DNA from: Patescibacteria group bacterium | GTDB lineage: Bacteria > Patescibacteriota > Microgenomatia > UBA1400 > PJMF01 | Assembly (NCBI GenBank): GCA_019454415.1 | Contig: JACFOI010000003.1 | Coordinates: 14,361-78,360, forward strand | Length of the DNA: 64,000 bases | Direction of reading: 5' to 3' | Shown: piece by piece, positions 1 to 64,000 of the stretch | Numbering within the stretch: position 1 is the first letter of the stretch | Layout of the letters: every line of letters starts with the position of its first letter | Program-made: the position numbers and the translations under genes | Notes under the pieces: model-generated | Told to the model about the DNA's origin: nothing | Databases searched by the model: none | What the model saw: the letters and a program-made list of their open reading frames with translations, nothing else

Positions 1-893
1 GCGCGGGTGTGACAAAGGATCAGCTGGCCGCAGTCGCAGTCACGCAGGGACCTGGACTAGCTCCCGCGCTGGAAGTGGGCGTTGATTTTGCCAAGAAACT
101 GGCCAGTGAACTAGAACTCCCACTGATTCCGGTCAATCATATGGAAGGACATGTTCTGTCTGTGTTAGCACAACCCAGTCCCAAGACAACAGGACGCTCC
201 AACGAGAAGATGACGCCACCGATAAAACTACCCTGCCTGGCAGTAGTCATTTCCGGCGGACACACTGAGTTTGTACTTGTTCGGCAAATCGGCCAGTACG
301 AACGAATCGGCTGGACAGTGGATGATGCAGCCGGAGAAGTGTTGGATAAGTTCGGTCGAATGGTAGACTTGGGCTATCCTGCGGGTCCGGTCGTGGAACA
401 GTTTGCTAAGCTTGGCAATCCTCATGCCTTTCGCTTCCCGTTACCAATGACCACCACTGGCAACTATCTCATGAGCTTTTCGGGATTGAAAACAGCAGCC
501 CGAAAAAAAGTCGAAGAACTCACGGCCGCTCGCCCTCTCACTCAGCAGCAAGTTTGTGATTTATGCGCGAGTTTTCAATTTGCTGTCTTTCATGCTATTA
601 CATATAAATTGAACAAATTTTTGCTCAATCAAAAAACTACTTTAGACCAATCTGTTCTCTTCGGGATTTGGTTGGGCGGTGGAGTTGCAGCCAACGCTGT
701 GCTACGCCGAATGTTACGCAAAGCCATCGAACCCTATGGACTCTCTCTACAAGTCCCATACAGTAAAAAACTATGCAGTGACAACGCGGCCATGATTGGA
801 GTTGCAGCCAGCTTCAAACTGGAGCGAGGCGAACATACTTCGGCATTGGAGAGTGGGGAGCGCCGACCCCGTTGGCAAATCGGCGAGGCGTAA
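1..893 (+). CDS. tsaD: tRNA N6-adenosine threonylcarbamoyltransferase TsaD (Kae1/Gcp family), 5'-truncated by window edge
   Basis: Translation contains HMEGHxL, VISGGHTEFVLV, DDAAGEVLDKFGR and GGGVAANAVLR motifs typical of TsaD/Kae1. The N-terminal roughly 80 aa lie upstream of the window. Stop TAA at 891-893. Confidence 0.85.
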   Translation, partial: AGVTKDQLAAVAVTQGPGLAPALEVGVDFAKKLASELELPLIPVNHMEGHVLSVLAQPSPKTTGRSNEKMTPPIKLPCLAVVISGGHTEFVLVRQIGQYERIGWTVDDAAGEVLDKFGRMVDLGYPAGPVVEQFAKLGNPHAFRFPLPMTTTGNYLMSFSGLKTAARKKVEELTAARPLTQQQVCDLCASFQFAVFHAITYKLNKFLLNQKTTLDQSVLFGIWLGGGVAANAVLRRMLRKAIEPYGLSLQVPYSKKLCSDNAAMIGVAASFKLERGEHTSALESGERRPRWQIGEA

Positions 894-897
894 AAAC

Positions 898-2523
898 TTA
901 CGCAGCTGGGAGAACTAACCAGCTAATACTGATGTCATCTTCTTTGGAACGTTTATTCTCCCCCGACGGTAGGTGAGCCACTGCATGAGCATTATCAGCA
1001 AGATTATTCAAACGAATCGGTAACTTCTGTGGATCGATCAGCAACGGGCCGCTCTCTCCTTTTAACAGTGGATTATTGATGTTCCGGAGACCCAAAAGAA
1101 TGTTTCGGAGTCTCTCAAACGCGGCGGGTTCTTCTGCGTCGGTGCCTTCTGGAAACTCAGGAAAGCTATCGATAGGTTCCCCAAGCAGTGTCTGCTCCAT
1201 CTCACGTGTGGTTAAGTTATCGTGGATGCCGTCTGTAGTGCAAAAGAGCGCGATGTCATCATCTGCCAATCTATACTCGCCCACTGTAGGTTCTTTGCTT
1301 GAGTGAATAGTCCCTTCAGAAAGCTCTTGATCCACGAGGTTACGGAAGTTAAAAAGAAACTGTTCATCTTCAGGCAGCTGTTTCTGCGGATCTCTGACAT
1401 TATCGAACTTATCCTGAAGTGCTTTAGGTGAATCAATCCAGTCTTGTTGAAGTACTCCATGGTCTGTGGTCAAACAGACAACCCGTCCGGTGTTTTTGAC
1501 CACATAGACTCGAGAATCACCGGAATAGGAATAGACTGCCGTGCGTCTCCGACCTTCTTTGACCACAGTGGCACAGGCGAATGTAGTTGCCAGAACTGCC
1601 TGCTGTTCCCTTTCCGGCCGTGCCACGTTCTGTCTTCGCCAGTTCCACAGTCGATCGTCATGTAAATGATGCAAACCTTGTCTGTGCTGGCGCATCCGCG
1701 AAATAGCCAGCGTTGTAGCCAAGGCATACGCGTCTTTCACTTCTTCCGGAGTCGCATCAGGAGGAAGAAGCTCCAAAACTGCCTTAAATGCTTCACTACT
1801 CAACCTACTGGCTGTAGCCCCATCAAAGGCTGCGCTCACTCCGTCAAACGCTCCGATTGATCCACTCTCTAAGGCCATGACCGCATCTTGATTGGGACCA
1901 CCGTTTTCTCGTTCCTCGGCGATCGTTTTCCCACCGACCTCGTAAGGAGTCAGAGACGCTGTCTCTACAGACTGGGGATAATCGGGAGTTTTTTCCCAAA
2001 TAAGAGCCAGGGGATCGTTAGCATCCGGTCCTGTTTCAGCGCCTGCGAACTGGAGCTCACTCAGACCTAACCGGGACCGCTGGACATTGACGATGATTTT
2101 AAGTCGATCCAACAGCGGCATCCACCGCTCTTCCGGAACGATGGCAAACAGCCTGACTGCGGCAAGCAGTACTTCATGCGGAGAGAGATTTTTGGCCGGA
2201 TCATCAATCCACTGTTCTCCACACAGCTGTGATACCCGCTGCCTCAAGTTTTCCAATGCCTTGGCTTTATATTCAGAAGTAATGTTTTGATCCTGGAAAA
2301 GATAGTCACAGCTGAGCTCAGCATACGTTAGGAACTCAGCCAATGTCTGGGCTGTCGGAAGGGCTTCAAACGCCTGTTTACCTATCAGCTGGCTGACGTC
2401 CTGCAGATGATCAGCAGCGACTTTTTCCCGCATCTTGGTGGCCAGAGCAGTCAGCTTCTCGTGCGGACTGGGTTCTCGATTTTTCCTTTCGCCAGTCGCA
2501 TGAAGATCATTTTGTTGTTCCAT
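898..2523 (-). CDS. PP2C-family Ser/Thr protein phosphatase (SpoIIE/PPM-like) with roughly 200-aa N-terminal domain of unknown function
   Basis: C-terminal half has PPM motifs: GVSAAFDGATAS, YSGDSRVYVV, TTDHG, LFCTTDGIHDNL. ATG at 2521-2523. No partner kinase gene in window. Confidence 0.65.
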   Translation of the reverse strand: MEQQNDLHATGERKNREPSPHEKLTALATKMREKVAADHLQDVSQLIGKQAFEALPTAQTLAEFLTYAELSCDYLFQDQNITSEYKAKALENLRQRVSQLCGEQWIDDPAKNLSPHEVLLAAVRLFAIVPEERWMPLLDRLKIIVNVQRSRLGLSELQFAGAETGPDANDPLALIWEKTPDYPQSVETASLTPYEVGGKTIAEERENGGPNQDAVMALESGSIGAFDGVSAAFDGATASRLSSEAFKAVLELLPPDATPEEVKDAYALATTLAISRMRQHRQGLHHLHDDRLWNWRRQNVARPEREQQAVLATTFACATVVKEGRRRTAVYSYSGDSRVYVVKNTGRVVCLTTDHGVLQQDWIDSPKALQDKFDNVRDPQKQLPEDEQFLFNFRNLVDQELSEGTIHSSKEPTVGEYRLADDDIALFCTTDGIHDNLTTREMEQTLLGEPIDSFPEFPEGTDAEEPAAFERLRNILLGLRNINNPLLKGESGPLLIDPQKLPIRLNNLADNAHAVAHLPSGENKRSKEDDISISWLVLPAA

Positions 2524-2541
2524 AGCTCTTCCACTATAGCA

Positions 2542-2575
2542 AAAAGAGCAGCCACTCGGTGAGCGCTGCTCTTTT
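2542..2575 (-). terminator. Rho-independent terminator hairpin downstream of nrdJ
   Basis: Perfect 11-bp stem AAAAGAGCAGC (2542-2552) / GCTGCTCTTTT (2565-2575) with 12-nt loop, flanked by A-run on + (T-run on the - strand transcript). Lies between nrdJ stop (2601) and the next gene start (2523). Confidence 0.55.
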
Positions 2576-2600
2576 CTCTTTGTCGTCTTAATCCGTTGCC

Positions 2601-4811
2601 TTAAATCGGACAGGCACCGTTCTCACACTTCAGGTGTTCGTAGTCGATGTCCTCCAACAAGGACTCGTCTTTTTCGATCTCGTTGAGTGCTTTCATAAAC
2701 TCTGAGATCGTCACCGGCTGTTCGGGCTGGTACTCATAAGCAGTAGTATCCTGCTGTGGCATGACTGAGCAGCATTTGATCAATCCCTGATACTTGCGGA
2801 CCATGTCGCTGTACTCCTGGAAGGTGACACGCTTGGGGTCGTACTTCAGGGTGTAGGAAACCTGGTTACCGGTATCTGGTAAAGCGTTGCCTTTCTCATC
2901 TACACCGACGATCCAGTACTTCTCGAGAAGCATTAACCACTTGTACTGCTCTTCAGGAGTGGCTTCGGCTGCAGTGACCAGTTCACCATTCATCCCGATT
3001 CGACAGATAAGTGGCTGGGTCGGGAAGCCAACAGCAGTCGATCCCTGGTAGCTGCGGAGCTCTTTGACGGGATAGCCTTTCTTCTGGTACTTCTTGACCA
3101 TTGGGTCATCACTGCGGTACTGCACCCAGCGGATGTACTCACGCATACTGGGTAAATGAGCACCCTCTGTCAGCGCAAATAGCTTGGAAATCGTCCCTGA
3201 CGGCTTGATAGTAGTGTTTGTGTGAGGCACGTTCAGACCCAGCTTTTTGGAGTACTTCTCCGCCTCATCCACTACGGCGCGCTTGAAGCGGGCCAGAGTC
3301 AACCAGAACTCTTTGGCTTTTTCCTCGTCAATCAAGTCACGGAAAGCTAGTCCAAACTGGTTCCAGGCAAACTCATGGATCCCGGTCATACCTACACCAA
3401 TCCGGTTGGTCCGTTTGACTTCCCGATTGTAGAGACAGTCCATCGTGTTGACGCGGATCAAGGCTCGGGTGGCAGCGCGGAAAGCCTCCTCTGCGTCATC
3501 GATGGTGGGTGCAAAGTAAGGCACCACGTCGGCGATCACACAGTAACCACCCAGCATGTTTAGTGAGATCTCTCCACATGGATTAGGAATCTGGGAGTAG
3601 ACCTTGGCCCCGGCATTGCGGGCAACGTGAGCCAACATTCTCTCTGTCCGCTGGAATGGCTTGTACTTTGAGCTTTCTGCATACTTACCGTCTTGGTAGC
3701 CCTCGTAGCCGTCATCGTTTTGCACCAAGCGGTGCTGGTTAATGAAGCCCGGCTCGCCTGTTCCGTCTTCATATGAAGCTTTCAGGATTGCATCGAGTAC
3801 TTTGCGGGCATGGTTCGTCCGCTGCTTCCAGAACTTGTCGTCAACAGCCACAGAGTTGTTGGCGCTCCACAGGAAACCACCACGTTTAATGTTGATAAAG
3901 TCGAGGACTTCGGGGTCAGTCCAGACTTTGGTAGCAATCCGAGCACTGCGGCGTGCACCACCGACTAAAACACATTCAGCCAAGTAGTGATCGACAAACA
4001 TGGCTTGTTTCCACGGGGAGAGGCCAGCACCCTTCAAGGTGGCTGCTTTTTCAATCGCGTTCATCAGTGGCTTCGGACCGGATGACGGACGGTTCTGCAT
4101 CCCGCGGATAGGCTGACCTTTGGCGCGGACTTTGGAGAAGTCGAGAATCAGGATGTCATCCTTGTACTTTTTCTCGTAGGCCATGATTTCCATCATCTCG
4201 ACGGCCTGTGCCCAGCCCTCACGGCTGTCTGGGACTTCAAACCAGTGGATATTCTCACCATCGCCGTACTTATGTTTTGCGTCTCGGACACTCTCATCAA
4301 ATCCCCATACAAAATCTGGGTGGTCATCGGCAATCACACAGCGAACGTTGGGCATGTTATCCCAGTTCACCACACACATGTCGTCGTCGTAGGGACGTCC
4401 CACACCAGAGCCATTCATTAACAGGTAGAACAAGATGTAGGAGGAAGATGCCGTACTACAGTTAGTGAAGACCTCCATGTTGCGGGTCGGTTGAGTCTCG
4501 TCTCCATGCTGGAGATGGCGACCGGACATCAGGATTGAGCCGTTAGAGATGTGTCTCCTCATCAACTCGTACTCGGCATTCCTGTGCTTCTTGTCAGTCT
4601 TTCCTTTCAGTGCCGGAGTGTTCAGCAGTAAGGTGTTTCCGTTGGCAACACGGTCAGCGACCTCACTCCAAGTCTCCCAGCGCTCCTCGCCGTTTTTCTC
4701 AATAATCTTGCGAAGGTAGGTTCGCTTGGCAACTGCCATGCCCATGCCGCTATCGAGCTTTCGTTCGATGAACTTCATTTTTCGTTTTGGCAACGCACCG
4801 GCTGCTGTCAT
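2601..4811 (-). CDS. nrdJ: ribonucleotide reductase catalytic subunit, most likely class II (adenosylcobalamin-dependent, NrdJ)
   Basis: Active-site NPCGEISL motif, C-terminal CxxxxC tail (CENGACPI), N-terminal TYxRK...ETWSEVADRVA region. No beta-subunit (nrdB/F) gene adjacent and no N-terminal ATP-cone, so class II inferred. Start ATG overlaps nrdR stop (ATGA). Confidence 0.8.
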   Translation of the reverse strand: MTAAGALPKRKMKFIERKLDSGMGMAVAKRTYLRKIIEKNGEERWETWSEVADRVANGNTLLLNTPALKGKTDKKHRNAEYELMRRHISNGSILMSGRHLQHGDETQPTRNMEVFTNCSTASSSYILFYLLMNGSGVGRPYDDDMCVVNWDNMPNVRCVIADDHPDFVWGFDESVRDAKHKYGDGENIHWFEVPDSREGWAQAVEMMEIMAYEKKYKDDILILDFSKVRAKGQPIRGMQNRPSSGPKPLMNAIEKAATLKGAGLSPWKQAMFVDHYLAECVLVGGARRSARIATKVWTDPEVLDFINIKRGGFLWSANNSVAVDDKFWKQRTNHARKVLDAILKASYEDGTGEPGFINQHRLVQNDDGYEGYQDGKYAESSKYKPFQRTERMLAHVARNAGAKVYSQIPNPCGEISLNMLGGYCVIADVVPYFAPTIDDAEEAFRAATRALIRVNTMDCLYNREVKRTNRIGVGMTGIHEFAWNQFGLAFRDLIDEEKAKEFWLTLARFKRAVVDEAEKYSKKLGLNVPHTNTTIKPSGTISKLFALTEGAHLPSMREYIRWVQYRSDDPMVKKYQKKGYPVKELRSYQGSTAVGFPTQPLICRIGMNGELVTAAEATPEEQYKWLMLLEKYWIVGVDEKGNALPDTGNQVSYTLKYDPKRVTFQEYSDMVRKYQGLIKCCSVMPQQDTTAYEYQPEQPVTISEFMKALNEIEKDESLLEDIDYEHLKCENGACPI

Positions 4812-5263
4812 ACAGTCCTCCTCAACTTATCGATTTCCTGCTCAAAATCCTCCAGGCTATCAAAGTCCCGATAAACACTCGCAAAGAGCAGGTACGAGAG
4901 CTTATCGATTTTTTTCAGTTTGTTGATCACGAGGTTACCGATTTCCCAGCTTTTGACCTCGGTCGATGCCTTAATGCGCAGTTTACGCTCGACATCGTTG
5001 ATCATTTCCTCAATCTGGTCCATCGAGACAGGTCGCTTCCAGGTTGCCTTCGCAATACCTCGGCGCAGCTTGTCACGGTTGAACTGTTCCCGCTCACCAT
5101 CTTTCTTGACCACGATTAGGTCGACACCCTCTACCCGCTCGTAGGTAGTAAACCGCTTCAGACAGCGGTCGCAACGACGCCGACGCCGAATGCAGGATTG
5201 GTCTCCTGCATCACGTGTATCGGTTACCGTGGTCTGGCAGGCAAAGCAATACGGACACTTCAT
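4808..5263 (-). CDS. nrdR: transcriptional repressor NrdR (zinc ribbon + ATP-cone)
   Basis: MKCPYCF...CxxC zinc ribbon followed by an ATP-cone-like region. Immediately upstream of, and overlapping, the RNR gene, which is the classic arrangement. Confidence 0.9.
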   Translation of the reverse strand: MKCPYCFACQTTVTDTRDAGDQSCIRRRRRCDRCLKRFTTYERVEGVDLIVVKKDGEREQFNRDKLRRGIAKATWKRPVSMDQIEEMINDVERKLRIKASTEVKSWEIGNLVINKLKKIDKLSYLLFASVYRDFDSLEDFEQEIDKLRRTV

Positions 5264-5299
5264 ATCATTCTCAGTACAGATTCAGGTACTTACTCTGCC

Positions 5300-5350
5300 G
5301 ACACTGCATTTAGTATTTTTAGTAAGGAATAAATACTAAATATAGTTGTC
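5300..5350 (-). promoter_or_regulatory. candidate NrdR operator: long imperfect inverted repeat in nrdR-nrdJ promoter region
   Basis: TTTAGTATTT (5309-5318) and its exact reverse complement AAATACTAAA (5331-5340) separated by 12 nt. Arms extend imperfectly to GACACTGCATTTAGTATTT / AAATACTAAATATAGTTGTC. AT-rich palindrome 40-100 nt upstream of nrdR ATG (5263), resembling NrdR-box architecture. Confidence 0.4.
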
Positions 5351-5427
5351 ATTGGGCAAATAGAATCTCACGGAGACGGGTGAAGGTCAATGAAAAGAAA
5401 GTGATCAAAACCGATCAGTTTTATCGA

Positions 5428-5967
5428 TTAATTTTCTGCCAGCTGAGAACGCAACTTGGCAATCACCGCATCGTGTTCGACCAGGATTTGGTCGAGGGGT
5501 ACGCGTTGGGGGTCACTGAACTTCGGGGAGAGCTCCCGAATCTCTTTACTGTGGTAGGCCACAGCTCGAGCGACCCGTTCTCTGACGGAACTGGACGCTT
5601 TTCGATCGATAGAGTCTTGGGCAGCTTGGTGGAGGTAACTTTGGGCTTTGAGGAGGGTGGTCAGGGCGAGGTCGGATTCATTTTTGGCGAGCAGTTCTTT
5701 GGCGTAATCAAGGCGCCGATTGGCGTACTCTACCTTGATAAAAATTTGCTCCTGTGGACTTGCTGTCTCGAGTTGCAAGCGGTCCATCGCCATAATTACT
5801 TTATAGAGGGAGTGGTCAGGCAGGATCTTATGAGAAAAGTACAGTTTGCTTTCAGAAGCAGCCTGCCCTCCGTTTGAAGAAACCTGGGTTGCACTAAAAA
5901 GAGAGATAAACAGTACACTGCTCCCGAAGACCAATCCGAGCAGCGACAAGAGAAGGCGAGCTCTCAT
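5428..5967 (-). CDS. hypothetical secreted/anchored protein (N-terminal signal peptide MRARLLLSLLGLVFGSS)
   Basis: ORF with hydrophobic N-terminus when started at ATG 5965-5967. Coiled-coil-like remainder. No family recognised. Confidence 0.45.
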   Translation of the reverse strand: MRARLLLSLLGLVFGSSVLFISLFSATQVSSNGGQAASESKLYFSHKILPDHSLYKVIMAMDRLQLETASPQEQIFIKVEYANRRLDYAKELLAKNESDLALTTLLKAQSYLHQAAQDSIDRKASSSVRERVARAVAYHSKEIRELSPKFSDPQRVPLDQILVEHDAVIAKLRSQLAEN

Positions 5968-6046
5968 ACGCGTAGTATATTGTACCAATTCCTCGAGAAG
6001 AGTCAAATTAAAGATATCTTGAACCTTCCGCACAAACTGCCATTAC

Positions 6047-6850
6047 CTATCGAGTGTGGACCAACAGGACCATTCCCCAGATGGCGTGGGAGAGGGCCAG
6101 GGCGTAGATGTTGCGAACCCGGGCGAACAGCAGAGCCTGGCCTAGACCAAAGAAGAACAACAGCAAAAGTTGCCCTCCCACCAGGCTTAGGTCAAACCTG
6201 AGCAGGGTATTAGGAATATGGAATGCCAAGAAGATAAAGGCAGCCAGCAACGCCTGGTTGAGTAGCGTCCACTTGCGGTACTTCTCCATAATGACGGTCA
6301 TAATCCAGCAGTAGAAGAAGAGGGACTCCCAAAAACCAGTCATCATGGCGAGAAGGAACTCCCACCAGAAACCCTCTGCTGCAAATAAGGGTGCGGCTTG
6401 GACAACAGTGCCCCGCCGCGCGAGCGAAGCGAGCGCTCCGGCGAAGCCAAATAGACCACCAATGGCTAAGCCCATCCACAGACCGGACTGAAAGTAACGC
6501 GGGCTGACGGTCTCAGCAATAGGCCGGGAACGAGTGATCGAAACATATAGCCAGACCGGCAGACCGAAAAAAACTGCCTTACCGACACTCTCATCAAACC
6601 AGACCGGAAAGCGAAACAAATACCGATAAACACACCACATCACAAACACCAGCAAAAGTAGCGGGATAAATGCGATGTGTTGCGAAACAATCGGAGAACT
6701 AGTCGTAACTCTAACTGACGCAGCTGGCTGTCGATACTGACGCCGTAGCTGCGAAATGCCACTACTTTTTTTTGTCGCGCCCGAACCTTTCGTAGCTGTG
6801 CTACGTTTTCCCAGTTTACTAGGATTAACTTTGGGCTTGGATGGCATCAA
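6047..6850 (-). CDS. polytopic membrane protein, possible CPBP-family (CAAX/Abi-like) intramembrane protease, with Lys-rich N-terminal tail
   Basis: Multiple TM segments. Motif-like WESLFF (EExxxR-like), FLAFHIPN (FxxxH) and HAIWGMVLLVH (HxxxB). N-terminus MMPSKPKVNPSKLGKRSTATKGSGATKKSSG. Confidence 0.4.
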   Translation of the reverse strand: MMPSKPKVNPSKLGKRSTATKGSGATKKSSGISQLRRQYRQPAASVRVTTSSPIVSQHIAFIPLLLLVFVMWCVYRYLFRFPVWFDESVGKAVFFGLPVWLYVSITRSRPIAETVSPRYFQSGLWMGLAIGGLFGFAGALASLARRGTVVQAAPLFAAEGFWWEFLLAMMTGFWESLFFYCWIMTVIMEKYRKWTLLNQALLAAFIFLAFHIPNTLLRFDLSLVGGQLLLLFFFGLGQALLFARVRNIYALALSHAIWGMVLLVHTR

Positions 6851-7469
6851 GTACGGTTTGGAGTGATTGCTCCCTACTTAACTTGTAGGTATCTATGGTT
6901 AGATCGTAGAGTTTTGGGTTCCAAAAATCAATCGGCTTGTCTGCACTGATCACTCCCTTTTGAACGACCCACTCGTTCCACTCTTTGGCGTACATCTCTC
7001 GCCACTTTTTGGTGTTTTTCTCGTACCGAACGCGCATGTTATCAATAGCTTGTTGGGGAGAGACGTTATCTCTGTTCACAATTCGGTCAACACGGACGGC
7101 CTCGTCACTGCAGATCATCAGCACTTTTAGTGTCCCCTCAACTCCCTGAGCCATGAAACCGGACAGCCATGCTTCGAAAATCTGATGTTTGCCCTTTTGC
7201 AACCGCTCACGCATACCAAGGTCAACTTGGCGGTCGAAGTCAGGAGGATAAACTGTCGCGTCATGATGCAGACCTGTATTTTCTTTAAACAGACCCTGCA
7301 CGATGGCATAGTCACGCATGAACTCGCCCCCACTGAAACCTGTCCACTTTCCTCCATTATTCCCCAGTTCCTCTTTTAACATTCCCAACATTGTGGTCGA
7401 ACCGCATCCCGGAAGACCAGAGATGGTAATATTGTGATAGCGGTACTTTTGGCTCATAACCTTCTCCAA
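6825..7469 (-). CDS. cytidylate-kinase-like family P-loop NTPase (AAA_18/Cytidylate_kin2-like)
   Basis: Walker A ITISGLPGCGSTT near N-terminus. Size roughly 210 aa. Distinct from the canonical cmk at 15298-15984. Confidence 0.55.
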   Translation of the reverse strand: MEKVMSQKYRYHNITISGLPGCGSTTMLGMLKEELGNNGGKWTGFSGGEFMRDYAIVQGLFKENTGLHHDATVYPPDFDRQVDLGMRERLQKGKHQIFEAWLSGFMAQGVEGTLKVLMICSDEAVRVDRIVNRDNVSPQQAIDNMRVRYEKNTKKWREMYAKEWNEWVVQKGVISADKPIDFWNPKLYDLTIDTYKLSREQSLQTVLDAIQAQS

Positions 7470-7508
7470 CTAACTACGACTCATAGTGTGAGCGATTGTA
7501 CCTGCTAC

Positions 7509-8003
7509 TTAATTTTTTTTCAGCTGGCAATGGGTGGCTTGTTCCATAGTAGAGAGGACCATTGAAAGTCGACCAGCGGTCTCCTCCAATGTCAGCCGCC
7601 GTTCGTTGTGCGGGAAGTAATGAAATACTTGATTGCGACACTCCAGCCAAGTCTTCCAAACAGCGGCAGCGATATCTGCGCCGCATAGTCGTTTGACGTC
7701 GTCATACAGCCACCACTCATCACGCCGTATCGGGTGTACATCCGGATTCAGGGCTCTTCCGATCCGGAACCGTTTATCGGCATAGGTCGTGGCACTAATC
7801 AGACCTAAGTCAAAAAGGTACTGTTTCAAGAAACCCTCATACGCTTTGGCAGCCGGAAATAGGACAAAAGAGTAATCCGAGAATGCAGAGTGCATCCTTT
7901 CTTCTCTCTCGTATAATTCAAGTGAGATATGAAGAAGCTCTTTTTGCCATGGGGAAAGCTGATCGAACCATGGCTGCATCAGGACAGAGCGGAAACGTTG
8001 CAT
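7509..8003 (-). CDS. hypothetical protein (164 aa), co-directional partner of the Cmk-like kinase
   Basis: Clean ORF. No motif I can assign. Trp/Arg-rich. Confidence 0.4.
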   Translation of the reverse strand: MQRFRSVLMQPWFDQLSPWQKELLHISLELYEREERMHSAFSDYSFVLFPAAKAYEGFLKQYLFDLGLISATTYADKRFRIGRALNPDVHPIRRDEWWLYDDVKRLCGADIAAAVWKTWLECRNQVFHYFPHNERRLTLEETAGRLSMVLSTMEQATHCQLKKN

Positions 8004-8077
8004 AGGGGCAGGTCGGTGTTAGATAATACACTCCCAAATATAGAACGGTCGGCACTTGGAATACAAGGTTTGTTCCT

Positions 8078-10546
8078 GTGAGTACACCAGTCTCCAAACA
8101 ATCATCTGAGTCGAGCGAGAGACCAAATCTTGAAACTCGTTTATTGAATCCTTTCATCACTATGAAGAGCAAGAAGTGGCATCAGCTGTTCGCGGCCAAA
8201 CACCAGCCCAAAGTGAAAACCAAACAAAAATCTGACAAACCCAAGCGCCAATTACCCAAAGCACTGCGAATTATTTTATTCCCGATAATCAATCCATTTT
8301 TAAGATTTGGGTTACTTGCTTTACTCTTATGTGGAGTACTCGCCTTGCTGTATATGCTACGAGACCTTCCGTCTCCGACCCGCCTGACCGCCAGCGAAAA
8401 CTTCGCCGTCAGTACTCAAATCTTTGACCGAAAAGGACGCCTGCTCTATGAGATTTTTGCCGATGAAAATCGGATTCCGATTGAACTCGAAACACTTCCA
8501 CCCCATGTGTACCAAGCGACAATTGCGATTGAAGATAAAAACTTCTACAGTCACTGGGGCTTCGACATCATTGGTATCACCCGCGCAATCCGTAACACGC
8601 TGGAAGGAAAGCGGCTGGAGGGCGGCTCTACGATCACTCAGCAGTTGATCAAGACTGCGCTTTTGACCCGAGAACGCTCGATTCAACGTAAGATTAAAGA
8701 AGGTGTGCTGGCTGTCGTGACGGAACTGTTGTACTCAAAAGAGCAGATCTTGGAGATGTACCTTAATTACATTTCGTATGGTGGTACCTCGGTGGGCATC
8801 GAGTCAGCTGCACAGCGCTACTTTGATAAGCACGCTAAGGACTTGACGATCGCAGAGGCGGCACTTCTAGCCGGATTGCCGCAGTCGCCCAGTCAGTACT
8901 CACCGTTTGGTAGCTCACCTGAGTTGGCTAAACAACGCCAGCAAGAAGTTATCCGTCGCATGCAGGAAGACGGCTACATCACTGCCCAGCAAGCTGAACA
9001 GGCCAAGAATGAAGTCCTCAAGTTTGCGATCTCTAAAACCGATATTCAGGCCCCGCACTTTGTGTTCTATGTTCGTGACTTGCTGTATCAGAAGTACGGT
9101 GAAGAACGAGTTGAAAAAGGCGGGCTACGCGTCACTACTTCTTTGGATCTGGATCTTCAGAATGTAGCTCAAGCGTCTCTGTCGGCAGAGGTTGAATCTT
9201 TGCAGAGAGCTCAAGTCAGTAACGGTGCCAGTTTAATCATGAAACCCAACACCGGTGAGATCTTGGCAATGATCGGCTCCAAAGACTACTTCAATACCGC
9301 CGAAGATGGTCAGGTGAATGTTACGCTACGACCGCGGCAGCCAGGTTCATCGATTAAACCGATCATGTATGCGACTGCTTTCCAAGAGAAACTGCTTAAT
9401 CCTGGCTCGTACTTACTGGACATTCCTACCTGCTTTGAGGTCGTGAACCAAAAACCGTACTGTCCGAAAAACTACGACGGCAGCTTCCGCGGTCCGGTTA
9501 CCATCAGGCAAGCCCTTGGTAACTCATTGAACATTCCGGCGGTGAAGTCACTGCGGCTACTAGGCCTGGAGACCTTTATTAATCAGGCCACCAAGATGGG
9601 TATCACCAGTTGGAAAGACCCCTCTAACTACGGCTTGTCACTCACCCTTGGTGGTGGTGAAGTCCGGATGATTGATCTGGCCCAAGCATTTAGCGTCTTG
9701 GCTAATCAAGGCGTAAAAGTACCTGTGACTCCGATTCTGAAAGTGGAAGACTACAAAGGAAACGTGATTGAAGAAGTAAATCTTGATGAGCGGAAGAAAG
9801 ACCTGGCAGAAATGAGTGCCGATGAAGACGAGTTGGAAGTGGGAGATTTGGAACGCGTCATGAACCGCGCTCCGGCCTATCTGACCACCCATATTATGCA
9901 GGATAATAATGCCCGCGTCTCTGCCTTTGGACCCAACTCCAAGTTGGTTATCCCTGGCCAGATCGTCAGCGCCAAAACCGGAACGACGAACGACCTGAAA
10001 GATAACTGGACCGTCGGCTTCACTCCTGAGTTCTTAGTCATCACTTGGGTCGGCAATAATGACGGTTCGGCAATGAACCGCAATTTGGTTTCTGGCATCA
10101 CCGGTGCGGCACCGATCTTTAACGACATCATGTCTTACATCTTGCGGGATCAGCAGCCCATCATTCCCGAAAAGCCGGATGACGTCACCGCCGGGAATGT
10201 ATGTGTAACCGGCTTCCCTGCACAACCCGGTGAAAACTGCCCTCAGCAGCACCAAGAATTGTTCTGGCGGAAGTCTCAACCATCGAAAGCACAGTTTGTA
10301 ACCAAAGAAGTTTGGATCCATCCGGAGACTGGCCTACCGCTGCAAGCAGGTGAGTCCACCGACGGCCTAGTGTTGCAGACCAAGACAGTTCTGACTGATC
10401 CGTTCACCACCGACTACTGTCAGGACTGCGCGCGGCCAGTAGACGAACAAGGGAAGACGGTCTACGAACAGCACAACGTCGACGCGACTACCATCTACAG
10501 CAACGAAGACGTCCAAACGAATCAAGAGTCACAAACTGCCCAGTGA
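8078..10546 (+). CDS. class A penicillin-binding protein (PBP1A-type transglycosylase/transpeptidase)
   Basis: GT51 motifs EDKNFYSHWGFD, GGSTITQQL. Transpeptidase SSIKP, SLN, KTGT. GTG start. N-terminal Lys-rich cytoplasmic tail and TM. Confidence 0.9.
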   Translation: MSTPVSKQSSESSERPNLETRLLNPFITMKSKKWHQLFAAKHQPKVKTKQKSDKPKRQLPKALRIILFPIINPFLRFGLLALLLCGVLALLYMLRDLPSPTRLTASENFAVSTQIFDRKGRLLYEIFADENRIPIELETLPPHVYQATIAIEDKNFYSHWGFDIIGITRAIRNTLEGKRLEGGSTITQQLIKTALLTRERSIQRKIKEGVLAVVTELLYSKEQILEMYLNYISYGGTSVGIESAAQRYFDKHAKDLTIAEAALLAGLPQSPSQYSPFGSSPELAKQRQQEVIRRMQEDGYITAQQAEQAKNEVLKFAISKTDIQAPHFVFYVRDLLYQKYGEERVEKGGLRVTTSLDLDLQNVAQASLSAEVESLQRAQVSNGASLIMKPNTGEILAMIGSKDYFNTAEDGQVNVTLRPRQPGSSIKPIMYATAFQEKLLNPGSYLLDIPTCFEVVNQKPYCPKNYDGSFRGPVTIRQALGNSLNIPAVKSLRLLGLETFINQATKMGITSWKDPSNYGLSLTLGGGEVRMIDLAQAFSVLANQGVKVPVTPILKVEDYKGNVIEEVNLDERKKDLAEMSADEDELEVGDLERVMNRAPAYLTTHIMQDNNARVSAFGPNSKLVIPGQIVSAKTGTTNDLKDNWTVGFTPEFLVITWVGNNDGSAMNRNLVSGITGAAPIFNDIMSYILRDQQPIIPEKPDDVTAGNVCVTGFPAQPGENCPQQHQELFWRKSQPSKAQFVTKEVWIHPETGLPLQAGESTDGLVLQTKTVLTDPFTTDYCQDCARPVDEQGKTVYEQHNVDATTIYSNEDVQTNQESQTAQ

Positions 10547-10554
10547 GGGGAATC

Positions 10555-11790
10555 ATGAAGGTTTGGCTATTCCGTATCTTTGCGATAGTTCTGATGGCGT
10601 TTGCAGGCTGGGGTGGTTGGTATTGGTATACCCATATTCACAATGTTTTTTTGTTGAATCCGTTTGCCAACTCTTTCGATGAAACTCCACCGCTGTCCGG
10701 ATTAAAGTCCCCTGACTTTTTGGTCTATGGTTTTGCTCCTTACTGGAACCTAACCAAGACAGTTGTCCAACCTGAGCTGACCCACCTTGCCTACTTCTCG
10801 TTGGTGATTACGCCAGAGGGTGACCTAGACGGAATTTCCAATGAAGAAGCAGTTGACCCTGATGGTGATACGGGCAGTCGACGTTGGCGTTCTGAGCAGC
10901 TGAACACAGTGGTCAGTCAACTCCAGCCTCACCAAAAACTGACCGTGACTCTCACCCAGTTTGATAAAACCGGTATCGAAACTTTTCTGACCTCACCCTC
11001 TGCCCAAGCTCACTTTCAGGAAGCGCTCAGGAACTTTTTGAATACCACTACTCGCTCCGTGGCTGGTGTCAACATTGATATTGAGTATCCGGGAGAAGCG
11101 ACGGACGAGGTCCGGCAGGGTTACGTAACCCTGGTACGTAACACTCGTCAAACGTTGGATGAGTATGCGCAAAGAGCGCGAAAAGAGAAGTTAAATCTGT
11201 CGATCAGCGTCTATGCCAATGCTGCCACCCGAAAGCTGCTCTGGGATCTACCGGCCTTAATTCAAGATGTTGATCACGTGGTAGTGATGGCCTATGACTT
11301 TCATCGCCCGTCTTCACCAGTAGCCGGACCCGTGGCACCGTTGTTTGGCGCTAAACAGAACTGGGATAACGACGTAGTGCTGCATATGAAAGAGTTTTTG
11401 GAGTTAATTCCGGCCAGTAAAGTTCTGCTGGGGGTACCGTTTTACGGATATGAGTGGGAAACCACTACGGGTGATGCACGCTCACTGGTTTTTCCGGGAA
11501 CGGGGGCGACGGCAAGCTACAGTCGTGTGCGTCGATTGTTGACCAGTACCGAGTCTGCTGAAGTTGCAGATGGTCTGATCGTCCAAGGCTGGGACGAGGA
11601 TGCGCTATCACCCTATGTCATCTTCACCAAGGATGACCGACAGCACGTGATTTATTATGAAGATGCACGTTCACTAGGCTATAAGCTCCAGCTGGTAAAA
11701 GAGCTTCGATTGGGTGGAATCGCCATCTGGGCACTCGGATATGAAGATGGTTCGCGGGAACTCTGGGACGCGATTGCAAATGAACTCTAG
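10555..11790 (+). CDS. GH18-like (chitinase-like/YaaH-like) membrane-anchored glycoside hydrolase homolog
   Basis: N-terminal TM. GH18-like catalytic region GVNIDIEYP (DxDxE-like), MAYDFH, GYEWET. ATG 10555 preceded by GAGGGG SD. ORF-track GTG 10543 overlaps PBP stop. Confidence 0.55.
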   Translation: MKVWLFRIFAIVLMAFAGWGGWYWYTHIHNVFLLNPFANSFDETPPLSGLKSPDFLVYGFAPYWNLTKTVVQPELTHLAYFSLVITPEGDLDGISNEEAVDPDGDTGSRRWRSEQLNTVVSQLQPHQKLTVTLTQFDKTGIETFLTSPSAQAHFQEALRNFLNTTTRSVAGVNIDIEYPGEATDEVRQGYVTLVRNTRQTLDEYAQRARKEKLNLSISVYANAATRKLLWDLPALIQDVDHVVVMAYDFHRPSSPVAGPVAPLFGAKQNWDNDVVLHMKEFLELIPASKVLLGVPFYGYEWETTTGDARSLVFPGTGATASYSRVRRLLTSTESAEVADGLIVQGWDEDALSPYVIFTKDDRQHVIYYEDARSLGYKLQLVKELRLGGIAIWALGYEDGSRELWDAIANEL

Positions 11791-11882
11791 GAGCAGACTT
11801 GAGCCACGTATTGTTTAGTCAACCTTTTCTATAAGTCTTACAAATCTTATCAAAAACAGACAATTGAATACACTTCAGGCCG

Positions 11883-14375
11883 ATGCTAAGATCTGGCGAA
11901 ATGCCGAAGAAAAAGCGTCGTAGCCAGAAGAAAGTTCTCCAAGCTCCTCGCAAAAAGTCGCGCCTTCAAACTGCCAAAACACAACCCATAACCAAAGACA
12001 AGAAAAGCCGCGCTCACGCTAAAGCTGCAGCTCCGACCAAAGTAGCTGCTCGCAAATCCATCCGCAAAACAACCAGGAAAGTTACTTCCCTCAAAAAAAC
12101 TCGTTCTAGAAAACGCCATGATGTACAGGTCTTTCCGGAGCCGTTCGGACATAGATTCATCAGTAGCATACGGCAGTTTGGTGCTGGCTTTTTCCGGGAG
12201 TTGATCTACCCGTTTTACTACTTGTTCAGGTATCACTTTTTTGCCACGTTGCTTTCATTAGTGATGACAGCACTCATTCTAGGTGGAGCGTATTACACCT
12301 ACGACACTGCCTTTCGTGATTTGCCACAAGTCAGTCAGATTACGCAACGTAAACAACCACTGACCACCAAAATCCTCGATCGAAACGGAAAGGTCCTCTA
12401 CAACATCTACAAGGATCAAAACCGGACACTCATTCCTCTGGATAAAGTCCCACCTTCTATGAAGCTGGCGACAATCGCGATTGAAGATCGTGACTTTTAT
12501 TCACATCACGGCTTATCGATTCGTGGGATTGCCCGAGCTATTAAGGTTAATAGTGAGGGCAATCGCGTCCAGGGCGGGTCAACTATCACCCAGCAACTGG
12601 TGAAAATGACGCTGCTGACTCCGGAACGAACGTTTAAACGGAAAATCCGTGAAGCACTCTTGTCATTCCTGGTCGAACAAACCTACACCAAAGATGAGAT
12701 TCTAGAGATGTATTTGAATGAAGTCCCTTACGGTGGCTCCACCTACGGTGTCGAAGAGGCAGCTCAACGCTACTTTGGTAAGTCAGCCCGGCAGCTCAAC
12801 TTAGCAGAAAGTGCTTTCCTGGCTGGACTGCCGCAGTCACCTAGTTTGTACTCGCCGTTCGGTAGTTCACCCGAACTGGCCAAGCAGCGCCAACACGAAG
12901 TACTGCGTCGGATGGTGGAAGACGAGTACATCACTCAGGAGCAAGCAAGTGCAGCCGAACAAGCAGAGTTAGTATTCCGGCCGAACGTGACAGATATTCA
13001 GGCCCCGCACTTTGTGATGTATGTGAAGGATCTGTTGGCTCAGCAGTACGGAGAAGACCTAGTCAGCCAAGGTGGACTGGAAGTGACAACCACACTCGAC
13101 CTGGATCTGCAGAACGAAGCACAGGAGATTGTGAGCAAAGAGATGGAGTCTCTGGCTAAGCTCAAAATCAACAACGGGGCAGCACTGGTGACCAATCCCC
13201 ACACTGGTGAGATTCTAGCCATGGTCGGGAGCAAAGATTACTTTGATTTCGCCCATGACGGTCAAGTGAACGTGACGATGCGACCTCGGCAGCCAGGATC
13301 ATCCATTAAACCAATCACCTACTCCGTCGCGTTTGAGAACGGGATGTCACCGTCGACGATGGTGCTGGATGCACCCGTTTCCTTCCAGACACCCGGCTCA
13401 CCAGTGTACTCACCCAAGAACTACGATGGCCGTTTTCATGGTAACGTCACCCTCCGCGAGGCACTGGCCTCTTCCTATAACATCCCAGCAGTGAAAACCT
13501 TGGCCAGTATCGGCATCGATAACATGATCGACCAAGCTCAAGCCATGGGGATTACTACCTGGAAAGACCGCCAACGCTTTGGCCTTTCCTTGACCTTGGG
13601 TGGTGGAGACGTGCTGATGTCCGACATGGCAAAGGTCTACGGGACGTTTGCCAATGAAGGTGTCACCACTGATCTTTCACCGTTGCTGGAAGTTAAAACT
13701 GCTAAAGGGGACGTGCTCTATCACAACTTTTGTGCCCTAGATGGCCATGACTGTCAGGCAGTCAGAACTATTTCCCGAAAGACTGCTTATCAAATCACCG
13801 ATATCCTCAGTGACAACGTGGCACGAACACCAGCATTCGGACCCCGCTCCGTACTCGATATTCCTAACCAGCAGGTAGCAGTCAAAACCGGTACCACCAA
13901 TAACTTGCGGGACAACTGGACGATTGGCTACACCCAAGACCGCGTGGTGGCCGTCTGGGTCGGCAATAACGACAACAGTCCCATGAGCTACGTTGCATCA
14001 GGGATCACTGGTGCTTCTCCCATTTGGAATAAAATCATGCGCCTCACTCTTGATGATCAGAATCCGCATCAATTTCCACTGCCGGAGGGTTTAGTGAAGG
14101 TGAAGATCTGTGTGACCACGCGCACTCTCCCGTGTGCTGGTTGCCCGATCGTACGGGAGGAGCTGTTTGAAGTGGGGACTGAACCCCAGGCCGCATGTAA
14201 TCCCGGCCAGTTTGCATCTCCGCCACTTCAACCTGCGCCTACCCGGATGCCCAACGTTCTGCCACAGATCAATCGCGTTCCCAACCCCACCCCCAAACCC
14301 CAACAGACGCTACGTGCTACCCCCAAGCCCCAAACGCCACAGCGACCTGCGGTGCAGGCAGTGCCACTTCGCTAA
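11883..14375 (+). CDS. class A penicillin-binding protein paralog with Lys-rich N-terminus and Pro-rich C-terminal tail
   Basis: EDRDFYSHHGLS, GGSTITQQL, SSIKP, KTGT. N-terminal roughly 80 aa highly basic (KKKRRSQKK...). C-terminal roughly 55 aa P/Q/T-rich low complexity. Confidence 0.9.
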   Translation: MLRSGEMPKKKRRSQKKVLQAPRKKSRLQTAKTQPITKDKKSRAHAKAAAPTKVAARKSIRKTTRKVTSLKKTRSRKRHDVQVFPEPFGHRFISSIRQFGAGFFRELIYPFYYLFRYHFFATLLSLVMTALILGGAYYTYDTAFRDLPQVSQITQRKQPLTTKILDRNGKVLYNIYKDQNRTLIPLDKVPPSMKLATIAIEDRDFYSHHGLSIRGIARAIKVNSEGNRVQGGSTITQQLVKMTLLTPERTFKRKIREALLSFLVEQTYTKDEILEMYLNEVPYGGSTYGVEEAAQRYFGKSARQLNLAESAFLAGLPQSPSLYSPFGSSPELAKQRQHEVLRRMVEDEYITQEQASAAEQAELVFRPNVTDIQAPHFVMYVKDLLAQQYGEDLVSQGGLEVTTTLDLDLQNEAQEIVSKEMESLAKLKINNGAALVTNPHTGEILAMVGSKDYFDFAHDGQVNVTMRPRQPGSSIKPITYSVAFENGMSPSTMVLDAPVSFQTPGSPVYSPKNYDGRFHGNVTLREALASSYNIPAVKTLASIGIDNMIDQAQAMGITTWKDRQRFGLSLTLGGGDVLMSDMAKVYGTFANEGVTTDLSPLLEVKTAKGDVLYHNFCALDGHDCQAVRTISRKTAYQITDILSDNVARTPAFGPRSVLDIPNQQVAVKTGTTNNLRDNWTIGYTQDRVVAVWVGNNDNSPMSYVASGITGASPIWNKIMRLTLDDQNPHQFPLPEGLVKVKICVTTRTLPCAGCPIVREELFEVGTEPQAACNPGQFASPPLQPAPTRMPNVLPQINRVPNPTPKPQQTLRATPKPQTPQRPAVQAVPLR

Positions 14376-14381
14376 CTTCGT

Positions 14382-15044
14382 CTAGCGCAAATCCTGAATA
14401 TGCTGATTGAGAACTTCCAGGAATGGGGGCCGCCGCAGCCGCTGCTGCTCAACACCCCAGTCCGTGTACAGTTTATGTGTCAAAAGTTCATGACGGAAGA
14501 TTTTGGCCCGCCACCTGGCGGCCAGCGCAAAGATATGTTTTCCTTTTTCCCAACGTTCATGACTGAGCAACTCCAAGTCATCGAGATCTTTCAGGACTTT
14601 TGCTTCGAGGGTCATCACTGGCAAAAACTGGAACTGCGCGTGCTTGCGGATCGCATAGTAAACCTGCTGACGGAGGGGCTTTTCCAGTCCAATCTCTTTG
14701 GCAGCTTTTTCAAATAGAACAGCCGACCCCATACCATCCCATAGCTGATGAAAGAGTAGCTGCAGGGTATTTTTACCGACGCGACCGGCTTTCCAAGAAT
14801 CGTGCCAGCAGACACTCATAATCACCACATTTGGAGAAAGCACTTGGGCGAGTTTTGCGGAACGGCGCAGTAAGTAGGAAAAATCCTGAAGCATCCGTTC
14901 TACATGGCCGATGTCATGATATGGATCATGGCTGTGCTCCATGATGTCCAACGCTTGCTGGCAGAGCTTCAGTTCTGCGTCAGAAAGGTATGACCGGAAG
15001 GGCTGTAACGGATCTTTTTTCATCAACCACGGTTCATCATCCAC
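14382..15044 (-). CDS. HD-domain phosphohydrolase
   Basis: HDPYHDIGHVERM and WHDSWK motifs (HD metal-binding). Confidence 0.55.
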   Translation of the reverse strand: MDDEPWLMKKDPLQPFRSYLSDAELKLCQQALDIMEHSHDPYHDIGHVERMLQDFSYLLRRSAKLAQVLSPNVVIMSVCWHDSWKAGRVGKNTLQLLFHQLWDGMGSAVLFEKAAKEIGLEKPLRQQVYYAIRKHAQFQFLPVMTLEAKVLKDLDDLELLSHERWEKGKHIFALAARWRAKIFRHELLTHKLYTDWGVEQQRLRRPPFLEVLNQHIQDLR

Positions 15045-15295
15045 AGTACAAGTGAGATAGCAATTGTCAGAATCAAGAGAACTGGAGCAACAAAACGTTC
15101 TTTTTGTTTTCTTTTTCGTTCTGTATCTTTGAGGAACTTACGTTCTTCCCGGGCGAGTCGTTTGGCTTCTTTTTCTGCTTCTACCTCTTCTGTATTCCGC
15201 TGTAGCTCGTCAAGTTGATCCAAAAGCTCGTGGTCGCCCTGGTCAACATTGACCCCTTCCTCGTCTTTCTTTTTCCCTAAGCCAAACAGTCCCAT
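15023..15295 (-). CDS. small charged coiled-coil protein with C-terminal TM anchor
   Basis: 90-aa ORF, K/E-rich, then VAPVLLILTIAISLVLWMM. Overlaps HD gene start by 22 nt. Confidence 0.35.
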   Translation of the reverse strand: MGLFGLGKKKDEEGVNVDQGDHELLDQLDELQRNTEEVEAEKEAKRLAREERKFLKDTERKRKQKERFVAPVLLILTIAISLVLWMMNRG

Positions 15296-15297
15296 GA

Positions 15298-15984
15298 CTA
15301 CCCCTTTAAAGTTTTTGCTCGTTCCACAATTAAGTCGACAACTTCTTCAATCGTCAAGTTAGAAGTATCCAGCACCCAGGCACCTTCTACCACCTGCAAC
15401 GGATCGACAGCACGGTGCATATCACGATCATCTCGTTCCTGCAGGTCTTTGTATACCTCTTCAAATGTAACATCCTGTCCCCGAGTCTGTAGCTCGTAGT
15501 GACGTCGTTTTGCTCTGGTTTCGGTGGATGCAGTCAGGTAAATCTTTAAGTTTGAGTTGGGCAAAACTTTGAAGGTAATATCTCGACCTTCCATCACCAC
15601 GTCTTGGTGCTCGGCGATCTGCTGCTGTTTTTCGACCAGGTGTTCCCGTACTTTGGGGAGCGCTGCTACTTTTGAGGATCCCTGGCTGACGGCTTCAGTT
15701 CGGATTTCCCAAGAGGCGTCTTCACCATTGAGGAGGACGGTCGTCAACCGACCGTCTTGTTCACTTTCACCAGGATTGCGCATCTCGATCTTGTTTTGCT
15801 TCAGGAGTTCAACTAGTTTATCTTCTGATTCAAAGGGAAGGCTGTTGCGAAGAGCAATTAAAGCGGTCACCCGGTACATAGCCCCTGTGTCGACGTACAA
15901 CAGGCCGAGGCGCTGGGCAACTAAACGAGCGACTGTTCCCTTGCCAGCAGCAACTGGCCCATCGATAGCGATGTGCAAAGGCAT
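15298..15984 (-). CDS. cmk: cytidylate kinase
   Basis: IAIDGPVAAGKGTVARLVAQRLGLLYVDTGAMYR near N-terminus. ATG 15982-15984 with GGAGA SD. ORF-track extends further upstream to 16092. Confidence 0.9.
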   Translation of the reverse strand: MPLHIAIDGPVAAGKGTVARLVAQRLGLLYVDTGAMYRVTALIALRNSLPFESEDKLVELLKQNKIEMRNPGESEQDGRLTTVLLNGEDASWEIRTEAVSQGSSKVAALPKVREHLVEKQQQIAEHQDVVMEGRDITFKVLPNSNLKIYLTASTETRAKRRHYELQTRGQDVTFEEVYKDLQERDDRDMHRAVDPLQVVEGAWVLDTSNLTIEEVVDLIVERAKTLKG

Positions 15985-16027
15985 ATCATTCTCCTTTTCC
16001 TTCATCCGGGCAGGGTTCAGTGATTGG

Positions 16028-16246
16028 TTATCGACGCTTCTTGGTTGCAGCTTTTCGGGGCGAGGCATGTCTGGGCTCATGCATCCATTCATCCCGGTCG
16101 CAGGTCAACAAACCACCCAAACCAACGAGGATGAGGATCAACGGCCACAGATTCCAGAACTCCCGAGGGAGTAGTCCCAAGTTAGATGCAAGGACGATAA
16201 GTCCCATTGCGATCATTGAGGCTGGCCAGAAAACTTTTTTGGGCAT
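16028..16246 (-). CDS. small 2-TM membrane protein
   Basis: MPKKVFWPASMIAMGLIVLA...LILILVGLGGLL with GGAGA SD before ATG 16244-16246. Confidence 0.35.
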   Translation of the reverse strand: MPKKVFWPASMIAMGLIVLASNLGLLPREFWNLWPLILILVGLGGLLTCDRDEWMHEPRHASPRKAATKKRR

Positions 16247-16348
16247 AGGATCTCCTTCCCGCATTATTTCAAACTTCAACTCATTTTGGCAAGTACGGGG
16301 AGAAAATGCACCCCCCTGGATCGAGCACTCAAGACGTATAATACGGCT

Positions 16349-16801
16349 ATGATTTTGCTCGAGAATCGCAAAGCACGACAAGAGTACGAGTTCCTGGAAA
16401 GTTATCTGGCCGGGATTGTTTTGGATGGCCCGGAAGTTAAAAGTCTGCGTAATAAGAGCGGCAGCTTCACCGGTAGCTATATCAAAGTACTTGGCAATGA
16501 ACTATATCTCCTCAACGCCCAGATCACCCCTTATGCTTTCGCCGATAATCATGATTATGATCCGAAACGGACCAGGAAGTTACTCCTCAAGCGACGAGAG
16601 ATTGATACGCTTGTTGAGGCGACGTCCCAAAAGGGACTTTCACTGATTCCGCTACAATTTGAGCTGGTCGGCAAGAACATCAAGCTTCGTTTTGCTCTGG
16701 CGCGGGGTAAAAAACAGTATGAGCGACGTGCCGAGCTTCGTAAAAAAGCAATCGAGCGAGATATCCAACGAGAGATGAAGTCGAAAGTTCGTATTCGTTA
16801 A
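16349..16801 (+). CDS. smpB: SsrA-binding protein SmpB
   Basis: IENRKARQEYEFLESYLAGIVLDGPEVKSLR is the canonical SmpB N-terminus. Roughly 150 aa from ATG 16349. The tmRNA gene is not in this window. Confidence 0.9.
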   Translation: MILLENRKARQEYEFLESYLAGIVLDGPEVKSLRNKSGSFTGSYIKVLGNELYLLNAQITPYAFADNHDYDPKRTRKLLLKRREIDTLVEATSQKGLSLIPLQFELVGKNIKLRFALARGKKQYERRAELRKKAIERDIQREMKSKVRIR

Positions 16802-16811
16802 GTAGCCAGGG

Positions 16812-18707
16812 TCAGAGCTCAATCTCGTAGACGAGCGACCCGCTTAAGGCAAATGCTTTATGTTGCGGCTCGCTGGCGACAACAGCCGTCGCAGCGGCTA
16901 AATTTTCATTCTTGATCTCTTTGATAAACTGTCCTTCTTTATTCAACACGACCACTCTGCTTTTCTGCGGCTCGAGAACATATAAGTTCAACATTTCCGG
17001 TTTGGTAAAGAGAGTGATCGGAGAGCTAAACGGTTCTTTCATTCCGCTGACTGTAAAAGCAACTTCCCTGCCACTGGTCAACTTTTTAATCTCGCCGGTT
17101 TGCATACTCAGCCAAACGTCTCCGTCAATTGCGAAGGATTGAACCTGATTGAGATCGATTCCCTGACCCGCTTGGATCCAGGCAGTCGGTTTTCCGTCAA
17201 GTGAGTTGTCCGCGGTGTCATAACGGAAAATATTGTTCTGCTCCTTGCTCAAAACGTACAGATAGCGGTCGAACAGCCCCAACGTTTGACCAGTCTTGAT
17301 CGGATCATCAGGATTCTCTACCAGACTGGCTACGTCAGTGCCGCTCAGCGTAAATCGGAAGAGTCCTTCCCCTAGGAAGTACAAGAACTGGTCATCGGCT
17401 ACTAATGCTCGGATGTCCGGATACTCTCCGATTGGTAAGAGGGTTGGTTGTTTCCGTTCAATGTTGAGCGCCAAGATTTTCTTCTGGCCACTATCAAGGA
17501 AGAAAAGAGTGTCCAGCGTGGCATCAATGCGACTGGCAAGAAAGTTGGACTGAACTAACCGCAGGTCAAAGAAGATAGGCAAGTTCGGCAACTCTTCCTG
17601 GCCAGAAATACTCTGATAAAACTGACGGACCTCTTGAAGTTCTGCCAGAACGGCAGTCTGGAGGTACTGGGGTTGATTCTGCTTTTGCGACTCCGCCTCT
17701 AAGCTGGCGATTAACTGCTCAGCCCGTTGCCGGGCATCCACGGTGTTTTGCAACGAAAGCGTCCTGACCTCTTCAAACTGAATCTGAAATGGCTGCAGGG
17801 TTGCCTGGATCTGTTGCTGTTGTTGTTGCTGGCGATTCCGCCAAAAGACGAGAGCCCCCAGCAATAAAAGAATGACCGAAAAAAAGACGATCAAAACTTT
17901 GCCGAGTGAGCGACGCTGCTTTTGTCGAACATAGACATCTTTTGAGAAGAGCTGAGCGACCTCGTTTCTGATCAACAGTAGGGCCCCACCTATCCCCTTC
18001 AGGAGAGCTGTTACTTTGGAACCGCTGTTTGATGGCTGTATAACAACGCTCTCGCTGGCCGGGGTGGCCACTACTGGTTCGGCTGAGGCGTGAATATCTG
18101 CGGTCAATGCTTGATGGTCTTTTTCGGAGTCCACCACTGATAGCAGGGACACACCCGTCAATGCTTCGTCCGGAGCTCCGTCAAGCGCAGTACGTAGCTC
18201 AGCAGCATCGACAACACTCAGTACAGTTTCAGGCTGGGCTTTTAACAACTCACCCTGCACAACTTCTTGAAGTCCCTGTGCCGATCGAGTAAAGAGAACA
18301 TAGATATCATCAACTTGAATTTTTCCTTCGAGGAGCTGCAGCGTGCCTTCCGCACTCAGGATCTGTCCGAGCTTATCGCCGCGCTTTAGCCAGACACTGC
18401 CTTGATAGGCAGCAAGAACAACGTGCTCGTCAAAAGTGCAGACGCCTACCAGTGATAACTCAACTTCCATCCTTCCAGCAGTCGAGACGCATCGATCAAG
18501 AAGCTGGTGGAATTCAAGCGTATTGGTAGGCTGTTCGTGGGTGAGCTGTTCCTGGCAATAACTGAGAAAAGCTTCCCCGGCGGTCGGAGAGGAAATAGCG
18601 TACAGGACCACCAAGTCTTGAGTGGGATGGATAATGACACCGGAACGTTGGTGCGCATCTGCTCGGCCAACTAGTGAGCGTTGGGTGAGTCTCAACATCG
18701 AGGACAT
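16812..18707 (-). CDS. large single-pass membrane protein: cytoplasmic N-terminal domain (possibly degenerate PP2C-like), TM, poly-Gln tract, C-terminal beta-propeller-like repeats
   Basis: 631 aa. TM LGKVLIVFFSVILLLLGALVFW roughly residue 265. QQQQQQQ encoded at 17811-17831. Repeated YVL/FxxxG blade-like segments in C-terminal half. Confidence 0.55.
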   Translation of the reverse strand: MSSMLRLTQRSLVGRADAHQRSGVIIHPTQDLVVLYAISSPTAGEAFLSYCQEQLTHEQPTNTLEFHQLLDRCVSTAGRMEVELSLVGVCTFDEHVVLAAYQGSVWLKRGDKLGQILSAEGTLQLLEGKIQVDDIYVLFTRSAQGLQEVVQGELLKAQPETVLSVVDAAELRTALDGAPDEALTGVSLLSVVDSEKDHQALTADIHASAEPVVATPASESVVIQPSNSGSKVTALLKGIGGALLLIRNEVAQLFSKDVYVRQKQRRSLGKVLIVFFSVILLLLGALVFWRNRQQQQQQQIQATLQPFQIQFEEVRTLSLQNTVDARQRAEQLIASLEAESQKQNQPQYLQTAVLAELQEVRQFYQSISGQEELPNLPIFFDLRLVQSNFLASRIDATLDTLFFLDSGQKKILALNIERKQPTLLPIGEYPDIRALVADDQFLYFLGEGLFRFTLSGTDVASLVENPDDPIKTGQTLGLFDRYLYVLSKEQNNIFRYDTADNSLDGKPTAWIQAGQGIDLNQVQSFAIDGDVWLSMQTGEIKKLTSGREVAFTVSGMKEPFSSPITLFTKPEMLNLYVLEPQKSRVVVLNKEGQFIKEIKNENLAAATAVVASEPQHKAFALSGSLVYEIEL

Positions 18708-18714
18708 TGTAACA

Positions 18715-18951
18715 CTACATCAATGTCAGAAATGCAAATGCGAATGCAGCGATTGCCAACAATAAGTGCGCGAGACCAATCAGAAAGACGACACCGGAAA
18801 AGGGAGTGATGACTGTTTTACGCATCAGCTCGATCTGCCGGAGTGCGATGATGGCAAAGATGATGTAGAGGAAAAATCCCAAGTAGAACAGTATTCTGAC
18901 TCCGCCAAGGAGAATATCATTCAGGGAGCTGGGAGAGAGCGTCGGAAACAT
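18715..18951 (-). CDS. small 2-TM membrane protein
   Basis: 78 aa hydrophobic. Start ATG shares A with upstream gene stop (TAATG at 18949-18953). Confidence 0.4.
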   Translation of the reverse strand: MFPTLSPSSLNDILLGGVRILFYLGFFLYIIFAIIALRQIELMRKTVITPFSGVVFLIGLAHLLLAIAAFAFAFLTLM

Positions 18952-19763
18952 TAGATTGCCCTCCGATCAAGTTGTTCTTGCTCTTCTTCAATCATCATTT
19001 CGTTGAGGAAAGAAACGACTTTACTGGGGTGCGGAACATTTTCAAACTCAAACTCGGTGACCGTACCGGCCGTCTGGATACGAACGTTGCCATAGTCAAA
19101 GATCGAGCCAAGTGCACCAGCTGTCGTTGCCGAAACATCTTCAATGTTGTCAATCTTGGCATAGGAAACGTTCTTGAACAGCAAAGAGTTGAAGTCAACA
19201 TCGATGACTCTTTCGTCGGTAATGATGTAGACGTTGTAAAACCACGACAAGAAAACCTCAAGTGCATAACTGAGCACGATCAGGTACCAGCCGATGTTCG
19301 CTACAAACTGAAAGCGCGTAGGGAGAAAACTTAGCATGCCGATTGAGCTGACCAGAACAGGAACAAATAAAAGTCCCAGCACAATCAAGATATATTTCAC
19401 TTGGGTGACTACATGTTGGCGGAGCAATAAGATGACTTGCTCCTCAGAGTGCTGCGCCTCGAATGCGACATTGAACGGCTTGGCGGCAAAAGCGGCAAAA
19501 ACGTTGCGGGTGGGAGCTTCATGGCGCATCACATTTGAGTACTCGTCAACGTGTTTTGCGCGACGCTTTTCGTGAGTCATGCGGGGAGTGCTTTCTTCGG
19601 TATTCTCAGGAGCGTTTGAAGCATCAAGAACTTCTTCAGCTTCTTTGTGGAGACCAGGGGTACTCTCTTTTGGGGAGGAGGGTTTTCCAGTTTTCGATGA
19701 ATCGAAGATTTCCGGCATGGACAGATTATAACAGCCTCGATAAAAACTGGGACTAGCGCTCAA
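18951..19763 (-). CDS. bacterial PH-domain (bPH_2/DUF304-like) membrane protein
   Basis: Two TM helices followed by ITDERVIDVDFNSLLFKNVSYAKIDNIED typical of YdbS/YdbT-like PH domains. True start possibly at internal MPEIFD. Confidence 0.5.
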   Translation of the reverse strand: MSASPSFYRGCYNLSMPEIFDSSKTGKPSSPKESTPGLHKEAEEVLDASNAPENTEESTPRMTHEKRRAKHVDEYSNVMRHEAPTRNVFAAFAAKPFNVAFEAQHSEEQVILLLRQHVVTQVKYILIVLGLLFVPVLVSSIGMLSFLPTRFQFVANIGWYLIVLSYALEVFLSWFYNVYIITDERVIDVDFNSLLFKNVSYAKIDNIEDVSATTAGALGSIFDYGNVRIQTAGTVTEFEFENVPHPSKVVSFLNEMMIEEEQEQLDRRAI

Positions 19764-21522
19764 GCACAGCCATGAATGCTTCCTGGTTGAGCTGAACTTT
19801 CCCGATCTCCTTCATCCGTTTCTTGCCTTTGGCCTGTTTCTTGAGGAGCTTCTGACGACGGGTAACGTCTCCACCATACAGATGTGCCGTCACATCTTTG
19901 CGGTAGGCTTTGATCGTCTCTCGAGCAATGACCTTACCGCCGATGGCAGCCTGAATCGGAACCTCAAACTGTTGCCGGGGAACGACTTCTTTAAGGCGTT
20001 TGACGAGTGCTCGACCGATCTTCTCGGCATTTTCCCGAACCACGATCACTGACAAAGCATCGATCTGCTCGTGCTGGACAATAATGTTCAACTTCACTGC
20101 GTCCACCGGGACATAGCCGGTGACGTCATACTCCAACGAGGCAAACCCTGAGGAAACTGACTTTAAGTGGTCATGGAAGTGAACGATAATCTCCGCCAGT
20201 GGCAGCTCATACTCAATCCGAACCCGCGTCCCGACATCCTGCATGCTCAACAGCTTGCCACGGTGATCCTCAGCCAGCTGCATCACTGCTCCCAGGTAAC
20301 TCTTGGGTGTAAACAGAATCGCATGTGTCATCGGCTCTTTAATCTGACGAATGGTAGCAGGGTCTGGCATCTCGGCCGGGGTTTTGACCACCATCTCAGT
20401 TCCGTCCGTCCGCTCCACTTCATAGGTAACTGATGGTGAGGTGGCGATTAGCTCCAGATTGAACTCACGTTCCAGGCGTTCACGGACAATTTCGGCATGC
20501 AAGATACCCAGAAAACCAACTCGCAAACCGTTTCCCAGCGCGGGAGAGTGGGTCCCACTGAAACGCAGAGCTGCGTCATGGAGAGAGAGCTTCGCCATCG
20601 CATCTTGCAGCAAGACAAAGTCATCACCGTCAATTGGATAAAACTCCATATAGACCATCGGTAGTGGCTCTTTATAGCCCGGAAGCCGTGTCACATGATC
20701 TGCTGCGCTAGTAGTGGTAATTGTGTCTCCGACAGTCACCTGACTAACTTCTTTCAGGCCTGTACAGATGTACCCCACTTCCCCTGCTTCCAGACGGTCG
20801 GTCGGTGTCATATGAGGGGTGAAAACACCCAGCTCGATCGGCAAAAAGTTGGCCTTGGTGGCCATCAGCTGCAGCTTCTGTTTGTCCAGTACGCCATCAA
20901 TCACTCTGATATAGGCGATCACACCCTTGTGCTGGTCAAACTGGGAAGTGAAGACAAGAGCGCGTAGCGGCGCATCTTTCTTCCCTTGCGGTGGCCGGAT
21001 GTACTTGGTGACAGCCTCCATTAGTGCTTCCGTGTTCTGACCCGTCTTGGCAGAAACAGCCACGATCTTCTGTTCCTCGACGCCGAAAAGCTCCATCAGC
21101 TCCAGTTTGGCTGCGTCAACGTCGGCAGAGGGAAGGTCAATCTTGTTGATAACGGGGATAATATCGAGTCCGAGTTCTTTGGCTTTCTCGTAATTGGAGA
21201 GAGTCTGGGCTTGGACTCCCTGAGTTGCATCGACCACCAGCAGCGCTCCCTCACAAGCAGCCAGGGAACGACTCACTTCATATCCAAAGTCAACGTGTCC
21301 AGGGGTGTCGATCAGGTTTAGGATCGTACCGTGGTACTCCATCCGGACTGGGGCAAGTTTGATGGTGATTCCCCGTTCTTTCTCGATGGGATTACTGTCC
21401 ATCAAGCGCTCGGTAAACTCACGCTGAGAGACAGTGTGGGTGAGCTCCAACAAACGATCGGTTAACGTCGTTTTGCCGTGATCGATGTGCGCGATGATTG
21501 AAAAGTTTCTGATATCTGGCAG
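19753..21522 (-). CDS. lepA: translation elongation factor 4 (LepA)
   Basis: Full LepA similarity. Conserved G1 motif IRNFSIIAHIDHGKTTL lies upstream of the ORF-track start and in frame. Only 13 sense codons separate it from the rpsT stop, with no ATG/GTG/TTG, so a CTG at 21520-21522 (giving M-PDIRNFS) is the likely initiator. Confidence 0.85.
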   Translation of the reverse strand: MPDIRNFSIIAHIDHGKTTLTDRLLELTHTVSQREFTERLMDSNPIEKERGITIKLAPVRMEYHGTILNLIDTPGHVDFGYEVSRSLAACEGALLVVDATQGVQAQTLSNYEKAKELGLDIIPVINKIDLPSADVDAAKLELMELFGVEEQKIVAVSAKTGQNTEALMEAVTKYIRPPQGKKDAPLRALVFTSQFDQHKGVIAYIRVIDGVLDKQKLQLMATKANFLPIELGVFTPHMTPTDRLEAGEVGYICTGLKEVSQVTVGDTITTTSAADHVTRLPGYKEPLPMVYMEFYPIDGDDFVLLQDAMAKLSLHDAALRFSGTHSPALGNGLRVGFLGILHAEIVRERLEREFNLELIATSPSVTYEVERTDGTEMVVKTPAEMPDPATIRQIKEPMTHAILFTPKSYLGAVMQLAEDHRGKLLSMQDVGTRVRIEYELPLAEIIVHFHDHLKSVSSGFASLEYDVTGYVPVDAVKLNIIVQHEQIDALSVIVVRENAEKIGRALVKRLKEVVPRQQFEVPIQAAIGGKVIARETIKAYRKDVTAHLYGGDVTRRQKLLKKQAKGKKRMKEIGKVQLNQEAFMAVLER

Positions 21523-21537
21523 ATTCGTGAGAACAGC

Positions 21538-21858
21538 TTACTTCTTCGTAGTTTTTTTGGCCGTCTTCGCTTTGGCTGCTTTAGCTTTTGCCTTTGGGGC
21601 AGCTTTTGGGGCTGACTCGGCAGGGCTACTGGCTTTTTTGGCCAGTTGGCTCTTCATCCGAGCTGCTTTTTTGCGATGAATAATATGGCGTTTAACGGCT
21701 TTGTCGATGGCTGAGAAAGCGTTGCTAAGGTTTGATGGTTCAGCCTTTTTCTTAGCTGCATCAACAGCAGTTTTCAGGCGGGAACGAACCGGAGTATTCA
21801 CTTTGGCCTTGCGTTTGCTGACTTGTAAGGCTTTCTTAGCGTTTCGAAGAATTGGCAT
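21538..21858 (-). CDS. rpsT: 30S ribosomal protein S20 with Lys/Ala-rich C-terminal extension
   Basis: MPILRNAKKALQVSKRKAKVNTPVRSRLKTAV matches the S20 N-terminus. C-terminal roughly 35 aa KAAPKAKAKAAKAKTAKKTTKK (histone-H1-like). AAAGGA SD. Confidence 0.85.
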   Translation of the reverse strand: MPILRNAKKALQVSKRKAKVNTPVRSRLKTAVDAAKKKAEPSNLSNAFSAIDKAVKRHIIHRKKAARMKSQLAKKASSPAESAPKAAPKAKAKAAKAKTAKKTTKK

Positions 21859-21881
21859 GTTTTTCCTTTACTAGAGGCGTA

Positions 21882-21910
21882 ATTGTACTAAATTCTTCTC
21901 AAGAATACAA
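21882..21910 (-). promoter_or_regulatory. candidate sigma70-type promoter for rpsT-lepA
   Basis: On the - strand, TTGTAT (-35, 21905-21910), 17-nt spacer, TACAAT (-10, 21882-21887), roughly 25 nt upstream of rpsT ATG. Confidence 0.3.
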
Positions 21911-22018
21911 ACACTTCTTGGGAGGGGGTTATTGCCTATTCTGGACGCAGTAGTGGGTACCTGTGCCGGGAGTTCTAAAAATACATCTGAAAGAACCCGT
22001 AGTATTTCCTGTCCCAGT

Positions 22019-22468
22019 TTAACCTGCACAGTTGCCGTTCACTTTTTCGAGAGGCGCACTGACGCAAAATCGAGTCTGAGGATTTGCCCCATCTGCTCCG
22101 TAATAATTCTGTGACATTGAGCGAATCTGGTATACATAAGTGGTGTTATTAATTGGATCAACTGGTGTCATCCCAGAGGGGAAATAATTTCCTATAGCTA
22201 CCGTTGCCGAAGACAGGTTCCCAGCAGCATAGGGATATTCACCGTTTGTTGTATAGTACTGCTCCAGTGCTTTACTAGCTGCATCCACATCAGCTCTTCT
22301 TTTGGCATCTCGAGCGTTTTTCTGCGTGTTAGAAAACGCCACAATTCCAGCTGCCATGACTATTCCCATAATGGCTACTACTACCATCAGTTCAATCAGT
22401 GTAAATCCTAAAAGACGAAATGCGACGAGCGTACGCGACGAGGTGTGTTGCTCAACAGTCTTATCATA
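22019..22468 (-). CDS. type IV pilin-like protein (prepilin), start codon undetermined / possible frameshift
   Basis: Class III signal RLLG|FTLIELMVVVAIMGIV is encoded in frame upstream of the ORF-track ATG (22387). Coordinates are stop-to-stop. No ATG/GTG/TTG in frame upstream. An ATG-initiated short ORF MIRLLSNTPRRVRSSHFVF* sits in the +1 frame and would fuse if the A4 run at 22410-22413 were A5. Confidence 0.6.
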   Translation of the reverse strand, partial: YDKTVEQHTSSRTLVAFRLLGFTLIELMVVVAIMGIVMAAGIVAFSNTQKNARDAKRRADVDAASKALEQYYTTNGEYPYAAGNLSSATVAIGNYFPSGMTPVDPINNTTYVYQIRSMSQNYYGADGANPQTRFCVSAPLEKVNGNCAG

Positions 22469-22614
22469 TCATTCTTTAGATTGCTCTGTCAACCTTTTTT
22501 ATTAATAGACTCAAACGTTACCAAGTCAGAGAACTCTCTCTTTTTCAGTATAGCAAAAAGCGAAACGCATAGTTCCGCATCTACCGATTCAAAATTACGT
22601 TAAGATATAGCTGT

Positions 22615-24306
22615 ATGGTTTTCCGGCTTCCCAAAATCCTGAGTACTTATACCGAGTGGCTTGAGAGACAGCAGACCAGCATCCTTTCGGCTGCGGTCAT
22701 TATTACGGTGGCGAACATCGCCTCGGCAGTTTCCGGATTGGTCCGGCAGCGCCTGCTCATTTCTCACTTTTTTGACACGCTCTCTTCCCGACAAGCTTAC
22801 GAGGCCTTCCTGGTCGCTTTCCAGATTCCGGACATGATGTTCCAATTGATTGTCTTGGGTGCCGTTTCAGCTGCCTTCATTCCTATCCTGACCCTCTACA
22901 AAGATAACCACGAAGAAGAGCTACGTTACATGAACTCAATGATGAACAGTGTGCTCTTGATCTTTATTGTGGTAGGGATTGTGGTCTTTATCTTTGCTGA
23001 GCCACTGACCAAGTACCGGACCGGTGAGGCATTCACTCCTGAACAGCTAACGATTGCCGTTCATATGACCAGAATCATGGTCTTTGCCCAGTTTTTCTTT
23101 GCGATCTCTAACTTCTTCACCGGCATGCTCCAGTCATACAAACGCTTCATTGTTCCGGCCGTTGCCCCGATTTTGTACAACATCGGGATCTTGGCTGGTG
23201 CCTTTCTGTTATCGGCCCAGTTTGGGATCTACGCAGCCGGTATTGGCGTGGTGATCGGAGCTGCCCTCCACATGCTGGTCCAGCTTCCCCTTGCCTTCAA
23301 GTTGGGCTTTCGCTTCAAACCGATCATCGCTGTGCGTGATCCCGGAGTAGTTCGCACCTACAAGCTCACTCCTGCCCGTACAGCCAGCTTGGCGATCAAT
23401 CAGGTCCAGCAGTTATCTGATGGATTTTTTACGACGACGATTGGCAACCTCAGCTACTTGGTGATGAACTTGGCATCAGCGTTGATCACTATGCCGATTC
23501 GTTTTTTTGGCGTCCCGATCAGTCAGGCAGCCTTGCCGTTCTTATCCGAAGAGGCAACCGACAAGGATCTCTCCCGTTTCAAGGACCTTGTCCTTAAGTC
23601 GATCCATCAAATCTCATTTCTTGCCTATCCGGCTGCCGTGCTTTTACTGATCCTCCGCGTCCCCATTGTTCGTATCGTCTACGGAACACGCAACTTCCCT
23701 TGGGAAACGACCCTGATGACTGGGCGGGTGGTGGCCATTATTACGCTTTCAATTGCGGCTCAGGCTATTGTGCAGCTGCTGATCCGAGCCTTCTATGCAC
23801 TGAAAGATACCAAGACACCACTCTATATCACCATCATTACCGTCTTTTTCTATGTAGCCGGCTCGGCATTCTCAGTCTTTGTCCTGAAAGCTGGAGTTAT
23901 TGGCCTGGCGGTGGTACTAACTATCACTAACATCTTAGAAATGATCTTTTTCTTGTTCTATCTTGATAAAAAGGTCCGTGGTTTTGTGCGCAAGGAGTTC
24001 TGGATTCCACAGCTGAAGATGATCGTGACCAGCTTTTTGATGGCCGTGTTTCTGTATCTGCCGTTCCGCATTCTGGATGAGTTGGTCTTCGATACCAGCC
24101 GGACGATGGAGCTGATTCTGTTAACACTCAGCACGGGAACAATCGGTATGTTGGTGTATGTCTACTTTGCGCTGCTCCTCGACATCCGTGAGCTCTATAT
24201 CTTTACCAACTTGGTCAATAAGTTTGGCAACTGGCAAAAAACACTCTCCAAGAGCAGCGAAGTATTGGTGGAGTCACCCAATCTGACCGACGACGTTCAG
24301 CCGTAA
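22615..24306 (+). CDS. murJ: lipid II flippase MurJ (MviN)
   Basis: N-terminal SxxxxSxxTxxSRxLG-like region. AFQIPDMMFQL, GAVSAAFIPIL. Roughly 14 predicted TMs. 563 aa. Confidence 0.85.
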   Translation: MVFRLPKILSTYTEWLERQQTSILSAAVIITVANIASAVSGLVRQRLLISHFFDTLSSRQAYEAFLVAFQIPDMMFQLIVLGAVSAAFIPILTLYKDNHEEELRYMNSMMNSVLLIFIVVGIVVFIFAEPLTKYRTGEAFTPEQLTIAVHMTRIMVFAQFFFAISNFFTGMLQSYKRFIVPAVAPILYNIGILAGAFLLSAQFGIYAAGIGVVIGAALHMLVQLPLAFKLGFRFKPIIAVRDPGVVRTYKLTPARTASLAINQVQQLSDGFFTTTIGNLSYLVMNLASALITMPIRFFGVPISQAALPFLSEEATDKDLSRFKDLVLKSIHQISFLAYPAAVLLLILRVPIVRIVYGTRNFPWETTLMTGRVVAIITLSIAAQAIVQLLIRAFYALKDTKTPLYITIITVFFYVAGSAFSVFVLKAGVIGLAVVLTITNILEMIFFLFYLDKKVRGFVRKEFWIPQLKMIVTSFLMAVFLYLPFRILDELVFDTSRTMELILLTLSTGTIGMLVYVYFALLLDIRELYIFTNLVNKFGNWQKTLSKSSEVLVESPNLTDDVQP

Positions 24307-24370
24307 TTTTCTGCCTGACAACAATCCTATTCTTGGTCTCTAGTTGAACTGTGTGTACAATGGAAATCGA

Positions 24371-24940
24371 ATGAAGAAGCCTGCCAATATCAAGGTTAAT
24401 TTGCTGCCGAAGGATCCTTTCCTCAGTACACCTGTAGGGAAGCTGTTGCAGTGGGCCTTGAGCATTGGTCGGTATCTGGTGGTCTTTACTGAATTGGTAG
24501 TGATCATCAGCTTTGCCAGCCGTTTCACGATTGACCGGCAAATCACCGACTTGAACGTCGCCATTCTCCAGAAAGAAACAATTATCGATTCCTATGGCGA
24601 CCTCGAGCAGAACGTCCGCAACGTCCAGAAAAAGATCGAGACTTATCGACAGGTCGAACAACAGGAGAATGTAACTGATATTTTCCCGGTATTAACTGAA
24701 GTTACTCCTCCTGACGTGGTGCTGACAGATCTTCAGATGCGTCCAGGCCGCGTCACTTTGACCGGGATTACTCCTTCAAACGTTTCATTAGGAATTCTGA
24801 TCAATAACTTACAAGTATCCGGACGGTTTAGTGATATCTCGGTTGAACGTATTGGAACTGCCAAAGATACGAATAGCGGATTAGGCTTCAAGATCGAAGC
24901 AAACGTCAGGAAAGTAGCAACCACAAATGCCAACCAGTAG
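24371..24940 (+). CDS. pilN: type IV pilus assembly protein PilN-like
   Basis: N-terminal IKVNLLPKD (the INLLP signature), then a single TM, then a coiled-coil/ferredoxin-like periplasmic part. Confidence 0.65.
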   Translation: MKKPANIKVNLLPKDPFLSTPVGKLLQWALSIGRYLVVFTELVVIISFASRFTIDRQITDLNVAILQKETIIDSYGDLEQNVRNVQKKIETYRQVEQQENVTDIFPVLTEVTPPDVVLTDLQMRPGRVTLTGITPSNVSLGILINNLQVSGRFSDISVERIGTAKDTNSGLGFKIEANVRKVATTNANQ

Positions 24941-25595
24941 AAGTCGACAACTGACGACCATGCTCCTCCAGTTCTATGACCGGCCAATTGCCAAGGTTTC
25001 GCTGGAGCTGTTCTTCACCATCAGTGCGGTGATTATCTTTGCCGTGTTTGCGATCCGCCCGACTCTGCAAACCATGGGGACATTGATCAAAGAACTCGAA
25101 GACAAACGTGCCCTCAATCAGCGGCTCGCCCAGAAAGTCGCTGCGCTCTCTACTGCACAAACCCAGTATGAAGCAGTCAGAGAGAGGATCTCTCTGTTGG
25201 ATGAAGCCATTCCGCCGACCCCCCAGTTTGAGAAAGCCCTACTGATCATCGAAAAGTTGGCAAGTGAAAGCCAGCTGACCATCATTAACCTGCAAGCTAA
25301 GGAAGTCCCCAAAGAGCCTGATCCTGCAGAGGACGTTCCTTTTGAGCAAAAAGAACGAGCGACGCGATCGATCGTTCTGACTGTGACCGGTGACTATCCG
25401 ACCATTCGTCAGCTGATTGAAAATATTCAAGCTCAGCGGCGGGTATTGATCGTTGATACTGTGGTCTTCTCAGTCGTGGAACAACGGGGCAAGAAAGTTC
25501 TGCAAGCTGCCATCACTGTCAACGTACCGTTCTTCGCACCGGACTTAACTAAGCCGGCAGATCCGAGCCCGACACCTGATGACATAACACCATAA
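24927..25595 (+). CDS. PilO-like pilus assembly protein (TM + coiled coil)
   Basis: Cytoplasmic stub, a single TM (FFTISAVIIFAVFAI), a long coiled coil, and overlap with pilN end. Topology and size match PilO. Confidence 0.45.
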   Translation: MPTSRSRQLTTMLLQFYDRPIAKVSLELFFTISAVIIFAVFAIRPTLQTMGTLIKELEDKRALNQRLAQKVAALSTAQTQYEAVRERISLLDEAIPPTPQFEKALLIIEKLASESQLTIINLQAKEVPKEPDPAEDVPFEQKERATRSIVLTVTGDYPTIRQLIENIQAQRRVLIVDTVVFSVVEQRGKKVLQAAITVNVPFFAPDLTKPADPSPTPDDITP

Positions 25596-25597
25596 CT

Positions 25598-26104
25598 ATG
25601 AAATCACAGCTTTCGCAACTCCAGAAAAAACAGACACTCCTGAGGATTTTTATCTTTACGTTGGTGACGATCATCGTTTGGGTGGGTGTCACTCTGCTGC
25701 GCACTCAACAAGAAACTGGAATTCGGCCAGAGCTGAACAAAAAGGCAGAGGCACTCAACCCGAATGTGAGTGCCGAGACTCTAGATCAAATTGAACAGAA
25801 ACGAGCCTTCACTGATGCAGATTTGTCTGACTTTCCAATCTACTCGATCGTGACCCTCAAAACCGGTGAGCAGCAGTTGGTCGTGTTCTCAGCTTCTGAC
25901 AAAGCCCGTCGTGAAGTGACGCTGGAAAGCGGCACTCAGCCGCCAACCTCTTCCGTCCCACCGACTACTCTGGAAACGACTGATCAAGGTCCAACAGGCC
26001 CGGTCGAAAGCACTGTGACAGTCGAGAACTCTTCAAGCGTGGCTCCAGGGGCTCAACCGGTTTCTCCACCAACGGAGTCAGTGCCTCCAGCAACCGTACC
26101 GTAA
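25598..26104 (+). CDS. small anchored protein with Ser/Thr/Pro-rich C-terminus (possible PilP-like)
   Basis: N-terminal TM. C-terminal PPTSSVPPTTLETTDQGPTGP... low complexity. Confidence 0.35.
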   Translation: MKSQLSQLQKKQTLLRIFIFTLVTIIVWVGVTLLRTQQETGIRPELNKKAEALNPNVSAETLDQIEQKRAFTDADLSDFPIYSIVTLKTGEQQLVVFSASDKARREVTLESGTQPPTSSVPPTTLETTDQGPTGPVESTVTVENSSSVAPGAQPVSPPTESVPPATVP

Positions 26105-26193
26105 GCTCCCAAATACCGTCATAGTTCGATCCGTTTTCTTCGTCTCTTCTTCGCGTTGTTTTACCAGACCAATTTATCTACAGTAGTAAGGAA

Positions 26194-27750
26194 ATGAAAT
26201 CTGCGTTTGCCCAACGTCAAATTCCGACATTGCTTGGCTTAGGTGTTTTGATTGCCGCCCTAGTGGGTGGTATTGCGTTGATCGGAACTGGGGGAGGTGT
26301 TTTCGCTCCCCGGGCAACTCCTCAGACAACTCCCAAAAACTTAAAGATGACGAACATCAAGGACACCAGCTTTACGGTCTCGTTCATGACCGATGAGGCT
26401 ACCAGTGGCTTTGTGAAGTACGGTAAATCGCCGGATGCTCTCCAAACTCAGGCCAGTGACGATCGAGACCAACTGTCCGGGAGTGTCGGCCAATATAACT
26501 CACACTACATTACCCTCCGTGACCTTGATCCAGATACCCAGTATTACTTCACCGTCGGGACAGCATCAGTGCCTCGTTTTGATAGCAACGGGACACCATT
26601 TAGCCTTAAGACTGCCAGTCGGGGCGGAAATCCGACTGCGGCTAAGACAGCCTACGGTACCGTCAATGCCGCGAGCGGAGCACCGGCAGACGGAGCAATC
26701 GTGTACATGAATATCGACGGTGTCAGTGAGTTATCGGCGCTCGTCAAAGGATCCGGCAGTTGGGCTATTCCACTTTCCAACGCTCGAACTACTGATCTTT
26801 CCGGATACGCTAACTTACAACAAACTGACCTCGTCAGCATCTTTGTTCAAGGTACTCAACTCAGCGAGACGGCCACTGCCCAAGTGACGGTAGCCGAAAC
26901 GCAGCCTGTTCCCACACTAGTACTGGGAGTAGGTTCCGGGGCAACGATCGATACAGGCTTGCAAGCTGATGCCTCTCAGGCTTTCAGCGCTGAGACAGAG
27001 ACTACTGCTGACTCTCTGACAGCCCTTAGTCAAACGACTGAGTCAAGCGACTCTTCCGAAGCCTTTGTGAGTCCATCTGTCGAACCATCTGTGTCTCCAC
27101 TCTCTCAAGAGAACTCTGAAGCTACTGCTTCCCCGACTGTCGTCCCAAGTCCCAGTACTCAAACCGTCGATACCGTTGATCTTTCTATCCCTGAACAACA
27201 AACCGTTGATACTACCACTCCGACCATCACTGGAAAGGTTACGCCGAATACTGTCGTCTATGTAGAGATCCACTCCGAGACAGAGATTACTACTCAAGTC
27301 ACCACTGATGAAAACGGTGATTTTGTGCTGCCACTCGCCAGCACTCAAGGGTTAGAGCCGGGAGAGCATACTGTTACCTTGACGTATACTGACCCGAACA
27401 CAGGGGAACAAAAGCAAGTCACTCGAACTTTTTTTGTTTCAGGCACTCTTGCACAGGCCAATCCCAGCCCCTCACCATTTGGGACGTCCAATCCGTTTAC
27501 GATTCCGTCCCCCTCTCCGTCCCCTTCGCCGGAGCTCTCACCTTCTCCGACAGCAACAGAGAGCGCAACCGCTTCTGCTTCTCCACGAGTGGTGATGCCA
27601 GCAACTACGAGTGCTATTCCTCGATCTGGCTCAACTGAGATTACTATTGGCTTAATCCTGGCCGGATTATTTATGATTGGGTTAGGTGTGTGGAGTTATC
27701 GCTACAACATGACTCAAGCACTCATTGATTCCGAAGAAGAGTCCGCCTAA
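26194..27750 (+). CDS. cell-surface protein: signal/TM, FN3-like and Ig-like domains, Ser/Pro-rich stalk, C-terminal TM anchor
   Basis: FTVSFMTDEATSGFVKYGKSP...DTQYYFTV (FN3/PAP-N-like). Ig-like GEHTVTLTYTDPNTGEQ. SPSPSPSPSPELSPSPTATESATASASP stalk. C-terminal AIPRSGSTEITIGLILAGLFMIGLGVWSYRY. Confidence 0.6.
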   Translation: MKSAFAQRQIPTLLGLGVLIAALVGGIALIGTGGGVFAPRATPQTTPKNLKMTNIKDTSFTVSFMTDEATSGFVKYGKSPDALQTQASDDRDQLSGSVGQYNSHYITLRDLDPDTQYYFTVGTASVPRFDSNGTPFSLKTASRGGNPTAAKTAYGTVNAASGAPADGAIVYMNIDGVSELSALVKGSGSWAIPLSNARTTDLSGYANLQQTDLVSIFVQGTQLSETATAQVTVAETQPVPTLVLGVGSGATIDTGLQADASQAFSAETETTADSLTALSQTTESSDSSEAFVSPSVEPSVSPLSQENSEATASPTVVPSPSTQTVDTVDLSIPEQQTVDTTTPTITGKVTPNTVVYVEIHSETEITTQVTTDENGDFVLPLASTQGLEPGEHTVTLTYTDPNTGEQKQVTRTFFVSGTLAQANPSPSPFGTSNPFTIPSPSPSPSPELSPSPTATESATASASPRVVMPATTSAIPRSGSTEITIGLILAGLFMIGLGVWSYRYNMTQALIDSEEESA

Positions 27751-27762
27751 CATACAGAAACT

Positions 27763-28485
27763 GTGTTGAGTTCTTCATACCACTTTAGCTGGCAAAAACG
27801 AACGCTTGACGTCTGTTTAGCGCTGACCTTTTTGATCTTTTTATTCCCGTTGTTTTGTGGCGTGGTACTGCTCGTACTCGCCACTTCCGGTACCCCCATT
27901 CTGTTTTGGCAGGAGCGGCTGGGACATAACAAGAAGCCATTCAAAATGCTGAAGTTTCGTACTATGCGCCCAGGAGCCGAACAGATGAAGGAGAAGTTAA
28001 TTCCTCATAATGAAGCTCCCTGGCCGATGTTCAAGATGAAGAACGATCCGCGTTTTACTCAAGTGGGCAGGTTTCTTTCCCGGAGTGGTCTAGATGAGCT
28101 TCCCCAATTTTTCCAAATCTTGACTGGTGAGATGAGCTTTGTCGGTCCGCGACCACTGCCAGTACCTGAGGCCAAAAGCTTACCCCGTTCGTGGGCATTT
28201 CGTTATGAGGTCAAACCCGGTATTTTATCCGAGTGGGCAATTGCGCCGGATCGGTATGCGTCACTAAAACGCTGGCGCGAACTGGAGCTGGAAACTGTTA
28301 AAAAAGGCTCACTCTTCAATGATCTGCGGATCATTGGCCGCGGGTTTTTCTTTATGGTGTACGCCAACAAAACGCTACTCACCGATAAACCGAAGGTACG
28401 AACTCGCCGTCCTCGCCCAAGTGTAGCGACGCAAAACTTGCCGATCGGCAGTCGAAAACGAGCGCCGCTTGGGTCGTTTGCGTAA
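27763..28485 (+). CDS. initiating polyprenyl-phosphate phosphoglycosyltransferase (Bac_transf; WbaP/PglC/WcaJ C-terminal-domain type)
   Basis: MLKFRTM, PRFTQVGRFLSRSGLDELPQFFQILTGEMSFVGPRP. The 3' 111 nt overlap the convergent GT4 gene. Confidence 0.85.
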   Translation: MLSSSYHFSWQKRTLDVCLALTFLIFLFPLFCGVVLLVLATSGTPILFWQERLGHNKKPFKMLKFRTMRPGAEQMKEKLIPHNEAPWPMFKMKNDPRFTQVGRFLSRSGLDELPQFFQILTGEMSFVGPRPLPVPEAKSLPRSWAFRYEVKPGILSEWAIAPDRYASLKRWRELELETVKKGSLFNDLRIIGRGFFFMVYANKTLLTDKPKVRTRRPRPSVATQNLPIGSRKRAPLGSFA

Positions 28486-29469
28486 AAGTCTTCTGAGTAC
28501 TCTATTGAAGTCCGACTGACTGCTGGCTGCAAAAGTTTCTATCAGTGGCAGTGATGCAAAATCATCAGGTAATATTCCATGTGCTAATAAAGATGGTGTG
28601 TGAACCGCTACGGCCTCTAAAATCGTGATCGGGAAGCCTTCCAGCTCCGACGGCAGGACAAGATAGCGTGCCTGGGCCAACACTTCCCATTTTTCCTGAC
28701 CAATTGCGGATCCATACCAAGTTACGTACTTACTCTGGTACTGTTGGCGGAGCTTTCGCTCATACCCGGGTGTGTTTCCGTGTGTTCCGACAATTAAACA
28801 AGGAACACCAGTGGTGGCACAAAACTCAAGCAACCACTCCACTCGTTTCTCAGGAACTAGTCTCCCCAAGTACAGTAAGTAGTCCTCTCTCGAACGAGGC
28901 AACTGAGAAGCTCTGGGCTGAGGAAGTCCCGGATAGGCTAAATGGCATGGTCGGTGAGTAATCTGCTCGATCTTTTGCGCCAGGACTTCGGTGACCGCAA
29001 AGAGTTCTGCGGGTCGAACGACTTGCATCATGGCACTGAACGCAAACCGGAAGCCCATCCGTTCCCACCGCGTCCATTTTTTCCGTTGCCAGTCTAGGCT
29101 GTGGATCGTTACCCAAACTTTCTTTCCACACAACACAGGTAACCAGGAAAAAATAGCCATGCCCGCAGTGTGATACCAAACGATGTCAGTGTGCGTTATG
29201 CAAGCCAAGAGAGAAGAGGTGAAACTGTAGCTAAGAGCTTCGAGAACGCGTCCGGGGAGTGCCCAAAGTCCTTTGACTTTCACTCGCGGGATCGGCTCGC
29301 TGGAAACGACTTGCTCCTGATACGTCGAGCGCGTCAGGACCGTTACCTCTACTTCTTTGTCCTGCTCCACCATTGCCGAGACAGCAGAGTAAACATAGGT
29401 TTCCACACCACTGGTGCCCACAAAGTCAGCAGGGAATGCTCGTGGCCCAATAATGAGAATATTTTTCAT
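28375..29469 (-). CDS. GT4-family glycosyltransferase
   Basis: EGFPITILEA C-terminal EX7E motif. GT-B fold length. Confidence 0.75.
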   Translation of the reverse strand: MKNILIIGPRAFPADFVGTSGVETYVYSAVSAMVEQDKEVEVTVLTRSTYQEQVVSSEPIPRVKVKGLWALPGRVLEALSYSFTSSLLACITHTDIVWYHTAGMAIFSWLPVLCGKKVWVTIHSLDWQRKKWTRWERMGFRFAFSAMMQVVRPAELFAVTEVLAQKIEQITHRPCHLAYPGLPQPRASQLPRSREDYLLYLGRLVPEKRVEWLLEFCATTGVPCLIVGTHGNTPGYERKLRQQYQSKYVTWYGSAIGQEKWEVLAQARYLVLPSELEGFPITILEAVAVHTPSLLAHGILPDDFASLPLIETFAASSQSDFNRVLRRLLRKRPKRRSFSTADRQVLRRYTWARTASSYLRFIGE

Positions 29470-30584
29470 GATTGCACTGATCGATGTGTTGCAAGTCTTT
29501 GTATGTTCTGAGCAAAAAGTTCGGGCCGAAACTTTTGTGCCTGTCTAAAACAATCTATCATTTTTAGTGGTCTTTTTTGAAGCTTCTGGATCACTTTCAT
29601 GAGTGACTCTACGGTACGTTCTTCAAAGAAATACCCTGTTTCCCCTTCCTTCACCGTTTCCACCACTCCACCACTCTTATATGCCAAGACTGGGACGCCA
29701 GCTGATTGTGCTTCGACCGGGACAATTCCAAAATCTTCGTCCTCTGCAGCATACAGGAGGGCAATAGCAGACCGATACACTCTACCAAGTTTTTTCTCTG
29801 GAACAAATCCCAAAAACGTTACGGACGGTCCGGCCTCTTTCTCAAGCTCTTTTCGCAGATAACCATCACCGATCACTCTCAGCGGTAAACCAAGCTGGGT
29901 ACATGCATCAACAATCAGCTTGATACCCTTCTGTTTGACTAAGCGACTGTGTGCCACGAAGTACTTTGGCTCTTTACGCGTTTTCTTCAGAACAGGATAC
30001 GATGAAAACAGCAGCTCAACCGGTGGTGGAACAACCAGCGCGGGACGTTTATAAATCTTTTTAACTCGCTGCTGGACTTCCCGTGAGTTGACGATGATCA
30101 CATCCGGCTGTTTTCCTGCTTGCTGGTCGATCTGCCGAAGCCAACTCAGAAACGTTCTCCATATGCCAATCCGCGTAAACATCGAAAGCTCATGAGCGTA
30201 GCCGTACAAGAAACGTGGCGGAGTGTGCAAATAGCAGATATGCAGCGCGTCAGGGCGTTTCTTCACCAGCTTTGAGTTATAAGAGTGGCTTGATGTGAAG
30301 ATCAGATCGTATGCCTGAAGATCAAGCCTGGCAAAGTACCGCCAAGCTAACGGCTTCAGTAATGAAAAGTACTGTTGGAGGTTTGCTAGCCAAGGCAAAC
30401 TTTGCAAAGGGGAACATCGCCAATCATATTTTCCAAACTTTTGGTCGATCTGTGGGTTAGCCCGATTGATGAAGAAGGTAAAAAGGTCAGCATCAGGGTA
30501 GAGTTTGATTAACGTCTCAAGAACCTTCTCCGAGCCGCCAAACTCAAGCAAATTATCTTGAACTATAGCAACTTTTTTCTTCAT
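29466..30584 (-). CDS. GT4-family glycosyltransferase
   Basis: EDFGIVPVEAQSAGVPVLA motif. ATGA-type coupling with the upstream gene. Confidence 0.75.
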   Translation of the reverse strand: MKKKVAIVQDNLLEFGGSEKVLETLIKLYPDADLFTFFINRANPQIDQKFGKYDWRCSPLQSLPWLANLQQYFSLLKPLAWRYFARLDLQAYDLIFTSSHSYNSKLVKKRPDALHICYLHTPPRFLYGYAHELSMFTRIGIWRTFLSWLRQIDQQAGKQPDVIIVNSREVQQRVKKIYKRPALVVPPPVELLFSSYPVLKKTRKEPKYFVAHSRLVKQKGIKLIVDACTQLGLPLRVIGDGYLRKELEKEAGPSVTFLGFVPEKKLGRVYRSAIALLYAAEDEDFGIVPVEAQSAGVPVLAYKSGGVVETVKEGETGYFFEERTVESLMKVIQKLQKRPLKMIDCFRQAQKFRPELFAQNIQRLATHRSVQS

Positions 30585-31591
30585 AATGCCGGAATCGTTG
30601 TATTGTGATACGTACGGAAGTTATAAGGTGCCAACAGGGTATCAAATCTTACGTCGTTGTACCCGCGTAAGGTTATCTTTCTGTATTCCAGTAGTCGTGG
30701 TAGCTGCCATACCGTCTCTCCCCAGATTCTCGGATAGGTCAGGATTCCGCAACTCCACGAACCATAGATCAACACCCAAGCTTGCACCAGTAAGATATTC
30801 AGGACATTTCGAAGTATCTCCCTACCGGGCCAGCAGCAAATCAGTACCCATAGAATATTTCTGTAGGTTTGATAGAGAGCGAAAGTATTGCGCCGGCCGC
30901 CGGAACTGACTGAGCCGTGGTGATACGCAATAAGTTGCTCTGCTTTTTTGATCTCTCCACTACTCATCAGGATCCTGATACTCAGATCAACATCTTCGAG
31001 GTAGTAGTAGTAGATCGGATTAAAAAAGTAGCCATACCTCTCAATGAGCTTTTCCACAAACTCCCACCGTAGCAGCATACAGCCGGCAGTTGCCAGTGTC
31101 GTCGGAATCTTCCGATCACGACAGTTTTTGGCATATCCTGACCGGAAATACTCAACGCCAAAGACGTCAATCTGGGTTGGATCTGCTGCTTCCAGCATCA
31201 CTGGCGCATAGACTGCTGGTTGTCGCTTGGAACGACTCTTCTCTTCTTCTAGTGCAAGCTGCTCAAAAAAGTTCTCTGCTATCCATGCATCGTCATTGAG
31301 CAAAAGCAGCCAACCTGAGTGATCCATACGTACTTTGGGCAACAGAAAACTCACTGCAGTGTTATTGAGATCTGCAAAGCCGGAATTGGGAGGAGCTTGG
31401 ATAAACCGAACATGTTTAAACTCGTTTTTGAATGTTCTTGAAGGCTGTGAGGTAGAGACGACACAGATCGTGATCTGCCAATGGGAGCGTTTCTTTTGTT
31501 GCTCTATGCTCGCGATTGCCTGCCGAAGGAAAGGTCGCTGAGCCATTTTCAATGTAGAAGGAATAATGACTGTAACGTGGAGATCAGTCAT
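30581..31591 (-). CDS. GT2-family glycosyltransferase
   Basis: VTVIIPS... N-terminal GT-A region, DD-like acidic motifs. Confidence 0.65.
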   Translation of the reverse strand: MTDLHVTVIIPSTLKMAQRPFLRQAIASIEQQKKRSHWQITICVVSTSQPSRTFKNEFKHVRFIQAPPNSGFADLNNTAVSFLLPKVRMDHSGWLLLLNDDAWIAENFFEQLALEEEKSRSKRQPAVYAPVMLEAADPTQIDVFGVEYFRSGYAKNCRDRKIPTTLATAGCMLLRWEFVEKLIERYGYFFNPIYYYYLEDVDLSIRILMSSGEIKKAEQLIAYHHGSVSSGGRRNTFALYQTYRNILWVLICCWPGREILRNVLNILLVQAWVLIYGSWSCGILTYPRIWGETVWQLPRLLEYRKITLRGYNDVRFDTLLAPYNFRTYHNTTIPAL

Positions 31592-31603
31592 AATAGGTAT
31601 CGT

Positions 31604-33832
31604 ATGTTTACTGCTGTTGCAGAGAGAAAACAGCTTTTCTTTTTTACGCTTTTTTTCTCTGCGTGTTATTTCTTGCTATTGTTTTTGACAGAGGGGTTTT
31701 ACTCTCTATGGATTACACCAGCCCTCTTGCTATTGTACGGTGTTACTGCTTGGTACCTTCTCTTCAGAGAAAAGACAACAGTTCGTCAGCTTGATACTAG
31801 AGTCGCGATCGGCGGAGCAGTCGTGCTATTGGTACTACTGGCTCTTACTCCGTGGAGCCTCTCAATGCCAGCTAGCATCTCGCGGTGGACAACTTTAGCC
31901 CTGGGAGGTATCACTTTCCTCTTCTTTTTTACCACGCCTATTCTACAAAAACTTTCTCTCCGAACTCTTTTTACTAGCATGATTGTGCTCCATGCCCTCT
32001 TCGTGCTATTGGCACTCTTTGTGTTTGTTATTCCGGGATTGGGCGACTTCCTGCCCAGTGAGAATCTATTGAGCTTCACTGTCGGACACAATCATTCCTA
32101 CATTTTGTATCTGATCTCCCTTCCCCTGTGTTTATACTTCAGTACGCAGAGTAAAAGAAGTTGGGTGTGGCTTCTCTTAAGCGGTGTGTTCATCTTTGGA
32201 ATCATCCTCTCTTTCAGTCGGGTAGGACTCTTTTTACTCTTGATAGAGTTGATTTACTTTGTCGTCGTTCACCTTCACGGACAGCGCCTCGCACTTCTGA
32301 AACATCTGAGAACTCTGGCACTGTTATGCAGTATCTTGGTGATGATATATGGCGGATTGTTGTTCTTGCTCTCATTTTTTCCGCAACTGAGCTATGGCAC
32401 AAACTGTATTGTTCCTTTCTGGAAAGCCCAGTTCTGTAAAAACTTTGGAGCAGAGAGTCGTCCTCACTACTGGCAACAAGCACTGCAGGGTATTAAAACA
32501 AGTCCAATCTTGGGTACTGGAGGTGGAACGTTTAGCATCCTCTCTTTCCGCTACCGTCAGCATCAGGATGAGTACTCAGCCTACCCGCACAACGAGTATC
32601 TGCAGCTGATCGTGGAGTATGGCGTTGCAGGGTGGCTGATCGTGGCAGCGATAGCGATCAGCCTGCGCTTCATGTGGCAAAGGTGGCACCAAGTCTCCGA
32701 TCTGGCACGCCTGCTTATTTTTCTGAGTACGGTAACCGCGTTTGACTCGCTTTTCAACTTTAACTGGAGTTTTGTAGGCATCTTTGTGTTGGAGTCTCTT
32801 CTGTGGGCCGTGACGCTCAAAACAATCCACCTGGAGTTAGCTTCCAAAACTAAGAAAAGTAGCAGTCCACGCCTCATTTTTTTGGCTCTTCTGAGTGTAG
32901 GAGTGCCTCTCTGTTGGTTGTCTGCACGGTTTCTGTCAGCTGAGCTCCTGCTCAATCAACGCGACGAAGAGTATCTGCGACGTTTTCCTTATATTTCAGG
33001 GCGGGCCGAGCGAGCGTACTTTGACTCACAGACTTCTTCCGGCACTAAGGAGATGATTGAGGATCTGTATCGGAACAACGAAACCCTTGCTTGGCTGGCT
33101 GCGAGCAGGGCGGTAAGTCCACATACACAGCGGGATCTTTACCAGCGGTACTTAGAGCTCAATCCGATGAATCATGAGGCTCGGGTCCGTTTGATGATCG
33201 CTGCTACTCAAACCAATGATCCAAAGATTGTACTTACTCAACTGAACTGGCTATTGGATTTTTATTCTGTGACCGAAAAGCATACGATCAGGGACATTGA
33301 GCCCCAGTATTTGGAACGATTGATCAACTATGCGAACTCACTCAGTGCCGAAAATTCTGCTACGGCAGTGGACGTTACGCTGCTGGCATATCAATTTGAA
33401 CCTTGGCGGATAAATGAAGTGCAAACGATTTTTCTTCTTCAGCCACAAAAGTTTCCTCAGCAAGATGTTGCCAAGTTGCTCGATTCACTTGCTCCCTACC
33501 GACTCCAGTTTTATCTTAGTTCTCTCAATCCGTGGACCTGGGAGAAGATGCTTACTGCAGGCACCCATGAACGCTGGGCGGATATGAATCTCTATCTCAA
33601 ACTTATCTTGGTCTATACAGATTGGGATCCGCATGTTGTCTGGGCTACTATTTCTCGACTAATCACCAGTAAGTTAAAGGATCCTGAGTTCTCCGATTCT
33701 GCCCCAAAAAAGAAGGCTTTCTTAGATGCCTGGAGAAACAGTCTTGAAACCCTGGAAAAATTTGGTACTGTTGGCGATAAGCCTCTCGACACTAGTGGAT
33801 GGTCAGAGCAGATTGAGTCGTTTGCCCATTAA
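31604..33832 (+). CDS. Wzy_C (O-antigen ligase/PglL-like) polytopic membrane protein fused to C-terminal TPR-like domain
   Basis: Roughly 12 TMs. Signature loop YPHNEYLQLIVEYGVAGW. C-terminal roughly 300 aa soluble helical repeats (TPR-like). Confidence 0.75.
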   Translation: MFTAVAERKQLFFFTLFFSACYFLLLFLTEGFYSLWITPALLLLYGVTAWYLLFREKTTVRQLDTRVAIGGAVVLLVLLALTPWSLSMPASISRWTTLALGGITFLFFFTTPILQKLSLRTLFTSMIVLHALFVLLALFVFVIPGLGDFLPSENLLSFTVGHNHSYILYLISLPLCLYFSTQSKRSWVWLLLSGVFIFGIILSFSRVGLFLLLIELIYFVVVHLHGQRLALLKHLRTLALLCSILVMIYGGLLFLLSFFPQLSYGTNCIVPFWKAQFCKNFGAESRPHYWQQALQGIKTSPILGTGGGTFSILSFRYRQHQDEYSAYPHNEYLQLIVEYGVAGWLIVAAIAISLRFMWQRWHQVSDLARLLIFLSTVTAFDSLFNFNWSFVGIFVLESLLWAVTLKTIHLELASKTKKSSSPRLIFLALLSVGVPLCWLSARFLSAELLLNQRDEEYLRRFPYISGRAERAYFDSQTSSGTKEMIEDLYRNNETLAWLAASRAVSPHTQRDLYQRYLELNPMNHEARVRLMIAATQTNDPKIVLTQLNWLLDFYSVTEKHTIRDIEPQYLERLINYANSLSAENSATAVDVTLLAYQFEPWRINEVQTIFLLQPQKFPQQDVAKLLDSLAPYRLQFYLSSLNPWTWEKMLTAGTHERWADMNLYLKLILVYTDWDPHVVWATISRLITSKLKDPEFSDSAPKKKAFLDAWRNSLETLEKFGTVGDKPLDTSGWSEQIESFAH

Positions 33833-33848
33833 CGCCTCCAACAAAAAC

Positions 33849-34706
33849 ATGGCGAGTGCAAAGTATCCTTTTTTTTCTAGCTACCCACGTGTGTGCGGAG
33901 TAGTTTACGCGCTAAAGAGTGACACAATTCCGGATAAACGCATCTCTTTGGCACTGGCATCCGGAAATGAATGGGAGGCGCTACGTATAGCTTTGGAAAC
34001 TACGGCTCGAAGACATCGGTATATTGCGCTGTGTCTCTATTTTTTGACTAAGCGGCTGCATTGGCTTCCACCGTTGGCCGTGACGTTGTGGTTTTGCCGA
34101 ATAATTGGACCCGCTAGCTCCTGGTTCGAGTACCTACAACGGAGTTCAACTCGGCCATCATTGTTAACGGCGACTTCCATCTACACCCAACTTTTCTCTA
34201 AAAACAAAAAAGAAACTGGCTATATCCTCGACTTGGGTTGCGGACTAGGGCAGCTTCCCCAACGATTCCCCCGGCAACCTCATCGCCGTTGGATCTGCGT
34301 AGATAAAAACTTCTTCTCACTCTTTTTAGCCCAGCTTTATCACCGTCGCTCTGACATCATCTATGCGTGTGCTGACGTTGAGATTCAACATCTCTTCCCG
34401 AAGAGCTTCTTCTCTTCAGCTGTTTGTATTGACTGCTTCGACTTTATCTACCAGAAAGACAGCTTCCTGAGATATATCGCTCAAATCTTGAAAAAAGGTG
34501 GGACGTTTGTGATGATGAACATTCACGAGGAGCAGCCGGGAACTGAGCTCTGGGGATATGGGATCAATCGCACAGAAGTCAAAAAACTTTTGTTGGCCGA
34601 CTTCCAGAAAATTACTTGGCATGACCTGAACTTCCCTCTCCATAGTCAAAAACGTTCTTTGAGGGAAGTAGATTCGATGAGGTATAGCTTTGTAGCGTAC
34701 AAGTAA
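33849..34706 (+). CDS. class I SAM-dependent methyltransferase
   Basis: ILDLGCGLGQLP motif I. Start ATG 33849 after Wzy stop. Confidence 0.6.
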   Translation: MASAKYPFFSSYPRVCGVVYALKSDTIPDKRISLALASGNEWEALRIALETTARRHRYIALCLYFLTKRLHWLPPLAVTLWFCRIIGPASSWFEYLQRSSTRPSLLTATSIYTQLFSKNKKETGYILDLGCGLGQLPQRFPRQPHRRWICVDKNFFSLFLAQLYHRRSDIIYACADVEIQHLFPKSFFSSAVCIDCFDFIYQKDSFLRYIAQILKKGGTFVMMNIHEEQPGTELWGYGINRTEVKKLLLADFQKITWHDLNFPLHSQKRSLREVDSMRYSFVAYK

Positions 34707-34730
34707 AACTACCGTATTGATGAGTGTTTT

Positions 34731-35846
34731 ATGAAGATATTAGCGATTCTCGAACGCAATCCCGGAGGAGAGTACGCGGCTGCTCGAGCCCTCTTACATG
34801 CGTTAGAAGATAACGACTGTCAAATCGAGCTCGAAGAGCTATCTCCGCTTCAAACAACCGGTCTTTTTTCATACTTTGGCTGGATTCTTTTTTCGGTCTT
34901 CCGATCAGCGAAGTTGGCGGCGCACTACAAGGAAGGACGAGATGTTTATACGACTACCTATGTAGCTGCCCTTGGCATTTTACTACTGCGTCCCTTCACC
35001 CATCAAAAGCTGAGCTTTCATTATCACGGGAGTCGGATTCCGGCACCAGCTGGGAGAGACTGGCCGGCACTTCGTAAGTTGACACAGTCAGTTAAACACA
35101 CTGTGGTTATGCAGTTACACCGGATTGTCTTTTCAAAAACTGACCTACTGATAGTCCCCTCTGCCAAAATCCTTGAACAACTTCACACCGAGTTCCCCAC
35201 ACTAACCGATCGGGTGGCTCTTATTCCGAATGGTGTTGATACTCAATTTTTCCAACCGATCTCAAATGCAGAAAGACAGTCACTCCGTAAGCAGTACCGC
35301 ATTCCCAACGGCTCGTTTGTCTGTTTAGTCGTTTCTCGGGTCAACGCCGAAAAAGGCTTGATTGAATCCGTAGAGCTTGTCCGGGCCATCCAACGTTTCA
35401 GCAGGCATCGAGTTTTGGCGGTTTTTGCAGTTCCCAGTCAAGGGAACGATAGCCAGTATCTGCACCAGTTCTTGACGCATCTGCGTTCTTCGGAGGTTCC
35501 GCATCTGATTTTTGAAGATCATCAACAGCTGAATCAGCTTTACCAACTCAGTAACTGTGTTTTAAGTTGTTCACGACGGGAGGTATTTCCCCTTGTTCTG
35601 CTGGAAGCTGCTGCCTGTGGTACCCCATACTTTGCTGAGCCGAACGGCGCAATAGAGTATTATCTTCAACAGATCGATCCACAGCTAGTTCTGCCTCAGT
35701 CTCAGCAAGCTGCTGCCCGAAGAGTATTGGAAGAGACTCATCAAAATAAACTATCGGAGAAACTACGCGCTTTCGCTGTTTCTCACACTTGGCAGGCAAG
35801 TGCTGTCCGCCTTATGCAAAAACTGGAACAGCTCACAATCAGATGA
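34731..35846 (+). CDS. GT4-family glycosyltransferase
   Basis: GT-B length. VFPLVLLEAAACGTPYFAEPNGA motif. Confidence 0.7.
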   Translation: MKILAILERNPGGEYAAARALLHALEDNDCQIELEELSPLQTTGLFSYFGWILFSVFRSAKLAAHYKEGRDVYTTTYVAALGILLLRPFTHQKLSFHYHGSRIPAPAGRDWPALRKLTQSVKHTVVMQLHRIVFSKTDLLIVPSAKILEQLHTEFPTLTDRVALIPNGVDTQFFQPISNAERQSLRKQYRIPNGSFVCLVVSRVNAEKGLIESVELVRAIQRFSRHRVLAVFAVPSQGNDSQYLHQFLTHLRSSEVPHLIFEDHQQLNQLYQLSNCVLSCSRREVFPLVLLEAAACGTPYFAEPNGAIEYYLQQIDPQLVLPQSQQAAARRVLEETHQNKLSEKLRAFAVSHTWQASAVRLMQKLEQLTIR

Positions 35847-38782
35847 ACAAAAAGACACCGCAACGCTTTACGATCAAGAACATATTCAGAAAAAGATACC
35901 TTGTACTCGTTGTGTTGATCGCAGGTCTGATTGCGATCTTAAGTCTGGCTCAACCACCGGACTGGTGGCAGTTCTCTTTGACCGAACAAATCACCCAACA
36001 ACCAATCTTCAACAAAAAAAATATCTTACTTGCCACCAATCACGGCACAGTACTGGCAGTCCATCAGCGAACTGGCCAAGTAATCTGGGAACTCAAACAT
36101 GAAAAAGATATTGCTTCACAGCCATTCCTGAAAAATGACAAAGTCTATACATCCTATATCGACGGGACAGTCGTCGCAATAAACCCTGATACTGGGGAGT
36201 TCATTTGGCAGTATAAGCTGCCTGATTCTAAGCAAGTACATACTGGCCTACTTTACTCAGAAACTACACTTATTTTCGGCGATTCCGGGGGAATGGTACA
36301 CGGCTTGTCCCTGTCTGACGGTCGCGAAAAATGGTCCCTTCAAACTCCTAATCCGGACTCTGTGGACCAACTCCTGACTCCCAATGGCATAGTTTGGTTT
36401 GGCTCCGTCATTATGGATCGCTCCAAGCTGTATGTTATCCGCACTCATGGCTACATTGCCGAGATCAATCCTAATACTGGCAAACTGATTTGGGAGCAGA
36501 AGGTTCCTGGAACAGTCATTGGAGAGCCGTTGCTTACTCGTTCCAGTCTTTTTATTAGTACGGATCAAGTTCCGCTTGTTTCTCTCTCCCGAAGAAACGG
36601 AGAACTCTACACTGCACCGGAACCGCAAAACGCAACAACTATCTTTTGTCAGGTGAGTTATACCCAAAAAGGGATTCTGACTGATCTGTCAGAACGGGTG
36701 GATCTCAATATTCCCAGTATCCTTCCAGTCTATGAACAAGGACGTGGTGAGCAGATTATTCAGGTCGACAAATCCGGGAAGGTAGTTTCTTACGATCGGG
36801 CAACGCTGCGTCCCAAATGGCAAGTTGAGCTCAACTATGAACCTAAACGTTGTTTCTTTGACCAAGAGTACGGGTTATACCTTGGGTCTGCTACCGGCAC
36901 ACTTACGAAAGTCGACGTCAGAGAACAAAGAGTGCGCTGGCAGCAGCAACTGCCAAGTCGCCTTCTGTCTATTTTCTCAGTCTATAGACACAAGTTTGTC
37001 GAAAGGGAAAGTCAGAAAAAGTACTACTACACCAACTTTGTGCTTGTCAGTGACGACCAGGAAAACTTCTTCAGGATTAATCCTCAGACTGGTGAAGTGA
37101 TGTGGAGTTTCAAGATTGACGGCTCAATGTACGTGCCGCCTGTTCTCCATTTCGGACATCTGTTTATTGTGACAACTAATGGAGGACTGTATCGCCTCGA
37201 TCCCTTCACCGGAAAACCGGACCTTGGTCGACTTAGTCCGAAAGTCCAAGCCACACCCGTCAGCCAAACAGTCAAAGAGGGTGAAGTTTTTGAGCTGAAG
37301 GTGAAGGCTCCCTCTGATCGCTACAGTAATCCCTATACGGCAGTGGACTTAAGCGCGGAGTTTATTAACGTAGAAAACCGCAAGATCCAAGTACATGGAT
37401 TTTATTATGACAAGGGCGAGTGGCGAGTACGCTTTAATCCTCCCACTGATGGCAGGTGGCAGTGGACTCTTCATTGGAGAGATCCGTTTCAAAACAAGGA
37501 GTTGAGTGGCAGCTTTACGAGTGAAAGAAGCTATAGCGTACTTCAAGCAGACCCACAGACAGCAAAGTGGCTGACTAAAGACGGTAAAACAATTTTCCCG
37601 GTTGCGGGCATAAACGACTGCTTTGCCGACCTCAATCAAGACGGGTCACCCCTGAATGACTGGTTTACCCAGGATGGCTCTCTGAAAATCGCCACCACTT
37701 CGGGAGAGATTCCGCAAAAACTTAGCTTTAATTCACAAGTCGTCCCGATGGAATCTTACTTAGACACCTACCGGAACGGCTTTAACTTGTTCCGCCAGAA
37801 TGTGAGTAACTGTTCTCCACCGCTTTACTATGCAGAGAACTTTTTGTACTCCAAGTATCTTTCGCATGAAGGAAAACAGTTCGACGCACTCAGTCAGCAG
37901 CTTTTCCAAAGAGGGTACTCAGTTTGGTTCACCATGTTCAGCTTCTCTTTACCCTTTGATGGAGGTGTTCGGTATCCCGACGAACGATTTGCTTTGGAAA
38001 ATTACATTAAGTACGTAGTAGCGAGGTTTGGTGCTTATGTGGATGTTTGGGAAATCAGCAACGAGGCAGTTGCCAGTGATGAATATGTCCGGACTATTGC
38101 CCAGTTGATCGAAAAGAATGACCCATATAAAAGACTCATCAGTGTCAGCTGGGAAAAACCCCAACTGGACAGCATTACTCTAATCGCTCCACACTGGTAC
38201 CAGTCTGAGAATGACAACGAGTCTGACCTAGCGACGATCACTCAAATTAATAAGTTCAGCGAGTATAAAAAACCTGTTGTATTCGGTGAACATGGGAACC
38301 AGGAAAGAAACTGGGATCCGAGTTCGGCACATCGGATGAGGGTACGGACGTGGACAGCATTCTTTCATCAAGCAGGATTGGTATTTTGGAATCAGTCCAG
38401 CACCAAGGACTACTATAATCCTACTTTCCAGAACAGTAATATTTACCTGGGTGAAGAGGAACGGAACTACCAGTCAGTCTTTCTTCAGTTGACTCAGGGA
38501 CTACCTGTTAGTCTTGTTCCCCAGCCAGATCCTCCCCGAGGTAGTGGAATCCGTCCCTATGCACTGAAGAATGAGACGCTGCTTCTGTACTATATTTTCA
38601 ACTCGAATGTGGAGGAAAACTCCACTACGGTTATTACTAATACCCTCGCCGGGAGAGCAAAAGCAGAATGGTTTGACACGAAGACTGGTGAGCTTCTCCG
38701 TGCTGAAGAAGTCGATCCTGAAGCAACGTTAACCTCCCCGCCATTTACTCGTGATATCTTTGTCAAGCTCTCAGTGCTTTAG
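35843..38782 (+). CDS. membrane-anchored PQQ-like beta-propeller fused to GH5-like (TIM-barrel) glycoside hydrolase domain
   Basis: ATGA overlap start. N-terminal TM. Repeated GxVxAxxxxTGxxxW PQQ-type blades (residues roughly 80-480). C-terminal VWEISNEA (GH5 NEP-like acid/base) and FGEHG segments. Confidence 0.55.
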   Translation: MNKKTPQRFTIKNIFRKRYLVLVVLIAGLIAILSLAQPPDWWQFSLTEQITQQPIFNKKNILLATNHGTVLAVHQRTGQVIWELKHEKDIASQPFLKNDKVYTSYIDGTVVAINPDTGEFIWQYKLPDSKQVHTGLLYSETTLIFGDSGGMVHGLSLSDGREKWSLQTPNPDSVDQLLTPNGIVWFGSVIMDRSKLYVIRTHGYIAEINPNTGKLIWEQKVPGTVIGEPLLTRSSLFISTDQVPLVSLSRRNGELYTAPEPQNATTIFCQVSYTQKGILTDLSERVDLNIPSILPVYEQGRGEQIIQVDKSGKVVSYDRATLRPKWQVELNYEPKRCFFDQEYGLYLGSATGTLTKVDVREQRVRWQQQLPSRLLSIFSVYRHKFVERESQKKYYYTNFVLVSDDQENFFRINPQTGEVMWSFKIDGSMYVPPVLHFGHLFIVTTNGGLYRLDPFTGKPDLGRLSPKVQATPVSQTVKEGEVFELKVKAPSDRYSNPYTAVDLSAEFINVENRKIQVHGFYYDKGEWRVRFNPPTDGRWQWTLHWRDPFQNKELSGSFTSERSYSVLQADPQTAKWLTKDGKTIFPVAGINDCFADLNQDGSPLNDWFTQDGSLKIATTSGEIPQKLSFNSQVVPMESYLDTYRNGFNLFRQNVSNCSPPLYYAENFLYSKYLSHEGKQFDALSQQLFQRGYSVWFTMFSFSLPFDGGVRYPDERFALENYIKYVVARFGAYVDVWEISNEAVASDEYVRTIAQLIEKNDPYKRLISVSWEKPQLDSITLIAPHWYQSENDNESDLATITQINKFSEYKKPVVFGEHGNQERNWDPSSAHRMRVRTWTAFFHQAGLVFWNQSSTKDYYNPTFQNSNIYLGEEERNYQSVFLQLTQGLPVSLVPQPDPPRGSGIRPYALKNETLLLYYIFNSNVEENSTTVITNTLAGRAKAEWFDTKTGELLRAEEVDPEATLTSPPFTRDIFVKLSVL

Positions 38783-39978
38783 CTTGAGCTTTTGTGAATG
38801 TGTTCAAAGTTCAGAATCCCCAAGAAGAGGGTTGAGAAAAATACCTGAATTCCCAGGATGACAAAGGTGATGCCGGGAATGAAAACTCTCATTGTACTTT
38901 CAGGATTAAGATCACCGAACCCTTGCTTAGACCACAAAAGCAGTGTCCATGAACAGAAAATAAGACCAACTGTGCAGATTGCGCCACCTAGCAGCATCAT
39001 CACTTCTAAGTTCGTTCTATCGAACCTCCCGACTACCGGGGGTGACTGAACTGGCAGGTGAATCCGTTTGGCGAAGACATCGATGCAGAGCGACCAGTGG
39101 AAAAGTTGGTAACCAATATTCAATAGGGCGCCCAGAACCAGCATTGTGTGAATGCCTAAAGAGATATGCCCCAGTTCCAGGCTTTCCAACACCATGAAAA
39201 TCAAAACCGCTAAAGAGAGAATCAGAATAATAAGGGCTGGGAAAAAAAAGATCCAGTTTGGTGCAAAAAGCATCAAGAACCGGAGATGTCTCCAGCCGTC
39301 TCGAAACGTTCTGATGTGCGACTTGCGCTTTCTACCGTCCTTTCGATAGACGACCGGGACTTCTTGAATGTTGAGATGGAGTAGTGCTGCCCGAACAATC
39401 ATTTCAGAGGCAAACTCCATTCCCACGCACTGCAAATTCAGGCTTTTTACTACTGATTTACGCAGAGCACGAATGCCGGAGTGGTAATCTCCCAGATGAG
39501 TTCCAAAAAAGAGATTAGCCGTCCAGGTCAAAATTGGGTTGCCAATATAATAATGCAGCCAAGGCATTGCCCCTTTTTGTACCCCTCCTTTGAATCTGTT
39601 ACCGATAACCAAATCTGCGCCAGCTTGCAGCTTTTTTAAGAAAGGAGTGAGATGTCTAAGATCGTAGCTGAGATCCGAATCCGCAATGATGATGTACTCA
39701 CCCTTTGCCGCCACGAGTCCTCTATAGATTGCTGCTCCGTACCCACGTTTGGACTCTGTCACGACCCGAGCTCCGGCCTTTTTTGCAACTGCAATTGACT
39801 CATCGGAACTGCCGTTGTCAACGACGATGACTTCTCCTCTTTTTCTCTCCAGCCATCGTTTTGCTTCCTTCACACACTTACCCACTGTTGCCGCTTCGTT
39901 GAGGCATGGAAGAACAATGCTAACCGTAAGTGCAGTCGGTACTTTAGCAGACACTCGTGTTCGTAGTTTTCTTGACAA
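38779..39978 (-). CDS. GT2 polyprenol-phosphate sugar synthase (DPM1/GtrB/ArnC-like) with C-terminal TM domain
   Basis: VSIVLPCLNEAATVGKCV...VVDNGSSDES...ADSDLSYD GT-A motifs, then about 4 TMs. Confidence 0.7.
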   Translation of the reverse strand: MSRKLRTRVSAKVPTALTVSIVLPCLNEAATVGKCVKEAKRWLERKRGEVIVVDNGSSDESIAVAKKAGARVVTESKRGYGAAIYRGLVAAKGEYIIIADSDLSYDLRHLTPFLKKLQAGADLVIGNRFKGGVQKGAMPWLHYYIGNPILTWTANLFFGTHLGDYHSGIRALRKSVVKSLNLQCVGMEFASEMIVRAALLHLNIQEVPVVYRKDGRKRKSHIRTFRDGWRHLRFLMLFAPNWIFFFPALIILILSLAVLIFMVLESLELGHISLGIHTMLVLGALLNIGYQLFHWSLCIDVFAKRIHLPVQSPPVVGRFDRTNLEVMMLLGGAICTVGLIFCSWTLLLWSKQGFGDLNPESTMRVFIPGITFVILGIQVFFSTLFLGILNFEHIHKSSS

Positions 39979-40014
39979 AGGTATTCCTATATAACTATAA
40001 GAAAGGGGATCAAA

Positions 40015-41811
40015 TTGTTCTCTTCTTTTGTTTTATATCGTTCTTATACCAAAATGCAACAAATAGTGACTGTAGCAAGAAGTGTTTTGAGCTGGGTTTG
40101 GAAAAATGGCCTCTTTCTGTCTCTGGCAGTAGCAGCTGCTGCACTGAAACTTTGGTTGCTTGATAGTCAGGATCTCACCTATCAGGGTTACAGCTTTCAT
40201 GATGAAATGCTGTTTGTTCGTCTGGCCCACAATATTATCGAAAGTGGGTGGCTGGGACCTTACGATAACTTAACCCTCGCTAAGGGGACTTTCCTTCCGC
40301 TTTTTTTAGTATTTAACTGGGCGCTCGGACTTCCCTTGTTGGTGACACAACAGCTATTGTACATTGCGGCTGTCACAGCAATCTCTTGGGCTATTCGCCC
40401 ACTGATTAAAAACCGTTTCTTATTACTCTTCTTGTTTATCATCTTACTGTTCCAACCGGCTTCCTTTGAGGGAGACTCTACTGCCAGAATTTTACGGTCT
40501 TCCATAGGAACCAGTTTGTCACTCTTTATCTTTGCCGGTTTTTTCAGACTTTGTCTGACTAAAATTCGTCAAGTGGAAGCAATTTGGTTGGGGAGCCTGA
40601 CTGGATTAGCTCTTGGACTGTTTTGGATAAATCGTGAAGATAACTTATGGATTCTGCCGGCTGTCGCCATTCTATTGGGTGGAAAGTGGGTGATAAGTTT
40701 TTTCCGCCATCAAATAAATAAACCTCTCTTTACTTTCAGTTCAGCCGTACTGTGCTGGGCAGTATTGCCTGTTTTTCTTGTTTCTCTCGTGAATGTGCAC
40801 TTCTATCAAATTTTCACAGTAACTGAGTTCCAGCACTTTGCATTCCCCGAAGCCTACGGGGCACTGTTGCGGGTTCGTCCGGCGCAGCGTTATCGGTATA
40901 TTCCGGTTACCCGCAGTACGCGTCAGATACTGTACAAGCTGAGTCCGGCTTTTAAGGAACTAGAAATTCCTTTGGAAGATCACTATGCCTCGGGATGGGC
41001 AGAAAATAGTGTTGACCTAACTGGTTTTAAGCCGCGGGAGAAACAGGTTGCCGGTGGATGGTGGATGTGGGCACTGCGGGATGCAGTCAATGCGGCCGGC
41101 TACGGTTCGTCCGGTGCTACGGCAGCTGCTTACTATATCCGGCTAACAAACGAGATAAATGCACTTTGTGACGACGGAACGCTGATCTGCACACCGCCTC
41201 ATAAAGTGATGACCCCTGTTCTTTCTGTCGATGATTACCGGCGGATCATTCCCGGCTTCTTTGAGTTGTGGATCGCGTATTTTTCGCGGCAACATCTCTC
41301 TGTTTACAACAGTCACTCTTCCGGAACAGAACTCGACGAGTATCTTTTCCGCAGTCTCACCCACGAGAAACTCTACCACAACGAAGACTATTATTTTGAT
41401 GATTGGAACCAGGCGACCCTGAAACAAAAACAGCTCTATGTCTTAGAGCAGCTGACGAGAAAGTACCAAACGTATGCTTTGCCCTTTGTTCTTCTCGGTA
41501 TTTTAAGCTATATCTACATTGCTATCAGGCGAGACCAGTATGCATGGGTGCTGCTTGCTATTCCCGCTTCAACTCTTTTTCTTAACTTAGTAGTAACCAT
41601 CATTCACTTCACCTCTTTTTGGGCATTCGGGAACGTCTACTTAAGTCCAATGTACCCATTATTTTTGATTTTCTCTTTCCTGAGTATTCTACGGGTACCC
41701 AGTCATTTACGCAGAGAGTGGGAGTTCTCACCGTTCAATAAAACCAAACCGCGGATCCTGAAGAAGGGTTTTAGTGATCTCGTCCGCGTAGATCCGGTGA
41801 GCCAGAACTGA
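40015..41811 (+). CDS. GT-C fold membrane glycosyltransferase (PMT_2/ArnT-like)
   Basis: Polytopic. First-loop acidic motif FHDEMLFVRLAHNI (DE motif of the GT39/GT83 family). Large C-terminal periplasmic domain. Confidence 0.55.
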   Translation: MFSSFVLYRSYTKMQQIVTVARSVLSWVWKNGLFLSLAVAAAALKLWLLDSQDLTYQGYSFHDEMLFVRLAHNIIESGWLGPYDNLTLAKGTFLPLFLVFNWALGLPLLVTQQLLYIAAVTAISWAIRPLIKNRFLLLFLFIILLFQPASFEGDSTARILRSSIGTSLSLFIFAGFFRLCLTKIRQVEAIWLGSLTGLALGLFWINREDNLWILPAVAILLGGKWVISFFRHQINKPLFTFSSAVLCWAVLPVFLVSLVNVHFYQIFTVTEFQHFAFPEAYGALLRVRPAQRYRYIPVTRSTRQILYKLSPAFKELEIPLEDHYASGWAENSVDLTGFKPREKQVAGGWWMWALRDAVNAAGYGSSGATAAAYYIRLTNEINALCDDGTLICTPPHKVMTPVLSVDDYRRIIPGFFELWIAYFSRQHLSVYNSHSSGTELDEYLFRSLTHEKLYHNEDYYFDDWNQATLKQKQLYVLEQLTRKYQTYALPFVLLGILSYIYIAIRRDQYAWVLLAIPASTLFLNLVVTIIHFTSFWAFGNVYLSPMYPLFLIFSFLSILRVPSHLRREWEFSPFNKTKPRILKKGFSDLVRVDPVSQN

Positions 41812-42690
41812 GGGATGAGTTTCACTCTTCGACACAAACATTTTTTGCTGCTCAGGAGTATTGTCGGGCGCAGGCATTTTGAAGGTGAGAACAGGAAAAC
41901 CAGCTTTTTTGTACACCTCAGTCATCGCCAAGCTGTCCGGATTCGAGGTTAAGAGTGAATCTAATGAAACGTACAACGCGTTTTTCTTGGGGAAGTCCGG
42001 AAGCAGCTTCTGCACAACGCACCAGTTTTTGGTATCTGCTTCTAGAGAGCGCTTGACTCGCTGCGGATATACTACTGTTACATCAATCTCTGCCCAATCT
42101 TCAGAGACATCCCAAACCGTTTCTCCCTCGCACTGCTCTAGCTCTTCTTCACCCTCAGGCCCGTACCAGGAGTATTTCTTCAGGAATGCATCGTTATGGA
42201 CGATGCCAAAGATTGAAAGATCGGCCTTCTGTCCGGTCCGCAAGAATGCTTTATACTTCCGCCACTGATCGACAATGTTATTTCCTTCAATCGCGAAAAC
42301 GAGTACTTTCGTAGGACGATACTCGTTTAGTTTCTTCTCCAAAAGATCGGCGAACCGTTCCTGCTCCCGGACACCCACACCCCAAACATACGAATCTCCA
42401 TAGAGGGCAATTGTGAACTCATTGGTGGCCTGTGTCCCTAAAATGCGAGGATCTTTCTGTTCATAGATAAACTCTTCCAGCGCGAGCATGTCCTGAGCCC
42501 GGGTACCATATCCTGCTAATCGGTGATAGGTACTATCCTCTACCACCCAGTAACCATGTGCCTCTGATTTTTGAAAAAAGAACTTATCAAAAAAGTAGTG
42601 TTCAGCCACCCAATAACAGGCTGCCAGGGTAAAACAGACACTGACAGACAACATACAAAAAAGCGTAAATAGTTTAAGCGATCTTGGCAT
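41728..42690 (-). CDS. SGNH/GDSL-family hydrolase (esterase/acyltransferase-like), N-terminally anchored
   Basis: GDSYVWGVG block I. Paralog of 58467-59567. Confidence 0.65.
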   Translation of the reverse strand: MPRSLKLFTLFCMLSVSVCFTLAACYWVAEHYFFDKFFFQKSEAHGYWVVEDSTYHRLAGYGTRAQDMLALEEFIYEQKDPRILGTQATNEFTIALYGDSYVWGVGVREQERFADLLEKKLNEYRPTKVLVFAIEGNNIVDQWRKYKAFLRTGQKADLSIFGIVHNDAFLKKYSWYGPEGEEELEQCEGETVWDVSEDWAEIDVTVVYPQRVKRSLEADTKNWCVVQKLLPDFPKKNALYVSLDSLLTSNPDSLAMTEVYKKAGFPVLTFKMPAPDNTPEQQKMFVSKSETHPSVLAHRIYADEITKTLLQDPRFGFIER

Positions 42691-42698
42691 AGATGATG

Positions 42699-43511
42699 TT
42701 ACAAACCTTCAATATCATCAATTGAAGGATAAATGTTGTAACGCTTTTGGTTAATAGGGATCTGGGAGCCAATATGAACTCTATAGTTATCGAACATAAC
42801 AACTTCGTTCTCATTAACCACACGTACTGTCAGATCGGCCCAGATCACGACATCCTTGTATATAGGATGTTTCCTGATGTGTAAGTTCCCGGAGCTATCC
42901 TGAGTAATTTGCGTTGCTGGACTCACCTCTACCTTAGTAATTTTGACTAGCTGCTTGCCCAGTGAGTTAGTAACTGTATCTCCCACGTGGATCTCCTTTG
43001 CCAAGGTGGGAGCAATACTCCCCAAAAAGGTTTTGACATGAATCACCTTCTCCGTTGCATTTACTTGAGCAGTCCCGGGGACATCAGTCACGATTCCGTC
43101 AAACGTAACATCATGAAGATTGAACCTCATGGGAGTTCCATACATTAAGTTTTTCCCGCGGGCAGAGTACAGTTTAGTCCGGGTGTCGTAGGTGGCCCGG
43201 AGCCGGATATCCAAATAAACAACTTTGTTCTCCGGAGTAATTGAGTAGCTTTCTACATTTACAATCTCGGCGATTGTCCGTCCTACCACGTCCCTTTCTA
43301 GATCACCGACATGGAATCGCCATGAGTAATCATTTCTGGGGGTGTCATGTGCAGTCAGTACTTCCTGATTCGTCACTTTAAAACGAATAGTAATGTAGGT
43401 GGACTTCCGATAGAAGAAAAAGAAGAAACCGACCAGCACTACTACTGCTGCACTGAAGATGAGTGTGTCTACCCAGTGTAGCTTGCGTAACTTTTTCAGA
43501 ATTTTTTTCAT
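42699..43511 (-). CDS. N-terminally anchored uncharacterized protein (paralog of 52371-53252)
   Basis: Basic N-terminus + TM (AAVVVLVGFFFFFYRK) + beta-rich domain. Clear paralogy to 52371-53252. Confidence 0.45.
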   Translation of the reverse strand: MKKILKKLRKLHWVDTLIFSAAVVVLVGFFFFFYRKSTYITIRFKVTNQEVLTAHDTPRNDYSWRFHVGDLERDVVGRTIAEIVNVESYSITPENKVVYLDIRLRATYDTRTKLYSARGKNLMYGTPMRFNLHDVTFDGIVTDVPGTAQVNATEKVIHVKTFLGSIAPTLAKEIHVGDTVTNSLGKQLVKITKVEVSPATQITQDSSGNLHIRKHPIYKDVVIWADLTVRVVNENEVVMFDNYRVHIGSQIPINQKRYNIYPSIDDIEGL

Positions 43512-45064
43512 GCACTCCTCTTTCCTGCAGACAGATAATACCAGAACGCACCAAAACCAAGAACTAAACCCAAAAATGGGAACTCAACAATACCAATATG
43601 CGGTAAGAGTGTCCAGAAGACGAGGGCGACAAGCAGTCCACTGAGAAAGGTCAGTCTGTAGAACTGGGGTTGGCCCCTTTGAGCTGGGTTGACGATGCAG
43701 TACCTGGCTAACCAGAACAACGGTAACAAAAAAATCAGCAGTCCGATCAGTCCGATCTCCATCCACAACTGGATATATGCCAGGTGAACGACTGCGGGAA
43801 AGACGGTCATCACCCCATCCGGGAAAAGCCGTTGAAGGACATACTCATTGGTGCCTATTCCGTATCCGATAAATGGGTTGGCAATGATCGCCTCTCTAGC
43901 TTCATTGACCATCCTGACCCGGATAGCTAAACCTGCACCTTGATAACCGGCATTCACACTCAACAAAATTCTGGGAATGATCCCAAATGCACTTAATGCA
44001 AATGCAACGACTCCATAGGCTAAGATTCTTCGGCGGCCGATTTTGCGTAACACTACCAAGATTCTTTTCTTATATACCACTCCGCAGAGGAAAAGTAGCA
44101 AGACTGCTCCGATCAATACTGATCGGCTCTGTGTAAGTAAAACCACAAACAGACCAGCCAGACCCGTTCCGATAAGTGGGACTGATTTTTTTTCGATACC
44201 ATAGGGCAAAATCACCGACGACAAGAGTGCCGAAACAAAGGCTAACTGATTGTGGAACATGAAGGTTCCCATCACTCGGAACACTGCATTGTTTTCATCT
44301 AGTCCTGTGGCAAAGCTGCCCGAGCTATTTGCCTCAAACGGAAGTCCGGCACTTCGTTGAAACCACAGCTGCAGCACGCTGACAAAAAACTGTGTGCAGA
44401 TCATAGCCGTGAGTGTCAGAACAAAAAATGAAAGAAACTTTGGGTACTTGACCAGCCCAAAGCAGATTCCCAGCGCCACAAAGTACATCATGCTGTACTG
44501 GAAAAGCCAAACTATCGACAGGGCTGGGAACGGAGAATACACCGTAATGCCATATAGGCAGTAACCAACAAAAAGCAACCATACCAATGTAATTGCACCC
44601 ATTACCACTAACAGTCGCTGGGGGATCTTCCGGAAGTTTTTCAGTAGATCTCTTATCAGAGCTGCAGCTGCCAGCACAAAAAAGAAGCTGGCCATGTGGA
44701 AAAAATAAGCAATGGAGTAACCCTCATAGTATTGAGGTTCCAAAATTGCATTCCCTCGAATTACTTCTACGTCATATCCCTTATTAGGGTGAACAAACTG
44801 CAAGGTAAATATATAGGTCAGAAAAAAGCCCAAGAAAACACTTTTCAGATTTCTTGATAGTAGAATTGCTACAATAAGATATAGTAGGAAAAACTGTCGA
44901 ATGCCGTCGATCAGACCAGTAGAAGACACAGCCACTGTGAGTGCGAACAGAACAGGAGTAAAAACGAATGGCCGATCCCAAATGCTATGTACTCGTTCGA
45001 GGCAGGAACGCCCTGCCGTACGTAGAACGCTGTTTGCGGTCAATACTTTGCCAAACATACTCAA
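43508..45064 (-). CDS. Wzy_C-like (O-antigen polymerase/ligase family) polytopic membrane protein
   Basis: About 12 TMs. Loop AVVHLAYIQLWMEIGLIG similar to the Wzy_C signature. 5' end overlaps divergent GT2, so the start is uncertain. Confidence 0.55.
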   Translation of the reverse strand: MSMFGKVLTANSVLRTAGRSCLERVHSIWDRPFVFTPVLFALTVAVSSTGLIDGIRQFFLLYLIVAILLSRNLKSVFLGFFLTYIFTLQFVHPNKGYDVEVIRGNAILEPQYYEGYSIAYFFHMASFFFVLAAAALIRDLLKNFRKIPQRLLVVMGAITLVWLLFVGYCLYGITVYSPFPALSIVWLFQYSMMYFVALGICFGLVKYPKFLSFFVLTLTAMICTQFFVSVLQLWFQRSAGLPFEANSSGSFATGLDENNAVFRVMGTFMFHNQLAFVSALLSSVILPYGIEKKSVPLIGTGLAGLFVVLLTQSRSVLIGAVLLLFLCGVVYKKRILVVLRKIGRRRILAYGVVAFALSAFGIIPRILLSVNAGYQGAGLAIRVRMVNEAREAIIANPFIGYGIGTNEYVLQRLFPDGVMTVFPAVVHLAYIQLWMEIGLIGLLIFLLPLFWLARYCIVNPAQRGQPQFYRLTFLSGLLVALVFWTLLPHIGIVEFPFLGLVLGFGAFWYYLSAGKRSA

Positions 45065-45786
45065 ATATAGTCATTCTATTTGTTGACGACGCCTCTGAAT
45101 ATAACAGAGAAACGAAAAAAAAGATCAACAAACAACTAGAAAGACATATTGTTGTATGGCGGAAAGAACGCTACTACTCGGTGCGCAACGCATACGAGAT
45201 GATTCACACTTACTGTGATGATCCGGAGGGGATCGTCATTAACTTAGATGCTGATGATTGGTTTTCAACCCCCAGATCGGTGGAGAGGCTGGTACGGTTT
45301 TACAAAAAAGAAAAATGTTTGTTCAGCTACGGCGACTGTTATGTGTGGTCGGGCCAAGATAGTGGCCATACTGAGTGGTCCGACGAAAACTTTGCCAAGC
45401 TCAACTTTTCTTCGTTGCCACTCGCTTCCAAATACATGGAAGCATGCAACATTTCCTATACTAAAAAAGTGAATACCCGTCGGAACTTTCGAGATATCCC
45501 ATTTGTGGTACTGCATCCCCGAAGTTGGAAAGTAAAAGCATTTCGCCTAATTCCTAAGACAGCATTTCAGCGGCCAGACGGAACCTGGTTACACTTTTGT
45601 GAAGACCAAGCAATCTTTTTTTCCCTGTTCGAGATGTTCCCAGAGAGATATGCCGTCTGCCCTCTTCCACTGTCGGTCTACAACCAAGCAAACCCGGCGG
45701 CTGACATTAAGCGTTATCGCCTAGAAACTCTTCGTGATGAAATAGAGATCCGGCGGAAACCCAAGTATGCAACGATTTCGCTATAA
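44968..45786 (+). CDS. GT2-family glycosyltransferase
   Basis: CYVLVRGRNALPYVERCLRSILCQTYSNIVILFVDDASEYN (GT-A N-terminus with DD motif). Confidence 0.6.
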   Translation: MADPKCYVLVRGRNALPYVERCLRSILCQTYSNIVILFVDDASEYNRETKKKINKQLERHIVVWRKERYYSVRNAYEMIHTYCDDPEGIVINLDADDWFSTPRSVERLVRFYKKEKCLFSYGDCYVWSGQDSGHTEWSDENFAKLNFSSLPLASKYMEACNISYTKKVNTRRNFRDIPFVVLHPRSWKVKAFRLIPKTAFQRPDGTWLHFCEDQAIFFSLFEMFPERYAVCPLPLSVYNQANPAADIKRYRLETLRDEIEIRRKPKYATISL

Positions 45787-47347
45787 CATTCACTGCTCCA
45801 AGCTTCTCAGTCTGCCAGTACTGGGCAACCTACTTTATCGGATGCAGCTTCTGATGGTGAAAGCAGGTCTCTCCACACAGTATTGGATCTCCCGAAAGGA
45901 TGTTCCCCTGCGCGGACAGCTTCTGACCGAGATCGAAAAACGGGCAGTGATCATGTTTTGTTCGGCGTGGCAGCTCGGTCGCCAATTGGAAAATTTACAT
46001 GGAAAGTATGTCTTTGATTACACAGGACCTCATCCCAAACACTTGTCTCTGACTGAGCTTTATAACCTGGAATGGGCGTTAATTCTGGCCCAAAGCGTTA
46101 CTTCCCAGAGCATCAAGAAACTGGGAAACCTTCTCCCCCAAAGCTATCCTTTTTGGAGGCCGTATATTCTTTCAGTCCATCAGCAGCTGGACGTTCAGTG
46201 TGACTTTGTCCAACAGACCCTCAATGAACTTTTAGCCCAGGGTAATACAGTCATTCTGTTTAGCCATGTTCAACAGCCTGATACAGTGAAACAAGAACTT
46301 CGTAAGCATCGTCGTCTGATCTATTTCTCGAGTGTCTGTCCGTTGCGTACCTCTCTCTTGCCATTTCGACTGCAGAAGGATGTCCAGTCAGTGTGGGAGA
46401 GTATTGTTCGTCGAACCTTGTATCAGTATGCGCCACCTCAGCATCATCCGGTCTTGTGGTGTTTTGACCCTGATGACGCGAATATCTTACACTTTTGCCC
46501 TCCCCAGACCACGATTATTTTTGATTGTGTTGACTACTACACCAGTACCGACCAAGAGTTAAATAAGAGGGTCACTCGTGATCAACGCCGCTTGATAGAC
46601 GCCGCTGACCTGATGTTTGTGAACTCCAGAACTTTAAAGAAGCTCCACTCTAAACAACGAATGGATAACTTGTTGGTTCCTCAAGGCTTTGACCAACAAA
46701 CTTTTTTTGTGAATAGCAAAGGCAGGCGTTCAAAAACGTCGATTCGTTTCTTCCAGAAACTTAATCGCACCAAAACAAAGTATCGAGCAGTTGTGTCCTT
46801 CGCCGGGGCACTTTCCTATCGAGTCGACTATCCGATGCTCATAGATCTGATCAAACACTGTCCCAAGTATTTGTTTTGTTTACCGGAGACTGAACTTTCT
46901 TGGCCGACTGAAGATCAAGCTGTAGCTTGGCAGCAGCAGCTTCAGCACCTTAGGAAGCTACCGAATGTACTCTGGTTTCCCCGGCTGCAACGCAGTGAAG
47001 TGCGGGCACTTTTGGAAAAAACTACGGTCGGGTTGATCCCTTATGACACTTCCTTTGAGTTAAATCGTTACTGTTTCCCGATGAAGTTCTTCGAGTATCT
47101 GAGCATGGGCTTGCCTGTCCTTTCTACACCTATTCACGAGTTAAAGTACTATCCTCAGTTTGTCTCACTTGGAAAGAATAGTCTCGAACTACGCAAAAAG
47201 TTACACGTTTTAGTAAGAAAGCGAGTGACAAGTCAAACAAAAGAGGCCATGAAACAGTTGTGTTTAGAACACACATGGCAGAAAAAGATTGACGCAATTC
47301 TCTCTGCTATTGATCTCTATCAACGGCGGTACCACCGATTTGTGTAG
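45767..47347 (+). CDS. GT-B glycosyltransferase (GT4-like C-terminal domain), paralog of 49616-50872
   Basis: YCFPMKFFEYLSMGLPVLSTPIHELKY aligns with CCFPMKIMEYFFAQRPVVSTPIPSLLDY in the paralog. Confidence 0.55.
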   Translation: MQRFRYNIHCSKLLSLPVLGNLLYRMQLLMVKAGLSTQYWISRKDVPLRGQLLTEIEKRAVIMFCSAWQLGRQLENLHGKYVFDYTGPHPKHLSLTELYNLEWALILAQSVTSQSIKKLGNLLPQSYPFWRPYILSVHQQLDVQCDFVQQTLNELLAQGNTVILFSHVQQPDTVKQELRKHRRLIYFSSVCPLRTSLLPFRLQKDVQSVWESIVRRTLYQYAPPQHHPVLWCFDPDDANILHFCPPQTTIIFDCVDYYTSTDQELNKRVTRDQRRLIDAADLMFVNSRTLKKLHSKQRMDNLLVPQGFDQQTFFVNSKGRRSKTSIRFFQKLNRTKTKYRAVVSFAGALSYRVDYPMLIDLIKHCPKYLFCLPETELSWPTEDQAVAWQQQLQHLRKLPNVLWFPRLQRSEVRALLEKTTVGLIPYDTSFELNRYCFPMKFFEYLSMGLPVLSTPIHELKYYPQFVSLGKNSLELRKKLHVLVRKRVTSQTKEAMKQLCLEHTWQKKIDAILSAIDLYQRRYHRFV

Positions 47348-49616
47348 CATATTGAGAGAGTTCCATAGCCGACTGTGGGTCTCTTTCTTGATAAAGCTGG
47401 GCTTGTCGGGAGAGCTGTTCCGCGAGTGGACCCTTCAGCTTGTAATTGAATGCATACTCCGGACCCATCTTTTCTTCCCATGCCAGGATAACCTTGCTAT
47501 ATGCAATCAAAACCTGGGCTTCTTGTTTTGTAGTTGAGGAGCTTTCCTGCCAGGAGGTAAGAATAAGCTCAGCGACTTCCCAGTCATACTCACCCATTCT
47601 TAGGATGTTATTCATCAACTGCTCAGCAATTTCCGGTTGTCCTTGAGCAAGTGCTTGCTGTAGTTGGAGAGATTCACCTGCATACAACGGCCGGGCATAT
47701 CGAAACACAAAATCAGTATCGAGTATGTTAAGCAGGGGGAGAGTTTCAGAAATGGGAAGTTGCGCTATCTGCTCTAGGACAGGTAAAGAAGGATATAGAA
47801 ACTGCTCGGGCTGGAGCGTATAGCTTAGCTCATAGAAATGTAGCGCTTGAATGGGGTTCTTATCCAGTAGTTGATTGGCCTTCTCTATTCCCAAAGCTGC
47901 AATGACACCATTTTCCGGATAAGAGTAGTTATCCAATAAGTTCCGGTTACTTCTTTCGATCCATGTTGTGAGCGCTTGCTCGGCCAGGTCGTTATCCTCC
48001 CCTTTCAGAGCAGCATCCACGTACTGGAAGTATCGGAGCTGATTATGGGGATCAAGCGGAATAGCAGTTTGTAGGTACTTTGCCTTTTGCGTGGAAGGAA
48101 TATTAGCTGCTTGCGCCGCGGAGTCCCAAATCCGCGGATGGTGTCCATATAAAGTGAATAGGAAGTTTTGTGTTGAAGTAGAGATAAGCTCCGGCTGGGA
48201 TAAACTGTTCTCTACCCGCCAGTATGCAAAAGGGAAAAGGGAGAGTGCTGTATCGTACTGTTTCTTTTGCCAGAAAAACACTGACGTCAGATAAAGTCCG
48301 GCCCAAAGCAGAGTACCTACTGCCAGCGTCGCAAAGTAAACCTTCACTCCCATGCCGGAAGCAGGAAGGAAGAATTGTGTGTGCTTGCGAGTAATCCAGG
48401 TACGAAACCGACGGACAAAAGCTCCCAAACTGCTTTCTTGCTTGACCTCACTGATCCAGCAAGCGGTGACAATCAAGAAAAGTAACCAAAGGCCTATCAA
48501 ATGCAGACTAAAGTTGAAAAAAGACTCCAGAATTACTGCCAATACAGCAAGGGCAAAACAGAACGACAGCCTCTGGTGTGGGAATCGCAGTTGATAGAGT
48601 CCCTTCCGAATGATCCAGAAGAAAAAAACCAAGAAGAGCAGCCCTCCCAACAGTCCGTACTCAGTGAATGCTTGGAGGAGCTCATTGTGAGCGTAACCAG
48701 AATACAGTCCCTCTCTGCTTTGGAGTCGAAGAGAAACTAAAGAGAACGTTCCGCCACCCCATCCAGTCAGCGGACGCTGGATCAAAGCTTGGAGAGCCTG
48801 TCTCCAGTACTCAGGTCTCAGTTCCTGATGAAGAGGTTTACAAAGCTGCGCTTGAAAAACCGGGTACGGACAGTCACCACTAGTCGTCATCACTAACGAC
48901 CAAGCAAGAGAGACAGCAAGTAATACTCCGAAAGAAAGAAAAAGTAACCCTGCCCCTAACTTCTTCAACTTTTTATCGGCAGTGGTAAACCACAGCACTC
49001 CTACCTCGGTAACTCCCAAGACAATACCCAAGCGGGCAAAGGTCAGTAACAAGCTGCCAAATACAAAGACTATTCCCAGCCGAGCAAGCCAGCTTTTCTT
49101 CTCTTCTGCTGTCCACCAGAGCAAAGGTAAGGCTAGTAAGAATAACACTGCTGCCTGGTTGTGGCCGTACATCGCTGTCAATAGCGTGGTACTGGGAAGA
49201 TATGATGAAAGCTGAGGAACTGCTGTATAGAGGAAAGTCAGCGCACCGAGGCACACAGCCAAGGTACTAACACCTAGGGCCATGGCTGACGTAGTCAACC
49301 ACCTTGGGTTTCTGAGAAGCGTAAAGACGAACACCAGATAAGAGAGCGCATAGAAGATAGCAGCGTTGACTGTTAAAGGGATGCTTATTGTGGTCAAGAG
49401 TGACAGGAATGTGATCCCGACCAAAGCTCCGAACAGGTAGATCGGTAAAATAAACTGTGAGACTCTTTCAAACTTAACTTCCCGAATAAAAAATAGCTCT
49501 AACAGCGCCAATAATCCAAAAAGTGGAATGCCAAGTGTTGTTTCCCCAAAAATTAAGAGCAAGAACAGCAAACAAAAAAAAATCAAAAAGTAGATGGCTT
49601 GCGAGCCTGAATACAT
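47307..49616 (-). CDS. Wzy_C (O-antigen ligase/PglL-like) membrane protein fused to C-terminal TPR-like domain (paralog of 31604-33832)
   Basis: Signature YAHNELLQAFTEYGLLGG. C-terminal roughly 330 aa helical repeats. Confidence 0.75.
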   Translation of the reverse strand: MYSGSQAIYFLIFFCLLFLLLIFGETTLGIPLFGLLALLELFFIREVKFERVSQFILPIYLFGALVGITFLSLLTTISIPLTVNAAIFYALSYLVFVFTLLRNPRWLTTSAMALGVSTLAVCLGALTFLYTAVPQLSSYLPSTTLLTAMYGHNQAAVLFLLALPLLWWTAEEKKSWLARLGIVFVFGSLLLTFARLGIVLGVTEVGVLWFTTADKKLKKLGAGLLFLSFGVLLAVSLAWSLVMTTSGDCPYPVFQAQLCKPLHQELRPEYWRQALQALIQRPLTGWGGGTFSLVSLRLQSREGLYSGYAHNELLQAFTEYGLLGGLLFLVFFFWIIRKGLYQLRFPHQRLSFCFALAVLAVILESFFNFSLHLIGLWLLFLIVTACWISEVKQESSLGAFVRRFRTWITRKHTQFFLPASGMGVKVYFATLAVGTLLWAGLYLTSVFFWQKKQYDTALSLFPFAYWRVENSLSQPELISTSTQNFLFTLYGHHPRIWDSAAQAANIPSTQKAKYLQTAIPLDPHNQLRYFQYVDAALKGEDNDLAEQALTTWIERSNRNLLDNYSYPENGVIAALGIEKANQLLDKNPIQALHFYELSYTLQPEQFLYPSLPVLEQIAQLPISETLPLLNILDTDFVFRYARPLYAGESLQLQQALAQGQPEIAEQLMNNILRMGEYDWEVAELILTSWQESSSTTKQEAQVLIAYSKVILAWEEKMGPEYAFNYKLKGPLAEQLSRQAQLYQERDPQSAMELSQYATQIGGTAVDRDQ

Positions 49617-50872
49617 CAGGTAGATGGTATCATCTCGCTGAGATACTCATCAACGGAATCCAGCTTGCGCTTCCATGTTTGATTGAGGGCTATGTTCCGA
49701 AGCTTTTGTTGTTGATCTTTCGACCATTTTACTTGGAGGGCCTTTTGAATAGCCCTGGAAAACTGTCGAGATGTATTACCAAAGAAAACAAACTCTTTAT
49801 AGTCTAGTAAGGAAGGGATGGGCGTTGAGACTACTGGTCTTTGTGCAAAAAAGTACTCCATGATCTTCATCGGGAAGCAGCACACATTAAACTCCCACTG
49901 TAAGTCATAAGGAACGATCAAGACATCGCATTCTTTCATCATCGGAAGCAGCTGATTTCTTTTCAGTAATTGAATCCAAGTCACATTTGTTTTTCTCAGT
50001 AGGTGATCAAGTTTTTTTTCGCTGGCCTCACTCTGGCCTACCGATTGATCTTTTCCTCTAGGCCCCACAAATAAAAAATTCCACTCAGGATGCTGCTGCG
50101 TGACTCGCAGTAACATCTCTACATCCAAACGTTGGTTCACACCGCCGAAAAAGCCGATCAACGGACGTGTTTCTTTTCGTAGTTTTTGCAACTTCCTCCG
50201 AACTGCCAAAGGAGGCTGGGTGGGGGTTTTGAATCCCTGGAGATCAAAGCCCTGAGGGACTTGCCGCGGAGCGATCTGTGCAAGTGGCTCTATCCGCGAC
50301 AAAACGGGCCGCGTCAGAACTGTAATGCTACGGGCAGCTTGGATTAACAGCCGCCGCTGCTGGTCAAGCTTCTGCCTTGATTGAACATCCATTGTCGTAT
50401 GCCAATCCACACAGTCAAAGTGGAGATGCCAGCTTTTAAAGAAAGGCAATACGTCAATATCCTGGGGATGAAAAATCCATAGTATCCGCTGAGCGTCTGG
50501 TTGTTGCCTCCCGATAAGTAAGGAAAAGAGCAAAAGATTAAGCTGAAGATTAAGATATTTAGAAAATGAGAACCTTTGGAAAGGCAAAAACTGGAATACA
50601 CCTAAATAGATTGGCTGTCTGAGAGCCTTTAGTTGATCTGCAGTTCGGAGCGGAAGGAAACTTCGCGCTTGTGTAACTCCATTTAACCAATGCTTCCATC
50701 CGGTTTTTCCTCGCCAGCTTTCCCCAAGAGCCAGTATAATGACCACATTTTGAGCAGCTAGCTCGCCTGCTGTTCGAAAAACAAAGTCGCAAATGCCTTC
50801 CGGGCGATCATACGTCGGAATACAAACTAACTTATGGCTCAAAAATCGTCGGTGTTGCAAGCTACTTTTCAT
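49616..50872 (-). CDS. GT-B glycosyltransferase paralog
   Basis: See 45767-47347. Shares 1 nt with the upstream gene. Confidence 0.55.
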   Translation of the reverse strand: MKSSLQHRRFLSHKLVCIPTYDRPEGICDFVFRTAGELAAQNVVIILALGESWRGKTGWKHWLNGVTQARSFLPLRTADQLKALRQPIYLGVFQFLPFQRFSFSKYLNLQLNLLLFSLLIGRQQPDAQRILWIFHPQDIDVLPFFKSWHLHFDCVDWHTTMDVQSRQKLDQQRRLLIQAARSITVLTRPVLSRIEPLAQIAPRQVPQGFDLQGFKTPTQPPLAVRRKLQKLRKETRPLIGFFGGVNQRLDVEMLLRVTQQHPEWNFLFVGPRGKDQSVGQSEASEKKLDHLLRKTNVTWIQLLKRNQLLPMMKECDVLIVPYDLQWEFNVCCFPMKIMEYFFAQRPVVSTPIPSLLDYKEFVFFGNTSRQFSRAIQKALQVKWSKDQQQKLRNIALNQTWKRKLDSVDEYLSEMIPST

Positions 50873-52387
50873 TCCCTTCTCACTCGATGGCAGCTCAACA
50901 AACTATATCACCTCATCACTGATAATTCGTACCAGTCGGTACCGTGGGTGACGCTGCTTTTTTGCGTACTGAGCGCCGTCTTACCCAGTAACAAGCTGTT
51001 CTTTGTTGTGGCAACACTCTATTTTTTGGCGTTGGTTTACATTACCCGTTCAATCTATAAAGCACTCTTTTTTGCCTTCATTCCGTTTGGGATGCTGAAC
51101 ATTGGGCAGATCTACATCACGACTGTTATTCCGTTTAATCAGTTGAAAGGGACCACCTACTATGAAGGGCGACAGCTTTATTTTCGGTTCTCTCCCTTTT
51201 TCGTGTTGGGCATAACCTCAGCCGTCCTGCTGATGTTAGAAATCATTCGGCGAAAGGGTCAACATATCTTTACGATTCCTCACTTGTTTGTGCTAGGCAG
51301 TGTTCTGTTTAGCCTTGTATCTGTTTTTCATACTGAGCAACAGCCACTCTTCTCACTAGCGACTGTACTCGGGACAGTTGGCTCGATTTGTTGGATCCTA
51401 CTTGCCCAGCTTCTGCTGAAAGATTCTCGTTTTCTGGAACAAACAAAGATTCTGAAGACATTTTTACTCGTTCTGATCCTGATGACGTCGCTCCAAACCG
51501 GCGTCGCACTCGCTCAATACGTTAAACGGTCGACCCTCAATCTACGTATCGAACAGTCAACTATCATTCCCACCTTCGGCCAAGGTGCTGACGAAGATGC
51601 GACACAGTTCCGACCTATTGGTCTCCAAACACATGCCAATGATCTGGCAAATGACTTACTTATTTTCCTCTTCACAGGTATTTTGCTCCTTGAGTGGCTG
51701 CGTTCCCGGAAACAACATTTCCCCTGGTGGTTTGAACTTTTTTTCATCACTGAGGCAGTGGTCGTGATTGTGCTTACTCAGAGCCGGACTGCTTACCTAG
51801 CTCTTTTGGCGAGTAGTCTGTTTTTCTTTTTTGCTCAGCGACAAAGAAGCCTTGATTTGATCAAGGAGTTGGAGAAACATCTGAGACCGTTTGTTTTTGT
51901 CCTAGTTATTGCCGCGCTACTTTTCGTTCCTCTTGTCTCACGAAGACTTCTTTACTCGCTCAATAGCTTTGGGACCGGTGGCGGCTTTACTACCAGACAA
52001 CAGCTGGAAAAAGAAGCCATCCTCCTTGTCCAAAAAAATATACTGTGGGGCGTAGGACCTGGAATGTTCATCCCTGCTGCCTTCAAAGAAAATCCTCAGG
52101 GCATCATGCGGTACTTTCCGGAAGCTGTGCATAACGGGTACCTGCTCTTTATTTCTGAGCACGGACTCCTGTCATCAATCTGCATACTTCTCTTCTTTTA
52201 CTTTCTACTCAAAGAGTATGAGAAGTACCCTAATACGATGTTGCGAACTGTGATGCACACCGGCTTGATCAGCATCTTAGTGATGATGTTGCTTCATCCT
52301 TTTCAGAACTTTATTACGCTGTTTGTCTTGATTTCCTGGTTGTTGGTGTATATTCAGCAAGGAGCAAAGTATGAACCTAAAAAGTAA
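50834..52387 (+). CDS. Wzy_C-like (O-antigen ligase family) polytopic membrane protein
   Basis: Signature FPEAVHNGYLLFISEHGLLS. About 12 TMs. Confidence 0.65.
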   Translation: MAQKSSVLQATFHSLLTRWQLNKLYHLITDNSYQSVPWVTLLFCVLSAVLPSNKLFFVVATLYFLALVYITRSIYKALFFAFIPFGMLNIGQIYITTVIPFNQLKGTTYYEGRQLYFRFSPFFVLGITSAVLLMLEIIRRKGQHIFTIPHLFVLGSVLFSLVSVFHTEQQPLFSLATVLGTVGSICWILLAQLLLKDSRFLEQTKILKTFLLVLILMTSLQTGVALAQYVKRSTLNLRIEQSTIIPTFGQGADEDATQFRPIGLQTHANDLANDLLIFLFTGILLLEWLRSRKQHFPWWFELFFITEAVVVIVLTQSRTAYLALLASSLFFFFAQRQRSLDLIKELEKHLRPFVFVLVIAALLFVPLVSRRLLYSLNSFGTGGGFTTRQQLEKEAILLVQKNILWGVGPGMFIPAAFKENPQGIMRYFPEAVHNGYLLFISEHGLLSSICILLFFYFLLKEYEKYPNTMLRTVMHTGLISILVMMLLHPFQNFITLFVLISWLLVYIQQGAKYEPKK

Positions 52388-53252
52388 GCCGCTGCAGACT
52401 ATTTGGAAAAGAGTGCGTTCCCTCGGTTGGATTGACCTTATCGGCGTATGTATTTTTCTGGGCATACTGAGTGTCGCTTTCTTTTTCTTTTTACGAAAAG
52501 CCGACTATGCGTACATCACTCTTCGTGTCTCCCAATCCGATAACATGAATCCCTACAGTGATCAGGCACCTGTTTGGTTTATTGAAAAGATTCAGCCCGG
52601 CTTAAAAGAGACTGACGGCCTGGGCAGGGACAACGTCGTGATTGAAAAAGTTCATCGTTTCAAATCTTCTGACTTGAATCAGGATTTTTACGTCGACCTC
52701 AAAGTCAGATCTGTCTACAACTCCAGAACTAAACAGTTTACCTACAATGGATCCACCTTGCTGATCGGCAGCTACCAGTCTTTTAAACTTCAGGGAATTC
52801 AGCTTTCCGGAGTGATCGTCGATGTTCGCGAGCAAGATACACCGCGTGAAGAAAAAACCTTCCTGGTGGAAGGGTACGTGAATCCGGCCTACAACGACGA
52901 ACAGTATAGTGTGGCCAACACAGTGGTGGACGGTATCAAGAACTATCTGGCCGACACATTGTTTACCGGTCTCAAGACAGTCGACGTAGATGGTCAGGCC
53001 ACCGCCGAGATTATTAGTATTCAAAAGCGTCCAGCTAGACGTCAGTTTGTTTCCGGATCGTCCTTTGTGAGCGTTCCCGATCCTGAGAGACAACGAGTTG
53101 AGATGACTTTAAGAATCAAGGGGGTCAAAATTAATGATGCCTATTACTACAAGAACGAAGCACCCATTGTCGTAAACTCAACGATCTATTTGACGTTCCC
53201 TCAAAGTAATATCAACTTTACCCTTACTCATTTTGAGGAAGAAAAAAAGTAG
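52371..53252 (+). CDS. N-terminally anchored uncharacterized protein (paralog of 42699-43511)
   Basis: Same architecture and alignable blocks (YITLRV/YITIRF, SRTKQFTY/TRTKLYSA). Confidence 0.45.
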   Translation: MNLKSKPLQTIWKRVRSLGWIDLIGVCIFLGILSVAFFFFLRKADYAYITLRVSQSDNMNPYSDQAPVWFIEKIQPGLKETDGLGRDNVVIEKVHRFKSSDLNQDFYVDLKVRSVYNSRTKQFTYNGSTLLIGSYQSFKLQGIQLSGVIVDVREQDTPREEKTFLVEGYVNPAYNDEQYSVANTVVDGIKNYLADTLFTGLKTVDVDGQATAEIISIQKRPARRQFVSGSSFVSVPDPERQRVEMTLRIKGVKINDAYYYKNEAPIVVNSTIYLTFPQSNINFTLTHFEEEKK

Positions 53253-53267
53253 AAAAATATTTCTTTC

Positions 53268-54881
53268 TCACTGTGATGAAGAAGGTTCTGTGCTTACGTC
53301 GTTGCTGCATAACCAGCTAGAACTGGCATCATTCTCTGTTTCTTTGCGACAGCAGTGTTCAATGTTTCTCTCTCCATTCTGGTAGTAGCTGGAGACCGTG
53401 TAAGCTGTTTGATTCTTTAGAAAAATTATCTTCTTCTGCTGGAGGCTGGAACATGAGATCAAAGGGCGCGCAACCAGTTCAGACTCAAACTGAGCTGACT
53501 CATTCGAGCGACTCATGATAGCAGGCAGCTCGTCCAGATTATTGGTATTCAGGAGTGTCAGCCAGGACCACGACGGTAAAAGAATGATATTGCTGCTCTC
53601 CAACGTTTCCCCAACCTCCACTTGCTCCTTTTTCAAAAACTCAATTTTTTGAGCCTCTTTTCTTTGAAGGTTGATTGTAGTCTTCCAAATTTCGACATAC
53701 GAGCGGACCCAGAAAACAGACGTCAACCCGAGGAGTAATCCTACAGAAACTTTGAACACAGGTAAAGCTCGTTCTCGTATCTTTCTGTTGATTACCTCAG
53801 CACTGGTGCAAAAAAACATCACCAAAATCGGGGTAAATAAGCGAGGCAGAAATAGAGAAAGCCTTGGAAGGAACTGATAAAAGAAGAAACGCTGTGAGAG
53901 AAAAGGCATCACAAGTGAGATCGATACAATTAGCAGGCAGGGCAACACTACCAGCGCTCCCAAGTCAAAAGAACTTGTCCAGAATAGTGGCTTCTTCTTC
54001 TTTTGGAAAATCAAAACCAGACTGGCTGCTATTGCCAAATAGAACAGCACTGTTGCCAGTGACAGGGACACCGGCCCTAAAAAGTAGTTCGTTTCAAAAC
54101 CAAGTAAAGTGAAGAATAGACTTGGAATGTTGAAGAAGCCGGGAATCGGAATCCAGGATGCTTCTTCAAACTGGCGTTTCACTGAAAAACCAGCCAAGAG
54201 AAAAAACTCCCCCAGACTCAGGATACTGAGTGCTATTGCCGGCCAGTGTCTAAAAGTTTTCTCTTTTAGGTCATCTGCTACTAGCCAAGCGACCACCCCC
54301 AACGTCAAAAAGAAAAATGCATAGGAGATCGCGTTCCCCAGCAAGAGGAGCGCGATCACCATCAGCAGATATTTTTTTGATCGATCTTGCTGAAAGCTTT
54401 TGAGTGCAATGTAGGTCAACGATGCTATTAAACACACTAGACCATACATACGGAGATGAATGCCCGTGAATACAAAAAATGGATCAAGGAACAGCGTGAC
54501 TGCTAAAAAGAGAACGGCAGACGTGGCCCACTGTTGCTTTCTCACCCACCACAGCACACACACACCGCCCAGAAGTTGTGGTAACACGCTCAATAGCAAT
54601 CGGAGAACAAACAGATTGCTGGTGAAAACCAGCAGACCCTTTAAGAAAATATACGAGAGTCCGGGATGAACATCTCTATTCTGAATCAGAAGCTCGAATG
54701 GAGTTCTGCTCCAGGAGAAAAGAAGCGAGAACTGTTCGTCCAACCACAAGGGATAGTGGGCGGTCAAAGTTATTCTGATGAAGAAGCCCAAGCCTATGAT
54801 CAGACACAGAAAAAAAGTGACGAGTTTATGTGACATATGTTGAGAAAAGCGAAACCAACTGGTGTGTAACTTGATCGTCAC
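53268..54881 (-). CDS. GT-C fold membrane glycosyltransferase (PMT_2/ArnT-like), second copy
   Basis: AHYPLWLDEQFSLLFSW DE motif in the first loop. More than 10 TMs. Confidence 0.55.
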   Translation of the reverse strand: MTIKLHTSWFRFSQHMSHKLVTFFLCLIIGLGFFIRITLTAHYPLWLDEQFSLLFSWSRTPFELLIQNRDVHPGLSYIFLKGLLVFTSNLFVLRLLLSVLPQLLGGVCVLWWVRKQQWATSAVLFLAVTLFLDPFFVFTGIHLRMYGLVCLIASLTYIALKSFQQDRSKKYLLMVIALLLLGNAISYAFFFLTLGVVAWLVADDLKEKTFRHWPAIALSILSLGEFFLLAGFSVKRQFEEASWIPIPGFFNIPSLFFTLLGFETNYFLGPVSLSLATVLFYLAIAASLVLIFQKKKKPLFWTSSFDLGALVVLPCLLIVSISLVMPFLSQRFFFYQFLPRLSLFLPRLFTPILVMFFCTSAEVINRKIRERALPVFKVSVGLLLGLTSVFWVRSYVEIWKTTINLQRKEAQKIEFLKKEQVEVGETLESSNIILLPSWSWLTLLNTNNLDELPAIMSRSNESAQFESELVARPLISCSSLQQKKIIFLKNQTAYTVSSYYQNGERNIEHCCRKETENDASSSWLCSNDVSTEPSSSQ

Positions 54882-56061
54882 TGAACTGCTTCAGGATCTT
54901 CTGTCTTGCCAAGGCTCGTATGCGCTGACGTTGTCGGACCGAGAGTTGCAACACTTCGTTTACCTTGTCGGCAATCTGCTTGGCATCTGCACTTTCAACA
55001 AGAAAGCCGTCCTTGCCATCTGTAATAACCTCGTCTATGCCTCCCAGTCTGGTGGTAATAACGATTAAACCACATGCCATCGCCTCTTTGACAGCATTGG
55101 GATGTACATCATGTACTCCCTCTTTGTCCTGAACTGAAGGAAGAATGAAGAGCTCTGCTGAGCGTAGAGTATCCTGTAGTTTTTGGTCGTGGGAGAGAGC
55201 TCCTACTAAGGAGACACTATCAGCAAGATGAACTTTCCCTATCTGCTTTTCTAAATCCGATCTCAAGCTTCCCTCACCGACGATGGTGCAGTGAATATGC
55301 TTATGTTTTTTCTTCAGCAACTGCATGGCATCAATCAGGTGGCTAAAGCCTTTTGCCTCTTCCAGTCGGCCGACGCTCACGAGGCGGGGAGCTTCTCTGG
55401 TAGGTTGTGCATTGGTAGTTCTTGGCGGCGAGAAGAAGCGAGTATCAATTCCTGGTGAAGAGATAACCACTGTTTTTTTCTGGATTGCGGCATTGCCTTT
55501 CAGTTGCTTCAGTGCAAACTCTCTCGAATACTCCGACTGGAAAATTACTGCTGATGCAACGTGCATTTTGCTTTCAAGATACCTCCGTTTCACTAAGAGG
55601 TAGTAGGTATGAAAAATAACTATAAGAGGCAGACCTGAAAGCCTGGCCGTACAGAGCCCAAAAACAAAAGATCGGTCGTCTTCGTGGACATAGACGACCT
55701 GAGCACCTCGCTGTTGAGCTTGATAGGCAGGAATTACAGCCTTGATAAAAATCTTTAGTGATTCCTTATCAGGAAAGTACCGCAATACTTCCGCTAAAAG
55801 AGAAAAGTAGCGAACTGGCTGGTGCAGAACCCACCAGATATGGGTAAAGAATAGTTGCCACGAGAGCGGCCCAAAAACTTTCGCAGGACAATCGAAGGCT
55901 GGAAACTGTGTTTTACCCACTTTGGGATGAGCTGAGCCGTTGCCCACTTTTTCCCGCCAAATTGTTCCTTTGACCCCTTGTTGTTGGAGCTGGTAGAGCT
56001 CATTAATCACAAAGGTTTCACTGAGTACCGGATAGCTGAACAAAAAGACAGCGATATGCAT
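54826..56061 (-). CDS. GT4-family glycosyltransferase
   Basis: HPNAVKEAMACGLIVITTRLGGIDEVI and EAKGFSHLIDAM motifs. Start ATG 56059-56061 (MHIAVF) or 56082. Confidence 0.7.
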   Translation of the reverse strand: MHIAVFLFSYPVLSETFVINELYQLQQQGVKGTIWREKVGNGSAHPKVGKTQFPAFDCPAKVFGPLSWQLFFTHIWWVLHQPVRYFSLLAEVLRYFPDKESLKIFIKAVIPAYQAQQRGAQVVYVHEDDRSFVFGLCTARLSGLPLIVIFHTYYLLVKRRYLESKMHVASAVIFQSEYSREFALKQLKGNAAIQKKTVVISSPGIDTRFFSPPRTTNAQPTREAPRLVSVGRLEEAKGFSHLIDAMQLLKKKHKHIHCTIVGEGSLRSDLEKQIGKVHLADSVSLVGALSHDQKLQDTLRSAELFILPSVQDKEGVHDVHPNAVKEAMACGLIVITTRLGGIDEVITDGKDGFLVESADAKQIADKVNEVLQLSVRQRQRIRALARQKILKQFSDDQVTHQLVSLFSTYVT

Positions 56062-56091
56062 TTCCCCATCCTCATGATACATTCAGAGCCG

Positions 56092-56967
56092 ATGAAAGCA
56101 GCGACCTCTGCTCGATCTACGTATCCGAAAATTAGTATCGTCACTCCATCCTATAACCAAGGACAGTTTTTGGAGCAAACAATTCGCTCTATTCTAGATC
56201 AAGGCTATCCGAATCTCGAGTACATTATTATTGATGGCGGCTCGACCGATGATTCCAAAAAAATTATCAAAAAGTATGCTCCCCAGCTGAAGTATTGGGT
56301 CAGTGAGAGAGATCAGGGACAGGCAGACGCCATTAATAAAGGCTTCTCACATGCAACCGGCGAGATCATGGGCTGGCTCAACAGCGATGATATTTTGATG
56401 CCGGGCTCACTGCACTTGATCGCAAAGATCTTTGGGGAGCTTCCTCAAGTTGACTGGATAAGTAGTACTACCCAGACTATTACACAGCATGGTCATGTGC
56501 ATCATCTCGGCCTCCGTCCCGTGTTCTTCCAGAAACTGATTGCTGCTGGTTGGTATCATGGACTGGGACTGGGCTTCTTAATGCAGGAAGGGACATTCTG
56601 GCGCCGCTCCCTTTGGGAAAAAATTGGCGCAAAGGTCAATCAACTTCATTACGGGATGGACTTTGAACTCTGGAAACGTTTTGCAGAGCACACTGCTCCA
56701 TTGGCTGTACACGTGCCCTTGGCCGCGTTTCGTCTAAACCCCCAGCGCAAGTCCAAAGCTATTCAGCAGTACTATCAGGAGATTGGGGTTCAACTGCCGC
56801 TCTTTTTCACCTATCTAAGTAAAGGTCTACGTCTGGGTCTACAGTTACCTCGCAAACTTAGACTCACGCAACAGCTTTACTATGACTTGGGAACTGAACG
56901 ATGGCAGTACACACCCGATATTTTCTCCCGACTGACCGGAAAAGATCAACCAAAGAGCTTTGAATAG
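56092..56967 (+). CDS. GT2-family glycosyltransferase
   Basis: ISIVTPSYNQGQFLEQTIRSILDQGYPNLEYIIIDGGSTDDS. Confidence 0.7.
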   Translation: MKAATSARSTYPKISIVTPSYNQGQFLEQTIRSILDQGYPNLEYIIIDGGSTDDSKKIIKKYAPQLKYWVSERDQGQADAINKGFSHATGEIMGWLNSDDILMPGSLHLIAKIFGELPQVDWISSTTQTITQHGHVHHLGLRPVFFQKLIAAGWYHGLGLGFLMQEGTFWRRSLWEKIGAKVNQLHYGMDFELWKRFAEHTAPLAVHVPLAAFRLNPQRKSKAIQQYYQEIGVQLPLFFTYLSKGLRLGLQLPRKLRLTQQLYYDLGTERWQYTPDIFSRLTGKDQPKSFE

Positions 56968-56971
56968 AACT

Positions 56972-57736
56972 TCATGCCTTGGTATTGCGCACTTGGGTAA
57001 AAAAGATTCTCAGTAAGAAAAGCGGCGTAATAACTAAATATCGCTGCCAGAGACGGCGGGGCTCATTGATCAAACGGAACAGCCACTCTAATCCGTTTCG
57101 TTGCATCCATCTGGGCGCCTGGTTGACAGTCCCAGCCAGGAACGGAATCGCTGCTCCAACGCACCAATAGGTAATCGGCATTTTTAATGTATCCCGCAGA
57201 TACGTTCCTAGTAGTACTTGATTCGGTGAACCAATTCCGATCCAGACAAACTTCGGGACAAAGCCTTTGATCAGCTTGCCGAGTCGTTTCCGTTCCTCGG
57301 GATCTGTGCTATCCCCAACTAAGATCAGTTGGGCTGTTTTTTGTTTAATTTTTTGGTGAAATTTTTTGGCAAGCTCTTCATAGACCGTTAGATTCGGGCA
57401 AAGGATAGTGTACTTTGCGTTGGGATAGCGATCTAAAGTAGCAGCCAGGATATCCGGACCATACACCCGTTCTACTTGTTGTTTGACCTTACCTCGGAAC
57501 CACCAGACCAGCGGCATTCCGTCTGTCGTCAAAAAATCTACCTTCTGGTAGGTACTGGCAATCGTGGGATCGTTATCGACTCTAGCTAAGTCGTAGAGGG
57601 TACACGGCAATACCACCTGCCCTCGGGGGGACTTATTATTCCATAGCTCATCCATGACCATATTGAAGGGACCAACAATGAAACACAGATTGACAGTTCC
57701 ACAGCTGAGACTAAGCCGAAGAGGTAGTGAGTTCAT
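56972..57736 (-). CDS. GT26 WecG/TagA/CpsF-family glycosyltransferase (N-acetylmannosaminyl/linkage-unit transferase type)
   Basis: FLTTDGMPLVWW, TYWCVGAAIPFLAG, WLFRLINEPRRLWQRY. Confidence 0.75.
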   Translation of the reverse strand: MNSLPLRLSLSCGTVNLCFIVGPFNMVMDELWNNKSPRGQVVLPCTLYDLARVDNDPTIASTYQKVDFLTTDGMPLVWWFRGKVKQQVERVYGPDILAATLDRYPNAKYTILCPNLTVYEELAKKFHQKIKQKTAQLILVGDSTDPEERKRLGKLIKGFVPKFVWIGIGSPNQVLLGTYLRDTLKMPITYWCVGAAIPFLAGTVNQAPRWMQRNGLEWLFRLINEPRRLWQRYLVITPLFLLRIFFTQVRNTKA

Positions 57737-58470
57737 GATAAACGTAGCTCTACATTGTTCTTAAAAGCCCGGCCTGCTACACACTCTGGATACTGCCATA
57801 TCCCATTCTGAAAAAGCAATGGCACTTGAGAGTTATATACAGTAACGGCTTCTATTTTATCTGGTGAAGACCATGAAAGCGACGTAGGTGAAGTTACCAC
57901 TTGCCAAAACTGAGGCCACCGCCAGTTACTCAGTTGAAGTGCATAAGGGATATCAACGTAATACAGCAAACGTTCTGTGGGAACATATTTTTCAAGGATA
58001 CGTCGAACTAAAAGATGATCTGCATGCTGTCCTACTCCGAGCGGACAAACAACTACCGCCTCTGTTTTGACTTCCTGCTGGAGCCTAAGCTCCAGTTGAG
58101 ACTGCCAGGAGGCTGAATCCTTAATCGTTCCGGCAAATAACTCTTGGTGAGTCTGATAAGTAGGAGTAGAGTCCTGTTCACGGAAGCCAGCGTCGACCAG
58201 ATTCAGCCACTTATAACTAGCCACTCCTAACTTTCCCATGCTTTCTCTATCTTCTTGTCCACGTACCTTTTCAAACTCTGTTACCGACTCTACATGGCCT
58301 TTTTTCATGAACTCAATAGAGTCCTTTGAGAGGTGCTCTGCTCCGAACCTCGTAAAAACGGTTATGACTTCTACTTTCATACCCTTTTTTGCCCAAGCCA
58401 GAATATGCTCCCCGCAGGATAAGCTGGCATCATCGAAGTGGGGTGAAAAGACTTGAATGTTTACACTCAT
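57733..58470 (-). CDS. PIG-L/LmbE-family N-acetylglucosaminyl deacetylase
   Basis: VFSPHFDDASLSCGEHI (HxDD motif). Confidence 0.7.
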   Translation of the reverse strand: MSVNIQVFSPHFDDASLSCGEHILAWAKKGMKVEVITVFTRFGAEHLSKDSIEFMKKGHVESVTEFEKVRGQEDRESMGKLGVASYKWLNLVDAGFREQDSTPTYQTHQELFAGTIKDSASWQSQLELRLQQEVKTEAVVVCPLGVGQHADHLLVRRILEKYVPTERLLYYVDIPYALQLSNWRWPQFWQVVTSPTSLSWSSPDKIEAVTVYNSQVPLLFQNGIWQYPECVAGRAFKNNVELRLS

Positions 58471-59567
58471 TTTTCTGCCTGATCAATAAGGTGATGTGTC
58501 ATGATGTAATCATAGAGGATCTGGGCAAAGAAACGGTTTGCAGCTGCAGAGGGATGCTCTTCTCTCTTGCTGACTGTGTAGTTAACTCGAAGCTCTTCAC
58601 CGCTATCCGGCTGATCCGCTAAGACATTTTTTCCTGTTTTTTTCAACTCATTCACGTACTCGGAAAGTGCCGAAGTCTGCCAAAAGAAGCTATCAAAAGC
58701 AATATAGACAGCACGCTGCGTGGGTAATTTAGACAAAACTGTCTGGAACATACAGTAGTTCTTGGTATTTGGGTTAGTAAACGTTTCATCTACACGTTGG
58801 TGAAGATCATACGCTTGCGCATCAACCGGGTTTTTATCGTTGTATGGAAAGTCATAGATGGCTCTGATTTGGTCACAGCCATGTTCTATTTGAGCGTACG
58901 CATCTGGGTCATACCGATCGGCATTATTGAAGAGCAAGTCATTGTCCACGATCCCAAAAATAAAAAGATCCACATCCGGATGCTGTTCTAAAATAATTTG
59001 ATACTTCAGATAATTATCAAATATATTATCGCCGGCCATACCATACGAAAGAATCTTAACTTTACTTTCCCCTCCGAGCATCTTTTCGAGTACATGGGTG
59101 AACCGGTCGTTTTCCCTGAGGCCTTGCCCCCACACATAGGAGTCACCGATAACTGCAATCGTAAAGCGATGCGGTGTCGAGGTACCGAGGACTGTCGGCT
59201 GTCTTCCTTCTTTTTTATCTTGAATAAATTGGTGAAGCTGAATCATCTCCGCCGCTCTTTTGCCAAAGGCCTCATACTTCCGACCAGGCGAAAAGTAACC
59301 ATGAGCAGCAGAACGCTGGTAAAAGAAAAGATCAAAGTAGTAACGCTCGGCAACCTGATAGCAAACAACCACTGAAAGAGCCATGGAAAGTACGACCAGT
59401 CCCACACGAAAAAGTGGAGTCTGCCAACGATGAGACTCTATAGTTTTTATTGAGCTTTCCTGAATCACAAAAGCATGTAAATAAATGCACTTACCGGAGA
59501 AGCAGTTGTAAAGGTGACCAGGATGCCGAAGATGACAATCACGATCACTGGTGGAATAAGCCACCAC
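58467..59567 (-). CDS. SGNH/GDSL-family hydrolase paralog
   Basis: GDSYVWGQG. Alignable with 41728-42690 over the full length. Start uncertain. Confidence 0.6.
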   Translation of the reverse strand: MVAYSTSDRDCHLRHPGHLYNCFSGKCIYLHAFVIQESSIKTIESHRWQTPLFRVGLVVLSMALSVVVCYQVAERYYFDLFFYQRSAAHGYFSPGRKYEAFGKRAAEMIQLHQFIQDKKEGRQPTVLGTSTPHRFTIAVIGDSYVWGQGLRENDRFTHVLEKMLGGESKVKILSYGMAGDNIFDNYLKYQIILEQHPDVDLFIFGIVDNDLLFNNADRYDPDAYAQIEHGCDQIRAIYDFPYNDKNPVDAQAYDLHQRVDETFTNPNTKNYCMFQTVLSKLPTQRAVYIAFDSFFWQTSALSEYVNELKKTGKNVLADQPDSGEELRVNYTVSKREEHPSAAANRFFAQILYDYIMTHHLIDQAEK

Positions 59568-59600
59568 TTTTTGTTCTTCATTAAAAATTGGAACAGCTCT

Positions 59601-61442
59601 TTATACATGCTTCCTCCGTGATCTAGTTGTCTTTACTTTTTTCGATAAAACTCTTTTTCTTTTTTTCCTGATGACAAATTGATCAAGTACTAAAACGTCA
59701 ATGTCAGTATGCAGAAAACAGTTGATCGCATCTCTTGGAGTACAGACAATCGGCTCTCCTCGAATATTAAATGATGTATTAATAATAACTGGTACACCAG
59801 TTTTTTTCCTATACTCATCGATCAAATCATAGTATAGCGGATTATCATCTCGATGGAGAGTCTGGAGACGACCAGTTCCGTCCACGTGCACCACCGCGGG
59901 GACGTCTCGTTCTCCAATCTTAGGTTTGAATGGATAAACCATCAGCATGTACCGAGCGGACTTTGGTAATTGTCGGTCAGACTTAAAGTAGGTTGAGGTG
60001 TACTTCTCTAAAATGACTGGAGCAAATGGCCGGAAGAGCTCTCGATGCTTAACTTTTTCATTAATGATATCGCGCATCTCTACTGTGGCAGCCGAAGCCA
60101 GAATGCTCCGAGAACCCAGCGCACGTGGTCCCCACTCCATTCTGCCTTGGAACCAGCCGATGATCTGCTGGTCGGCGACCATCTTGGCAATATCTTTGGC
60201 TAATGTGCGTTTACTCTTTACAAACTCATACTTTAAACCAGCCTCCTTGAGCGCGGTTTGAATCTCGTACCAGCTGAAGGAAGGTCCCAAGAAAGGGGTG
60301 AACTCTTCCGAAAATTTCTTATGCAGCTGAGCTGAGGCTTTTTCGTTTAGCCGGGGCAGACCGAGCTCCTCCGGATGAAAGCGAAGGTACAGAGCAGCTC
60401 CCATGGCGCCGCCAGCATCACCTGGATCCGGCGGGATAAAAAGCTTTTTGTATGGAGTTGAGCGCAACAGTTTGCCGTTCATGACCGAGTTCAGCGCGAC
60501 ACCACCGGCTAGACAGAGGTGTGGAGTGCGGTGGTGTTTGTACTCAGCATTCAGGATATGGAAAACAATCTCTTCAAGTTTGGCCTGAAGGGATGCCGCA
60601 ATGTTCTCGTAGTGTCGCTCCATCGGACTTTCCGGTTTGCGAGTGGGGTAGCCCAACAACTTCTCAAGCTTCTCTGAGTACATGTGATCCGACCAGTCGA
60701 AGTCAAAGTATTCCATGTTGAGCGAAAAGCTTCCGTCAGGATGCAAGGTTATGAGCTGATCAAGCTTGTCCTTAAAAGGCTCAGGGTCACCATAGGCGGC
60801 AAGTCCCATCACTTTATACTCTGCGTCGTTCACCGAAAAACCCAGATACGCAGTCATCGTGCTGTACAACAGCCCGAGTGAGTGAGGAAACTTTATCTCC
60901 CGATCAATCGTCAGTTTTTTTCCTTTTCCATAGCCGACCGTGGTCGTTGCCCACTCTCCTACTCCATCTAAAGTCATAACTGTTGCTTCAGGGAAGCCGG
61001 ACAGATAGTAGGCGCTTGCTGCATGGGCTAGGTGGTGTTCAAGATAAAAGACTTTTCCGTAGTAGTTCAGTTCATCTTTCAGAACTTCTGAGATCTTCAA
61101 TTTGATGTTTAGCCAAGAGCCAAAACTGTTTTGATACACCCCGTAACTTTTGGGGAAGTGCTGAAGATGTTGGTGGATCACCCGATCAAACTTAATGATC
61201 GGCTTCTCATAAAAAACGATTGCATCAAGCTCATTAGCTGCCAGCTTTCCTTCATTTAGGCAGTACAAGATTGCTTGCTTCGGAAAGTTGTTATCATGTT
61301 TTTTTCGAGTAAAACGCTCTTCAGCTGCAGCAGCCACGATGGTGTCATCGACTATTAAACACGCAGCCGCATCGTGATAGTAACAAGAGATTCCTAAAAT
61401 TTTCATACGTTCCCACTCGCTAGTACATTGCTTTAATGTCAA
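59601..61442 (-). CDS. NodU/CmcH-family carbamoyltransferase
   Basis: MKILGISCYYHDAAACLIVDD N-terminus (Kae1/HypF-like fold), 613 aa. Confidence 0.85.
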   Translation of the reverse strand: MTLKQCTSEWERMKILGISCYYHDAAACLIVDDTIVAAAAEERFTRKKHDNNFPKQAILYCLNEGKLAANELDAIVFYEKPIIKFDRVIHQHLQHFPKSYGVYQNSFGSWLNIKLKISEVLKDELNYYGKVFYLEHHLAHAASAYYLSGFPEATVMTLDGVGEWATTTVGYGKGKKLTIDREIKFPHSLGLLYSTMTAYLGFSVNDAEYKVMGLAAYGDPEPFKDKLDQLITLHPDGSFSLNMEYFDFDWSDHMYSEKLEKLLGYPTRKPESPMERHYENIAASLQAKLEEIVFHILNAEYKHHRTPHLCLAGGVALNSVMNGKLLRSTPYKKLFIPPDPGDAGGAMGAALYLRFHPEELGLPRLNEKASAQLHKKFSEEFTPFLGPSFSWYEIQTALKEAGLKYEFVKSKRTLAKDIAKMVADQQIIGWFQGRMEWGPRALGSRSILASAATVEMRDIINEKVKHRELFRPFAPVILEKYTSTYFKSDRQLPKSARYMLMVYPFKPKIGERDVPAVVHVDGTGRLQTLHRDDNPLYYDLIDEYRKKTGVPVIINTSFNIRGEPIVCTPRDAINCFLHTDIDVLVLDQFVIRKKRKRVLSKKVKTTRSRRKHV

Positions 61443-61647
61443 TAGGTCGGCCGTGTTTTTCCCAAGTTGAAGTCACTCCCTTCTTTTCAAGAAACTCTAC
61501 GCCCATTAACTTTGCAAAGATGGAAGTCAGTCCGAACCCCAACAGATAGATAGCTTGGAGAAAGATCCAGGTAAAGACTCGCTGTTGGAGAAGACGTATT
61601 TTTTGAAAAAAGGAAATGATTTGATTCCACATATGATTTTTTATCCC

Positions 61648-62757
61648 TTAATATGCCCTATTTTGCCACATTTTGTGGGCGTCTTCCCATCTCCTCGTAG
61701 CCTTGGCGCGAACGTCTGGTGGTATAAACTGCGTTGAGAGCTTTGCAGGAACTCGCCAGCTATTCGCCCAGATGAAACCATAACTGAAAACCGGGTCCGT
61801 TTTACGTAACCTTACCTCCTGGAATCGTATCTCGCCAGCCTGAATTTGTTTACTGAGCTCTTCGTTATCAAAGAAAATTGGCTGCTTCTTTCCTTGGAAA
61901 GCATTCCTAACCATCTTTCTGGGTGCGGGAAAAATTCCCCACTCTCGTTCAACAAATAGGTGCTCCTGGAGTCCAGAGACGAACAGGACTCCGTTATTTT
62001 TGAGGAGCTCTGGGCTGGAGGCCTGCTGCAACACCGGAACCGGGGCCTGCAAACTTTGCAAGGTATCGATCAGCGTTATGACGTCTAAGCTGTGCGGTCG
62101 TACCAGACGCAAAAAATGCGCATCGGCACAGATACGGATGACGTTTTCCCCAGAATAGAATGCCTTGGACAGAAAAAGATTACTAAAGTTCGAGTCCAGC
62201 GAGATGATCTTTAACTTCGGATACGCCTGCTGCATCTCAGTAAAGTTGTTGACTATCCCGGAACCGACATCTAACCAGAGGATCTTTCGCTGACGCTGAG
62301 GTCGCACCAGCAAGGCTGCTAGCGGAAAGTGAATCGCCAATGCATCCTGCCACTCATCGCGGGTAAAGTAGTATTTCACCAGATGTTTTGGCAGGAAGAG
62401 TGATAGAAGCCTTGCGCACTGCACCTTGCCGATCTTTTGGAGAAAATCGGTTGAAAGGAATCGGGAGAGTAAAGGTTTACTCCGTTTTATCCATATCTGC
62501 TCGGGATGAAACTTTCTTCTCTGGGTCAAACCTAAAAGAACAGCCGCCGTGAAATCTTTCTGCCGGAGATAATCAAGAATTTGCCGATTTAACGGCTTAA
62601 AGAGATACAGGATCCCTTCAATAATAGGGAACTCATCACAGTTACAGACGAGCGAGCCGAAAACGATCTGCTGGCCGTGTTTTTTCCAGATTGCACCGAT
62701 TTTGAAATGTTCATAACAGAGTGGGCACTGAAGAAGCTTGACGTCACTAAGTAGCAT
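61648..62757 (-). CDS. SAM-dependent methyltransferase with N-terminal Trm112-like zinc-ribbon-type domain
   Basis: LLQCPLCYEH...CNCDEFPIIEGILYL then LDVGSGIVNN motif I. Confidence 0.55.
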   Translation of the reverse strand: MLLSDVKLLQCPLCYEHFKIGAIWKKHGQQIVFGSLVCNCDEFPIIEGILYLFKPLNRQILDYLRQKDFTAAVLLGLTQRRKFHPEQIWIKRSKPLLSRFLSTDFLQKIGKVQCARLLSLFLPKHLVKYYFTRDEWQDALAIHFPLAALLVRPQRQRKILWLDVGSGIVNNFTEMQQAYPKLKIISLDSNFSNLFLSKAFYSGENVIRICADAHFLRLVRPHSLDVITLIDTLQSLQAPVPVLQQASSPELLKNNGVLFVSGLQEHLFVEREWGIFPAPRKMVRNAFQGKKQPIFFDNEELSKQIQAGEIRFQEVRLRKTDPVFSYGFIWANSWRVPAKLSTQFIPPDVRAKATRRWEDAHKMWQNRAY

Positions 62758-63718
62758 GGTCGTTGTACCACTGCGCTGTTCTTTGCAGACCGTCCTCCAA
62801 AGTAATAACCGGCTGCCAACCAGTCTTGCGTGTCAGGCGTGAAGAATCAAGCCACGACCGTCGCTGTTCCGTAAGGGAACGATCCTGATAAGTAATGTTT
62901 AGTTTTTTCTTAGCAAGAGAAGCACACAGCTCTGCAAGCTTGTGTGTAGTAGTAGGAATGCCGGTACCTACGACAAAAACGCCGGTGCATCCATGTTCTG
63001 CTACTGCTACATTTGCGGCCACCACGTCATCGACATAGATATAGTCGCGTTCATGTGTGCCGTCTCCGTAGATAACAAGTGGCTGACCCTCACTGAGGAG
63101 ACTCATAAACCTTGCAACCACCCCCGCTTCACCGTCCAAAGACTGCCTGGGTCCGTAGACATTCGCATAGCGCAAGCTGGCTACCTTTACTCCGGATTGT
63201 TGACTGTACCAATTCCAATACAACTCAGCAGCATACTTCGCGGCTCCATAGGGTGAGACTACGGCGATCTCCGAACCTTGGTGGTACGGAGGATTCTCTA
63301 ACCCACCGAAAACAGCCGAAGAAGAAGAGAAAACTATCTGAGTAGGGTTATAGCGATCAGTATCCGAGAGTTTGAGACAAGCTTGGATGAGGCTGAGTGT
63401 GCCACCAATGTTACTTTGGGCATCTTCCAGTGGTCGCTTGAGGGCAGCTCTGAGTTGAGAATGTCCCGCCAAATGGTAAATAGTTTTAGGCTGATGAGTA
63501 GAGATAATTTTGATTAATTGATCATTTTTATTCAGATCCATTTCATAAAACTCAACACCCGAAGGAAGGTTCGCCTTCTGCCCACTACTTAAGTCATCAA
63601 TCACGATGACTTTCTTCCCTCGTTTGACCCAATACTCTGTGAGATGGGAGCCGATGAAACCGGCTCCACCGGTAACCAAAACAGAAGCTGTGATATGTTT
63701 CCCGCTCATTACTTCCAA
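62747..63718 (-). CDS. NAD-dependent sugar epimerase/dehydratase (GalE/SDR-extended family)
   Basis: VLVTGGAGFIGSHL Rossmann motif. YxxxK region. Confidence 0.8.
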   Translation of the reverse strand: MEVMSGKHITASVLVTGGAGFIGSHLTEYWVKRGKKVIVIDDLSSGQKANLPSGVEFYEMDLNKNDQLIKIISTHQPKTIYHLAGHSQLRAALKRPLEDAQSNIGGTLSLIQACLKLSDTDRYNPTQIVFSSSSAVFGGLENPPYHQGSEIAVVSPYGAAKYAAELYWNWYSQQSGVKVASLRYANVYGPRQSLDGEAGVVARFMSLLSEGQPLVIYGDGTHERDYIYVDDVVAANVAVAEHGCTGVFVVGTGIPTTTHKLAELCASLAKKKLNITYQDRSLTEQRRSWLDSSRLTRKTGWQPVITLEDGLQRTAQWYNDHAT

Positions 63719-64000
63719 GTCTTTCTGTAGGCGGCTACGACTTCCTTGCCACCGTCCAGTTTAACTTTCCCTTTCTCTAACCACACAAAGCGTTGATAGT
63801 GGGGCTCAATAAAACTCATCACGTGACTGACAGTGATGATGGTCTTATTCTGGTGAAAGAACTCCTCAATACGGTTAAAGCATTTCTTCTGAAAGTTGGC
63901 ATCACCTGTGGCGATCATTTCATCAAGCACCAGAATGTCCGGATCTGCGTGGACAGCCACGGAAAATCCGAGTCTGAGCTTCATTCCCTCTGAGTAAGTA
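63709..64000 (-). CDS. ABC transporter ATP-binding protein (Wzt/TagH-type polysaccharide exporter), 5'-truncated by window edge
   Basis: Walker B ILVLDE and H-loop VSH in the C-terminal 91 aa. The N-terminal part lies beyond 64000. Confidence 0.65.
   Translation of the reverse strand, partial: TYSEGMKLRLGFSVAVHADPDILVLDEMIATGDANFQKKCFNRIEEFFHQNKTIITVSHVMSFIEPHYQRFVWLEKGKVKLDGGKEVVAAYRKTWK

Follow-up and report, generated by a model that had tools for sequence, protein, structure and literature searches.

Two Wzy_C proteins with outward TPR-like tails in a Patescibacteria glycan cluster as candidate terminal ligases for a surface acceptor

What do two long membrane proteins, encoded within a dense cluster of glycan-synthesis genes, transfer, and onto which acceptor? 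The question arises from a 64-kb stretch of DNA from a Patescibacteria MAG (the window hereafter), in which the proteins that we call A and B join a Wzy_C membrane core to a long soluble tail. Little is understood of the envelope of CPR/Patescibacteria, which lack LPS and whose life as epibionts depends on surface contacts and pili. Judging from sequence, modelled structure and analogy with known enzymes, we consider that A and B could be terminal ligases of the WaaL/PglL fold, most likely moving glycan to a surface protein in the manner of O-oligosaccharyltransferases (O-OTases) such as WsfB and PglL, a reading to which we give a probability of about 45%.

Both ORFs are present as the first-pass annotation gave them, and the paralogy that it proposed was borne out by a 28% identity over 618 aa (E 2e-36). 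They correspond to the database entries MBW7944002.1 (A, 742 aa) and MBW7944013.1 (B). A longer reading of A, starting at 31481, was dropped because it overlaps the divergent upstream GT gene, and because the N-termini of homologs and the database entry favour 31604. A promoter/terminator scan around A was uninformative, with scores at or below shuffle expectation. The two proteins are built as follows:

31604..33832, + strand: ORF A, long Wzy_C protein of 742 aa, with a 12-TM WaaL-fold core, TM13 and a TPR-like tail
32186..32644, + strand: Pfam Wzy_C domain (PF04932) of A, residues 195-347 (E 6.8e-17, 62.1 bits against a gathering cut-off of 31.7)
32378..32593, + strand: large extracytoplasmic catalytic loop of A, residues 259-330, with C268/C278, R286, GxGGG (304-308) and H329-N330
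32867..32950, + strand: extra TM13 of A, residues 422-449, with the K/R-rich cytoplasmic loop ASKTKKSSS just before it
32951..33829, + strand: extracytoplasmic all-alpha TPR-like tail of A, residues 450-742
47307..49616, - strand: ORF B, long Wzy_C protein of 769 aa, paralog of A
47310..48269, - strand: tail of B, residues 450-769, homologous to the tail of A (hhalign probability 98.3%)
48630..49076, - strand: Pfam Wzy_C domain of B, residues 181-329 (E 1.1e-11, 45.2 bits against the same cut-off of 31.7)

The core displays the WaaL-type fold of 12 TM helices, in which the loop that joins TM9 to TM10 is large and faces outward. The 12 helices announced by the first-pass annotation are therefore correct for this WaaL-like core, but not for the whole protein, which has 13 in the AlphaFold model (pLDDT 82.6). 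The loop motif quoted there is real, reading PHNEYLQLIVEYG in A (residues 328-340) and AHNELLQAFTEYG in B. Its H329, N330 and G340 are near-invariant among 62 relatives, as are R206 and R286, and GxGGG is likewise nearly invariant. R286 and H329 align to the VRLKIW and AHND motifs of WaaL 7tpg. The counterparts of R206/R286/H329 are R215/R288/H338 in EcWaaL and R224/R298/H349 in NmPglL (PMC3643930), where the equivalence of R206 to the EcWaaL Arg is by position only. Against the PDB, the 62-sequence profile matched 9rmk (“oligosaccharyltransferase”, E 4.9e-6) and, more weakly, WaaL (E 4.1e-4); the 9rmk match was lost with a smaller core-only profile of 13 sequences and is therefore given little weight.

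Transporters and structural membrane proteins could have this fold as well. JGI labels some of the related Wzy_C+TPR proteins “putative inorganic carbon (HCO3-) transporter”, and the IctB-family proteins, of which cyanobacterial IctB-type members were once annotated as bicarbonate transporters, belong to Wzy_C (PMC4594306). That A and B are such proteins and not glycan transferases seems very improbable, given that Arg/Arg/His and GxGGG, their catalytic motifs, hardly vary, that their genes lie within a dense glycan-synthesis cluster with an initiating glycosylphosphotransferase and more than ten GTs, and that the transporter label was passed on by annotation and does not come from a functional test. 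As a separate observation, the Arg/His motifs are kept in all four Wzy_C proteins, and the use of the Arg/Arg/His motif as a ligase-versus-polymerase marker was rejected because the short Wzy_C paralogs described below, when their sequences were read, have equivalent residues.

In the AlphaFold model, TM13 takes the tail of A across the membrane, and this 13th helix is thus predicted to place the tail outside the cell, next to the catalytic loop. The location on the side of the catalytic loop, as originally proposed, is supported by the parity of the 13 TM helices, by the K+R bias (family means of 8.4 in “in” loops and 0.37 in “out” loops) and by the Cys268/Cys278 pair in an “out” loop, kept in 60 of the 62 sequences. 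The topology check had been set beforehand, with a cytoplasmic tail as the refuting outcome, and the tail did not come out as cytoplasmic.

The identity of the tail as a TPR domain must be worded more cautiously. The family profile and the structure indicate a TPR-like helical repeat, whereas neither single sequence passes the Pfam TPR models: these do not match the tail of A, and their matches to the tail of B are sub-threshold (TPR_3 at E 0.007, with 16.9 bits below a cut-off of 20.7, and TPR_19 at E 0.95). The 62-sequence family profile matches consensus TPR proteins with an E of 1.2e-24, and one stretch of 100 residues aligns with 2fo7 (E 4.6e-9). The first ~155 residues of the tail form roughly five short helix hairpins and the remainder a bundle of longer helices. 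The profile of the B subfamily alone barely detects TPR (E 0.5), so the TPR-likeness of B derives from its homology to the tail of A, the two tail subfamilies being homologous by themselves (hhalign E 1.6e-14 over 220 columns). At 50% identity, the Patescibacteria tails group into ~70 clusters that constitute a family of their own; of 62 members, only 4 reach the threshold of a Pfam TPR model. Essentially all occurrences of this tail are fusions to a Wzy_C core, at one and the same place (~70 of 88 tail-profile matches among 1.84e9 representatives), with a Wzy_C match in 61 of the 62 members scanned.

The genomic context bears on the reaction that A and B would catalyse. The relevant neighbours in the window are:

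22615..25595, + strand: genes for MurJ (MOP-family flippase), PilN-like and PilO-like proteins, opening a conserved block
25598..26104, + strand: bitopic protein of 168 aa with an S/T/P-rich C-terminus, kept in the conserved block
26194..27750, + strand: surface protein of 518 aa, candidate glycan acceptor, with fn3/Big_13 domains, 34% S+T+P, SPSPSP tracts and a C-terminal TM anchor
27763..28485, + strand: initiating polyprenyl-phosphate glycosylphosphotransferase (PGT, Bac_transf)
42699..43511, - strand: DUF4330 bitopic protein, partner of the short Wzy_C protein C
43508..45064, - strand: short Wzy_C protein C, 518 aa, without a tail, candidate polymerase of sub-cluster 1
50834..52387, + strand: short Wzy_C protein D, 517 aa, paralog of C (24% identity), candidate polymerase of sub-cluster 2
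52371..53252, + strand: DUF4330-like bitopic protein, partner of the short Wzy_C protein D

A and B are each found in their own sub-cluster, and each sub-cluster has its own pair of short Wzy_C and DUF4330 proteins. The short Wzy_C is very unlike A (BLASTP E 0.79), and its co-occurrence with the DUF4330 partner extends from the window to six other loci (L002, L003, L006, L007, L010 and L011). The 64-kb window holds neither a dedicated Wzx nor a Wzz-family protein. PDB sequence searches with DUF4330, u537 and the short Wzy_C gave nothing useful, we found no literature on DUF4330, and NCBIfam has no match for A, B, the short Wzy_C proteins, the DUF4330 proteins or the GT-C-like ORFs.

In the pathway that we propose, a glycan would be built on a polyprenyl-PP carrier, started by the neighbouring Bac_transf PGT and extended by the GT4/GT2 enzymes of the cluster, and a flipping step would bring the lipid-linked glycan across the membrane. 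The separate short Wzy_C and DUF4330 pairs of the two sub-clusters might polymerise it, and the long enzyme would then move it en bloc from its lipid carrier onto a hydroxyl group of an acceptor at the surface. Each paralog may work in one of the two glycan sub-pathways, and two copies could plausibly mean two specificities.

A different assignment would make A and B Wzy-type polymerases, their tail being a built-in co-polymerase, chain-length or export scaffold, and would leave the short Wzy_C proteins as ligases or as polymerases of other glycans. We regard this as unlikely. The short Wzy_C with its bitopic DUF4330 partner recurs in most loci and is the better fit to a polymerase and co-polymerase, and the nearest solved structures to the long enzymes, by both fold and sequence, are a ligase and an OTase, with no solved Wzy among the matches. 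In L004 and L012, the long enzyme comes directly after the PGT, and GTs are few or missing in the neighbourhood, an arrangement that fits the transfer of a short glycan better. Moreover, the long enzyme adjoins Wzm/Wzt ABC-transporter genes in two loci, one of which (P0082) shows no short Wzy_C on its 10.7-kb contig. The Wzm/Wzt pathway needs a ligase and not a Wzy, which favours the ligase reading, and WsaB of Geobacillus stearothermophilus likewise acts downstream of a Wzm/Wzt transporter (PMC2943079). The terminal ligase/O-OTase role thus draws its support from the separate short Wzy_C and DUF4330 pair, together with a conserved synteny block.

This block runs in the order MurJ, PilN, PilO, small protein, S/T/P-rich surface protein, PGT and long Wzy_C, and it persists while the identity of the long enzyme drops to 26-38%. 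The PGT is syntenic with the long Wzy_C gene in the window, L002, L004, L005, L007 and L012, and the gene for the S/T/P-rich surface protein lies beside both in five divergent loci; this reading of the context leaves out the high-GC loci L018 and L023, whose ORF lists are noisy. The surface-protein orthologs contain 31-34% S+T+P and low-complexity S/P/T/A tracts similar to the target regions of PglL (PMC3643930), and O-OTase genes are often near the genes of their substrates (PMC3643930, PMC12645811). We therefore consider it most likely that the acceptor is a protein, which the TPR-like tail would hold or select. The 518-aa surface protein (26194-27750) would be the prime candidate, with the small S/T/P-rich protein or pilins as alternatives; no S-layer gene was recognised in the window.

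Lipid A-core, which the first-pass annotation had discounted as an acceptor, is indeed implausible since the sequence comes from a Patescibacteria MAG and CPR genomes are reported to be without lipid A/LPS genes (PMC5220378); lpx/kds genes were also not found in the 64-kb window. Its positive proposal of a protein acceptor stands only in part. It is favoured by the surface-protein gene that in five loci neighbours both the long Wzy_C gene and the PGT, but the idea was already published, Wzy_C ligases that act on glycolipids are known in monoderms (TacL, PMC5727136), and the PglL/PglS marks PglL_A (PF15864) and Wzy_C_2 (PF11846) are absent from A and B (none at E<=1), which counts against the O-OTase reading. 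Ligation to a non-protein acceptor seems less probable to us. Such an acceptor could be another envelope glycan or a glycolipid of the membrane, the kind that TacL uses in making pneumococcal LTA, and the tail would then dock partner proteins or measure or hold the polymer. TacL and WaaL (397-419 aa) are without a TPR extension (PMC5727136), whereas the outward TPR-like fusion is fixed across the A/B family; the linkage to genes for S/T/P-rich surface proteins would be left unexplained; and a glycolipid anchor is hard to name in CPR, reported to be without fatty-acid and lipid A synthesis (PMC5220378). The conserved block itself may serve envelope biogenesis in general and not pair an enzyme with its substrate, and its MurJ, which scores 269 bits where the NCBIfam equivalog cut-off is 235.55, may be a plain lipid II flippase.

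The preferred reading of A and B as terminal ligases with a protein acceptor can be set against known systems. WsfB, the S-layer O-OTase of Paenibacillus alvei, has a Wzy_C core followed by a C-terminal TPR and was matched by its described architecture, while in the WsaB and WsaA pair of G. stearothermophilus the TPR sits on the neighbouring WsaA and not on WsaB; both WsfB and WsaB belong to a monoderm-type envelope and a surface-glycan cluster, as do A and B (PMC2943079). Unlike WsfB, A and B come from Patescibacteria, and their TPR has diverged so far that Pfam no longer detects it, with a helical bundle coming after it. The Gram-negative O-OTases PglL, PglS, TfpO and TfpM share the Wzy_C core and the Arg/Arg/His set (PMC3643930), and they transfer glycans en bloc to Ser/Thr in low-complexity regions, with genes that often adjoin that of the substrate (PMC12645811). 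In contrast to these enzymes, the C-terminal domain of A and B is a TPR-like solenoid of ~300 aa. WaaL of Cupriavidus metallidurans (7TPG/7TPJ) lacks both TM13 and the outward TPR domain, is only marginally similar in sequence to the A/B family (E 4e-4 to 0.4) and has lipid A-core as its acceptor, which is not expected in CPR (PMC5220378). TacL of S. pneumoniae is a Wzy_C ligase in an LPS-free organism, but its 397 aa include no TPR extension and its acceptor is a glycolipid (PMC5727136). Finally, TfpW, the pilin arabinosyl OTase of P. aeruginosa (bioRxiv 10.1101/2020.04.19.049825), and the eukaryotic glycosyltransferases TMTC1-4 (PMC7001481, PMC7801869) are polytopic, with a C-terminal non-cytoplasmic TPR and protein acceptors. 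Their cores are GT-C (ArnT/PMT-like) and use polyprenyl-P-monosaccharide donors, so they offer an analogy of design and are not core homologs of A and B.

A broader idea, which we hold only tentatively and consider rather unlikely, is that this locus could represent the first general en bloc protein O-glycosylation system of CPR. It would comprise the MOP flippase, PilN/PilO, the surface protein, the PGT and the TPR-tailed enzyme, whose tail would pick surface or pilus-associated acceptors, and the short Wzy_C and DUF4330 pair would be an unrecognised polymerase and co-polymerase replacing Wzy/Wzz. In any case, the lineage-wide synteny of PGT, flippase, TPR-tailed ligase and S/T/P-rich protein offers a concrete, testable candidate for CPR surface glycosylation, and bioconjugate vaccines lend a practical interest to O-OTases that follow new acceptor rules (PMC12800693).

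The suggestion that the architecture is unusual did not survive our searches. Pfam TPRs are found in 12 of 48 profile-search matches, and all ten core relatives tested (from Armatimonadota, Elusimicrobia, Bacillota, Hebobacteria, Chthoniobacterales and FCPU426) combine Wzy_C with canonical TPR. The combination is thus common across bacterial phyla, which makes the find fairly ordinary; the architecture is already known, and the view that a TPR denotes a protein acceptor is in print for the S-layer O-OTase WsfB and PglL (PMC2943079). Full-length relatives were found in just four GTDB species genomes in a genome search with a B-centred alignment; with another family alignment, 44 stretches matched, none of them a relative, and a third word-indexed homolog search yielded no further family members. 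These widespread Wzy_C+TPR proteins are essentially uncharacterised, and knowing the partner of the outward TPR (protein, glycolipid or enzyme) would allow ligases, O-OTases and polymerases to be separated by sequence, which is currently impossible. The nearest core relatives outside Patescibacteria, from Armatimonadota, Elusimicrobia, Bacillota, Hebobacteria, Verrucomicrobiota and cyanobacteria, are annotated as “O-antigen ligase/TPR repeat protein” and have the same domain order and spacing as A and B, with Wzy_C at about residues 150-390 and TPRs thereafter, but Pfam recognises textbook TPRs in their tails (E down to 1e-36), unlike in that of Patescibacteria.

Two long Wzy_C proteins with a C-terminal tail, A and B, are encoded in the window by intact ORFs:
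31604-33832, + strand: ORF A, 742 aa
47307-49616, - strand: ORF B, 769 aa

By exact-sequence match they are MBW7944002.1 and MBW7944013.1, respectively, both named 'O-antigen ligase family protein [Patescibacteria group bacterium]' in the database. Pfam Wzy_C was detected above the gathering threshold in A (E 6.8e-17, residues 195-347) and B (E 1.1e-11, residues 181-329), and the two are paralogs (28% identity over 618 aa, E 2e-36), which agrees with their first-pass annotation as Wzy_C proteins. The H-N-E loop motif quoted there is also present in both (PHNEYLQLIVEYG in A, AHNELLQAFTEYG in B), H329, N330 and G340 of A being nearly invariant among 62 relatives. An upstream start of A at 31481 was discarded, as the extended ORF overlaps the divergent upstream glycosyltransferase gene and is unsupported by homolog N-termini.

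The AlphaFold2 model of A, obtained from ten family sequences (mean pLDDT 82.6, pTM 0.73), displays thirteen membrane helices rather than the 12-TM core initially described: nine helices, a 72-residue loop (259-330), three more helices and, after a short K/R-rich loop, the extra TM13 (residues 422-449). A core-only profile aligned end-to-end with WaaL 7TPG, R286 and H329 falling on the VRLKIW and AHND motifs. Together with R206, they are near-invariant across the family and are the counterparts of three E. coli WaaL residues that are essential and kept by PglL (PMC3643930). Therefore, domain, fold and residues all place A and B among the Wzy_C/WaaL-fold transferases, as enzymes with ligase/OTase catalytic residues on an outward loop; next to these residues, a non-enzymatic role is highly improbable. 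The 62-sequence family profile also matched PDB 9rmk_A, a 610-residue solved 'Oligosaccharyltransferase' chain, at E 4.9e-6, better than WaaL; this match disappears with the smaller core-only profile.

Loop charges were counted in the 62 family members, with helices taken from the A model and the N-terminus assumed inside. Short 'in' loops had a mean of 8.4 K+R in 33 residues, against 0.37 in 38 residues for short 'out' loops, and the large loop holding the catalytic residues lies on the 'out' side, with a Cys268/Cys278 pair kept in 60/62 sequences. This charge bias and the position of the catalytic loop indicate that TM13 puts the tail outside, beside that loop. A cytoplasmic or non-TPR tail, which the first-pass annotation had named as refuting its reading, was not observed.

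The tail of A is all-helical (residues 454-741, pLDDT about 90), its first ~155 residues forming about five short hairpins and the remainder a longer-helix bundle, and that of B is homologous to it (hhalign 98.3%, E 1.6e-14). Pfam TPR models gave zero matches in A and two sub-threshold ones in B (TPR_3 and TPR_19), so that the TPR assignment fails for single sequences, whereas profile and structure sustain it for about half of the tail. Indeed, the family profile matched consensus TPR proteins (E 1.2e-24; in a single stretch, ~100 residues or three repeats, E 4.6e-9), and an exhaustive search found generic multi-TPR proteins matching tail positions ~50-130.

A search of 1.84 billion cluster representatives with the tail profile retrieved 88 proteins (E<=1e-3); in about 70, which are 680-950 aa long, the tail starts at residue ~410-470. 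Wzy_C was present in 61 of 62 scanned tail proteins and a Pfam-detectable TPR in four, indicating a diverged, lineage-specific TPR-like domain essentially restricted to this fusion. Pfam TPRs occurred in 12 of 48 profile-search matches, and all ten core relatives scanned (from Armatimonadota, Hebobacteria, Bacillota, Elusimicrobia, Chthoniobacterales, FCPU426 and one unassigned MAG) carry Wzy_C followed by textbook TPRs. The Patescibacteria proteins are therefore a diverged branch of a Wzy_C+TPR architecture that is not rare and spans several phyla. The protein-acceptor interpretation is reasonable, not new; specific to this case are the diverged subfamily and its well-conserved locus.

Concerning known classes, A and B fall outside the PglL/PglS-class O-OTases by published markers, because PglL_A and Wzy_C_2 are absent (PMC12645811), nor can they strictly be termed WaaL. 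They match WsfB-type architecture, a likeness at the architecture level.

The surrounding chromosomal region encodes RNR, two class A PBPs, LepA, SmpB and Cmk. After these genes comes a roughly 40-kb glycan cluster with a small Bac_transf glycosylphosphotransferase (PGT), many GT4/GT2 enzymes, methyltransferases, a carbamoyltransferase, WecG/TagA, PIG-L, an epimerase, a PQQ-propeller/DUF5060 protein, two multi-TM GT-C-like proteins and four Wzy_C proteins in all. Two of the latter are short (518 and 517 aa), mutual paralogs (24% identity) without BLAST similarity to A, and each adjoins a gene for a bitopic DUF4330(-like) protein:
43508-45064, - strand: short Wzy_C; 42699-43511, - strand: DUF4330
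50834-52387, + strand: short Wzy_C; 52371-53252, + strand: DUF4330-like

This pair (short Wzy_C of ~505-520 aa with its domain at residues ~300-450, partner of ~270-293 aa) recurs in the window and in related loci (L002, L003, L006, L007, L010, L011), and may represent a polymerase with a co-polymerase-like partner; no literature mention of DUF4330 was found. A separate short class thus shares clusters with the long enzymes, and it is quite unlikely that the latter are themselves polymerases with the TPR as built-in scaffold.

Further genes of the cluster are:
35789-38782, + strand: 997-aa protein with a PQQ_2/BamB-like beta-propeller, DUF5060 and a weak apiosidase-like catalytic region, conserved within the cluster at 44-84% identity (L001, L002, L003, L010)
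38779-39978, - strand: GT2 resembling polyprenyl-phosphate sugar synthases, with TM helices at its C-terminus, in divergent orientation to the next gene
40015-41811, + strand: 598-aa multi-TM protein, HDE motif in the first outer loop
53268-54881, - strand: 537-aa multi-TM protein, LDEQ in the first outer loop

The last two look like GT-C glycosyltransferases, with no sequence matches in Pfam, NCBIfam or PDB.

Two gene orders are conserved. The first, LepA...MurJ-PilN-PilO-small protein-~510-aa surface protein-PGT-(0-3 GTs, or short Wzy_C + DUF4330)-long Wzy_C, was found in the window, L002, L004, L007/L013 and L012, with long-enzyme identity down to 26-38%; in L004 and L012 the PGT directly precedes the long enzyme. 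The second, GT-C-like-DUF4330-short Wzy_C-GT-long Wzy_C...short Wzy_C-DUF4330, was found in the window, L003, L010 and L011. Wzm/Wzt ABC-transporter genes adjoin the long enzyme in L006 and in the P0082 locus. The surface protein has an N-terminal signal or anchor, fn3/Big_13 domains, a C-terminal TM anchor and 31-34% S+T+P with SPSPSP/TPSPTP tracts, all retained in orthologs (43-75% identity):
26194-27750, + strand: ~510-aa surface protein of the window (orthologs: L002 4657-6180, L004 3633-5171, L007 15414-16970)

At its C-terminus, the motif [MV]P[AS]T.S..P.SGS precedes a TM helix and an acidic tail, an arrangement that looks like a sorting signal.

The long enzymes would be terminal ligases that load a surface acceptor with a polyprenyl-PP-linked glycan, polymerase and co-polymerase-like functions would come from the short Wzy_C + DUF4330 pairs, and the two long paralogs could serve two sub-pathways. 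The host group (CPR/Patescibacteria) is reported to lack LPS (PMC5220378). A protein acceptor, as first proposed, is favoured (probability about 0.45) because the outward TPR fusion is fixed, because the genes are linked to S/T/P-rich surface proteins, and because of the precedents of WsfB/WsaA-WsaB (PMC2943079), TfpW (bioRxiv 10.1101/2020.04.19.049825) and TMTC1-4 (PMC7001481). A glycolipid or other non-protein acceptor has its own precedent in TacL (PMC5727136) and appears rather unlikely. The conserved locus is a candidate for surface-protein glycosylation in CPR that can be put to the test.

In the block that MurJ opens (22615-25595, + strand; also L002, L004, L007, L012), the PilN- and PilO-like genes directly follow MurJ and always have the small protein and the S/T/P-rich surface protein downstream; no PilM, PilB or PilC lies near them in these five loci, and they may belong to an envelope complex other than a pilus machine. 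In a type IV pilin-like ORF (22019-22440, - strand), the class III signal motif reads LLG|FTLIELMVVVAIMGIV; no in-frame ATG, GTG or TTG lies between the upstream stop and this motif, which implies a non-canonical start or a sequence error.

Full-length relatives in the GTDB species set come from four genomes, one named Patescibacteria UBA924 and three titled 'uncultured Pseudomonadales' with Patescibacteria-type synteny. The MAG records L009 (CAZKNL010000059.1), L011 (CAZKNL010000005.1), L012 (CAZMXT010000004.1) and L013 (CAYUQY010000010.1), titled 'uncultured Pseudomonadales bacterium', share the LepA-MurJ-PilNO-PGT-long Wzy_C synteny with Patescibacteria UBA924, and their Pseudomonadales label is probably wrong.

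Follow-up and report, generated by a model that had tools for sequence, protein, structure and literature searches.

The window (the whole stretch of DNA analysed here, 64,000 nucleotides from an uncultured Patescibacteria bacterium) carries a glycan island, as the initial annotation had reported: Pfam assigns a Bac_transf gene, GT4 and GT2 genes, four Wzy_C genes, a methyltransferase and a GDSL gene. Coordinates below are on the + strand unless stated. Within the island, a same-strand run begins with the gene for a Wzy_C membrane protein (31481..33832, 783 aa as listed; Pfam Wzy_C, 8e-17) and continues through a methyltransferase and a GT4 glycosyltransferase (34731..35846; Glycos_transf_1, 5e-18, and Glyco_transf_4) to the target gene (35843..38782, including the stop codon; delimited by the ORF list, Pfam and an AF2 model), an order that is kept in relatives. 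The 3' end of the target overlaps by 4 nt that of a convergent GT2 gene (38779..39978, - strand; Pfam GT2, 6.5e-28), whose product has a C-terminal membrane domain and resembles polyprenyl-phosphate hexose synthases, with matches to AglJ, dolichyl-P-hexose transferase and PpgS that all fall under their cut-offs; a homologue of this GT2 carries PF26629 (GT2_TM_C). No transporter or catabolic genes were found flanking the target gene in the window.

The target ORF is intact and, from the ATG at 35843, encodes 979 aa. The initial annotation had placed the start correctly and given the length as 997 aa, a figure at odds with its own start coordinate, since 997 aa would require the in-frame TTG at 35789. 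We prefer the ATG because all seven full-length homologues (7/7) measure 978-987 aa and because the identical NCBI protein, MBW7944005.1, is also 979 aa long. The reported coupling of this start to the GT4 gene can be read directly in the sequence (...cagATGAac) and in the ORF coordinates: the ATG of the target (35843-35845) and the TGA that closes ORF 34731-35846 (35844-35846) share an ATGA start/stop overlap (35843..35846), the arrangement of translational coupling. Adjacency of the GT4 and target genes is kept in loci L001-L004 and L006.

Domain architecture and topology

The protein comprises, in order, an N-terminal anchor, a propeller, a DUF5060 Ig-like domain, a (beta/alpha)8 barrel and a C-terminal beta-sandwich (full-length AF2 model: pLDDT 87.6, pTM 0.80). 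The domains recognized at the outset (a signal-anchor, a propeller of the PQQ/BamB type and a GH5-like TIM barrel in which NE forms an acid/base motif) were thus correctly read; the DUF5060 domain and the C-terminal beta-sandwich had been overlooked.

Several signals point to an extracytoplasmic location for all but the N-terminus. In a hydropathy scan of the whole protein the sole hydrophobic segment is aa 19-37 (35897..35953), YLVLVVLIAGLIAILSLAQ, a signal-anchor or uncleaved signal peptide that is covered by a modelled helix (aa 9-36) and preceded by a basic N-terminus (aa 1-18), a tail that is probably cytoplasmic. Among 61 fused relatives, 49 show a counterpart of this segment. The translation contains no lipobox, and no Cys lies close to where the hydrophobic segment ends.

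There follows an eight-bladed PQQ_2/BamB-type beta-propeller (aa ~40-457; 35960..37213), delimited by Pfam, Foldseek and eight G-x3-W repeats, with modelled strands at aa 43-452 and a low-confidence loop at aa 281-300. Both the PQQ_2 (PF13360) score (3e-42; 145.3 bits vs a cut-off of 27.6, in four matched stretches) and the eight-blade pattern place the protein in this repeat family; a PF01011 match is confined to aa 88-128. Foldseek aligned the propeller with Cake9/10 at a TM-score of 0.81-0.82 (normalised by target length) and with BamB at an E of about 1e-21. No polar residues are conserved family-wide in the propeller. Two more specific identities were considered and rejected. As a BamB orthologue the protein scores far under the cut-offs (TIGR03300, 132.3 bits vs 285.2; NF008351, 96.5 vs 423) and lacks a lipobox; its host probably possesses just one membrane, with neither an outer membrane nor Bam machinery. 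As a PQQ-dependent dehydrogenase it scores 52.9 vs 480 (TIGR03075) and 18.1 vs 833 (TIGR03074), and the propeller has no conserved polar site.

Directly before the barrel lies the DUF5060 Ig-like beta-sandwich (aa ~469-560, modelled strands 469-560; 37247..37522), which matches PF16586 over aa 481-544 (2e-16; 60.4 bits vs 27.2); in the alignments it corresponds to the N-domain of 4n0r and to that of 9gmj. The C-terminal beta-sandwich (aa ~900-979, modelled strands 903-978; 38540..38779) gave a weak Pfam match to Collagen_bind_2 and aligns with the C-domain of ManDH5.

The predicted catalytic barrel

The region of aa ~585-885 (37595..38497) is modelled as a (beta/alpha)8 barrel of the clan GH-A type (AlphaFold model of the C-module: pLDDT 92.6, pTM 0.92). 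The clan features are a barrel fold, an Asn-Glu after strand 4 and a Glu on strand 7, and model and alignment place all three here. Modelled strand 4 (aa 735-739) is followed immediately by N740-E741, within the translated motif VWEISNEA (aa 735-742; 38045..38068), and E816 lies inside strand 7 (aa 812-820), within FGEHGN (38282..38299). In the alignments N740-E741 correspond to N302-E303 of ManDH5, where E303 is the residue that the depositors mutated to E303Q, and E816 corresponds to the Glu of "LVGEFG" in ManDH5, which from its clan would be the ManDH5 nucleophile, and of "ICDEVG" in 4n0r. We therefore predict that E741 (nt 38063-38065) is the general acid/base and E816 (nt 38288-38290) the nucleophile.

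Across 157 homologues, a set that spans both fused and unfused forms, D681, N740, E741, H784, E816 and W849 are conserved in 100%, R651 in 99% and Y786 in 98%. Since N740 and E741 are invariant in 157/157, VWEISNEA is not a chance match. The initial annotation had made its reading depend on two catalytic glutamates in a TIM barrel, and both are located in the model and invariant among the relatives. The GH5 residue set consists of Arg (b2), His (b3), Asn-Glu (b4), His and Tyr (b6), Glu (b7) and Trp (b8); near the strand-3 position the sole strongly conserved residue in the target family is D681, which lies on the helix before strand 3 and is not His.

Structure comparison led to the families that had been named at the outset, GH5 and GH140, with ManDH5, BVU_0362, GH5 mannanases and the GH140 apiosidase as best matches. 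A profile of the target's family found ManDH5 at 9e-31 and the GH5 mannanases 3ZIZ and 9M20 at 1.4e-6 and 1.3e-4; PF00150 (GH5, Cellulase) is absent from the target's Pfam matches at E <= 1. Membership in GH140 was rejected, as PF13204 (DUF4038) reaches only 19.4 bits on the target, under the Pfam gathering threshold of 26.5 (E 9e-4, aa 718-841 only). The founding member of that family is the apiosidase BT_1012 (PDB 3KZS), and one catalytic position is occupied by Asp in 82% of the PF13204 members (PMC4032388), whereas the target family has an invariant Glu-Glu pair. Judged from the model and the conserved residues, the glycosidase is apparently intact.

Relatives, synteny and the likely substrate

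The initial annotation had called the fusion unusual. The fusion is real, and its rarity is relative only: propeller and glycosidase are joined in at least 61 clusters at 50% identity, and all fused matches with an informative taxon label are from Patescibacteria. In the nine fused genomic contexts examined, the gene always lies among glycosyltransferase and/or Wzy_C or other glycan-synthesis genes. In L001-L004 and L006 the whole cluster keeps its order at protein identities of 38-76%, except that L003 is missing the methyltransferase as well as the GT2/598-aa pair downstream. More distant fused relatives (25-38% identity) have GT and/or Wzy_C genes around them in L084, L086 and at the P0060 locus, and GT2-radical-SAM and ABC-transporter genes next to them in L085.

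In five relatives (P0043, P0099, P0059, P0060 and P0101) a GT2, GT4 or WecG domain forms a single polypeptide with the (TM)-propeller-DUF5060-barrel. Four of the five have exactly one hydrophobic segment between GT and propeller; P0099 has two, which would not give the simple topology. The fused GT domains come from three different families, and the GT4 one is 28% identical over 96 aa to the GT4 of the window, so that these fusions tie together protein classes and not orthologues.

The coupling to GT4, the conserved membership in a Wzy_C/GT cluster and the fusion to GTs in relatives make the cluster's own glycan the most likely substrate, and we consider it somewhat better than an even chance that the target is an extracytoplasmic retaining glycanase or transglycosylase that acts on this glycan. 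The role suggested in the initial annotation (that such an enzyme could trim, remodel or anchor the polymer) is strengthened by the conserved synteny and by the GT-propeller-glycosidase fusions.

The target could instead be a nutrient- or host-directed surface glycanase, whose propeller would bind a foreign surface or polysaccharide while the GH5-like module degrades glycans of the environment or of host cells, beta-mannans for example, to serve uptake or attachment, its position in the cluster being incidental. Since Patescibacteria often live as episymbionts or scavengers, foreign glycans are a conceivable target for a surface glycanase, and the closest solved relatives (ManDH5, the GH5 mannanases and the GH140 apiosidase) are degradative. 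Unfused family members are widespread in Planctomycetota, Acidobacteriota and Chloroflexota, phyla that degrade polysaccharides, and a type IX secretion sorting domain occurs in two of them (P0019 and P0022). The genes immediately next to five unfused relatives, ten in all, comprise no GT but do comprise a sugar symporter, a xylose-isomerase-like protein and a GH127, although the contrast with the fused contexts comes from a small sample (nine fused, five unfused). The fused forms, however, stay in GT/Wzy_C clusters from 84% to about 25% identity, the target start is translationally coupled to GT4, it is flanked by no transporter or catabolic gene, and covalent fusion to cytoplasmic GTs, as in five relatives, would be difficult to reconcile with scavenging. 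We thus regard a foreign substrate as unlikely, at roughly one chance in a handful.

Proposed function and comparison with known systems

On the most likely reading, the target is a surface protein of type-II topology (N-in, C-out), either membrane-anchored or secreted. Outside the membrane it would present a non-catalytic eight-bladed propeller and, behind it, a glycosidase module with the three domains of the ManDH5/BVU_0362 type. The barrel would use the retaining double-displacement mechanism of clan GH-A, with E741 as acid/base and E816 as nucleophile, and, whether by endo or exo action, the polymer would be cleaved, sized, released or transglycosylated at the outer face of the membrane, as with PslG, BcsZ and ExoK. 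The propeller may serve as a spacer, or it may offer a surface to which the glycan or partner proteins bind.

By analogy with the fungal GH72 Gas/Gel enzymes, which are glucanosyltransferases, the enzyme might be a transglycosylase or ligase and not a hydrolase, moving a chain to a wall polymer, a protein or a growing chain and so anchoring or cross-linking the product; we think this improbable. More speculative still, and a long shot in our estimation, would be a dedicated Patescibacteria-wide step of extracytoplasmic glycan assembly, tied to a cytoplasmic GT, in which the retaining barrel, as a transglycosylase, would determine the size of the glycan and either attach or cross-link it to the envelope. 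The tie to the GT is suggested by the translational coupling in the window and by the covalent GT-TM-propeller-glycosidase fusions in relatives; to our knowledge, a membrane-spanning synthesis-and-processing unit of GT and propeller-glycosidase has no described counterpart. That the protein is a non-catalytic binder or scaffold, with a lectin-like barrel and the propeller as a protein-interaction hub for an export or assembly complex, is very hard to credit: BamB-type propellers are scaffolds, this one lacks a conserved polar site and the Pfam catalytic-domain models match weakly, but R651, N740, E741, H784, Y786, E816 and W849 are 98-100% conserved in the 157 sequences, as expected of active enzymes, and inactivated homologues typically lose one glutamate.

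The Patescibacteria (CPR) are abundant and mostly uncultured bacteria with reduced genomes, whose cell-surface chemistry is scarcely known. A conserved surface glycosidase in their glycan clusters, sometimes fused to a GT, would offer an expressible handle on how the envelope or attachment surface is shaped. The present database names (NCBI: "PQQ-binding-like beta-propeller repeat protein" for the target; JGI: "BamB" for relatives) both overlook an apparently intact ManDH5/DUF5060-type glycosidase and can be corrected, and for carbohydrate-enzyme classification a propeller-fused branch the size of the one described above joins a family with one recently crystallised member.

That member, ManDH5 of Dictyoglomus thermophilum (PDB 9GMJ, 9GPA, 9GPC and others), is a DUF5060-domain enzyme that its depositors call a "GH5 beta-mannanase," its properties being taken here from PDB titles alone. 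The target is homologous to the ManDH5/BVU_0362 type over the whole three-domain module; identity to ManDH5 is about 15-19%, so that substrate specificity is not transferable, and ManDH5, a free degradative enzyme of a thermophile, has neither membrane anchor nor propeller. BVU_0362 of Bacteroides vulgatus, known from the structural-genomics entry PDB 4N0R, is an uncharacterised "putative glycoside hydrolase" in which the domains are arranged as DUF5060-DUF4038-DUF5605; it likewise lacks propeller and anchor and has "DE" at the strand-7 position; it passes PF13204, whereas the target does not, and P0036, with the same Pfam set as BVU_0362, is only 24-27% identical. BamB and the other eight-bladed PQQ_2 propellers have repeat family and fold in common with the target.

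In terms of biological setting, the comparison is with the glycoside hydrolases found within exopolysaccharide biosynthesis operons: PslG (GH39, membrane-anchored, with an accessory beta-sandwich beside its clan GH-A barrel), BcsZ (GH8), PelA and ExoK. In these systems, as in the target, the hydrolase gene lies inside, and co-oriented with, the synthesis genes, and the protein begins with an anchor or signal and has its catalytic domain outside the cytoplasm; conserved membership in a biosynthetic cluster, a feature of the PslG/BcsZ-like class, is seen for the target in its coupling, its synteny and the GT fusions of its relatives. By analogy, the target may also share with these enzymes their proposed role, the processing of the cell's own polymer.

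Gene start and domain architecture

On balance, and at somewhat better than even confidence, we regard the propeller-glycosidase protein encoded at 35843-38782 (+ strand) as an extracytoplasmic retaining clan GH-A glycanase that processes the glycan of its own cluster, possibly acting as a transglycosylase too. It would cleave or otherwise process the product of the surrounding genes outside the cytoplasm, with the propeller serving as a spacer or binding platform.

The reading frame is uninterrupted on the + strand to a stop at 38782, and the ORF listing offers two in-frame starts: a TTG at 35789 (997 aa) and an ATG at 35843 (979 aa). The initial annotation combined the two: its start coordinate, 35843, is the ATG and stands, while its length, 997 aa, belongs to the TTG. 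We dropped the TTG in favor of the ATG because the seven full-length homologues range from 978 to 987 aa, each with a short, basic N-terminus like that of the target, and because NCBI holds an identical protein of 979 aa (MBW7944005.1). The coupling to a GT4 gene that had been described was found as such: the ATG overlaps the TGA of the directly preceding GT4 glycosyltransferase ORF (34731-35846) in ...cagATGAac at 35840-35848. A promoter and terminator scan of 30500-40200 gave counts not above those of shuffled sequence and was uninformative.

The sole hydrophobic segment in a hydropathy scan (aa 19-37) is preceded by a Lys/Arg-rich tail. The AlphaFold model of the full-length protein is confident (pLDDT 87.6, pTM 0.80) and consists of an N-terminal helix (aa 9-36), propeller strands (aa 43-452), an Ig-like sandwich (aa 469-560), a (beta/alpha)8 barrel (strands at 588-591, 649-653, 693-699, 735-739, 765-767, 784-786, 812-820, and 844-850) and a C-terminal sandwich (aa 903-978). 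The last three parts make up the C-module, which modelled by itself reached a pLDDT of 92.6 and a pTM of 0.92. Pfam identified PQQ_2 (3e-42) and DUF5060 (2e-16, aa 481-544), with weak, sub-threshold matches to Apiosidase (PF13204, aa 718-841) and Collagen_bind_2 (aa 917-960).

In an alignment of 68 fused proteins (those carrying both propeller and C-module), the propeller has eight G-x3-W repeats and no polar residue conserved family-wide, a pattern that points to a probable scaffold or binding part rather than a catalytic one. Two more specific identities were rejected: a BamB orthologue (scores far under the equivalog cut-offs, no lipobox, and an unsuitable host phylum) and a PQQ dehydrogenase (quinoprotein-dehydrogenase models far under cut-offs, and no conserved polar site in the propeller).

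Genomic setting in the window and in relatives

The source is recorded as "Patescibacteria group bacterium," and the wider neighborhood is ordinary chromosomal: two class A penicillin-binding proteins, GH18, LepA, MurJ, and PilN/PilO. Within it, the target is the final gene of a same-strand run of Wzy_C, methyltransferase, and GT4 genes; the island around this run carries Bac_transf, more GT4 and GT2 genes, four Wzy_C proteins, GDSL, and DUF4330, and the convergent gene downstream of the target resembles polyprenyl-phosphate hexose synthases. Gene order is kept in five relatives (loci L001, L002, L003, L004, and L006; 38-76% protein identity), except that in L003 the methyltransferase is absent, as is the GT2/598-aa pair downstream. 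At greater distance (25-38% identity), GT and/or Wzy_C genes again surround the fused relatives at loci L084, L086, and that of protein P0060; at L085, in the same identity range, the fused relative adjoins GT2-radical-SAM and ABC-transporter genes. Among the ten immediate neighbors of five unfused relatives (C-module without propeller), a small sample, no GT was found; these neighbors include a sodium:solute symporter, a xylose-isomerase-like protein, and GH127. A scavenging or host-directed glycanase might be read from such neighbors of the unfused forms; for the target, with its conserved place among glycan-synthesis genes, we consider it unlikely.

The convergent gene (38779-39978, - strand) is a GT2 with a C-terminal membrane domain, resembling AglJ, dolichyl-P-hexose transferase, and PpgS, all under cut-offs; it adjoins a polytopic membrane protein of 598 aa (40015-41811, + strand) that has no Pfam or NCBIfam match. 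The pair, kept in L001, L002, L004, and L006, looks like a polyprenyl-P-sugar synthase next to a candidate GT-C transferase that would glycosylate outside the cytoplasm. The four Wzy_C (PF04932) membrane proteins (31481-33832, 43508-45064, 47307-49616, and 50834-52387), two of which have long soluble tails and are about 770-780 aa long, are encoded directly downstream of the PilN/PilO genes (24344-25595). Wzy_C occurs in Wzy polymerases and WaaL ligases as well as in PglL/PilO protein O-oligosaccharyltransferases, so pilins or surface proteins might be what the island glycosylates, instead of or besides its making free polymer.

Several further features deserve mention. The listed methyltransferase ORF (33726-34706) overlaps the 3' end of a Wzy_C gene by about 100 nt and its homologues have 284 aa (L001), so its true start is probably further downstream. 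At 8078-14375, a GH18 chitinase-like gene lies between two class A penicillin-binding proteins of 822 and 830 aa, each combining transglycosylase and transpeptidase; such a trio is unusual in a reduced genome. At L085 (the locus of protein P0020), the propeller-glycosidase gene begins within the end of a short-chain dehydrogenase gene (overlap at 8001-8004). Its cluster has a GT2-radical-SAM fusion and an ABC-2 transporter besides several radical-SAM/SPASM proteins, and is of another kind than the Wzy_C type, one of glycan or peptide modification. Finally, L004 and L031 (CAZKNL010000020.1 and CAZPUR010000014.1) are titled "uncultured Pseudomonadales bacterium," labels that look wrong for these bins since L004 shares the gene order of the Patescibacteria window (37-66% protein identity).

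Spread of the architecture and glycosyltransferase fusions

With the full protein as query, a word-indexed search gave only seven relatives of full length; an exhaustive search with the C-module returned 867 representatives, 226 of them at E < 1e-30. A homologous N-terminal propeller is present in 61-65 of about 173 representative and homologue sequences with a detected C-module, and 49 of 61 propeller-bearing proteins have an N-terminal hydrophobic segment. Fused forms group with one another, the nearest neighbor being also fused for 60 of 67, and a rough NJ tree did not recover them as a single clade. In a scan of species-representative genomes, nine matches span propeller and C-module, the informative names among them being Patescibacteria UBA924, two Gottesmanbacteria, and Pacebacteria UBA1364; unfused forms occur in Planctomycetota, Acidobacteriota, Chloroflexota, and other phyla.

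Five representatives add an N-terminal GT: GT2 in P0043 and P0099, GT4 in P0059, and WecG/TagA in P0060 and P0101. Four have exactly one hydrophobic segment between GT and propeller (P0099 has two), which would place the GT in the cytoplasm and, across the membrane, the propeller and glycosidase outside. This predicted topology matches the likely N-in anchor of the target and its coupling to GT4. The GT4 domain of P0059 is only 28% identical to the window GT4 over 96 aa, so orthology is not demonstrated, and a homology search from P0060 yielded no further fusions, its results being swamped by WecG-only proteins.

Other arrangements occur as well. Locus L010 (Candidatus Gottesmanbacteria, CAWBPL010000002.1) has two paralogous propeller-glycosidase genes about 6 kb apart, at 5169-7241 (+) and 13064-15619 (-). 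Among relatives such as P0038 (1110 aa) and P0039 (1509 aa), some have two DUF5060 matches, and in P0039 there is a propeller as well as a large additional C-terminal region beyond the glycosidase, so the family includes further multi-module architectures.

Catalytic module and comparison with known systems

The C-module is of a kind already known, with a recently crystallised member. When 34 relatives were combined into a profile (alignment A1), it matched BVU_0362 (PDB 4N0R; 3.4e-39) and ManDH5 (9GMJ/9GPC; 9e-31), both across nearly the whole module; the deposited name of ManDH5 is "DUF5060 domain-containing protein," and its title calls it a GH5 beta-D-mannanase. Membership of GH140 was rejected at the Pfam cut-off. 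The VWEISNEA motif noticed initially is present at aa 735-742 (nt 38045-38068); N740-E741 align with N302-E303 of ManDH5, E303 being the residue changed in the E303Q crystal forms, and E816 aligns with the Glu of ManDH5 "LVGEFG." In the query taken together with six close homologues and 150 representatives of the exhaustive search, D681, N740, E741, H784, E816, and W849 are invariant, with R651 (99%) and Y786 (98%) nearly so. In the model, E741 comes immediately after strand 4 and E816 lies within strand 7, the "4/7" signature of clan GH-A, so the (beta/alpha)8 barrel holds two invariant, catalytic-type glutamates and the GH5-like TIM barrel first proposed survives.

A dedicated transglycosylase or ligase is a reading that we hold to be quite improbable. 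That the protein is a non-catalytic binder, as a binding-type propeller might suggest, is hardly credible given both glutamates.

We return to a glycanase acting on its own cluster's product. In the literature searched, we found no description of an anchor, PQQ_2 propeller, and DUF5060 glycosidase in combination; that this combination is confined to glycan clusters of Patescibacteria and is occasionally fused to a GT likewise appears undescribed there. The nearest relatives act on beta-mannosides, but the target is only 15-19% identical to them. A hydrolase within a polysaccharide synthesis cluster is a theme already known, and PslG, BcsZ, and ExoK would be functional analogues in the glycan-processing role proposed here.

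Follow-up and report, generated by a model that had tools for sequence, protein, structure and literature searches.

A general three-component model of extracytoplasmic glycosylation has been described, for example for the Citrobacter ORF15/ORF14/ORF12 system with GT136 (PMC11127046). In Gtr systems, O-antigen glucosylation involves a flippase (GtrA), an Und-P-Glc synthase (GtrB) and a GT-C transferase (GtrX), and the ArnC/ArnT pair combines an Und-P-L-Ara4FN synthase with a lipid A Ara4N transferase (CAZy GT83, PMT_2). Dolichol-type systems, in which Dol-P-Man synthase or AglJ goes with PMT or AglB, occur in archaea and eukaryotes and have an actinobacterial version in Ppm1 and Pmt. GtrB and ArnC carry two C-terminal transmembrane (TM) helices. 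In mycobacteria, PpgS/Rv3779 is a polyprenyl-P-GalNAc synthase plus a GT-C that adds GalN to arabinogalactan, and Firmicutes have CsbB/GtcA/YfhO. Here we compare with these systems a 64-kb stretch of DNA (the window, at its full length) from a Patescibacteria-like bacterium, in which a membrane-anchored GT2 and two GT-C-fold proteins probably form a polyprenyl-phosphate-sugar glycosylation module inside a large Wzy-type surface-polysaccharide locus. Searches of the literature on DUF4330, on GT-C in Patescibacteria and on GT-C in Opitutaceae found nothing. As a kind of system the module is already known; its novelty lies in a GT-C family that has no sequence model.

Results

The genes at issue and their surroundings are as follows:

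22615-63718 (no strand): surface-glycan locus of ~40 kb, from Pfam scans
35789-38782, plus strand: membrane-anchored protein, 997 aa, convergent with GT2-TM, with a PQQ-like beta-propeller, DUF5060 and an apiosidase-like glycosidase domain
38779-39978, minus strand: GT2-TM, 399 aa, with a cytoplasmic GT-A domain at the N-terminus and four TM helices at the C-terminus
39979-40014 (no strand): divergent intergenic spacer, 36 bp, between GT2-TM and M598
40015-41811, plus strand: M598, 598 aa, GT-C-fold membrane protein of a family without Pfam or NCBIfam model
41728-42690, minus strand: membrane-anchored GDSL/SGNH-like protein, 320 aa (Lipase_GDSL_2 5.2e-6, below cut-off)
53268-54881, minus strand: M537, 537 aa, GT-C-fold membrane protein with a Cys-containing C-terminal outer domain, from a divergent branch of the PMT_2 clan (ArnT/PMT-like)

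The open reading frames of GT2-TM, M598 and M537 are real at the coordinates that the initial annotation had given them, and GT2-TM and M598 indeed diverge. Around them, the ~40-kb locus encodes a MurJ-like flippase, a Bac_transf initiating transferase, four Wzy_C proteins, several GT4 and GT2 proteins, methyltransferases, WecG, PIG-L, a carbamoyltransferase and an NDP-sugar epimerase; it shows synteny in loci L001, L007, L008, L009, L087 and L088 and probably supplies the acceptor glycan. Next to the pair, the propeller protein (PQQ_2 3.7e-42, DUF5060 2.2e-16 and Apiosidase 9e-4 against Pfam) is syntenic in L001 and L009 only. The GDSL/SGNH-like gene, whose product has one N-terminal TM segment, converges on M598 with an 84-bp overlap at the M598 end and is kept as a neighbour in the closest relatives, with synteny in L001 and L009. 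No tRNA genes were found in the window.

GT2-TM matches Pfam PF00535 (E 6.5e-28), and its hydropathy profile places four hydrophobic segments within residues 243-388. The GT-A domain carries one motif of note:

39673-39681, minus strand: DSD (DxD-type) motif of GT2-TM, residues 100-102, from an HMMER alignment with DPMS

In that alignment the DSD lines up with the DAD motif of Pyrococcus furiosus DPMS, which is also the closest PDB match (5mlz, 3.3e-15) ahead of ArnC (~3e-8). Top NCBIfam matches are AglJ (1.6e-40), Dol-P-hexose transferase (9e-29) and PpgS (2.5e-22), yet GT2-TM stays far under every NCBIfam equivalog cut-off (139 versus 325, 100 versus 375 and 79 versus 370 bits, respectively). 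Such sub-cut-off matches to lipid-phosphate sugar synthases would support the class but not a specific enzyme or sugar, and we predict GT2-TM to be a polyprenyl-phosphate monosaccharide synthase of the DPMS/AglJ/GtrB/ArnC type. With the DPMS and ArnC matches and the four C-terminal segments, its initial description as a DPM1/GtrB/ArnC-like GT2 with C-terminal TMs is supported. Precomputed annotation has PF26629 (GT2_TM_C) on GT2-TM orthologues in L001, L002, L004 and L005; a search with our local Pfam copy matched it neither in GT2-TM itself nor in two of these annotated orthologues.

M598 displays ~10 hydrophobic segments, as does M537, and for both proteins AF2 secondary structure agrees with hydropathy. 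Its layout comprises ~7 TM helices, a helical outer domain of ~225 aa (~residues 260-485) and three C-terminal TM helices, and the motif of interest lies near the N-terminus:

40195-40215, plus strand: FHDEMLF motif of M598, residues 61-67, first extracytoplasmic loop, with the putative catalytic acidic pair D63/E64

FHDEMLF comes after TM1 (residues 31-49), and we infer from a K/R-rich N-terminus (four such residues) that its loop is on the outer side of the membrane. An alignment of 63 family members shows an invariant D63, with D at position 64 in no less than 90%. In structure M598 resembles solved GT-C enzymes, among which AglB, ArnT and Pmt4 tie (17.9, 17.8 and 17.7). The fold is thereby evident and M598 is likely to act as a GT-C enzyme. 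Sequence models tell less: no Pfam entry, PMT_2 (PF13231) included, matched even at E≤10, and an hhalign comparison with 68 proteins, including 52 from PMT_2, gave a non-significant probability of 11.9%, with FHDEMLF sitting in register on the PMT_2 DE motif. Through an intermediate family there is a weak bridge to PMT_2 (hhalign 78.8%). Hence, of a 'PMT_2/ArnT-like GT-C with FHDEMLF', as M598 had been described, the fold stands and the PMT_2 sequence signal does not. The family occurs in ~225 reference species, where its annotation reads only "hypothetical protein". Homologues of ~1000 aa were considered as GT2 plus GT-C fusions (399 plus 598 aa is ~1000); they lack a GT2 domain and this idea was dropped.

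Reading the sequence before M598 by eye, we noticed a promoter-like site, TTGACA (39972-39977) and, 18 nt on, TATAAG (39996-40001), followed by a Shine-Dalgarno-like run, AAAGGGGA (40002-40009), upstream of the TTG start. These may be the start signals of M598. The promoter-like site is missing from the list of our consensus scanner because its final -10 base is G, and sigma-70 and terminator scans gave counts at or under shuffle expectation and were uninformative.

M537 carries its acidic pair in a comparable motif:

54726-54746, minus strand: WLDEQFS motif of M537, residues 46-52, from the family alignment, with D48/E49 invariant

Further on follow DVHPG (residues 70-74) and LRMYG (residues 143-147), and together these motifs agree with the PMT_2-set consensus LWxDExYS ... 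DxHPPLYY ... RMY. A K/R-rich N-terminus again suggests that D48/E49 lie outside the membrane. The predicted structure, of moderate confidence (pLDDT 77), matches Pmt4 best. While the direct Pfam PMT_2 score is only 8 bits (E 4.2; cut-off 26.1), the M537 family profile matches thousands of proteins with E-values down to 1e-20, 52 of the 68 sampled being PF13231 members, and hhalign of the family against the PMT_2 set reaches 100%. Judged by its profile, M537 is a PMT_2-clan homologue beyond reach of the current Pfam model. ArnT and PMTs, characterised relatives of its family, use polyprenyl-P-monosaccharides. M537 had been taken for a second GT-C copy; it does have the GT-C fold, and as a paralogue of M598 it was rejected (BLASTP E 0.77, hhalign 3%).

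Direct classification of both proteins with Pfam, NCBIfam and PDB sequences, single-sequence or profile-based, yielded nothing usable. The GT39 models (PMT, MIR, PMT_4TMC) in Pfam are unmatched in M598 and M537 alike; likeness to Pmt1, Pmt2 and Pmt4 is structural only. In the profile classification proposed at the outset, M537 comes to lie in the PMT_2 clan and M598 belongs to no model. Polytopic within the range of 7-13 TM helices, similar to GT-C enzymes in 3D and equipped with conserved acidic residues in the first loop, both proteins may be considered members of the GT-C superfamily.

We compared 78 reference-genome loci that have an M598-family gene plus flanks, from Patescibacteria, Verrucomicrobiota, Bacillota (Cohnella), Planctomycetota, Thermodesulfobacteriota and Gammaproteobacteria. 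A GT2-TM orthologue is present in the flank in 62/78, its match spanning the TM region in 57, and in 54/78 a full-length orthologue lies no more than 300 bp from an M598-family ORF, on the same strand in 52 of these 54; in L002 and L004 stop and start codons overlap. An NDP-sugar epimerase is a frequent extra member of the cassette, and in L006 a DedA/VTT protein goes with GT2 and the M598 homologue. The flanks of the other 16/78, some of them full 6-kb flanks, have no GT2-TM orthologue, and in L003 the M598-family gene is solitary. Epimerases were tried as a guide to sugar identity and rejected, being only generic GalE/RmlB-like SDRs below all cut-offs. Because GT2 and M598 are adjacent in 54/78 genomes, the initially proposed two-step pathway, polyprenyl-P-sugar synthesis followed by GT-C transfer, finds support; the same conserved adjacency to a DPMS/ArnC-like GT2 lends indirect support to the prediction that M598 uses a lipid-phosphate-linked donor. 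Also recurrent is the layout of one synthase with several GT-Cs that had been seen in the window: two M598-family genes occur in 17/85 loci, and up to 47/78 also contain a PMT_2-like family. The latter count stems from single-linkage clustering, which swept in some shorter ORFs as well, probably those of epimerases.

A GtrA-like flippase was looked for among the small membrane ORFs, as proposed at the outset, and was not found: large genes apart, the part of the window from 22 to 64 kb has no ORF of 50-220 aa with several TM segments, and the locus has no linked flippase of GtrA, SMR or MATE type. Nor did flank clustering of the 78 related loci bring up a recurrent small membrane partner, the DedA/VTT gene being confined to L006. 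The sole flippase-like gene is the MurJ-like one, 16 kb away.

Discussion

To our minds, outer-face decoration of the locus polysaccharide is the likeliest role of these GT2 and GT-C proteins. By homology, GT2-TM would act on the cytoplasmic side of the membrane, where its GT-A domain and DSD motif would serve, as in Dol-P-Man synthase, AglJ, GtrB and ArnC, to load a polyprenyl phosphate (undecaprenyl or another one) with a single monosaccharide taken from a nucleotide sugar. The lipid-linked sugar would then be flipped to the outer face, a step to which no gene is assigned, and M598, a GT-C-fold protein whose first outer loop has an invariant Asp, may pass it to an extracytoplasmic acceptor. 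Most probably this acceptor is the polysaccharide of the surrounding locus, with the sugar put on as a side-branch after flipping or polymerisation. M537, from another family (the PMT_2 clan), may catalyse a further transfer at the outer face within this locus and might draw on the lipid-linked donor that M598 uses.

There is an appreciable chance, roughly one we would put at a third, that M598 uses the sugar of the adjacent GT2-TM and M537 another polyprenyl-P-sugar, whose synthase is encoded elsewhere, or an Und-PP-linked unit, in which case the idea of one donor for two acceptors would be wrong although both proteins are GT-Cs. M537 and GT2-TM are 13 kb apart, and the conserved immediate neighbours of M537 are not the synthase but a GT4 and a soluble TuaG/PglI-like GT2, in addition to WecG, PIG-L and the carbamoyltransferase. 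M537 and M598 have no sequence kinship, and our view covers 64 kb of the genome. Against this, none of the other GT2s in the window resembles lipid-sugar synthases when compared with them, M537 and the GT2-M598 pair share one syntenic locus wherever both are visible, and loci of other phyla place M598-type as well as PMT_2-type GT-Cs around single GT2-TM genes.

Less likely is that proteins rather than polysaccharide are the targets. GT2-TM would then make a polyprenyl-P-hexose, and M537 and/or M598 would act in PMT/Pmt-like fashion on Ser/Thr of secreted or surface proteins such as pilins, S-layer or the neighbouring propeller protein.

Slightly less probable still is that the M598 family founds a new GT-C (CAZy) family and, with its dedicated four-TM DPMS-like synthase, the epimerase and PMT_2-like GT-Cs, constitutes a self-contained, widely transferred module that uses one polyprenyl-P-sugar to build a glycan outside the cytoplasm instead of merely decorating an existing one. 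By analogy this would resemble mycobacterial arabinan synthesis by Emb and Aft enzymes; the TM domain of the synthase might itself do the flipping, which would account for the absent flippase gene, and Patescibacteria would have recruited the module into the ~40-kb locus, which could then matter for their epibiotic lifestyle.

We consider it improbable that M598 and/or M537 handle Und-PP-oligosaccharides as oligosaccharyltransferases, ligases or polymerases in the way of AglB/PglB/STT3, with GT2-TM an ordinary glycan-building transferase. Among the structural matches of M598, AglB stands level with ArnT and Pmt4. Neither GT-C matches Pfam STT3 or contains WWDxG, which speaks against the unrelated oligosaccharyltransferase class (STT3/AglB) named at the outset as one example of a finding that would overturn the proposal. 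GT2-TM, in turn, has the membrane-anchored architecture of DPMS/ArnC, unlike a soluble repeat-unit transferase, its close linkage to M598 across phyla is characteristic of a synthase paired with a GT-C, and the four Wzy_C proteins are already there for polymerase or ligase roles. That M598 and M537 are inactive GT-C-fold scaffolds or substrate-binding subunits, comparable to PIG-U and GAB1 in GPI transamidase, is very improbable: behind TM1, where GT-Cs canonically have their catalytic site, both families conserve invariant acidic residues, catalytic GT-Cs score higher, and the gene for a donor synthase is a conserved neighbour, which points to catalysis.

Decoration of the locus polysaccharide, our preferred reading, brings little conceptual shift, the mechanism of a lipid-linked sugar synthase with a GT-C transferase being familiar. 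Of use is a confident annotation of the M598 family, throughout its ~225 reference species, as predicted GT-C transferases with a dedicated GT2-TM partner. The GT2-M598 pair is also a clean target in the search for a donor sugar and a linkage not described before, and possibly for a CAZy family of its own. Finally, a small-genome, Patescibacteria-like organism spends ~40 kb on an elaborate surface glycan and what appear to be two outer-face modification enzymes, an investment that bears on surface presentation by Patescibacteria episymbionts.

Comparison with known systems

With Gtr and the three-component systems, the locus shares a membrane-bound GT2-type synthase beside a GT-C, in or near a polysaccharide locus, and the predicted logic of loading a sugar onto polyprenyl-P, flipping it and transferring it outside. 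It differs from Gtr in having no linked GtrA, SMR or MATE flippase gene, in the four C-terminal TM segments of GT2-TM (as in archaeal DPMS and AglJ), in an M598 that falls outside every existing GT-C sequence model, and in a Patescibacteria-like host instead of an enterobacterium or phage. Compared to ArnC/ArnT, M598 has no detectable PMT_2 signal, M537 combines its sub-threshold PMT_2 score with a distinct Cys-rich C-terminal domain, and the 64-kb window contains neither ArnA, ArnB or ArnD genes nor any sign of lipid A.

The dolichol-type systems come close in that GT2-TM is nearest to P. furiosus DPMS in the PDB and to AglJ in NCBIfam, and Pmt4 is the top structural match of M537 and among the three best for M598; they are set apart by equivalog cut-offs that GT2-TM misses widely, by PMT, MIR and PMT_4TMC domains that are absent here, and by the setting of our genes in a Wzy-dependent polysaccharide locus instead of an operon for protein glycosylation. 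PpgS, third among the NCBIfam matches of GT2-TM, is likewise a relative at a distance from its cut-off, and the YfhO Pfam signal of the CsbB/GtcA/YfhO system is absent here. In purpose, though, PpgS/Rv3779 and CsbB/GtcA/YfhO resemble the module we propose, both using a polyprenyl-P-monosaccharide to decorate cell-wall polysaccharide.

A synthase of the polyprenyl-phosphate class

The initial annotation had proposed a two-step polyprenol-phosphate-sugar system, and its three ORFs are found exactly where it had placed them:

38779-39978, minus strand: GT2, predicted polyprenyl-phosphate monosaccharide synthase (399 aa)
40015-41811, plus strand: M598, candidate GT-C transferase (598 aa), divergent from GT2 across a 36-bp gap
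40195-40215: FHDEMLF motif, M598 residues 61-67
53268-54881, minus strand: M537, the other candidate GT-C transferase (537 aa)

GT2 combines a Glycos_transf_2 match (Pfam, residues 20-178, E 6.5e-28) with four hydrophobic segments that hydropathy locates within residues 243-388, and the solved structures closest to it are Pyrococcus furiosus Dol-P-Man synthase (5mlz, 3.3e-15) and then several ArnC structures (~3e-8, residues 18-310 aligned). Its DSD (residues 100-102) aligns to the DAD motif of DPMS. The top NCBIfam models are AglJ (1.6e-40), haloarchaeal dolichyl-phosphate hexose transferase (9e-29) and the polyprenyl-P-GalNAc synthase PpgS (2.5e-22), with all three scores far short of the equivalog cut-offs. 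Domain, TM segments, DPMS/ArnC/AglJ relatives and DSD motif therefore place GT2 among the membrane-anchored polyprenyl-phosphate glycosyltransferases, an assignment that is well supported at the level of class rather than specific sugar and bears out the initial reading. GT2_TM_C stands as a precomputed Pfam annotation on GT2 orthologues of related loci and was not reproduced with our local Pfam copy. Since none of the remaining GT2s in the window (30581-31591, 44968-45786, 55978-56967) resembles this class, the 64 kb hold one obvious synthase, as had been claimed.

Two GT-C proteins of unrelated sequence

M598 has no Pfam match even at E<=10 and none in NCBIfam, and PDB sequence searches with M598 alone and with a 63-sequence profile returned nothing. 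A word-indexed search gave 104 homologues, none with a Pfam domain, which are either unnamed or labelled 'hypothetical protein' or 'uncharacterized membrane protein'; those of ~1000 aa were considered as GT2 fusions, which they are not. In the family alignment D63 is invariant and D64 nearly so (window M598 has E there), both in a motif HDDxLFVRLA directly past TM1; P148, N260, S310, W352 and R355 are invariant too. By an AlphaFold2 model from this alignment, which is very confident (pLDDT 93.3, pTM 0.90), M598 adopts a GT-C fold, and its acidic residues occupy the canonical position. Because AglB, ArnT and Pmt4 nearly tie as matches (9-14% identity), M598 can be assigned to no existing family.

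M537 itself gives a negligible Pfam signal (PMT_2, E 4.2, 8 bits, cut-off 26.1). An initial search yielded just 11 homologues, in whose alignment W46, D48 and E49 are invariant (PLWLDEQYS), with DVHPG (70-74), RMY (144-146) and a C-terminal CC...W.C pattern, and its AlphaFold2 model, likewise of GT-C fold, is moderately confident (pLDDT 77.4, pTM 0.80). Exhaustive HMMER searching with the family profile retrieved 52 full-length members (E<=1e-30) and a halo of thousands matching the N-terminal 200-330 positions only (E 1e-20 to 1e-14). Among 68 halo proteins sampled, 52 carry PMT_2 and nine PMT (Pfam), and hhalign matches the M537 family to this set at 100% probability; on this profile evidence M537 is therefore placed in the PMT_2 clan, as a divergent branch. 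The same 68-protein set (52 bona fide PMT_2) compared with M598 reached a non-significant 11.9% in profile-profile alignment, in which HDD falls on the PMT_2 DE motif with helices in register. The PMT_2/ArnT-like label thus fits M537 and not M598, the bearer of the FHDEMLF loop, and 'second GT-C copy' is a misnomer, as the two are unrelated in sequence. A rival view sees the GT-C-fold proteins as non-catalytic; both families conserve acidic motifs.

Linkage of GT2 and M598 across genomes

Scanning one genome per species yielded 225 M598 relatives, and 78 loci (L-numbers below) were fetched. The nearest relative (Patescibacteria MAG UBA924, 45% identity) has flanks syntenic with the window neighbours, namely the propeller protein, GT2, GDSL, DUF4330 and Wzy_C genes. 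Other hosts are mostly Opitutaceae and further Verrucomicrobiota, the remainder being Saccharibacteria, Dojkabacteria, Cohnella, Tepidisphaerales, Thermodesulfobacteriota, Desulfobacterales and Thiomargarita/Parabeggiatoa. A GT2 orthologue (E<1e-30, typically 40-44% identity) lies in the flanks of 62/78 loci, with the match reaching through the TM region in 57/78; in 54/78 it is within 300 bp of an M598-family ORF, and on the same strand in 52 of these 54. Stop and start codons overlap within the cassettes of L002 and L004. This linkage across phyla is the strongest evidence that GT2 would supply the donor of M598. An NDP-sugar epimerase/dehydratase, often present in the cassette, is of too general a type to reveal which sugar is used.

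Two M598-family genes occur in 17/85 loci, typically on either side of a single GT2. When the flanks were clustered, another recurrent membrane family (~700-790 aa) emerged, present in up to 47 loci, an upper figure as the single-linkage cluster also took in some shorter, probably epimerase, ORFs. No Pfam model matches this family; hhalign makes it PMT_2-like (98%, E 2e-13), with a weak bridge to M598 (79%, E 1.6e-5). Given these recurrent multi-GT-C loci, the window's set of GT2, M598-type and PMT_2-type proteins echoes a layout in other phyla, which lends indirect support to the proposal that one donor may serve both M598 and M537. Against this proposal, and in line with a separate donor for M537, the latter lies 13 kb from GT2 and keeps other immediate neighbours (GT4, soluble GT2, WecG, PIG-L, carbamoyltransferase). 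The genome itself is seen over 64 kb only.

Seven Opitutaceae loci (L004, L012, L016, L024, L050, L072, L075) are self-contained GT-C cassettes. Each combines a single GT2-TM and an epimerase with one or two M598-family proteins of 1000-1300 aa and between one and three PMT_2-like proteins (~700-790 aa) that bear a WEDYYITYR-type motif. None of their membrane proteins has a Pfam match, and the cassettes are not obviously within polysaccharide loci.

The surrounding glycan locus

A single large glycan locus, syntenic in all M537-bearing genomes, fills the rest of the window from ~22.6 kb on. It encodes a MurJ-like flippase, a Bac_transf initiating transferase, four Wzy_C proteins, at least six GT4-type (Glycos_transf_1 family) and three soluble GT2 glycosyltransferases, methyltransferases, WecG/TagA, a PIG-L deacetylase, a carbamoyltransferase and an epimerase.

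31481-33832 (plus), 43508-45064 (minus), 47307-49616 (minus), 50834-52387 (plus): Wzy_C paralogues, O-antigen ligase/polymerase-like
42699-43511 (minus), 52371-53252 (plus): single-TM DUF4330-type proteins (E 3e-14, and a weak 0.037)
35789-38782 (plus): 997-aa membrane-anchored protein with PQQ-like beta-propeller, DUF5060 and apiosidase-like (GH140-type) domain
59601-61442, 58467-59567, 57733-58470, 56972-57736 (all minus): carbamoyltransferase, GDSL-like, PIG-L deacetylase, WecG/TagA
24344-25595: PilN- and PilO-like genes, just within the start of the locus

Four Wzy_C genes are unusually many for one glycan locus; two encode ~518 aa and two ~770-780 aa, and they are conserved in syntenic relatives. 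Directly behind each ~518-aa gene, on its strand and with overlapping stop/start, comes a DUF4330-type gene; each such pair is convergent with one of the two GT-C genes, and the pairing is kept in L001, L007, L008, L009, L087 and L088. A literature search on DUF4330 found nothing. The propeller protein is convergent with GT2, a position it keeps only in L001 and L009, the closest Patescibacteria-like relatives; as a partner it could process glycan or bind the acceptor. The carbamoyltransferase-to-WecG/TagA block adjoins the M537 segment and is conserved, with a tiny DUF5989 ORF in the relatives' version; the block suggests that the glycan contains an amino-sugar that is carbamoylated and de-N-acetylated.

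The upstream part (1-22000) carries housekeeping genes: a class II ribonucleotide reductase (2601-4811), LepA (19753-21453) and, on either side of a GH18 chitinase-like gene (10543-11790), two class A PBPs (8078-10546, 11883-14375). Two large ORFs on the minus strand (898-2523, 541 aa; 16812-18707, 631 aa) have no Pfam match at E<=1e-4, and no tRNA genes occur across the 64 kb.

Discussion

In the scenario we favour, GT2 would load a monosaccharide onto polyprenyl phosphate in the cytoplasm, the lipid-linked sugar would be flipped, and M598, possibly also M537, would transfer it outside the membrane, onto the glycan that the locus builds. Rival scenarios see a protein O-glycosylation system, here within a polysaccharide locus, or Und-PP-oligosaccharides as donors, here beside a synthase of the polyprenyl-phosphate class. 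As for flipping in our favoured scenario, a small GtrA-like protein, for which a check had been suggested, is absent from the locus, and none recurs in related loci by flank clustering. In an Azospirillaceae MAG (L006, 4509-7884) a short soluble GT2, a DedA/VTT-domain protein and an M598 homologue stand in a row. As DedA proteins have been linked to the translocation of polyprenyl phosphate, the arrangement may point to the missing flippase or a recycling step.

The initial annotation thus had the biology essentially right, apart from family label and 'copy' relationship, and left the absent flippase unmentioned. The proposed steps match the three-component paradigm (reviewed in PMC11127046), and the GT2-GT-C system is of a known kind. 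What is new is that M598 represents a sizeable GT-C family, unrecognised by the Pfam and NCBIfam copies searched and coupled to a four-TM DPMS-like synthase, and that M537 would extend the PMT_2 clan.

Follow-up and report, generated by a model that had tools for sequence, protein, structure and literature searches.

The stretch of DNA analysed here (the window) comprises 64 kb from the genome of an uncultured member of the Patescibacteria (CPR), and ORFs in it were scanned against Pfam. On the minus strand it encodes a polytopic glycan polymerase/ligase of the Wzy_C family (WzyA, 43508..45064), followed by a 270-aa DUF4330 protein (DufA, 42699..43511) and a 320-aa SGNH/GDSL hydrolase with an N-terminal anchor (SGNH-A, 41728..42690). 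Divergent from WzyA, on the plus strand, lie the gene of a GT2 glycosyltransferase (44968..45786; Glycos_transf_2, 6e-13) and, with its start overlapping the GT2 stop, that of a 526-aa GT1-like protein (45767..47347; Glyco_trans_1_2, 7e-6), of which only the C-terminal GT-B half is recognisable. Paralogs of the three minus-strand proteins are found further along: WzyB (50834..52387, 517 aa) and the B-type DUF4330 protein DufB (52371..53252, 293 aa) are neighbours on the plus strand, while SGNH-B (58467..59567, minus strand) belongs to a separate operon. The window also contains two longer Wzy_C genes, one on the plus strand (31481..33832, 783 aa; Wzy_C, 8e-17) and one on the minus strand (47307..49616, 769 aa; Wzy_C, 1e-11), the latter extended at its C-terminus by a soluble part of about 300 aa. 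A 997-aa protein with Pfam matches to a PQQ-like beta-propeller, DUF5060 and an apiosidase-like family is encoded at 35789..38782 on the plus strand, and two polytopic proteins (40015-41811 and 53268-54881) were assigned to no family.

A preliminary description of this DNA had listed six of these ORFs, and an ORF check of the window recovered all of them at the coordinates given above. Reading the junctions from the sequence also bore out the overlaps it reported: The WzyA and DufA genes share an ATGA, with AGAGGAG (a Shine-Dalgarno sequence) ahead, and the WzyB and DufB genes overlap by 17 nt, with AAGGAG ahead. The hydrolase gene had been described as coupled by an ATGA overlap as well. There, the sequence has an 8-nt gap between DufA and SGNH-A instead. 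The longest ORF for WzyA has 518 aa, and the annotation of identical public contigs starts the gene at 44935 (475 aa). The shorter form is likely the true one, and with this start the gene does not overlap the divergent GT2 gene.

The anchored protein was initially thought to represent an unrecognised family. It is in fact a member of a named one: DufA matched Pfam DUF4330 (PF14221) with 53.9 bits (E 3.2e-14; gathering score 27.6) and is the NCBI entry MBW7944009.1, already labelled 'DUF4330 family protein'. DufB scored below the Pfam threshold (14.6 bits, E 0.037) and matched the family profile (A1) at 1.3e-78. Grouped at 50% identity, the family forms about 1150 clusters; a literature search found no paper mentioning it, nor any recorded function or linkage to Wzy_C. 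DufA starts with a positively charged, lysine/arginine-rich segment, which implies an N-in orientation for this bitopic protein, and continues with one TM helix (residues 13-33) that ends in a conserved FFFFYR motif. Two small beta-barrel modules follow in tandem (37-143 and 152-268) and are homologous to each other (hhalign probability 95%, E 2.9e-8). The AF2 models of DufA and DufB (pLDDT 84.8 and 84.5) agree, and DufB likewise has a TM segment (20-40) followed by two beta modules. The Pfam model corresponds to a single module of about 170 aa, which the CPR proteins carry as a tandem duplicate, and family members differ in how many modules follow the single TM segment (1, 2, 3 or about 4-5). 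Overall, the end of the TM helix and module 1 were the best-conserved parts. Apart from R35 and Y115, most residues invariant across the family are Gly or Pro, and no conserved catalytic-looking or sugar-binding set of residues was identified in DUF4330. The loop 47-58 of DufA is conserved yet has a pLDDT of 48, which fits a segment that becomes ordered only within a complex. The structural neighbours of the modules were generic barrels only (Z <= 6.5), no significant PDB relative of DufA or DufB was found, and no characterised family showed confident homology to DUF4330.

WzyA and WzyB scored well above the Wzy_C gathering score of 31.7 (58.6 bits, 7.9e-16 and 66.7 bits, 2.5e-18, respectively), and each has more than 10 hydrophobic segments (about 12 in WzyA). 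Both belong to one subfamily of Wzy_C that is partnered by DUF4330, WzyA in its A clade and WzyB in its B clade, where it clusters with the Wzy_C partners of two other loci (L042 and L043). Four arginines (R220, R271, R322 and R339) are invariant in this subfamily and H384 is nearly so. These residues fall in the region aligning to 7TPG, the WaaL of C. metallidurans, which was the sole PDB relative in a profile search, at a borderline E of 0.058. Wzy_C (PF04932) takes in ligases and O-oligosaccharyltransferases besides polymerases, and the partnered enzymes may be any of the three. Altogether, the island holds four Wzy_C genes, not two. The 783-aa and 769-aa proteins form a subfamily of their own (118-119 bits between them) and gave no cross-match to WzyA or WzyB, neither gene has a DUF4330 partner, and no DUF4330-like domain was found in the 769-aa protein. 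With half of the window's Wzy_C genes standing alone, the converse expectation that every Wzy_C gene has a partner fails.

The preliminary description spoke of a repeated cassette. The three paralog relationships behind this term stood up: DufA and DufB share 26% identity (BLASTP, E 2e-19), WzyA and WzyB 24% (E 2e-12), and SGNH-A and SGNH-B 36% (E 1e-57). A search of 30-64 kb of the window for a repeat at the DNA level found none, so the "repeat" is better understood as an ancient gene-pair duplication. The Wzy_C and DUF4330 genes were duplicated together, and the resulting A and B types have remained matched since.

We then asked how widely the pair is kept. Among the 36 bacterial loci that were informative and non-redundant, 33 have Wzy_C directly upstream of DUF4330 in the same orientation; allowing a single gene in between raises the count to 35. 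The junction is kept even among members only 22-26% identical, mostly as an overlap (4 to 74 nt), and the linked Wzy_C always comes from the one subfamily. The pair is conserved in Roizman-, Woese-, Microgenomates- and Paceibacterota-type genomes. In two loci (L027 and L028), a 950-aa gene, homologous to that of the 997-aa PQQ-propeller protein, sits between Wzy_C and DUF4330; the propeller protein is a recurrent companion. One distant bacterial locus (L007) carries DUF4330 without an adjacent Wzy_C gene, as do two haloarchaeal plasmids. Surface-glycan gene clusters are nevertheless the setting of the wider family, haloarchaeal members included. On the Haloplanus plasmid, a PQQ-propeller gene is found near DUF4330, and a haloarchaeal DUF4330 gene also lies near a 'surface glycoprotein' gene. 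Given these loci, strict one-to-one coupling is not universal. The claim that the anchored protein always follows a Wzy_C gene holds for the 33 bacterial loci and breaks at L007 and on the two plasmids. Homology to a known family or a lack of conserved linkage had been named as the outcomes that would speak against the proposed partnership; with no confident homology of that kind and with the linkage conserved, neither applies.

The hydrolase is not a fixed part of this arrangement. The conserved core has the order GT1-like<-GT2<-|->Wzy_C->DUF4330, with a GT2 ortholog divergent from Wzy_C in about 20 loci and GT1-like orthologs adjoining GT2 in most loci. An SGNH gene comes after DUF4330 in close relatives only, those sharing 55% identity or more (L004/5, L009 and L017). 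SGNH-A is therefore a lineage-restricted accessory outside the conserved unit, and the steady companions of the pair are the divergent GT2 and the GT1-like gene rather than the hydrolase first assigned to the cassette. Both hydrolases scored under the Lipase_GDSL_2 gathering score of 32.9 (SGNH-A 27.5 bits, 5e-6; SGNH-B 24.8 bits, 4e-5), and the alignment of paralogs and orthologs showed conserved blocks I (GDS), II (G), III (N) and V (H). With these blocks, its anchor and its place in a glycan island, SGNH-A resembles PatB, Ape1, the OatA C-domain and AlgX/J. Unlike the PatB, OatA and AlgX systems, it has no AT3 or MBOAT acyl-donor partner: No match to MBOAT or AT3 (Acyl_transf_3) was found among the scanned window ORFs, in which the polytopic proteins at 40015-41811 and 53268-54881 carry no family assignment. 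The closest solved relatives in a profile search against PDB were generic small SGNH esterases (E 2e-4). No specific support was found for the earlier PatB/Ape/OatA-type assignment. SGNH-B lies in an operon of its own, with 4-nt overlaps (carbamoyltransferase -> SGNH-B -> PIG-L deacetylase -> WecG/TagA).

Adjacency can also arise when genes are merely co-expressed in a glycan operon, in which case DUF4330 would have an independent envelope role, e.g. as a spacer of the wall or S-layer or as a sensor. The loci with DUF4330 and no adjacent Wzy_C are in keeping with this, as is the general retention of gene order in CPR glycan islands; in one relative (L006) the island is syntenic throughout. The A and B clades of the partnered Wzy_C mirror the A and B clades of DUF4330. 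In a mirror-tree comparison of 30 pairs, Wzy_C and DUF4330 correlated with r = 0.86, and the partial correlation with the neighbouring GT2 controlled was 0.56, a value reached in 0 of 2000 permutations. The reverse control gave 0.21. Part of the adjacency and of the mirror-tree correlation is due to shared operon history. Nevertheless, the specificity for one subfamily, the matched clades and the correlation beyond the GT2 control argue against simple co-expression, and so does the Wzy_C->DUF4330 junction, which persists with its overlaps down to 22% identity while other island genes come and go. We regard an independent role as improbable; clade matching and mirror tree favour a co-evolving pair, as the suggested link to the adjacent Wzy_C genes had anticipated.

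The reading that we favour, with modest confidence and from sequence comparisons, is that DUF4330 is a dedicated extracytoplasmic partner subunit of one subfamily of Wzy_C polymerases/ligases acting on lipid-linked glycans. Co-translated with Wzy_C, it would work on the outside of the cytoplasmic membrane in these bacteria, which are monoderm. The GT2 and GT1-like enzymes may make the lipid-linked repeat unit, which the pair would then polymerise or ligate. The conserved end of the TM helix with its juxtamembrane motif (FFFFYR, R35 being conserved throughout the family) and the loop 47-58 could dock on Wzy_C in the outer leaflet, placing the beta-barrel modules above the extracytoplasmic active site, where they might bind the growing glycan or the acceptor glycan, or guide it. 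The anchored SGNH enzyme, in those lineages that have it, may afterwards edit ester decorations of the product. The partnered Wzy_C resembles WaaL in its Wzy_C domain and polytopic topology; WaaL has a lipid A-core acceptor, which CPR bacteria lack. To our knowledge, no characterised WaaL, Wzy or PglL has a DUF4330-type partner, and a literature search for one found none.

The best-known helper of this kind is the Wzz co-polymerase, which acts with Wzy, e.g. in the WzzE-WzyE complex (PMC12004945, PMC10030265). Wzz/PCP-1 proteins oligomerise and modulate how long the Wzy product becomes. Like them, DUF4330 is a small membrane-anchored protein whose extracytoplasmic domain is large, and it is linked to a Wzy-type enzyme of a Wzx/Wzy-like glycan pathway. 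The defining feature of Wzz/PCP-1 is two TM segments at the protein termini (PMC12004945), whereas DufA and DufB have a single N-terminal hydrophobic segment and neither an alpha-helical coiled-coil domain nor a Wzz Pfam domain. Of the fold expected for the anchored protein, the membrane anchor and beta-rich part were thus confirmed, as one TM segment and two beta-barrels, and a Wzz/PCP identity was rejected. No Wzz/PCP or LCP match was found among the scanned window ORFs, leaving the Wzz niche of the island open within that set. DUF4330 might then be a non-homologous stand-in for the missing co-polymerase. We infer from this context that it would serve as a co-polymerase or chain-length factor, as a guide, or in binding the acceptor.

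Alternatively, DUF4330 might oligomerise to form a stacked ring comparable to those of MlaD, PqiB and LetB. Such a conduit would carry the growing polymer away from Wzy_C and across the wall zone, its reach depending on how many tandem modules are present, a possibility that we consider doubtful. No sequence or Pfam relationship of DUF4330 to MCE proteins (MlaD, PqiB, LetB/YebT, Mce1) was found, and the MCE fold is no closer to it than EF-Tu domain II/III or GcvT barrels are. Its neighbours are Wzy_C, GT2, GT1-like and SGNH genes rather than the MlaE/ABC partner genes of MCE proteins, which shift lipids in diderm envelopes.

Least probable in our view is that DUF4330 is itself the acceptor, an anchored glycoprotein modified by a PglL/TfpO-like O-oligosaccharyltransferase, as with tfpO beside pilA: Such enzymes occur in the Wzy_C family, adjacency and co-evolution fit an enzyme and its substrate equally well, the exposed conserved loop with T47 has a low pLDDT, and the haloarchaeal neighbour annotated as a surface glycoprotein points the same way, but the alignment shows neither a low-complexity sequon region rich in Ser/Thr/Ala/Pro nor conserved Ser/Thr at the C-terminus. 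Conservation is strongest where the TM helix ends and in the juxtamembrane part, not at an exposed acceptor site, and a 270-aa anchored protein for which no other function is recognisable would be unusual as the sole substrate conserved across CPR classes.

The partner-subunit reading also has a bolder form, which we hold to be unlikely at present. DUF4330 would represent an unrecognised class of glycan-assembly accessory, non-homologous to Wzz: a TM-anchored stack of 1-5 small beta-barrels. By binding to one specific Wzy_C subfamily, this stack would control the length, direction or hand-off of the polymer in CPR bacteria, which are monoderm, and perhaps also in archaea, and the count of its modules would serve as a physical ruler.

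Among the routes by which bacteria make surface polysaccharides, Wzy-dependent glycan assembly is the most widespread, and the only Wzy partners that are well understood are the Wzz/PCP proteins. DUF4330, a family of many clusters and no literature that we found, gains a specific functional context as the obligate-looking partner of one Wzy_C subfamily, within a four-gene module shared by several CPR lineages whose envelopes are almost unknown. It is likely a new accessory subunit for building cell-surface glycans. If the association is not physical, the annotation is still corrected and the genes of a conserved unit are told apart from accessories. If it is physical, it would represent a second, structurally unrelated way of aiding Wzy-type enzymes and a handle on surface-glycan building in ultrasmall episymbiotic bacteria.

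All open reading frames named in the preliminary description were recovered at the same positions. WzyA (43508-45064, minus strand) and WzyB (50834-52387, plus strand) match Pfam Wzy_C with 58.6 and 66.7 bits, respectively, and each is followed by the gene of an anchored protein, DufA (42699-43511, minus strand) or DufB (52371-53252, plus strand). SGNH-A (41728-42690, minus strand) and SGNH-B (58467-59567, minus strand) both give a weak match to Pfam Lipase_GDSL_2. The junction sequences bear out part of the ATGA coupling proposed for Wzy_C, anchored protein and SGNH hydrolase: the WzyA/DufA overlap is there, preceded by AGAGGAG, whereas an 8-nt gap separates DufA from SGNH-A. The second pair does overlap by 17 nt, as had been reported, with AAGGAG ahead of the WzyB/DufB overlap. 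In identical public contigs, gene callers place the WzyA start 43 codons later (475 aa, window position 44935), and with this start WzyA no longer runs into the divergent GT2 gene. The genes had also been called a repeated cassette. They are indeed paralogous, with 26% identity for DufA/DufB (E 2e-19), 24% for WzyA/WzyB (E 2e-12) and 36% for SGNH-A and the second SGNH paralog, SGNH-B (E 1e-57), but no direct repeat was found at the DNA level between 30 and 64 kb of the window, and a recent duplication or a mobile cassette was rejected on this ground. The paralogy of all three pairs is genuine, and old.

The anchored family, thought to be unrecognised, already carries a name. DufA scores 53.9 bits against Pfam DUF4330 (PF14221; threshold 27.6), and the identical NCBI protein MBW7944009.1 is labelled 'DUF4330 family protein [Patescibacteria group bacterium]'. 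DufB alone stays below the Pfam threshold (E 0.037) and matches the family profile at 1.3e-78. A literature search found no paper mentioning DUF4330 or PF14221, and searches of NCBIfam and of PDB sequences with the anchored protein gave no matches. An exhaustive HMMER search returned 1150 clusters at 50% identity with E<=1e-3 and 680 with E<=1e-10; nearly all of the 150 best-scoring clusters listed are 260-310 aa long. Word-indexed profile searches for non-CPR members gave matches confined to the CPR subfamily.

Loci were gathered by exact-protein look-ups, a scan of species-representative genomes and a metagenome scan, and annotated with a local ORF/phmmer script, giving 36 informative non-redundant bacterial loci, the window's two pairs included. 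They are labelled Roizmanbacteria, Woesebacteria, Microgenomates, Paceibacterota or unclassified Patescibacteria. Wzy_C lies directly upstream of DUF4330 on the same strand in 33 of the 36 loci, including those of two proteins (P0206 and P0215) only 22-26% identical to DufA. Most junctions are start/stop overlaps of 4 to 74 nt, and one locus has a gap of 262 nt. The claim that the anchored protein always follows a Wzy_C gene fails in two haloarchaeal plasmids and in the bacterial locus L007. In L027 and L028 a gene of ~950 aa (PQQ-propeller/DUF5060/apiosidase-like), homologous to window 35789-38782, separates Wzy_C from DUF4330; in L007, a very distant member, Wzy_C is two genes away on the opposite strand. 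In most loci the pair comes with orthologs of the divergent GT2 (44968-45786) and GT1-like (45767-47347) genes, and the conserved unit is therefore a four-gene core, with GT2 followed by GT1-like in one direction and Wzy_C followed by DUF4330 in the other. The typical module of GT1-like, GT2, Wzy_C and DUF4330 genes also occurs on contigs of MAGs labelled Limisphaerales and Pseudomonadales (L010, L011, L012); these contigs probably come from CPR genomes and were mis-binned.

The coupling concerns one Wzy_C subfamily. The window holds four Wzy_C genes, an unusual number for one island. WzyA, WzyB and the partners in five other loci (L001, L008, L042, L043, L047) hit each other in an all-against-all phmmer comparison and split into A and B clades, in step with the typing of their DUF4330 partners as A or B. 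The long Wzy_C proteins, of 783 aa (31481-33832, plus strand) and 769 aa (47307-49616, minus strand, with a faint TPR match), each with a soluble C-terminal extension of ~300 aa, form a separate subfamily with a 671-aa protein of L008. These three have no cross-hits to the partnered set, and neither a DUF4330 partner nor a DUF4330-like domain was found for them. Locus L006 has both A and B pairs, and in two further cases an A-type and a B-type protein share the length of their longest contig, which suggests co-location. The duplication therefore involved the whole pair and preceded the divergence of these lineages.

DUF4330 and Wzy_C distances showed a mirror-tree correlation of 0.86 (n=30). 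When the neighbouring GT2 served to control for phylogeny, the partial correlation was 0.56 (n=16), a value reached by 0 of 2000 permutations, and that between DUF4330 and GT2 given Wzy_C was 0.21. Together with the matched clades, these values support the co-evolution that had been proposed as a check, and are supportive rather than proof because operon mates have a common history. Set beside the partial correlation and the subfamily specificity, the alternative that the linkage is mere operonic co-expression and the role of DUF4330 independent seems rather unlikely.

The AlphaFold2 models of DufA (pLDDT 84.8, pTM 0.71) and DufB (pLDDT 84.5, pTM 0.65) are both confident and agree with each other: a short basic N-terminus and one TM helix precede two beta-rich modules. 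Six Lys/Arg residues stand before the helix and two after it, predicting an N-in/C-out topology by the positive-inside rule. The two modules are mutually homologous (hhalign 95%, E 2.9e-8), and in other family members the single helix precedes one module, three, or roughly four to five. The long proteins P0210 and P0176, considered as Rosetta-stone fusions to Wzy_C, are multi-module DUF4330 proteins. Foldseek against the PDB gave no match below E 0.027. The module is therefore a small closed beta-barrel that has no specific relative among characterised proteins. Wzz carries a TM segment at each terminus, and its coiled-coil helical domain assembles into octamers (PMC12004945). A single TM helix and an ectodomain made up of beta structure set DUF4330 apart, and the Wzz/PCP-like fold sought in the models was rejected on these grounds. 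Conservation peaks at the outer TM-helix end (F30, F32, F33, Y34, R35) and in module 1, with module 2 less conserved; R35, G69, G77, Y115, G125 and P216 are kept even in a broad family alignment. The loop 47-58 is conserved (T47, V51, L52, P58), yet its pLDDT is 48. An MCE-like oligomeric conduit, another alternative, is considered unlikely.

Within the partnered Wzy_C subfamily R220, R271, R322 and R339 are invariant and H384 nearly so. Single-sequence PDB searches with WzyA and WzyB gave no matches, and the sole PDB match of the subfamily profile was the WaaL structure 7TPG (E 0.058); the partnered enzymes may be polymerases, ligases or oligosaccharyltransferases. In a literature search on Patescibacteria and O-antigen ligase, no title or abstract looked relevant. 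A PglL-like enzyme with DUF4330 as its dedicated glycoprotein substrate seems quite improbable.

DUF4330 genes (367 aa, annotated) also occur on two haloarchaeal plasmids in surface-glycan neighbourhoods. The Haloplanus gene lies near glmS and genes for a sugar nucleotidyltransferase, a sugar transferase and a PQQ-propeller protein; the neighbours in Salinigranum are a surface glycoprotein, an LTA-synthase-family gene and a GT-A gene, with an O-antigen-ligase-family gene 5.4 kb away. Neither plasmid has a Wzy-sized ORF directly upstream of DUF4330. The glycan context is therefore family-wide, and tight Wzy_C coupling is seen, in the sampled loci, only in bacterial two-module (CPR) members.

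The SGNH hydrolases are accessories. SGNH genes downstream of DUF4330 are confined to the window and its close relatives L004/5, L009 and L017. SGNH-B belongs to a different operon, a minus-strand series of carbamoyltransferase (NodU/CmcH-like), SGNH-B, PIG-L deacetylase and WecG/TagA genes with 4-nt overlaps (56972-61442). The carbamoyltransferase-SGNH adjacency recurs in the distant L007, a hint that sugars bearing carbamoyl or acyl groups may be the targets of the SGNH-B clade. Both SGNH proteins retain the GDS, Gly, Asn and His blocks. Among solved structures they come closest to generic small esterases (E 2e-4), with no specific subfamily matched. The suggested PatB/OatA-type assignment is unsupported, because the scanned window ORFs contain no AT3 or MBOAT partner.

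The surrounding glycan island (about 22-64 kb) encodes a MurJ-type flippase, a Bac_transf initiating transferase, many GT2/GT4 enzymes, WecG/TagA, a PIG-L deacetylase, a carbamoyltransferase, methyltransferases and an epimerase; its scanned ORFs include no Wzz/PCP or LCP gene. At its upstream edge the MurJ-type gene is directly followed by PilN- and PilO-like type IV pilus assembly genes (22615-26104, plus strand), and further upstream a GH18 chitinase-like gene lies between genes for class A PBPs of 822 and 830 aa (8078-14375, plus strand). The PQQ-like beta-propeller/DUF5060/apiosidase-like protein (35789-38782, plus strand, ~950-1000 aa) has homologs in L027 (3152-6004), L028 (3104-5968) and L044 (2035-4407). 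Given its presence in the island, the L027/L028 inserts and the PQQ-propeller near the Haloplanus DUF4330, it may be a second conserved companion. A 598-aa polytopic protein (40015-41811, plus strand; ~11 hydrophobic segments, the first loop bearing an HDE motif) matches nothing in Pfam or NCBIfam; its gene runs convergently into SGNH-A, sharing 84 nt at the 3' end. It is conserved in L004, L009 and L017 and adjoins a 399-aa GT2 (38779-39978, minus strand); the two look like a GtrB-like GT2 and its partner, a GT-C-type glycosyltransferase of no known class. A 537-aa protein with ~12-13 hydrophobic segments (53268-54881, minus strand), conserved in L006 and L046, is encoded convergently with DufB. 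It matches no family apart from a PMT_2 hint at E 4, and may be either a flippase or a GT-C enzyme that has escaped recognition. The 769-aa Wzy_C gene is bracketed by an inverted repeat of 41 nt with 78% complementarity (47057-47097 and 49854-49894). The arms of the repeat lie within opposite-strand GT1-type genes (45767-47347 and 49616-50872), and it probably reflects a protein motif common to two paralogous GT genes, not a mobile-element end; FPMK..EY was read in the 418-aa GT1-type protein.

The preliminary observation is thus confirmed and its interpretation upheld in part. The analysis shows the topology and architecture of DUF4330, its coupling to Wzy_C, the specificity for one subfamily and the co-evolution signal. 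On the best-supported reading, which we regard as somewhat probable, DUF4330 serves a single Wzy_C subfamily as a dedicated extracytoplasmic subunit. We infer that it would dock onto Wzy_C via the conserved TM end and juxtamembrane region and guide the glycan, its tandem beta-barrels held over the outer face of the enzyme. It would then be a functional analogue of the Wzz/PCP co-polymerases, not a family member. The host organisms are difficult for experimental work; the association itself is clean, conserved and unpublished, and renders an orphan DUF testable. It would represent a Wzy-type assembly system whose partner family is both novel and uncharacterised.
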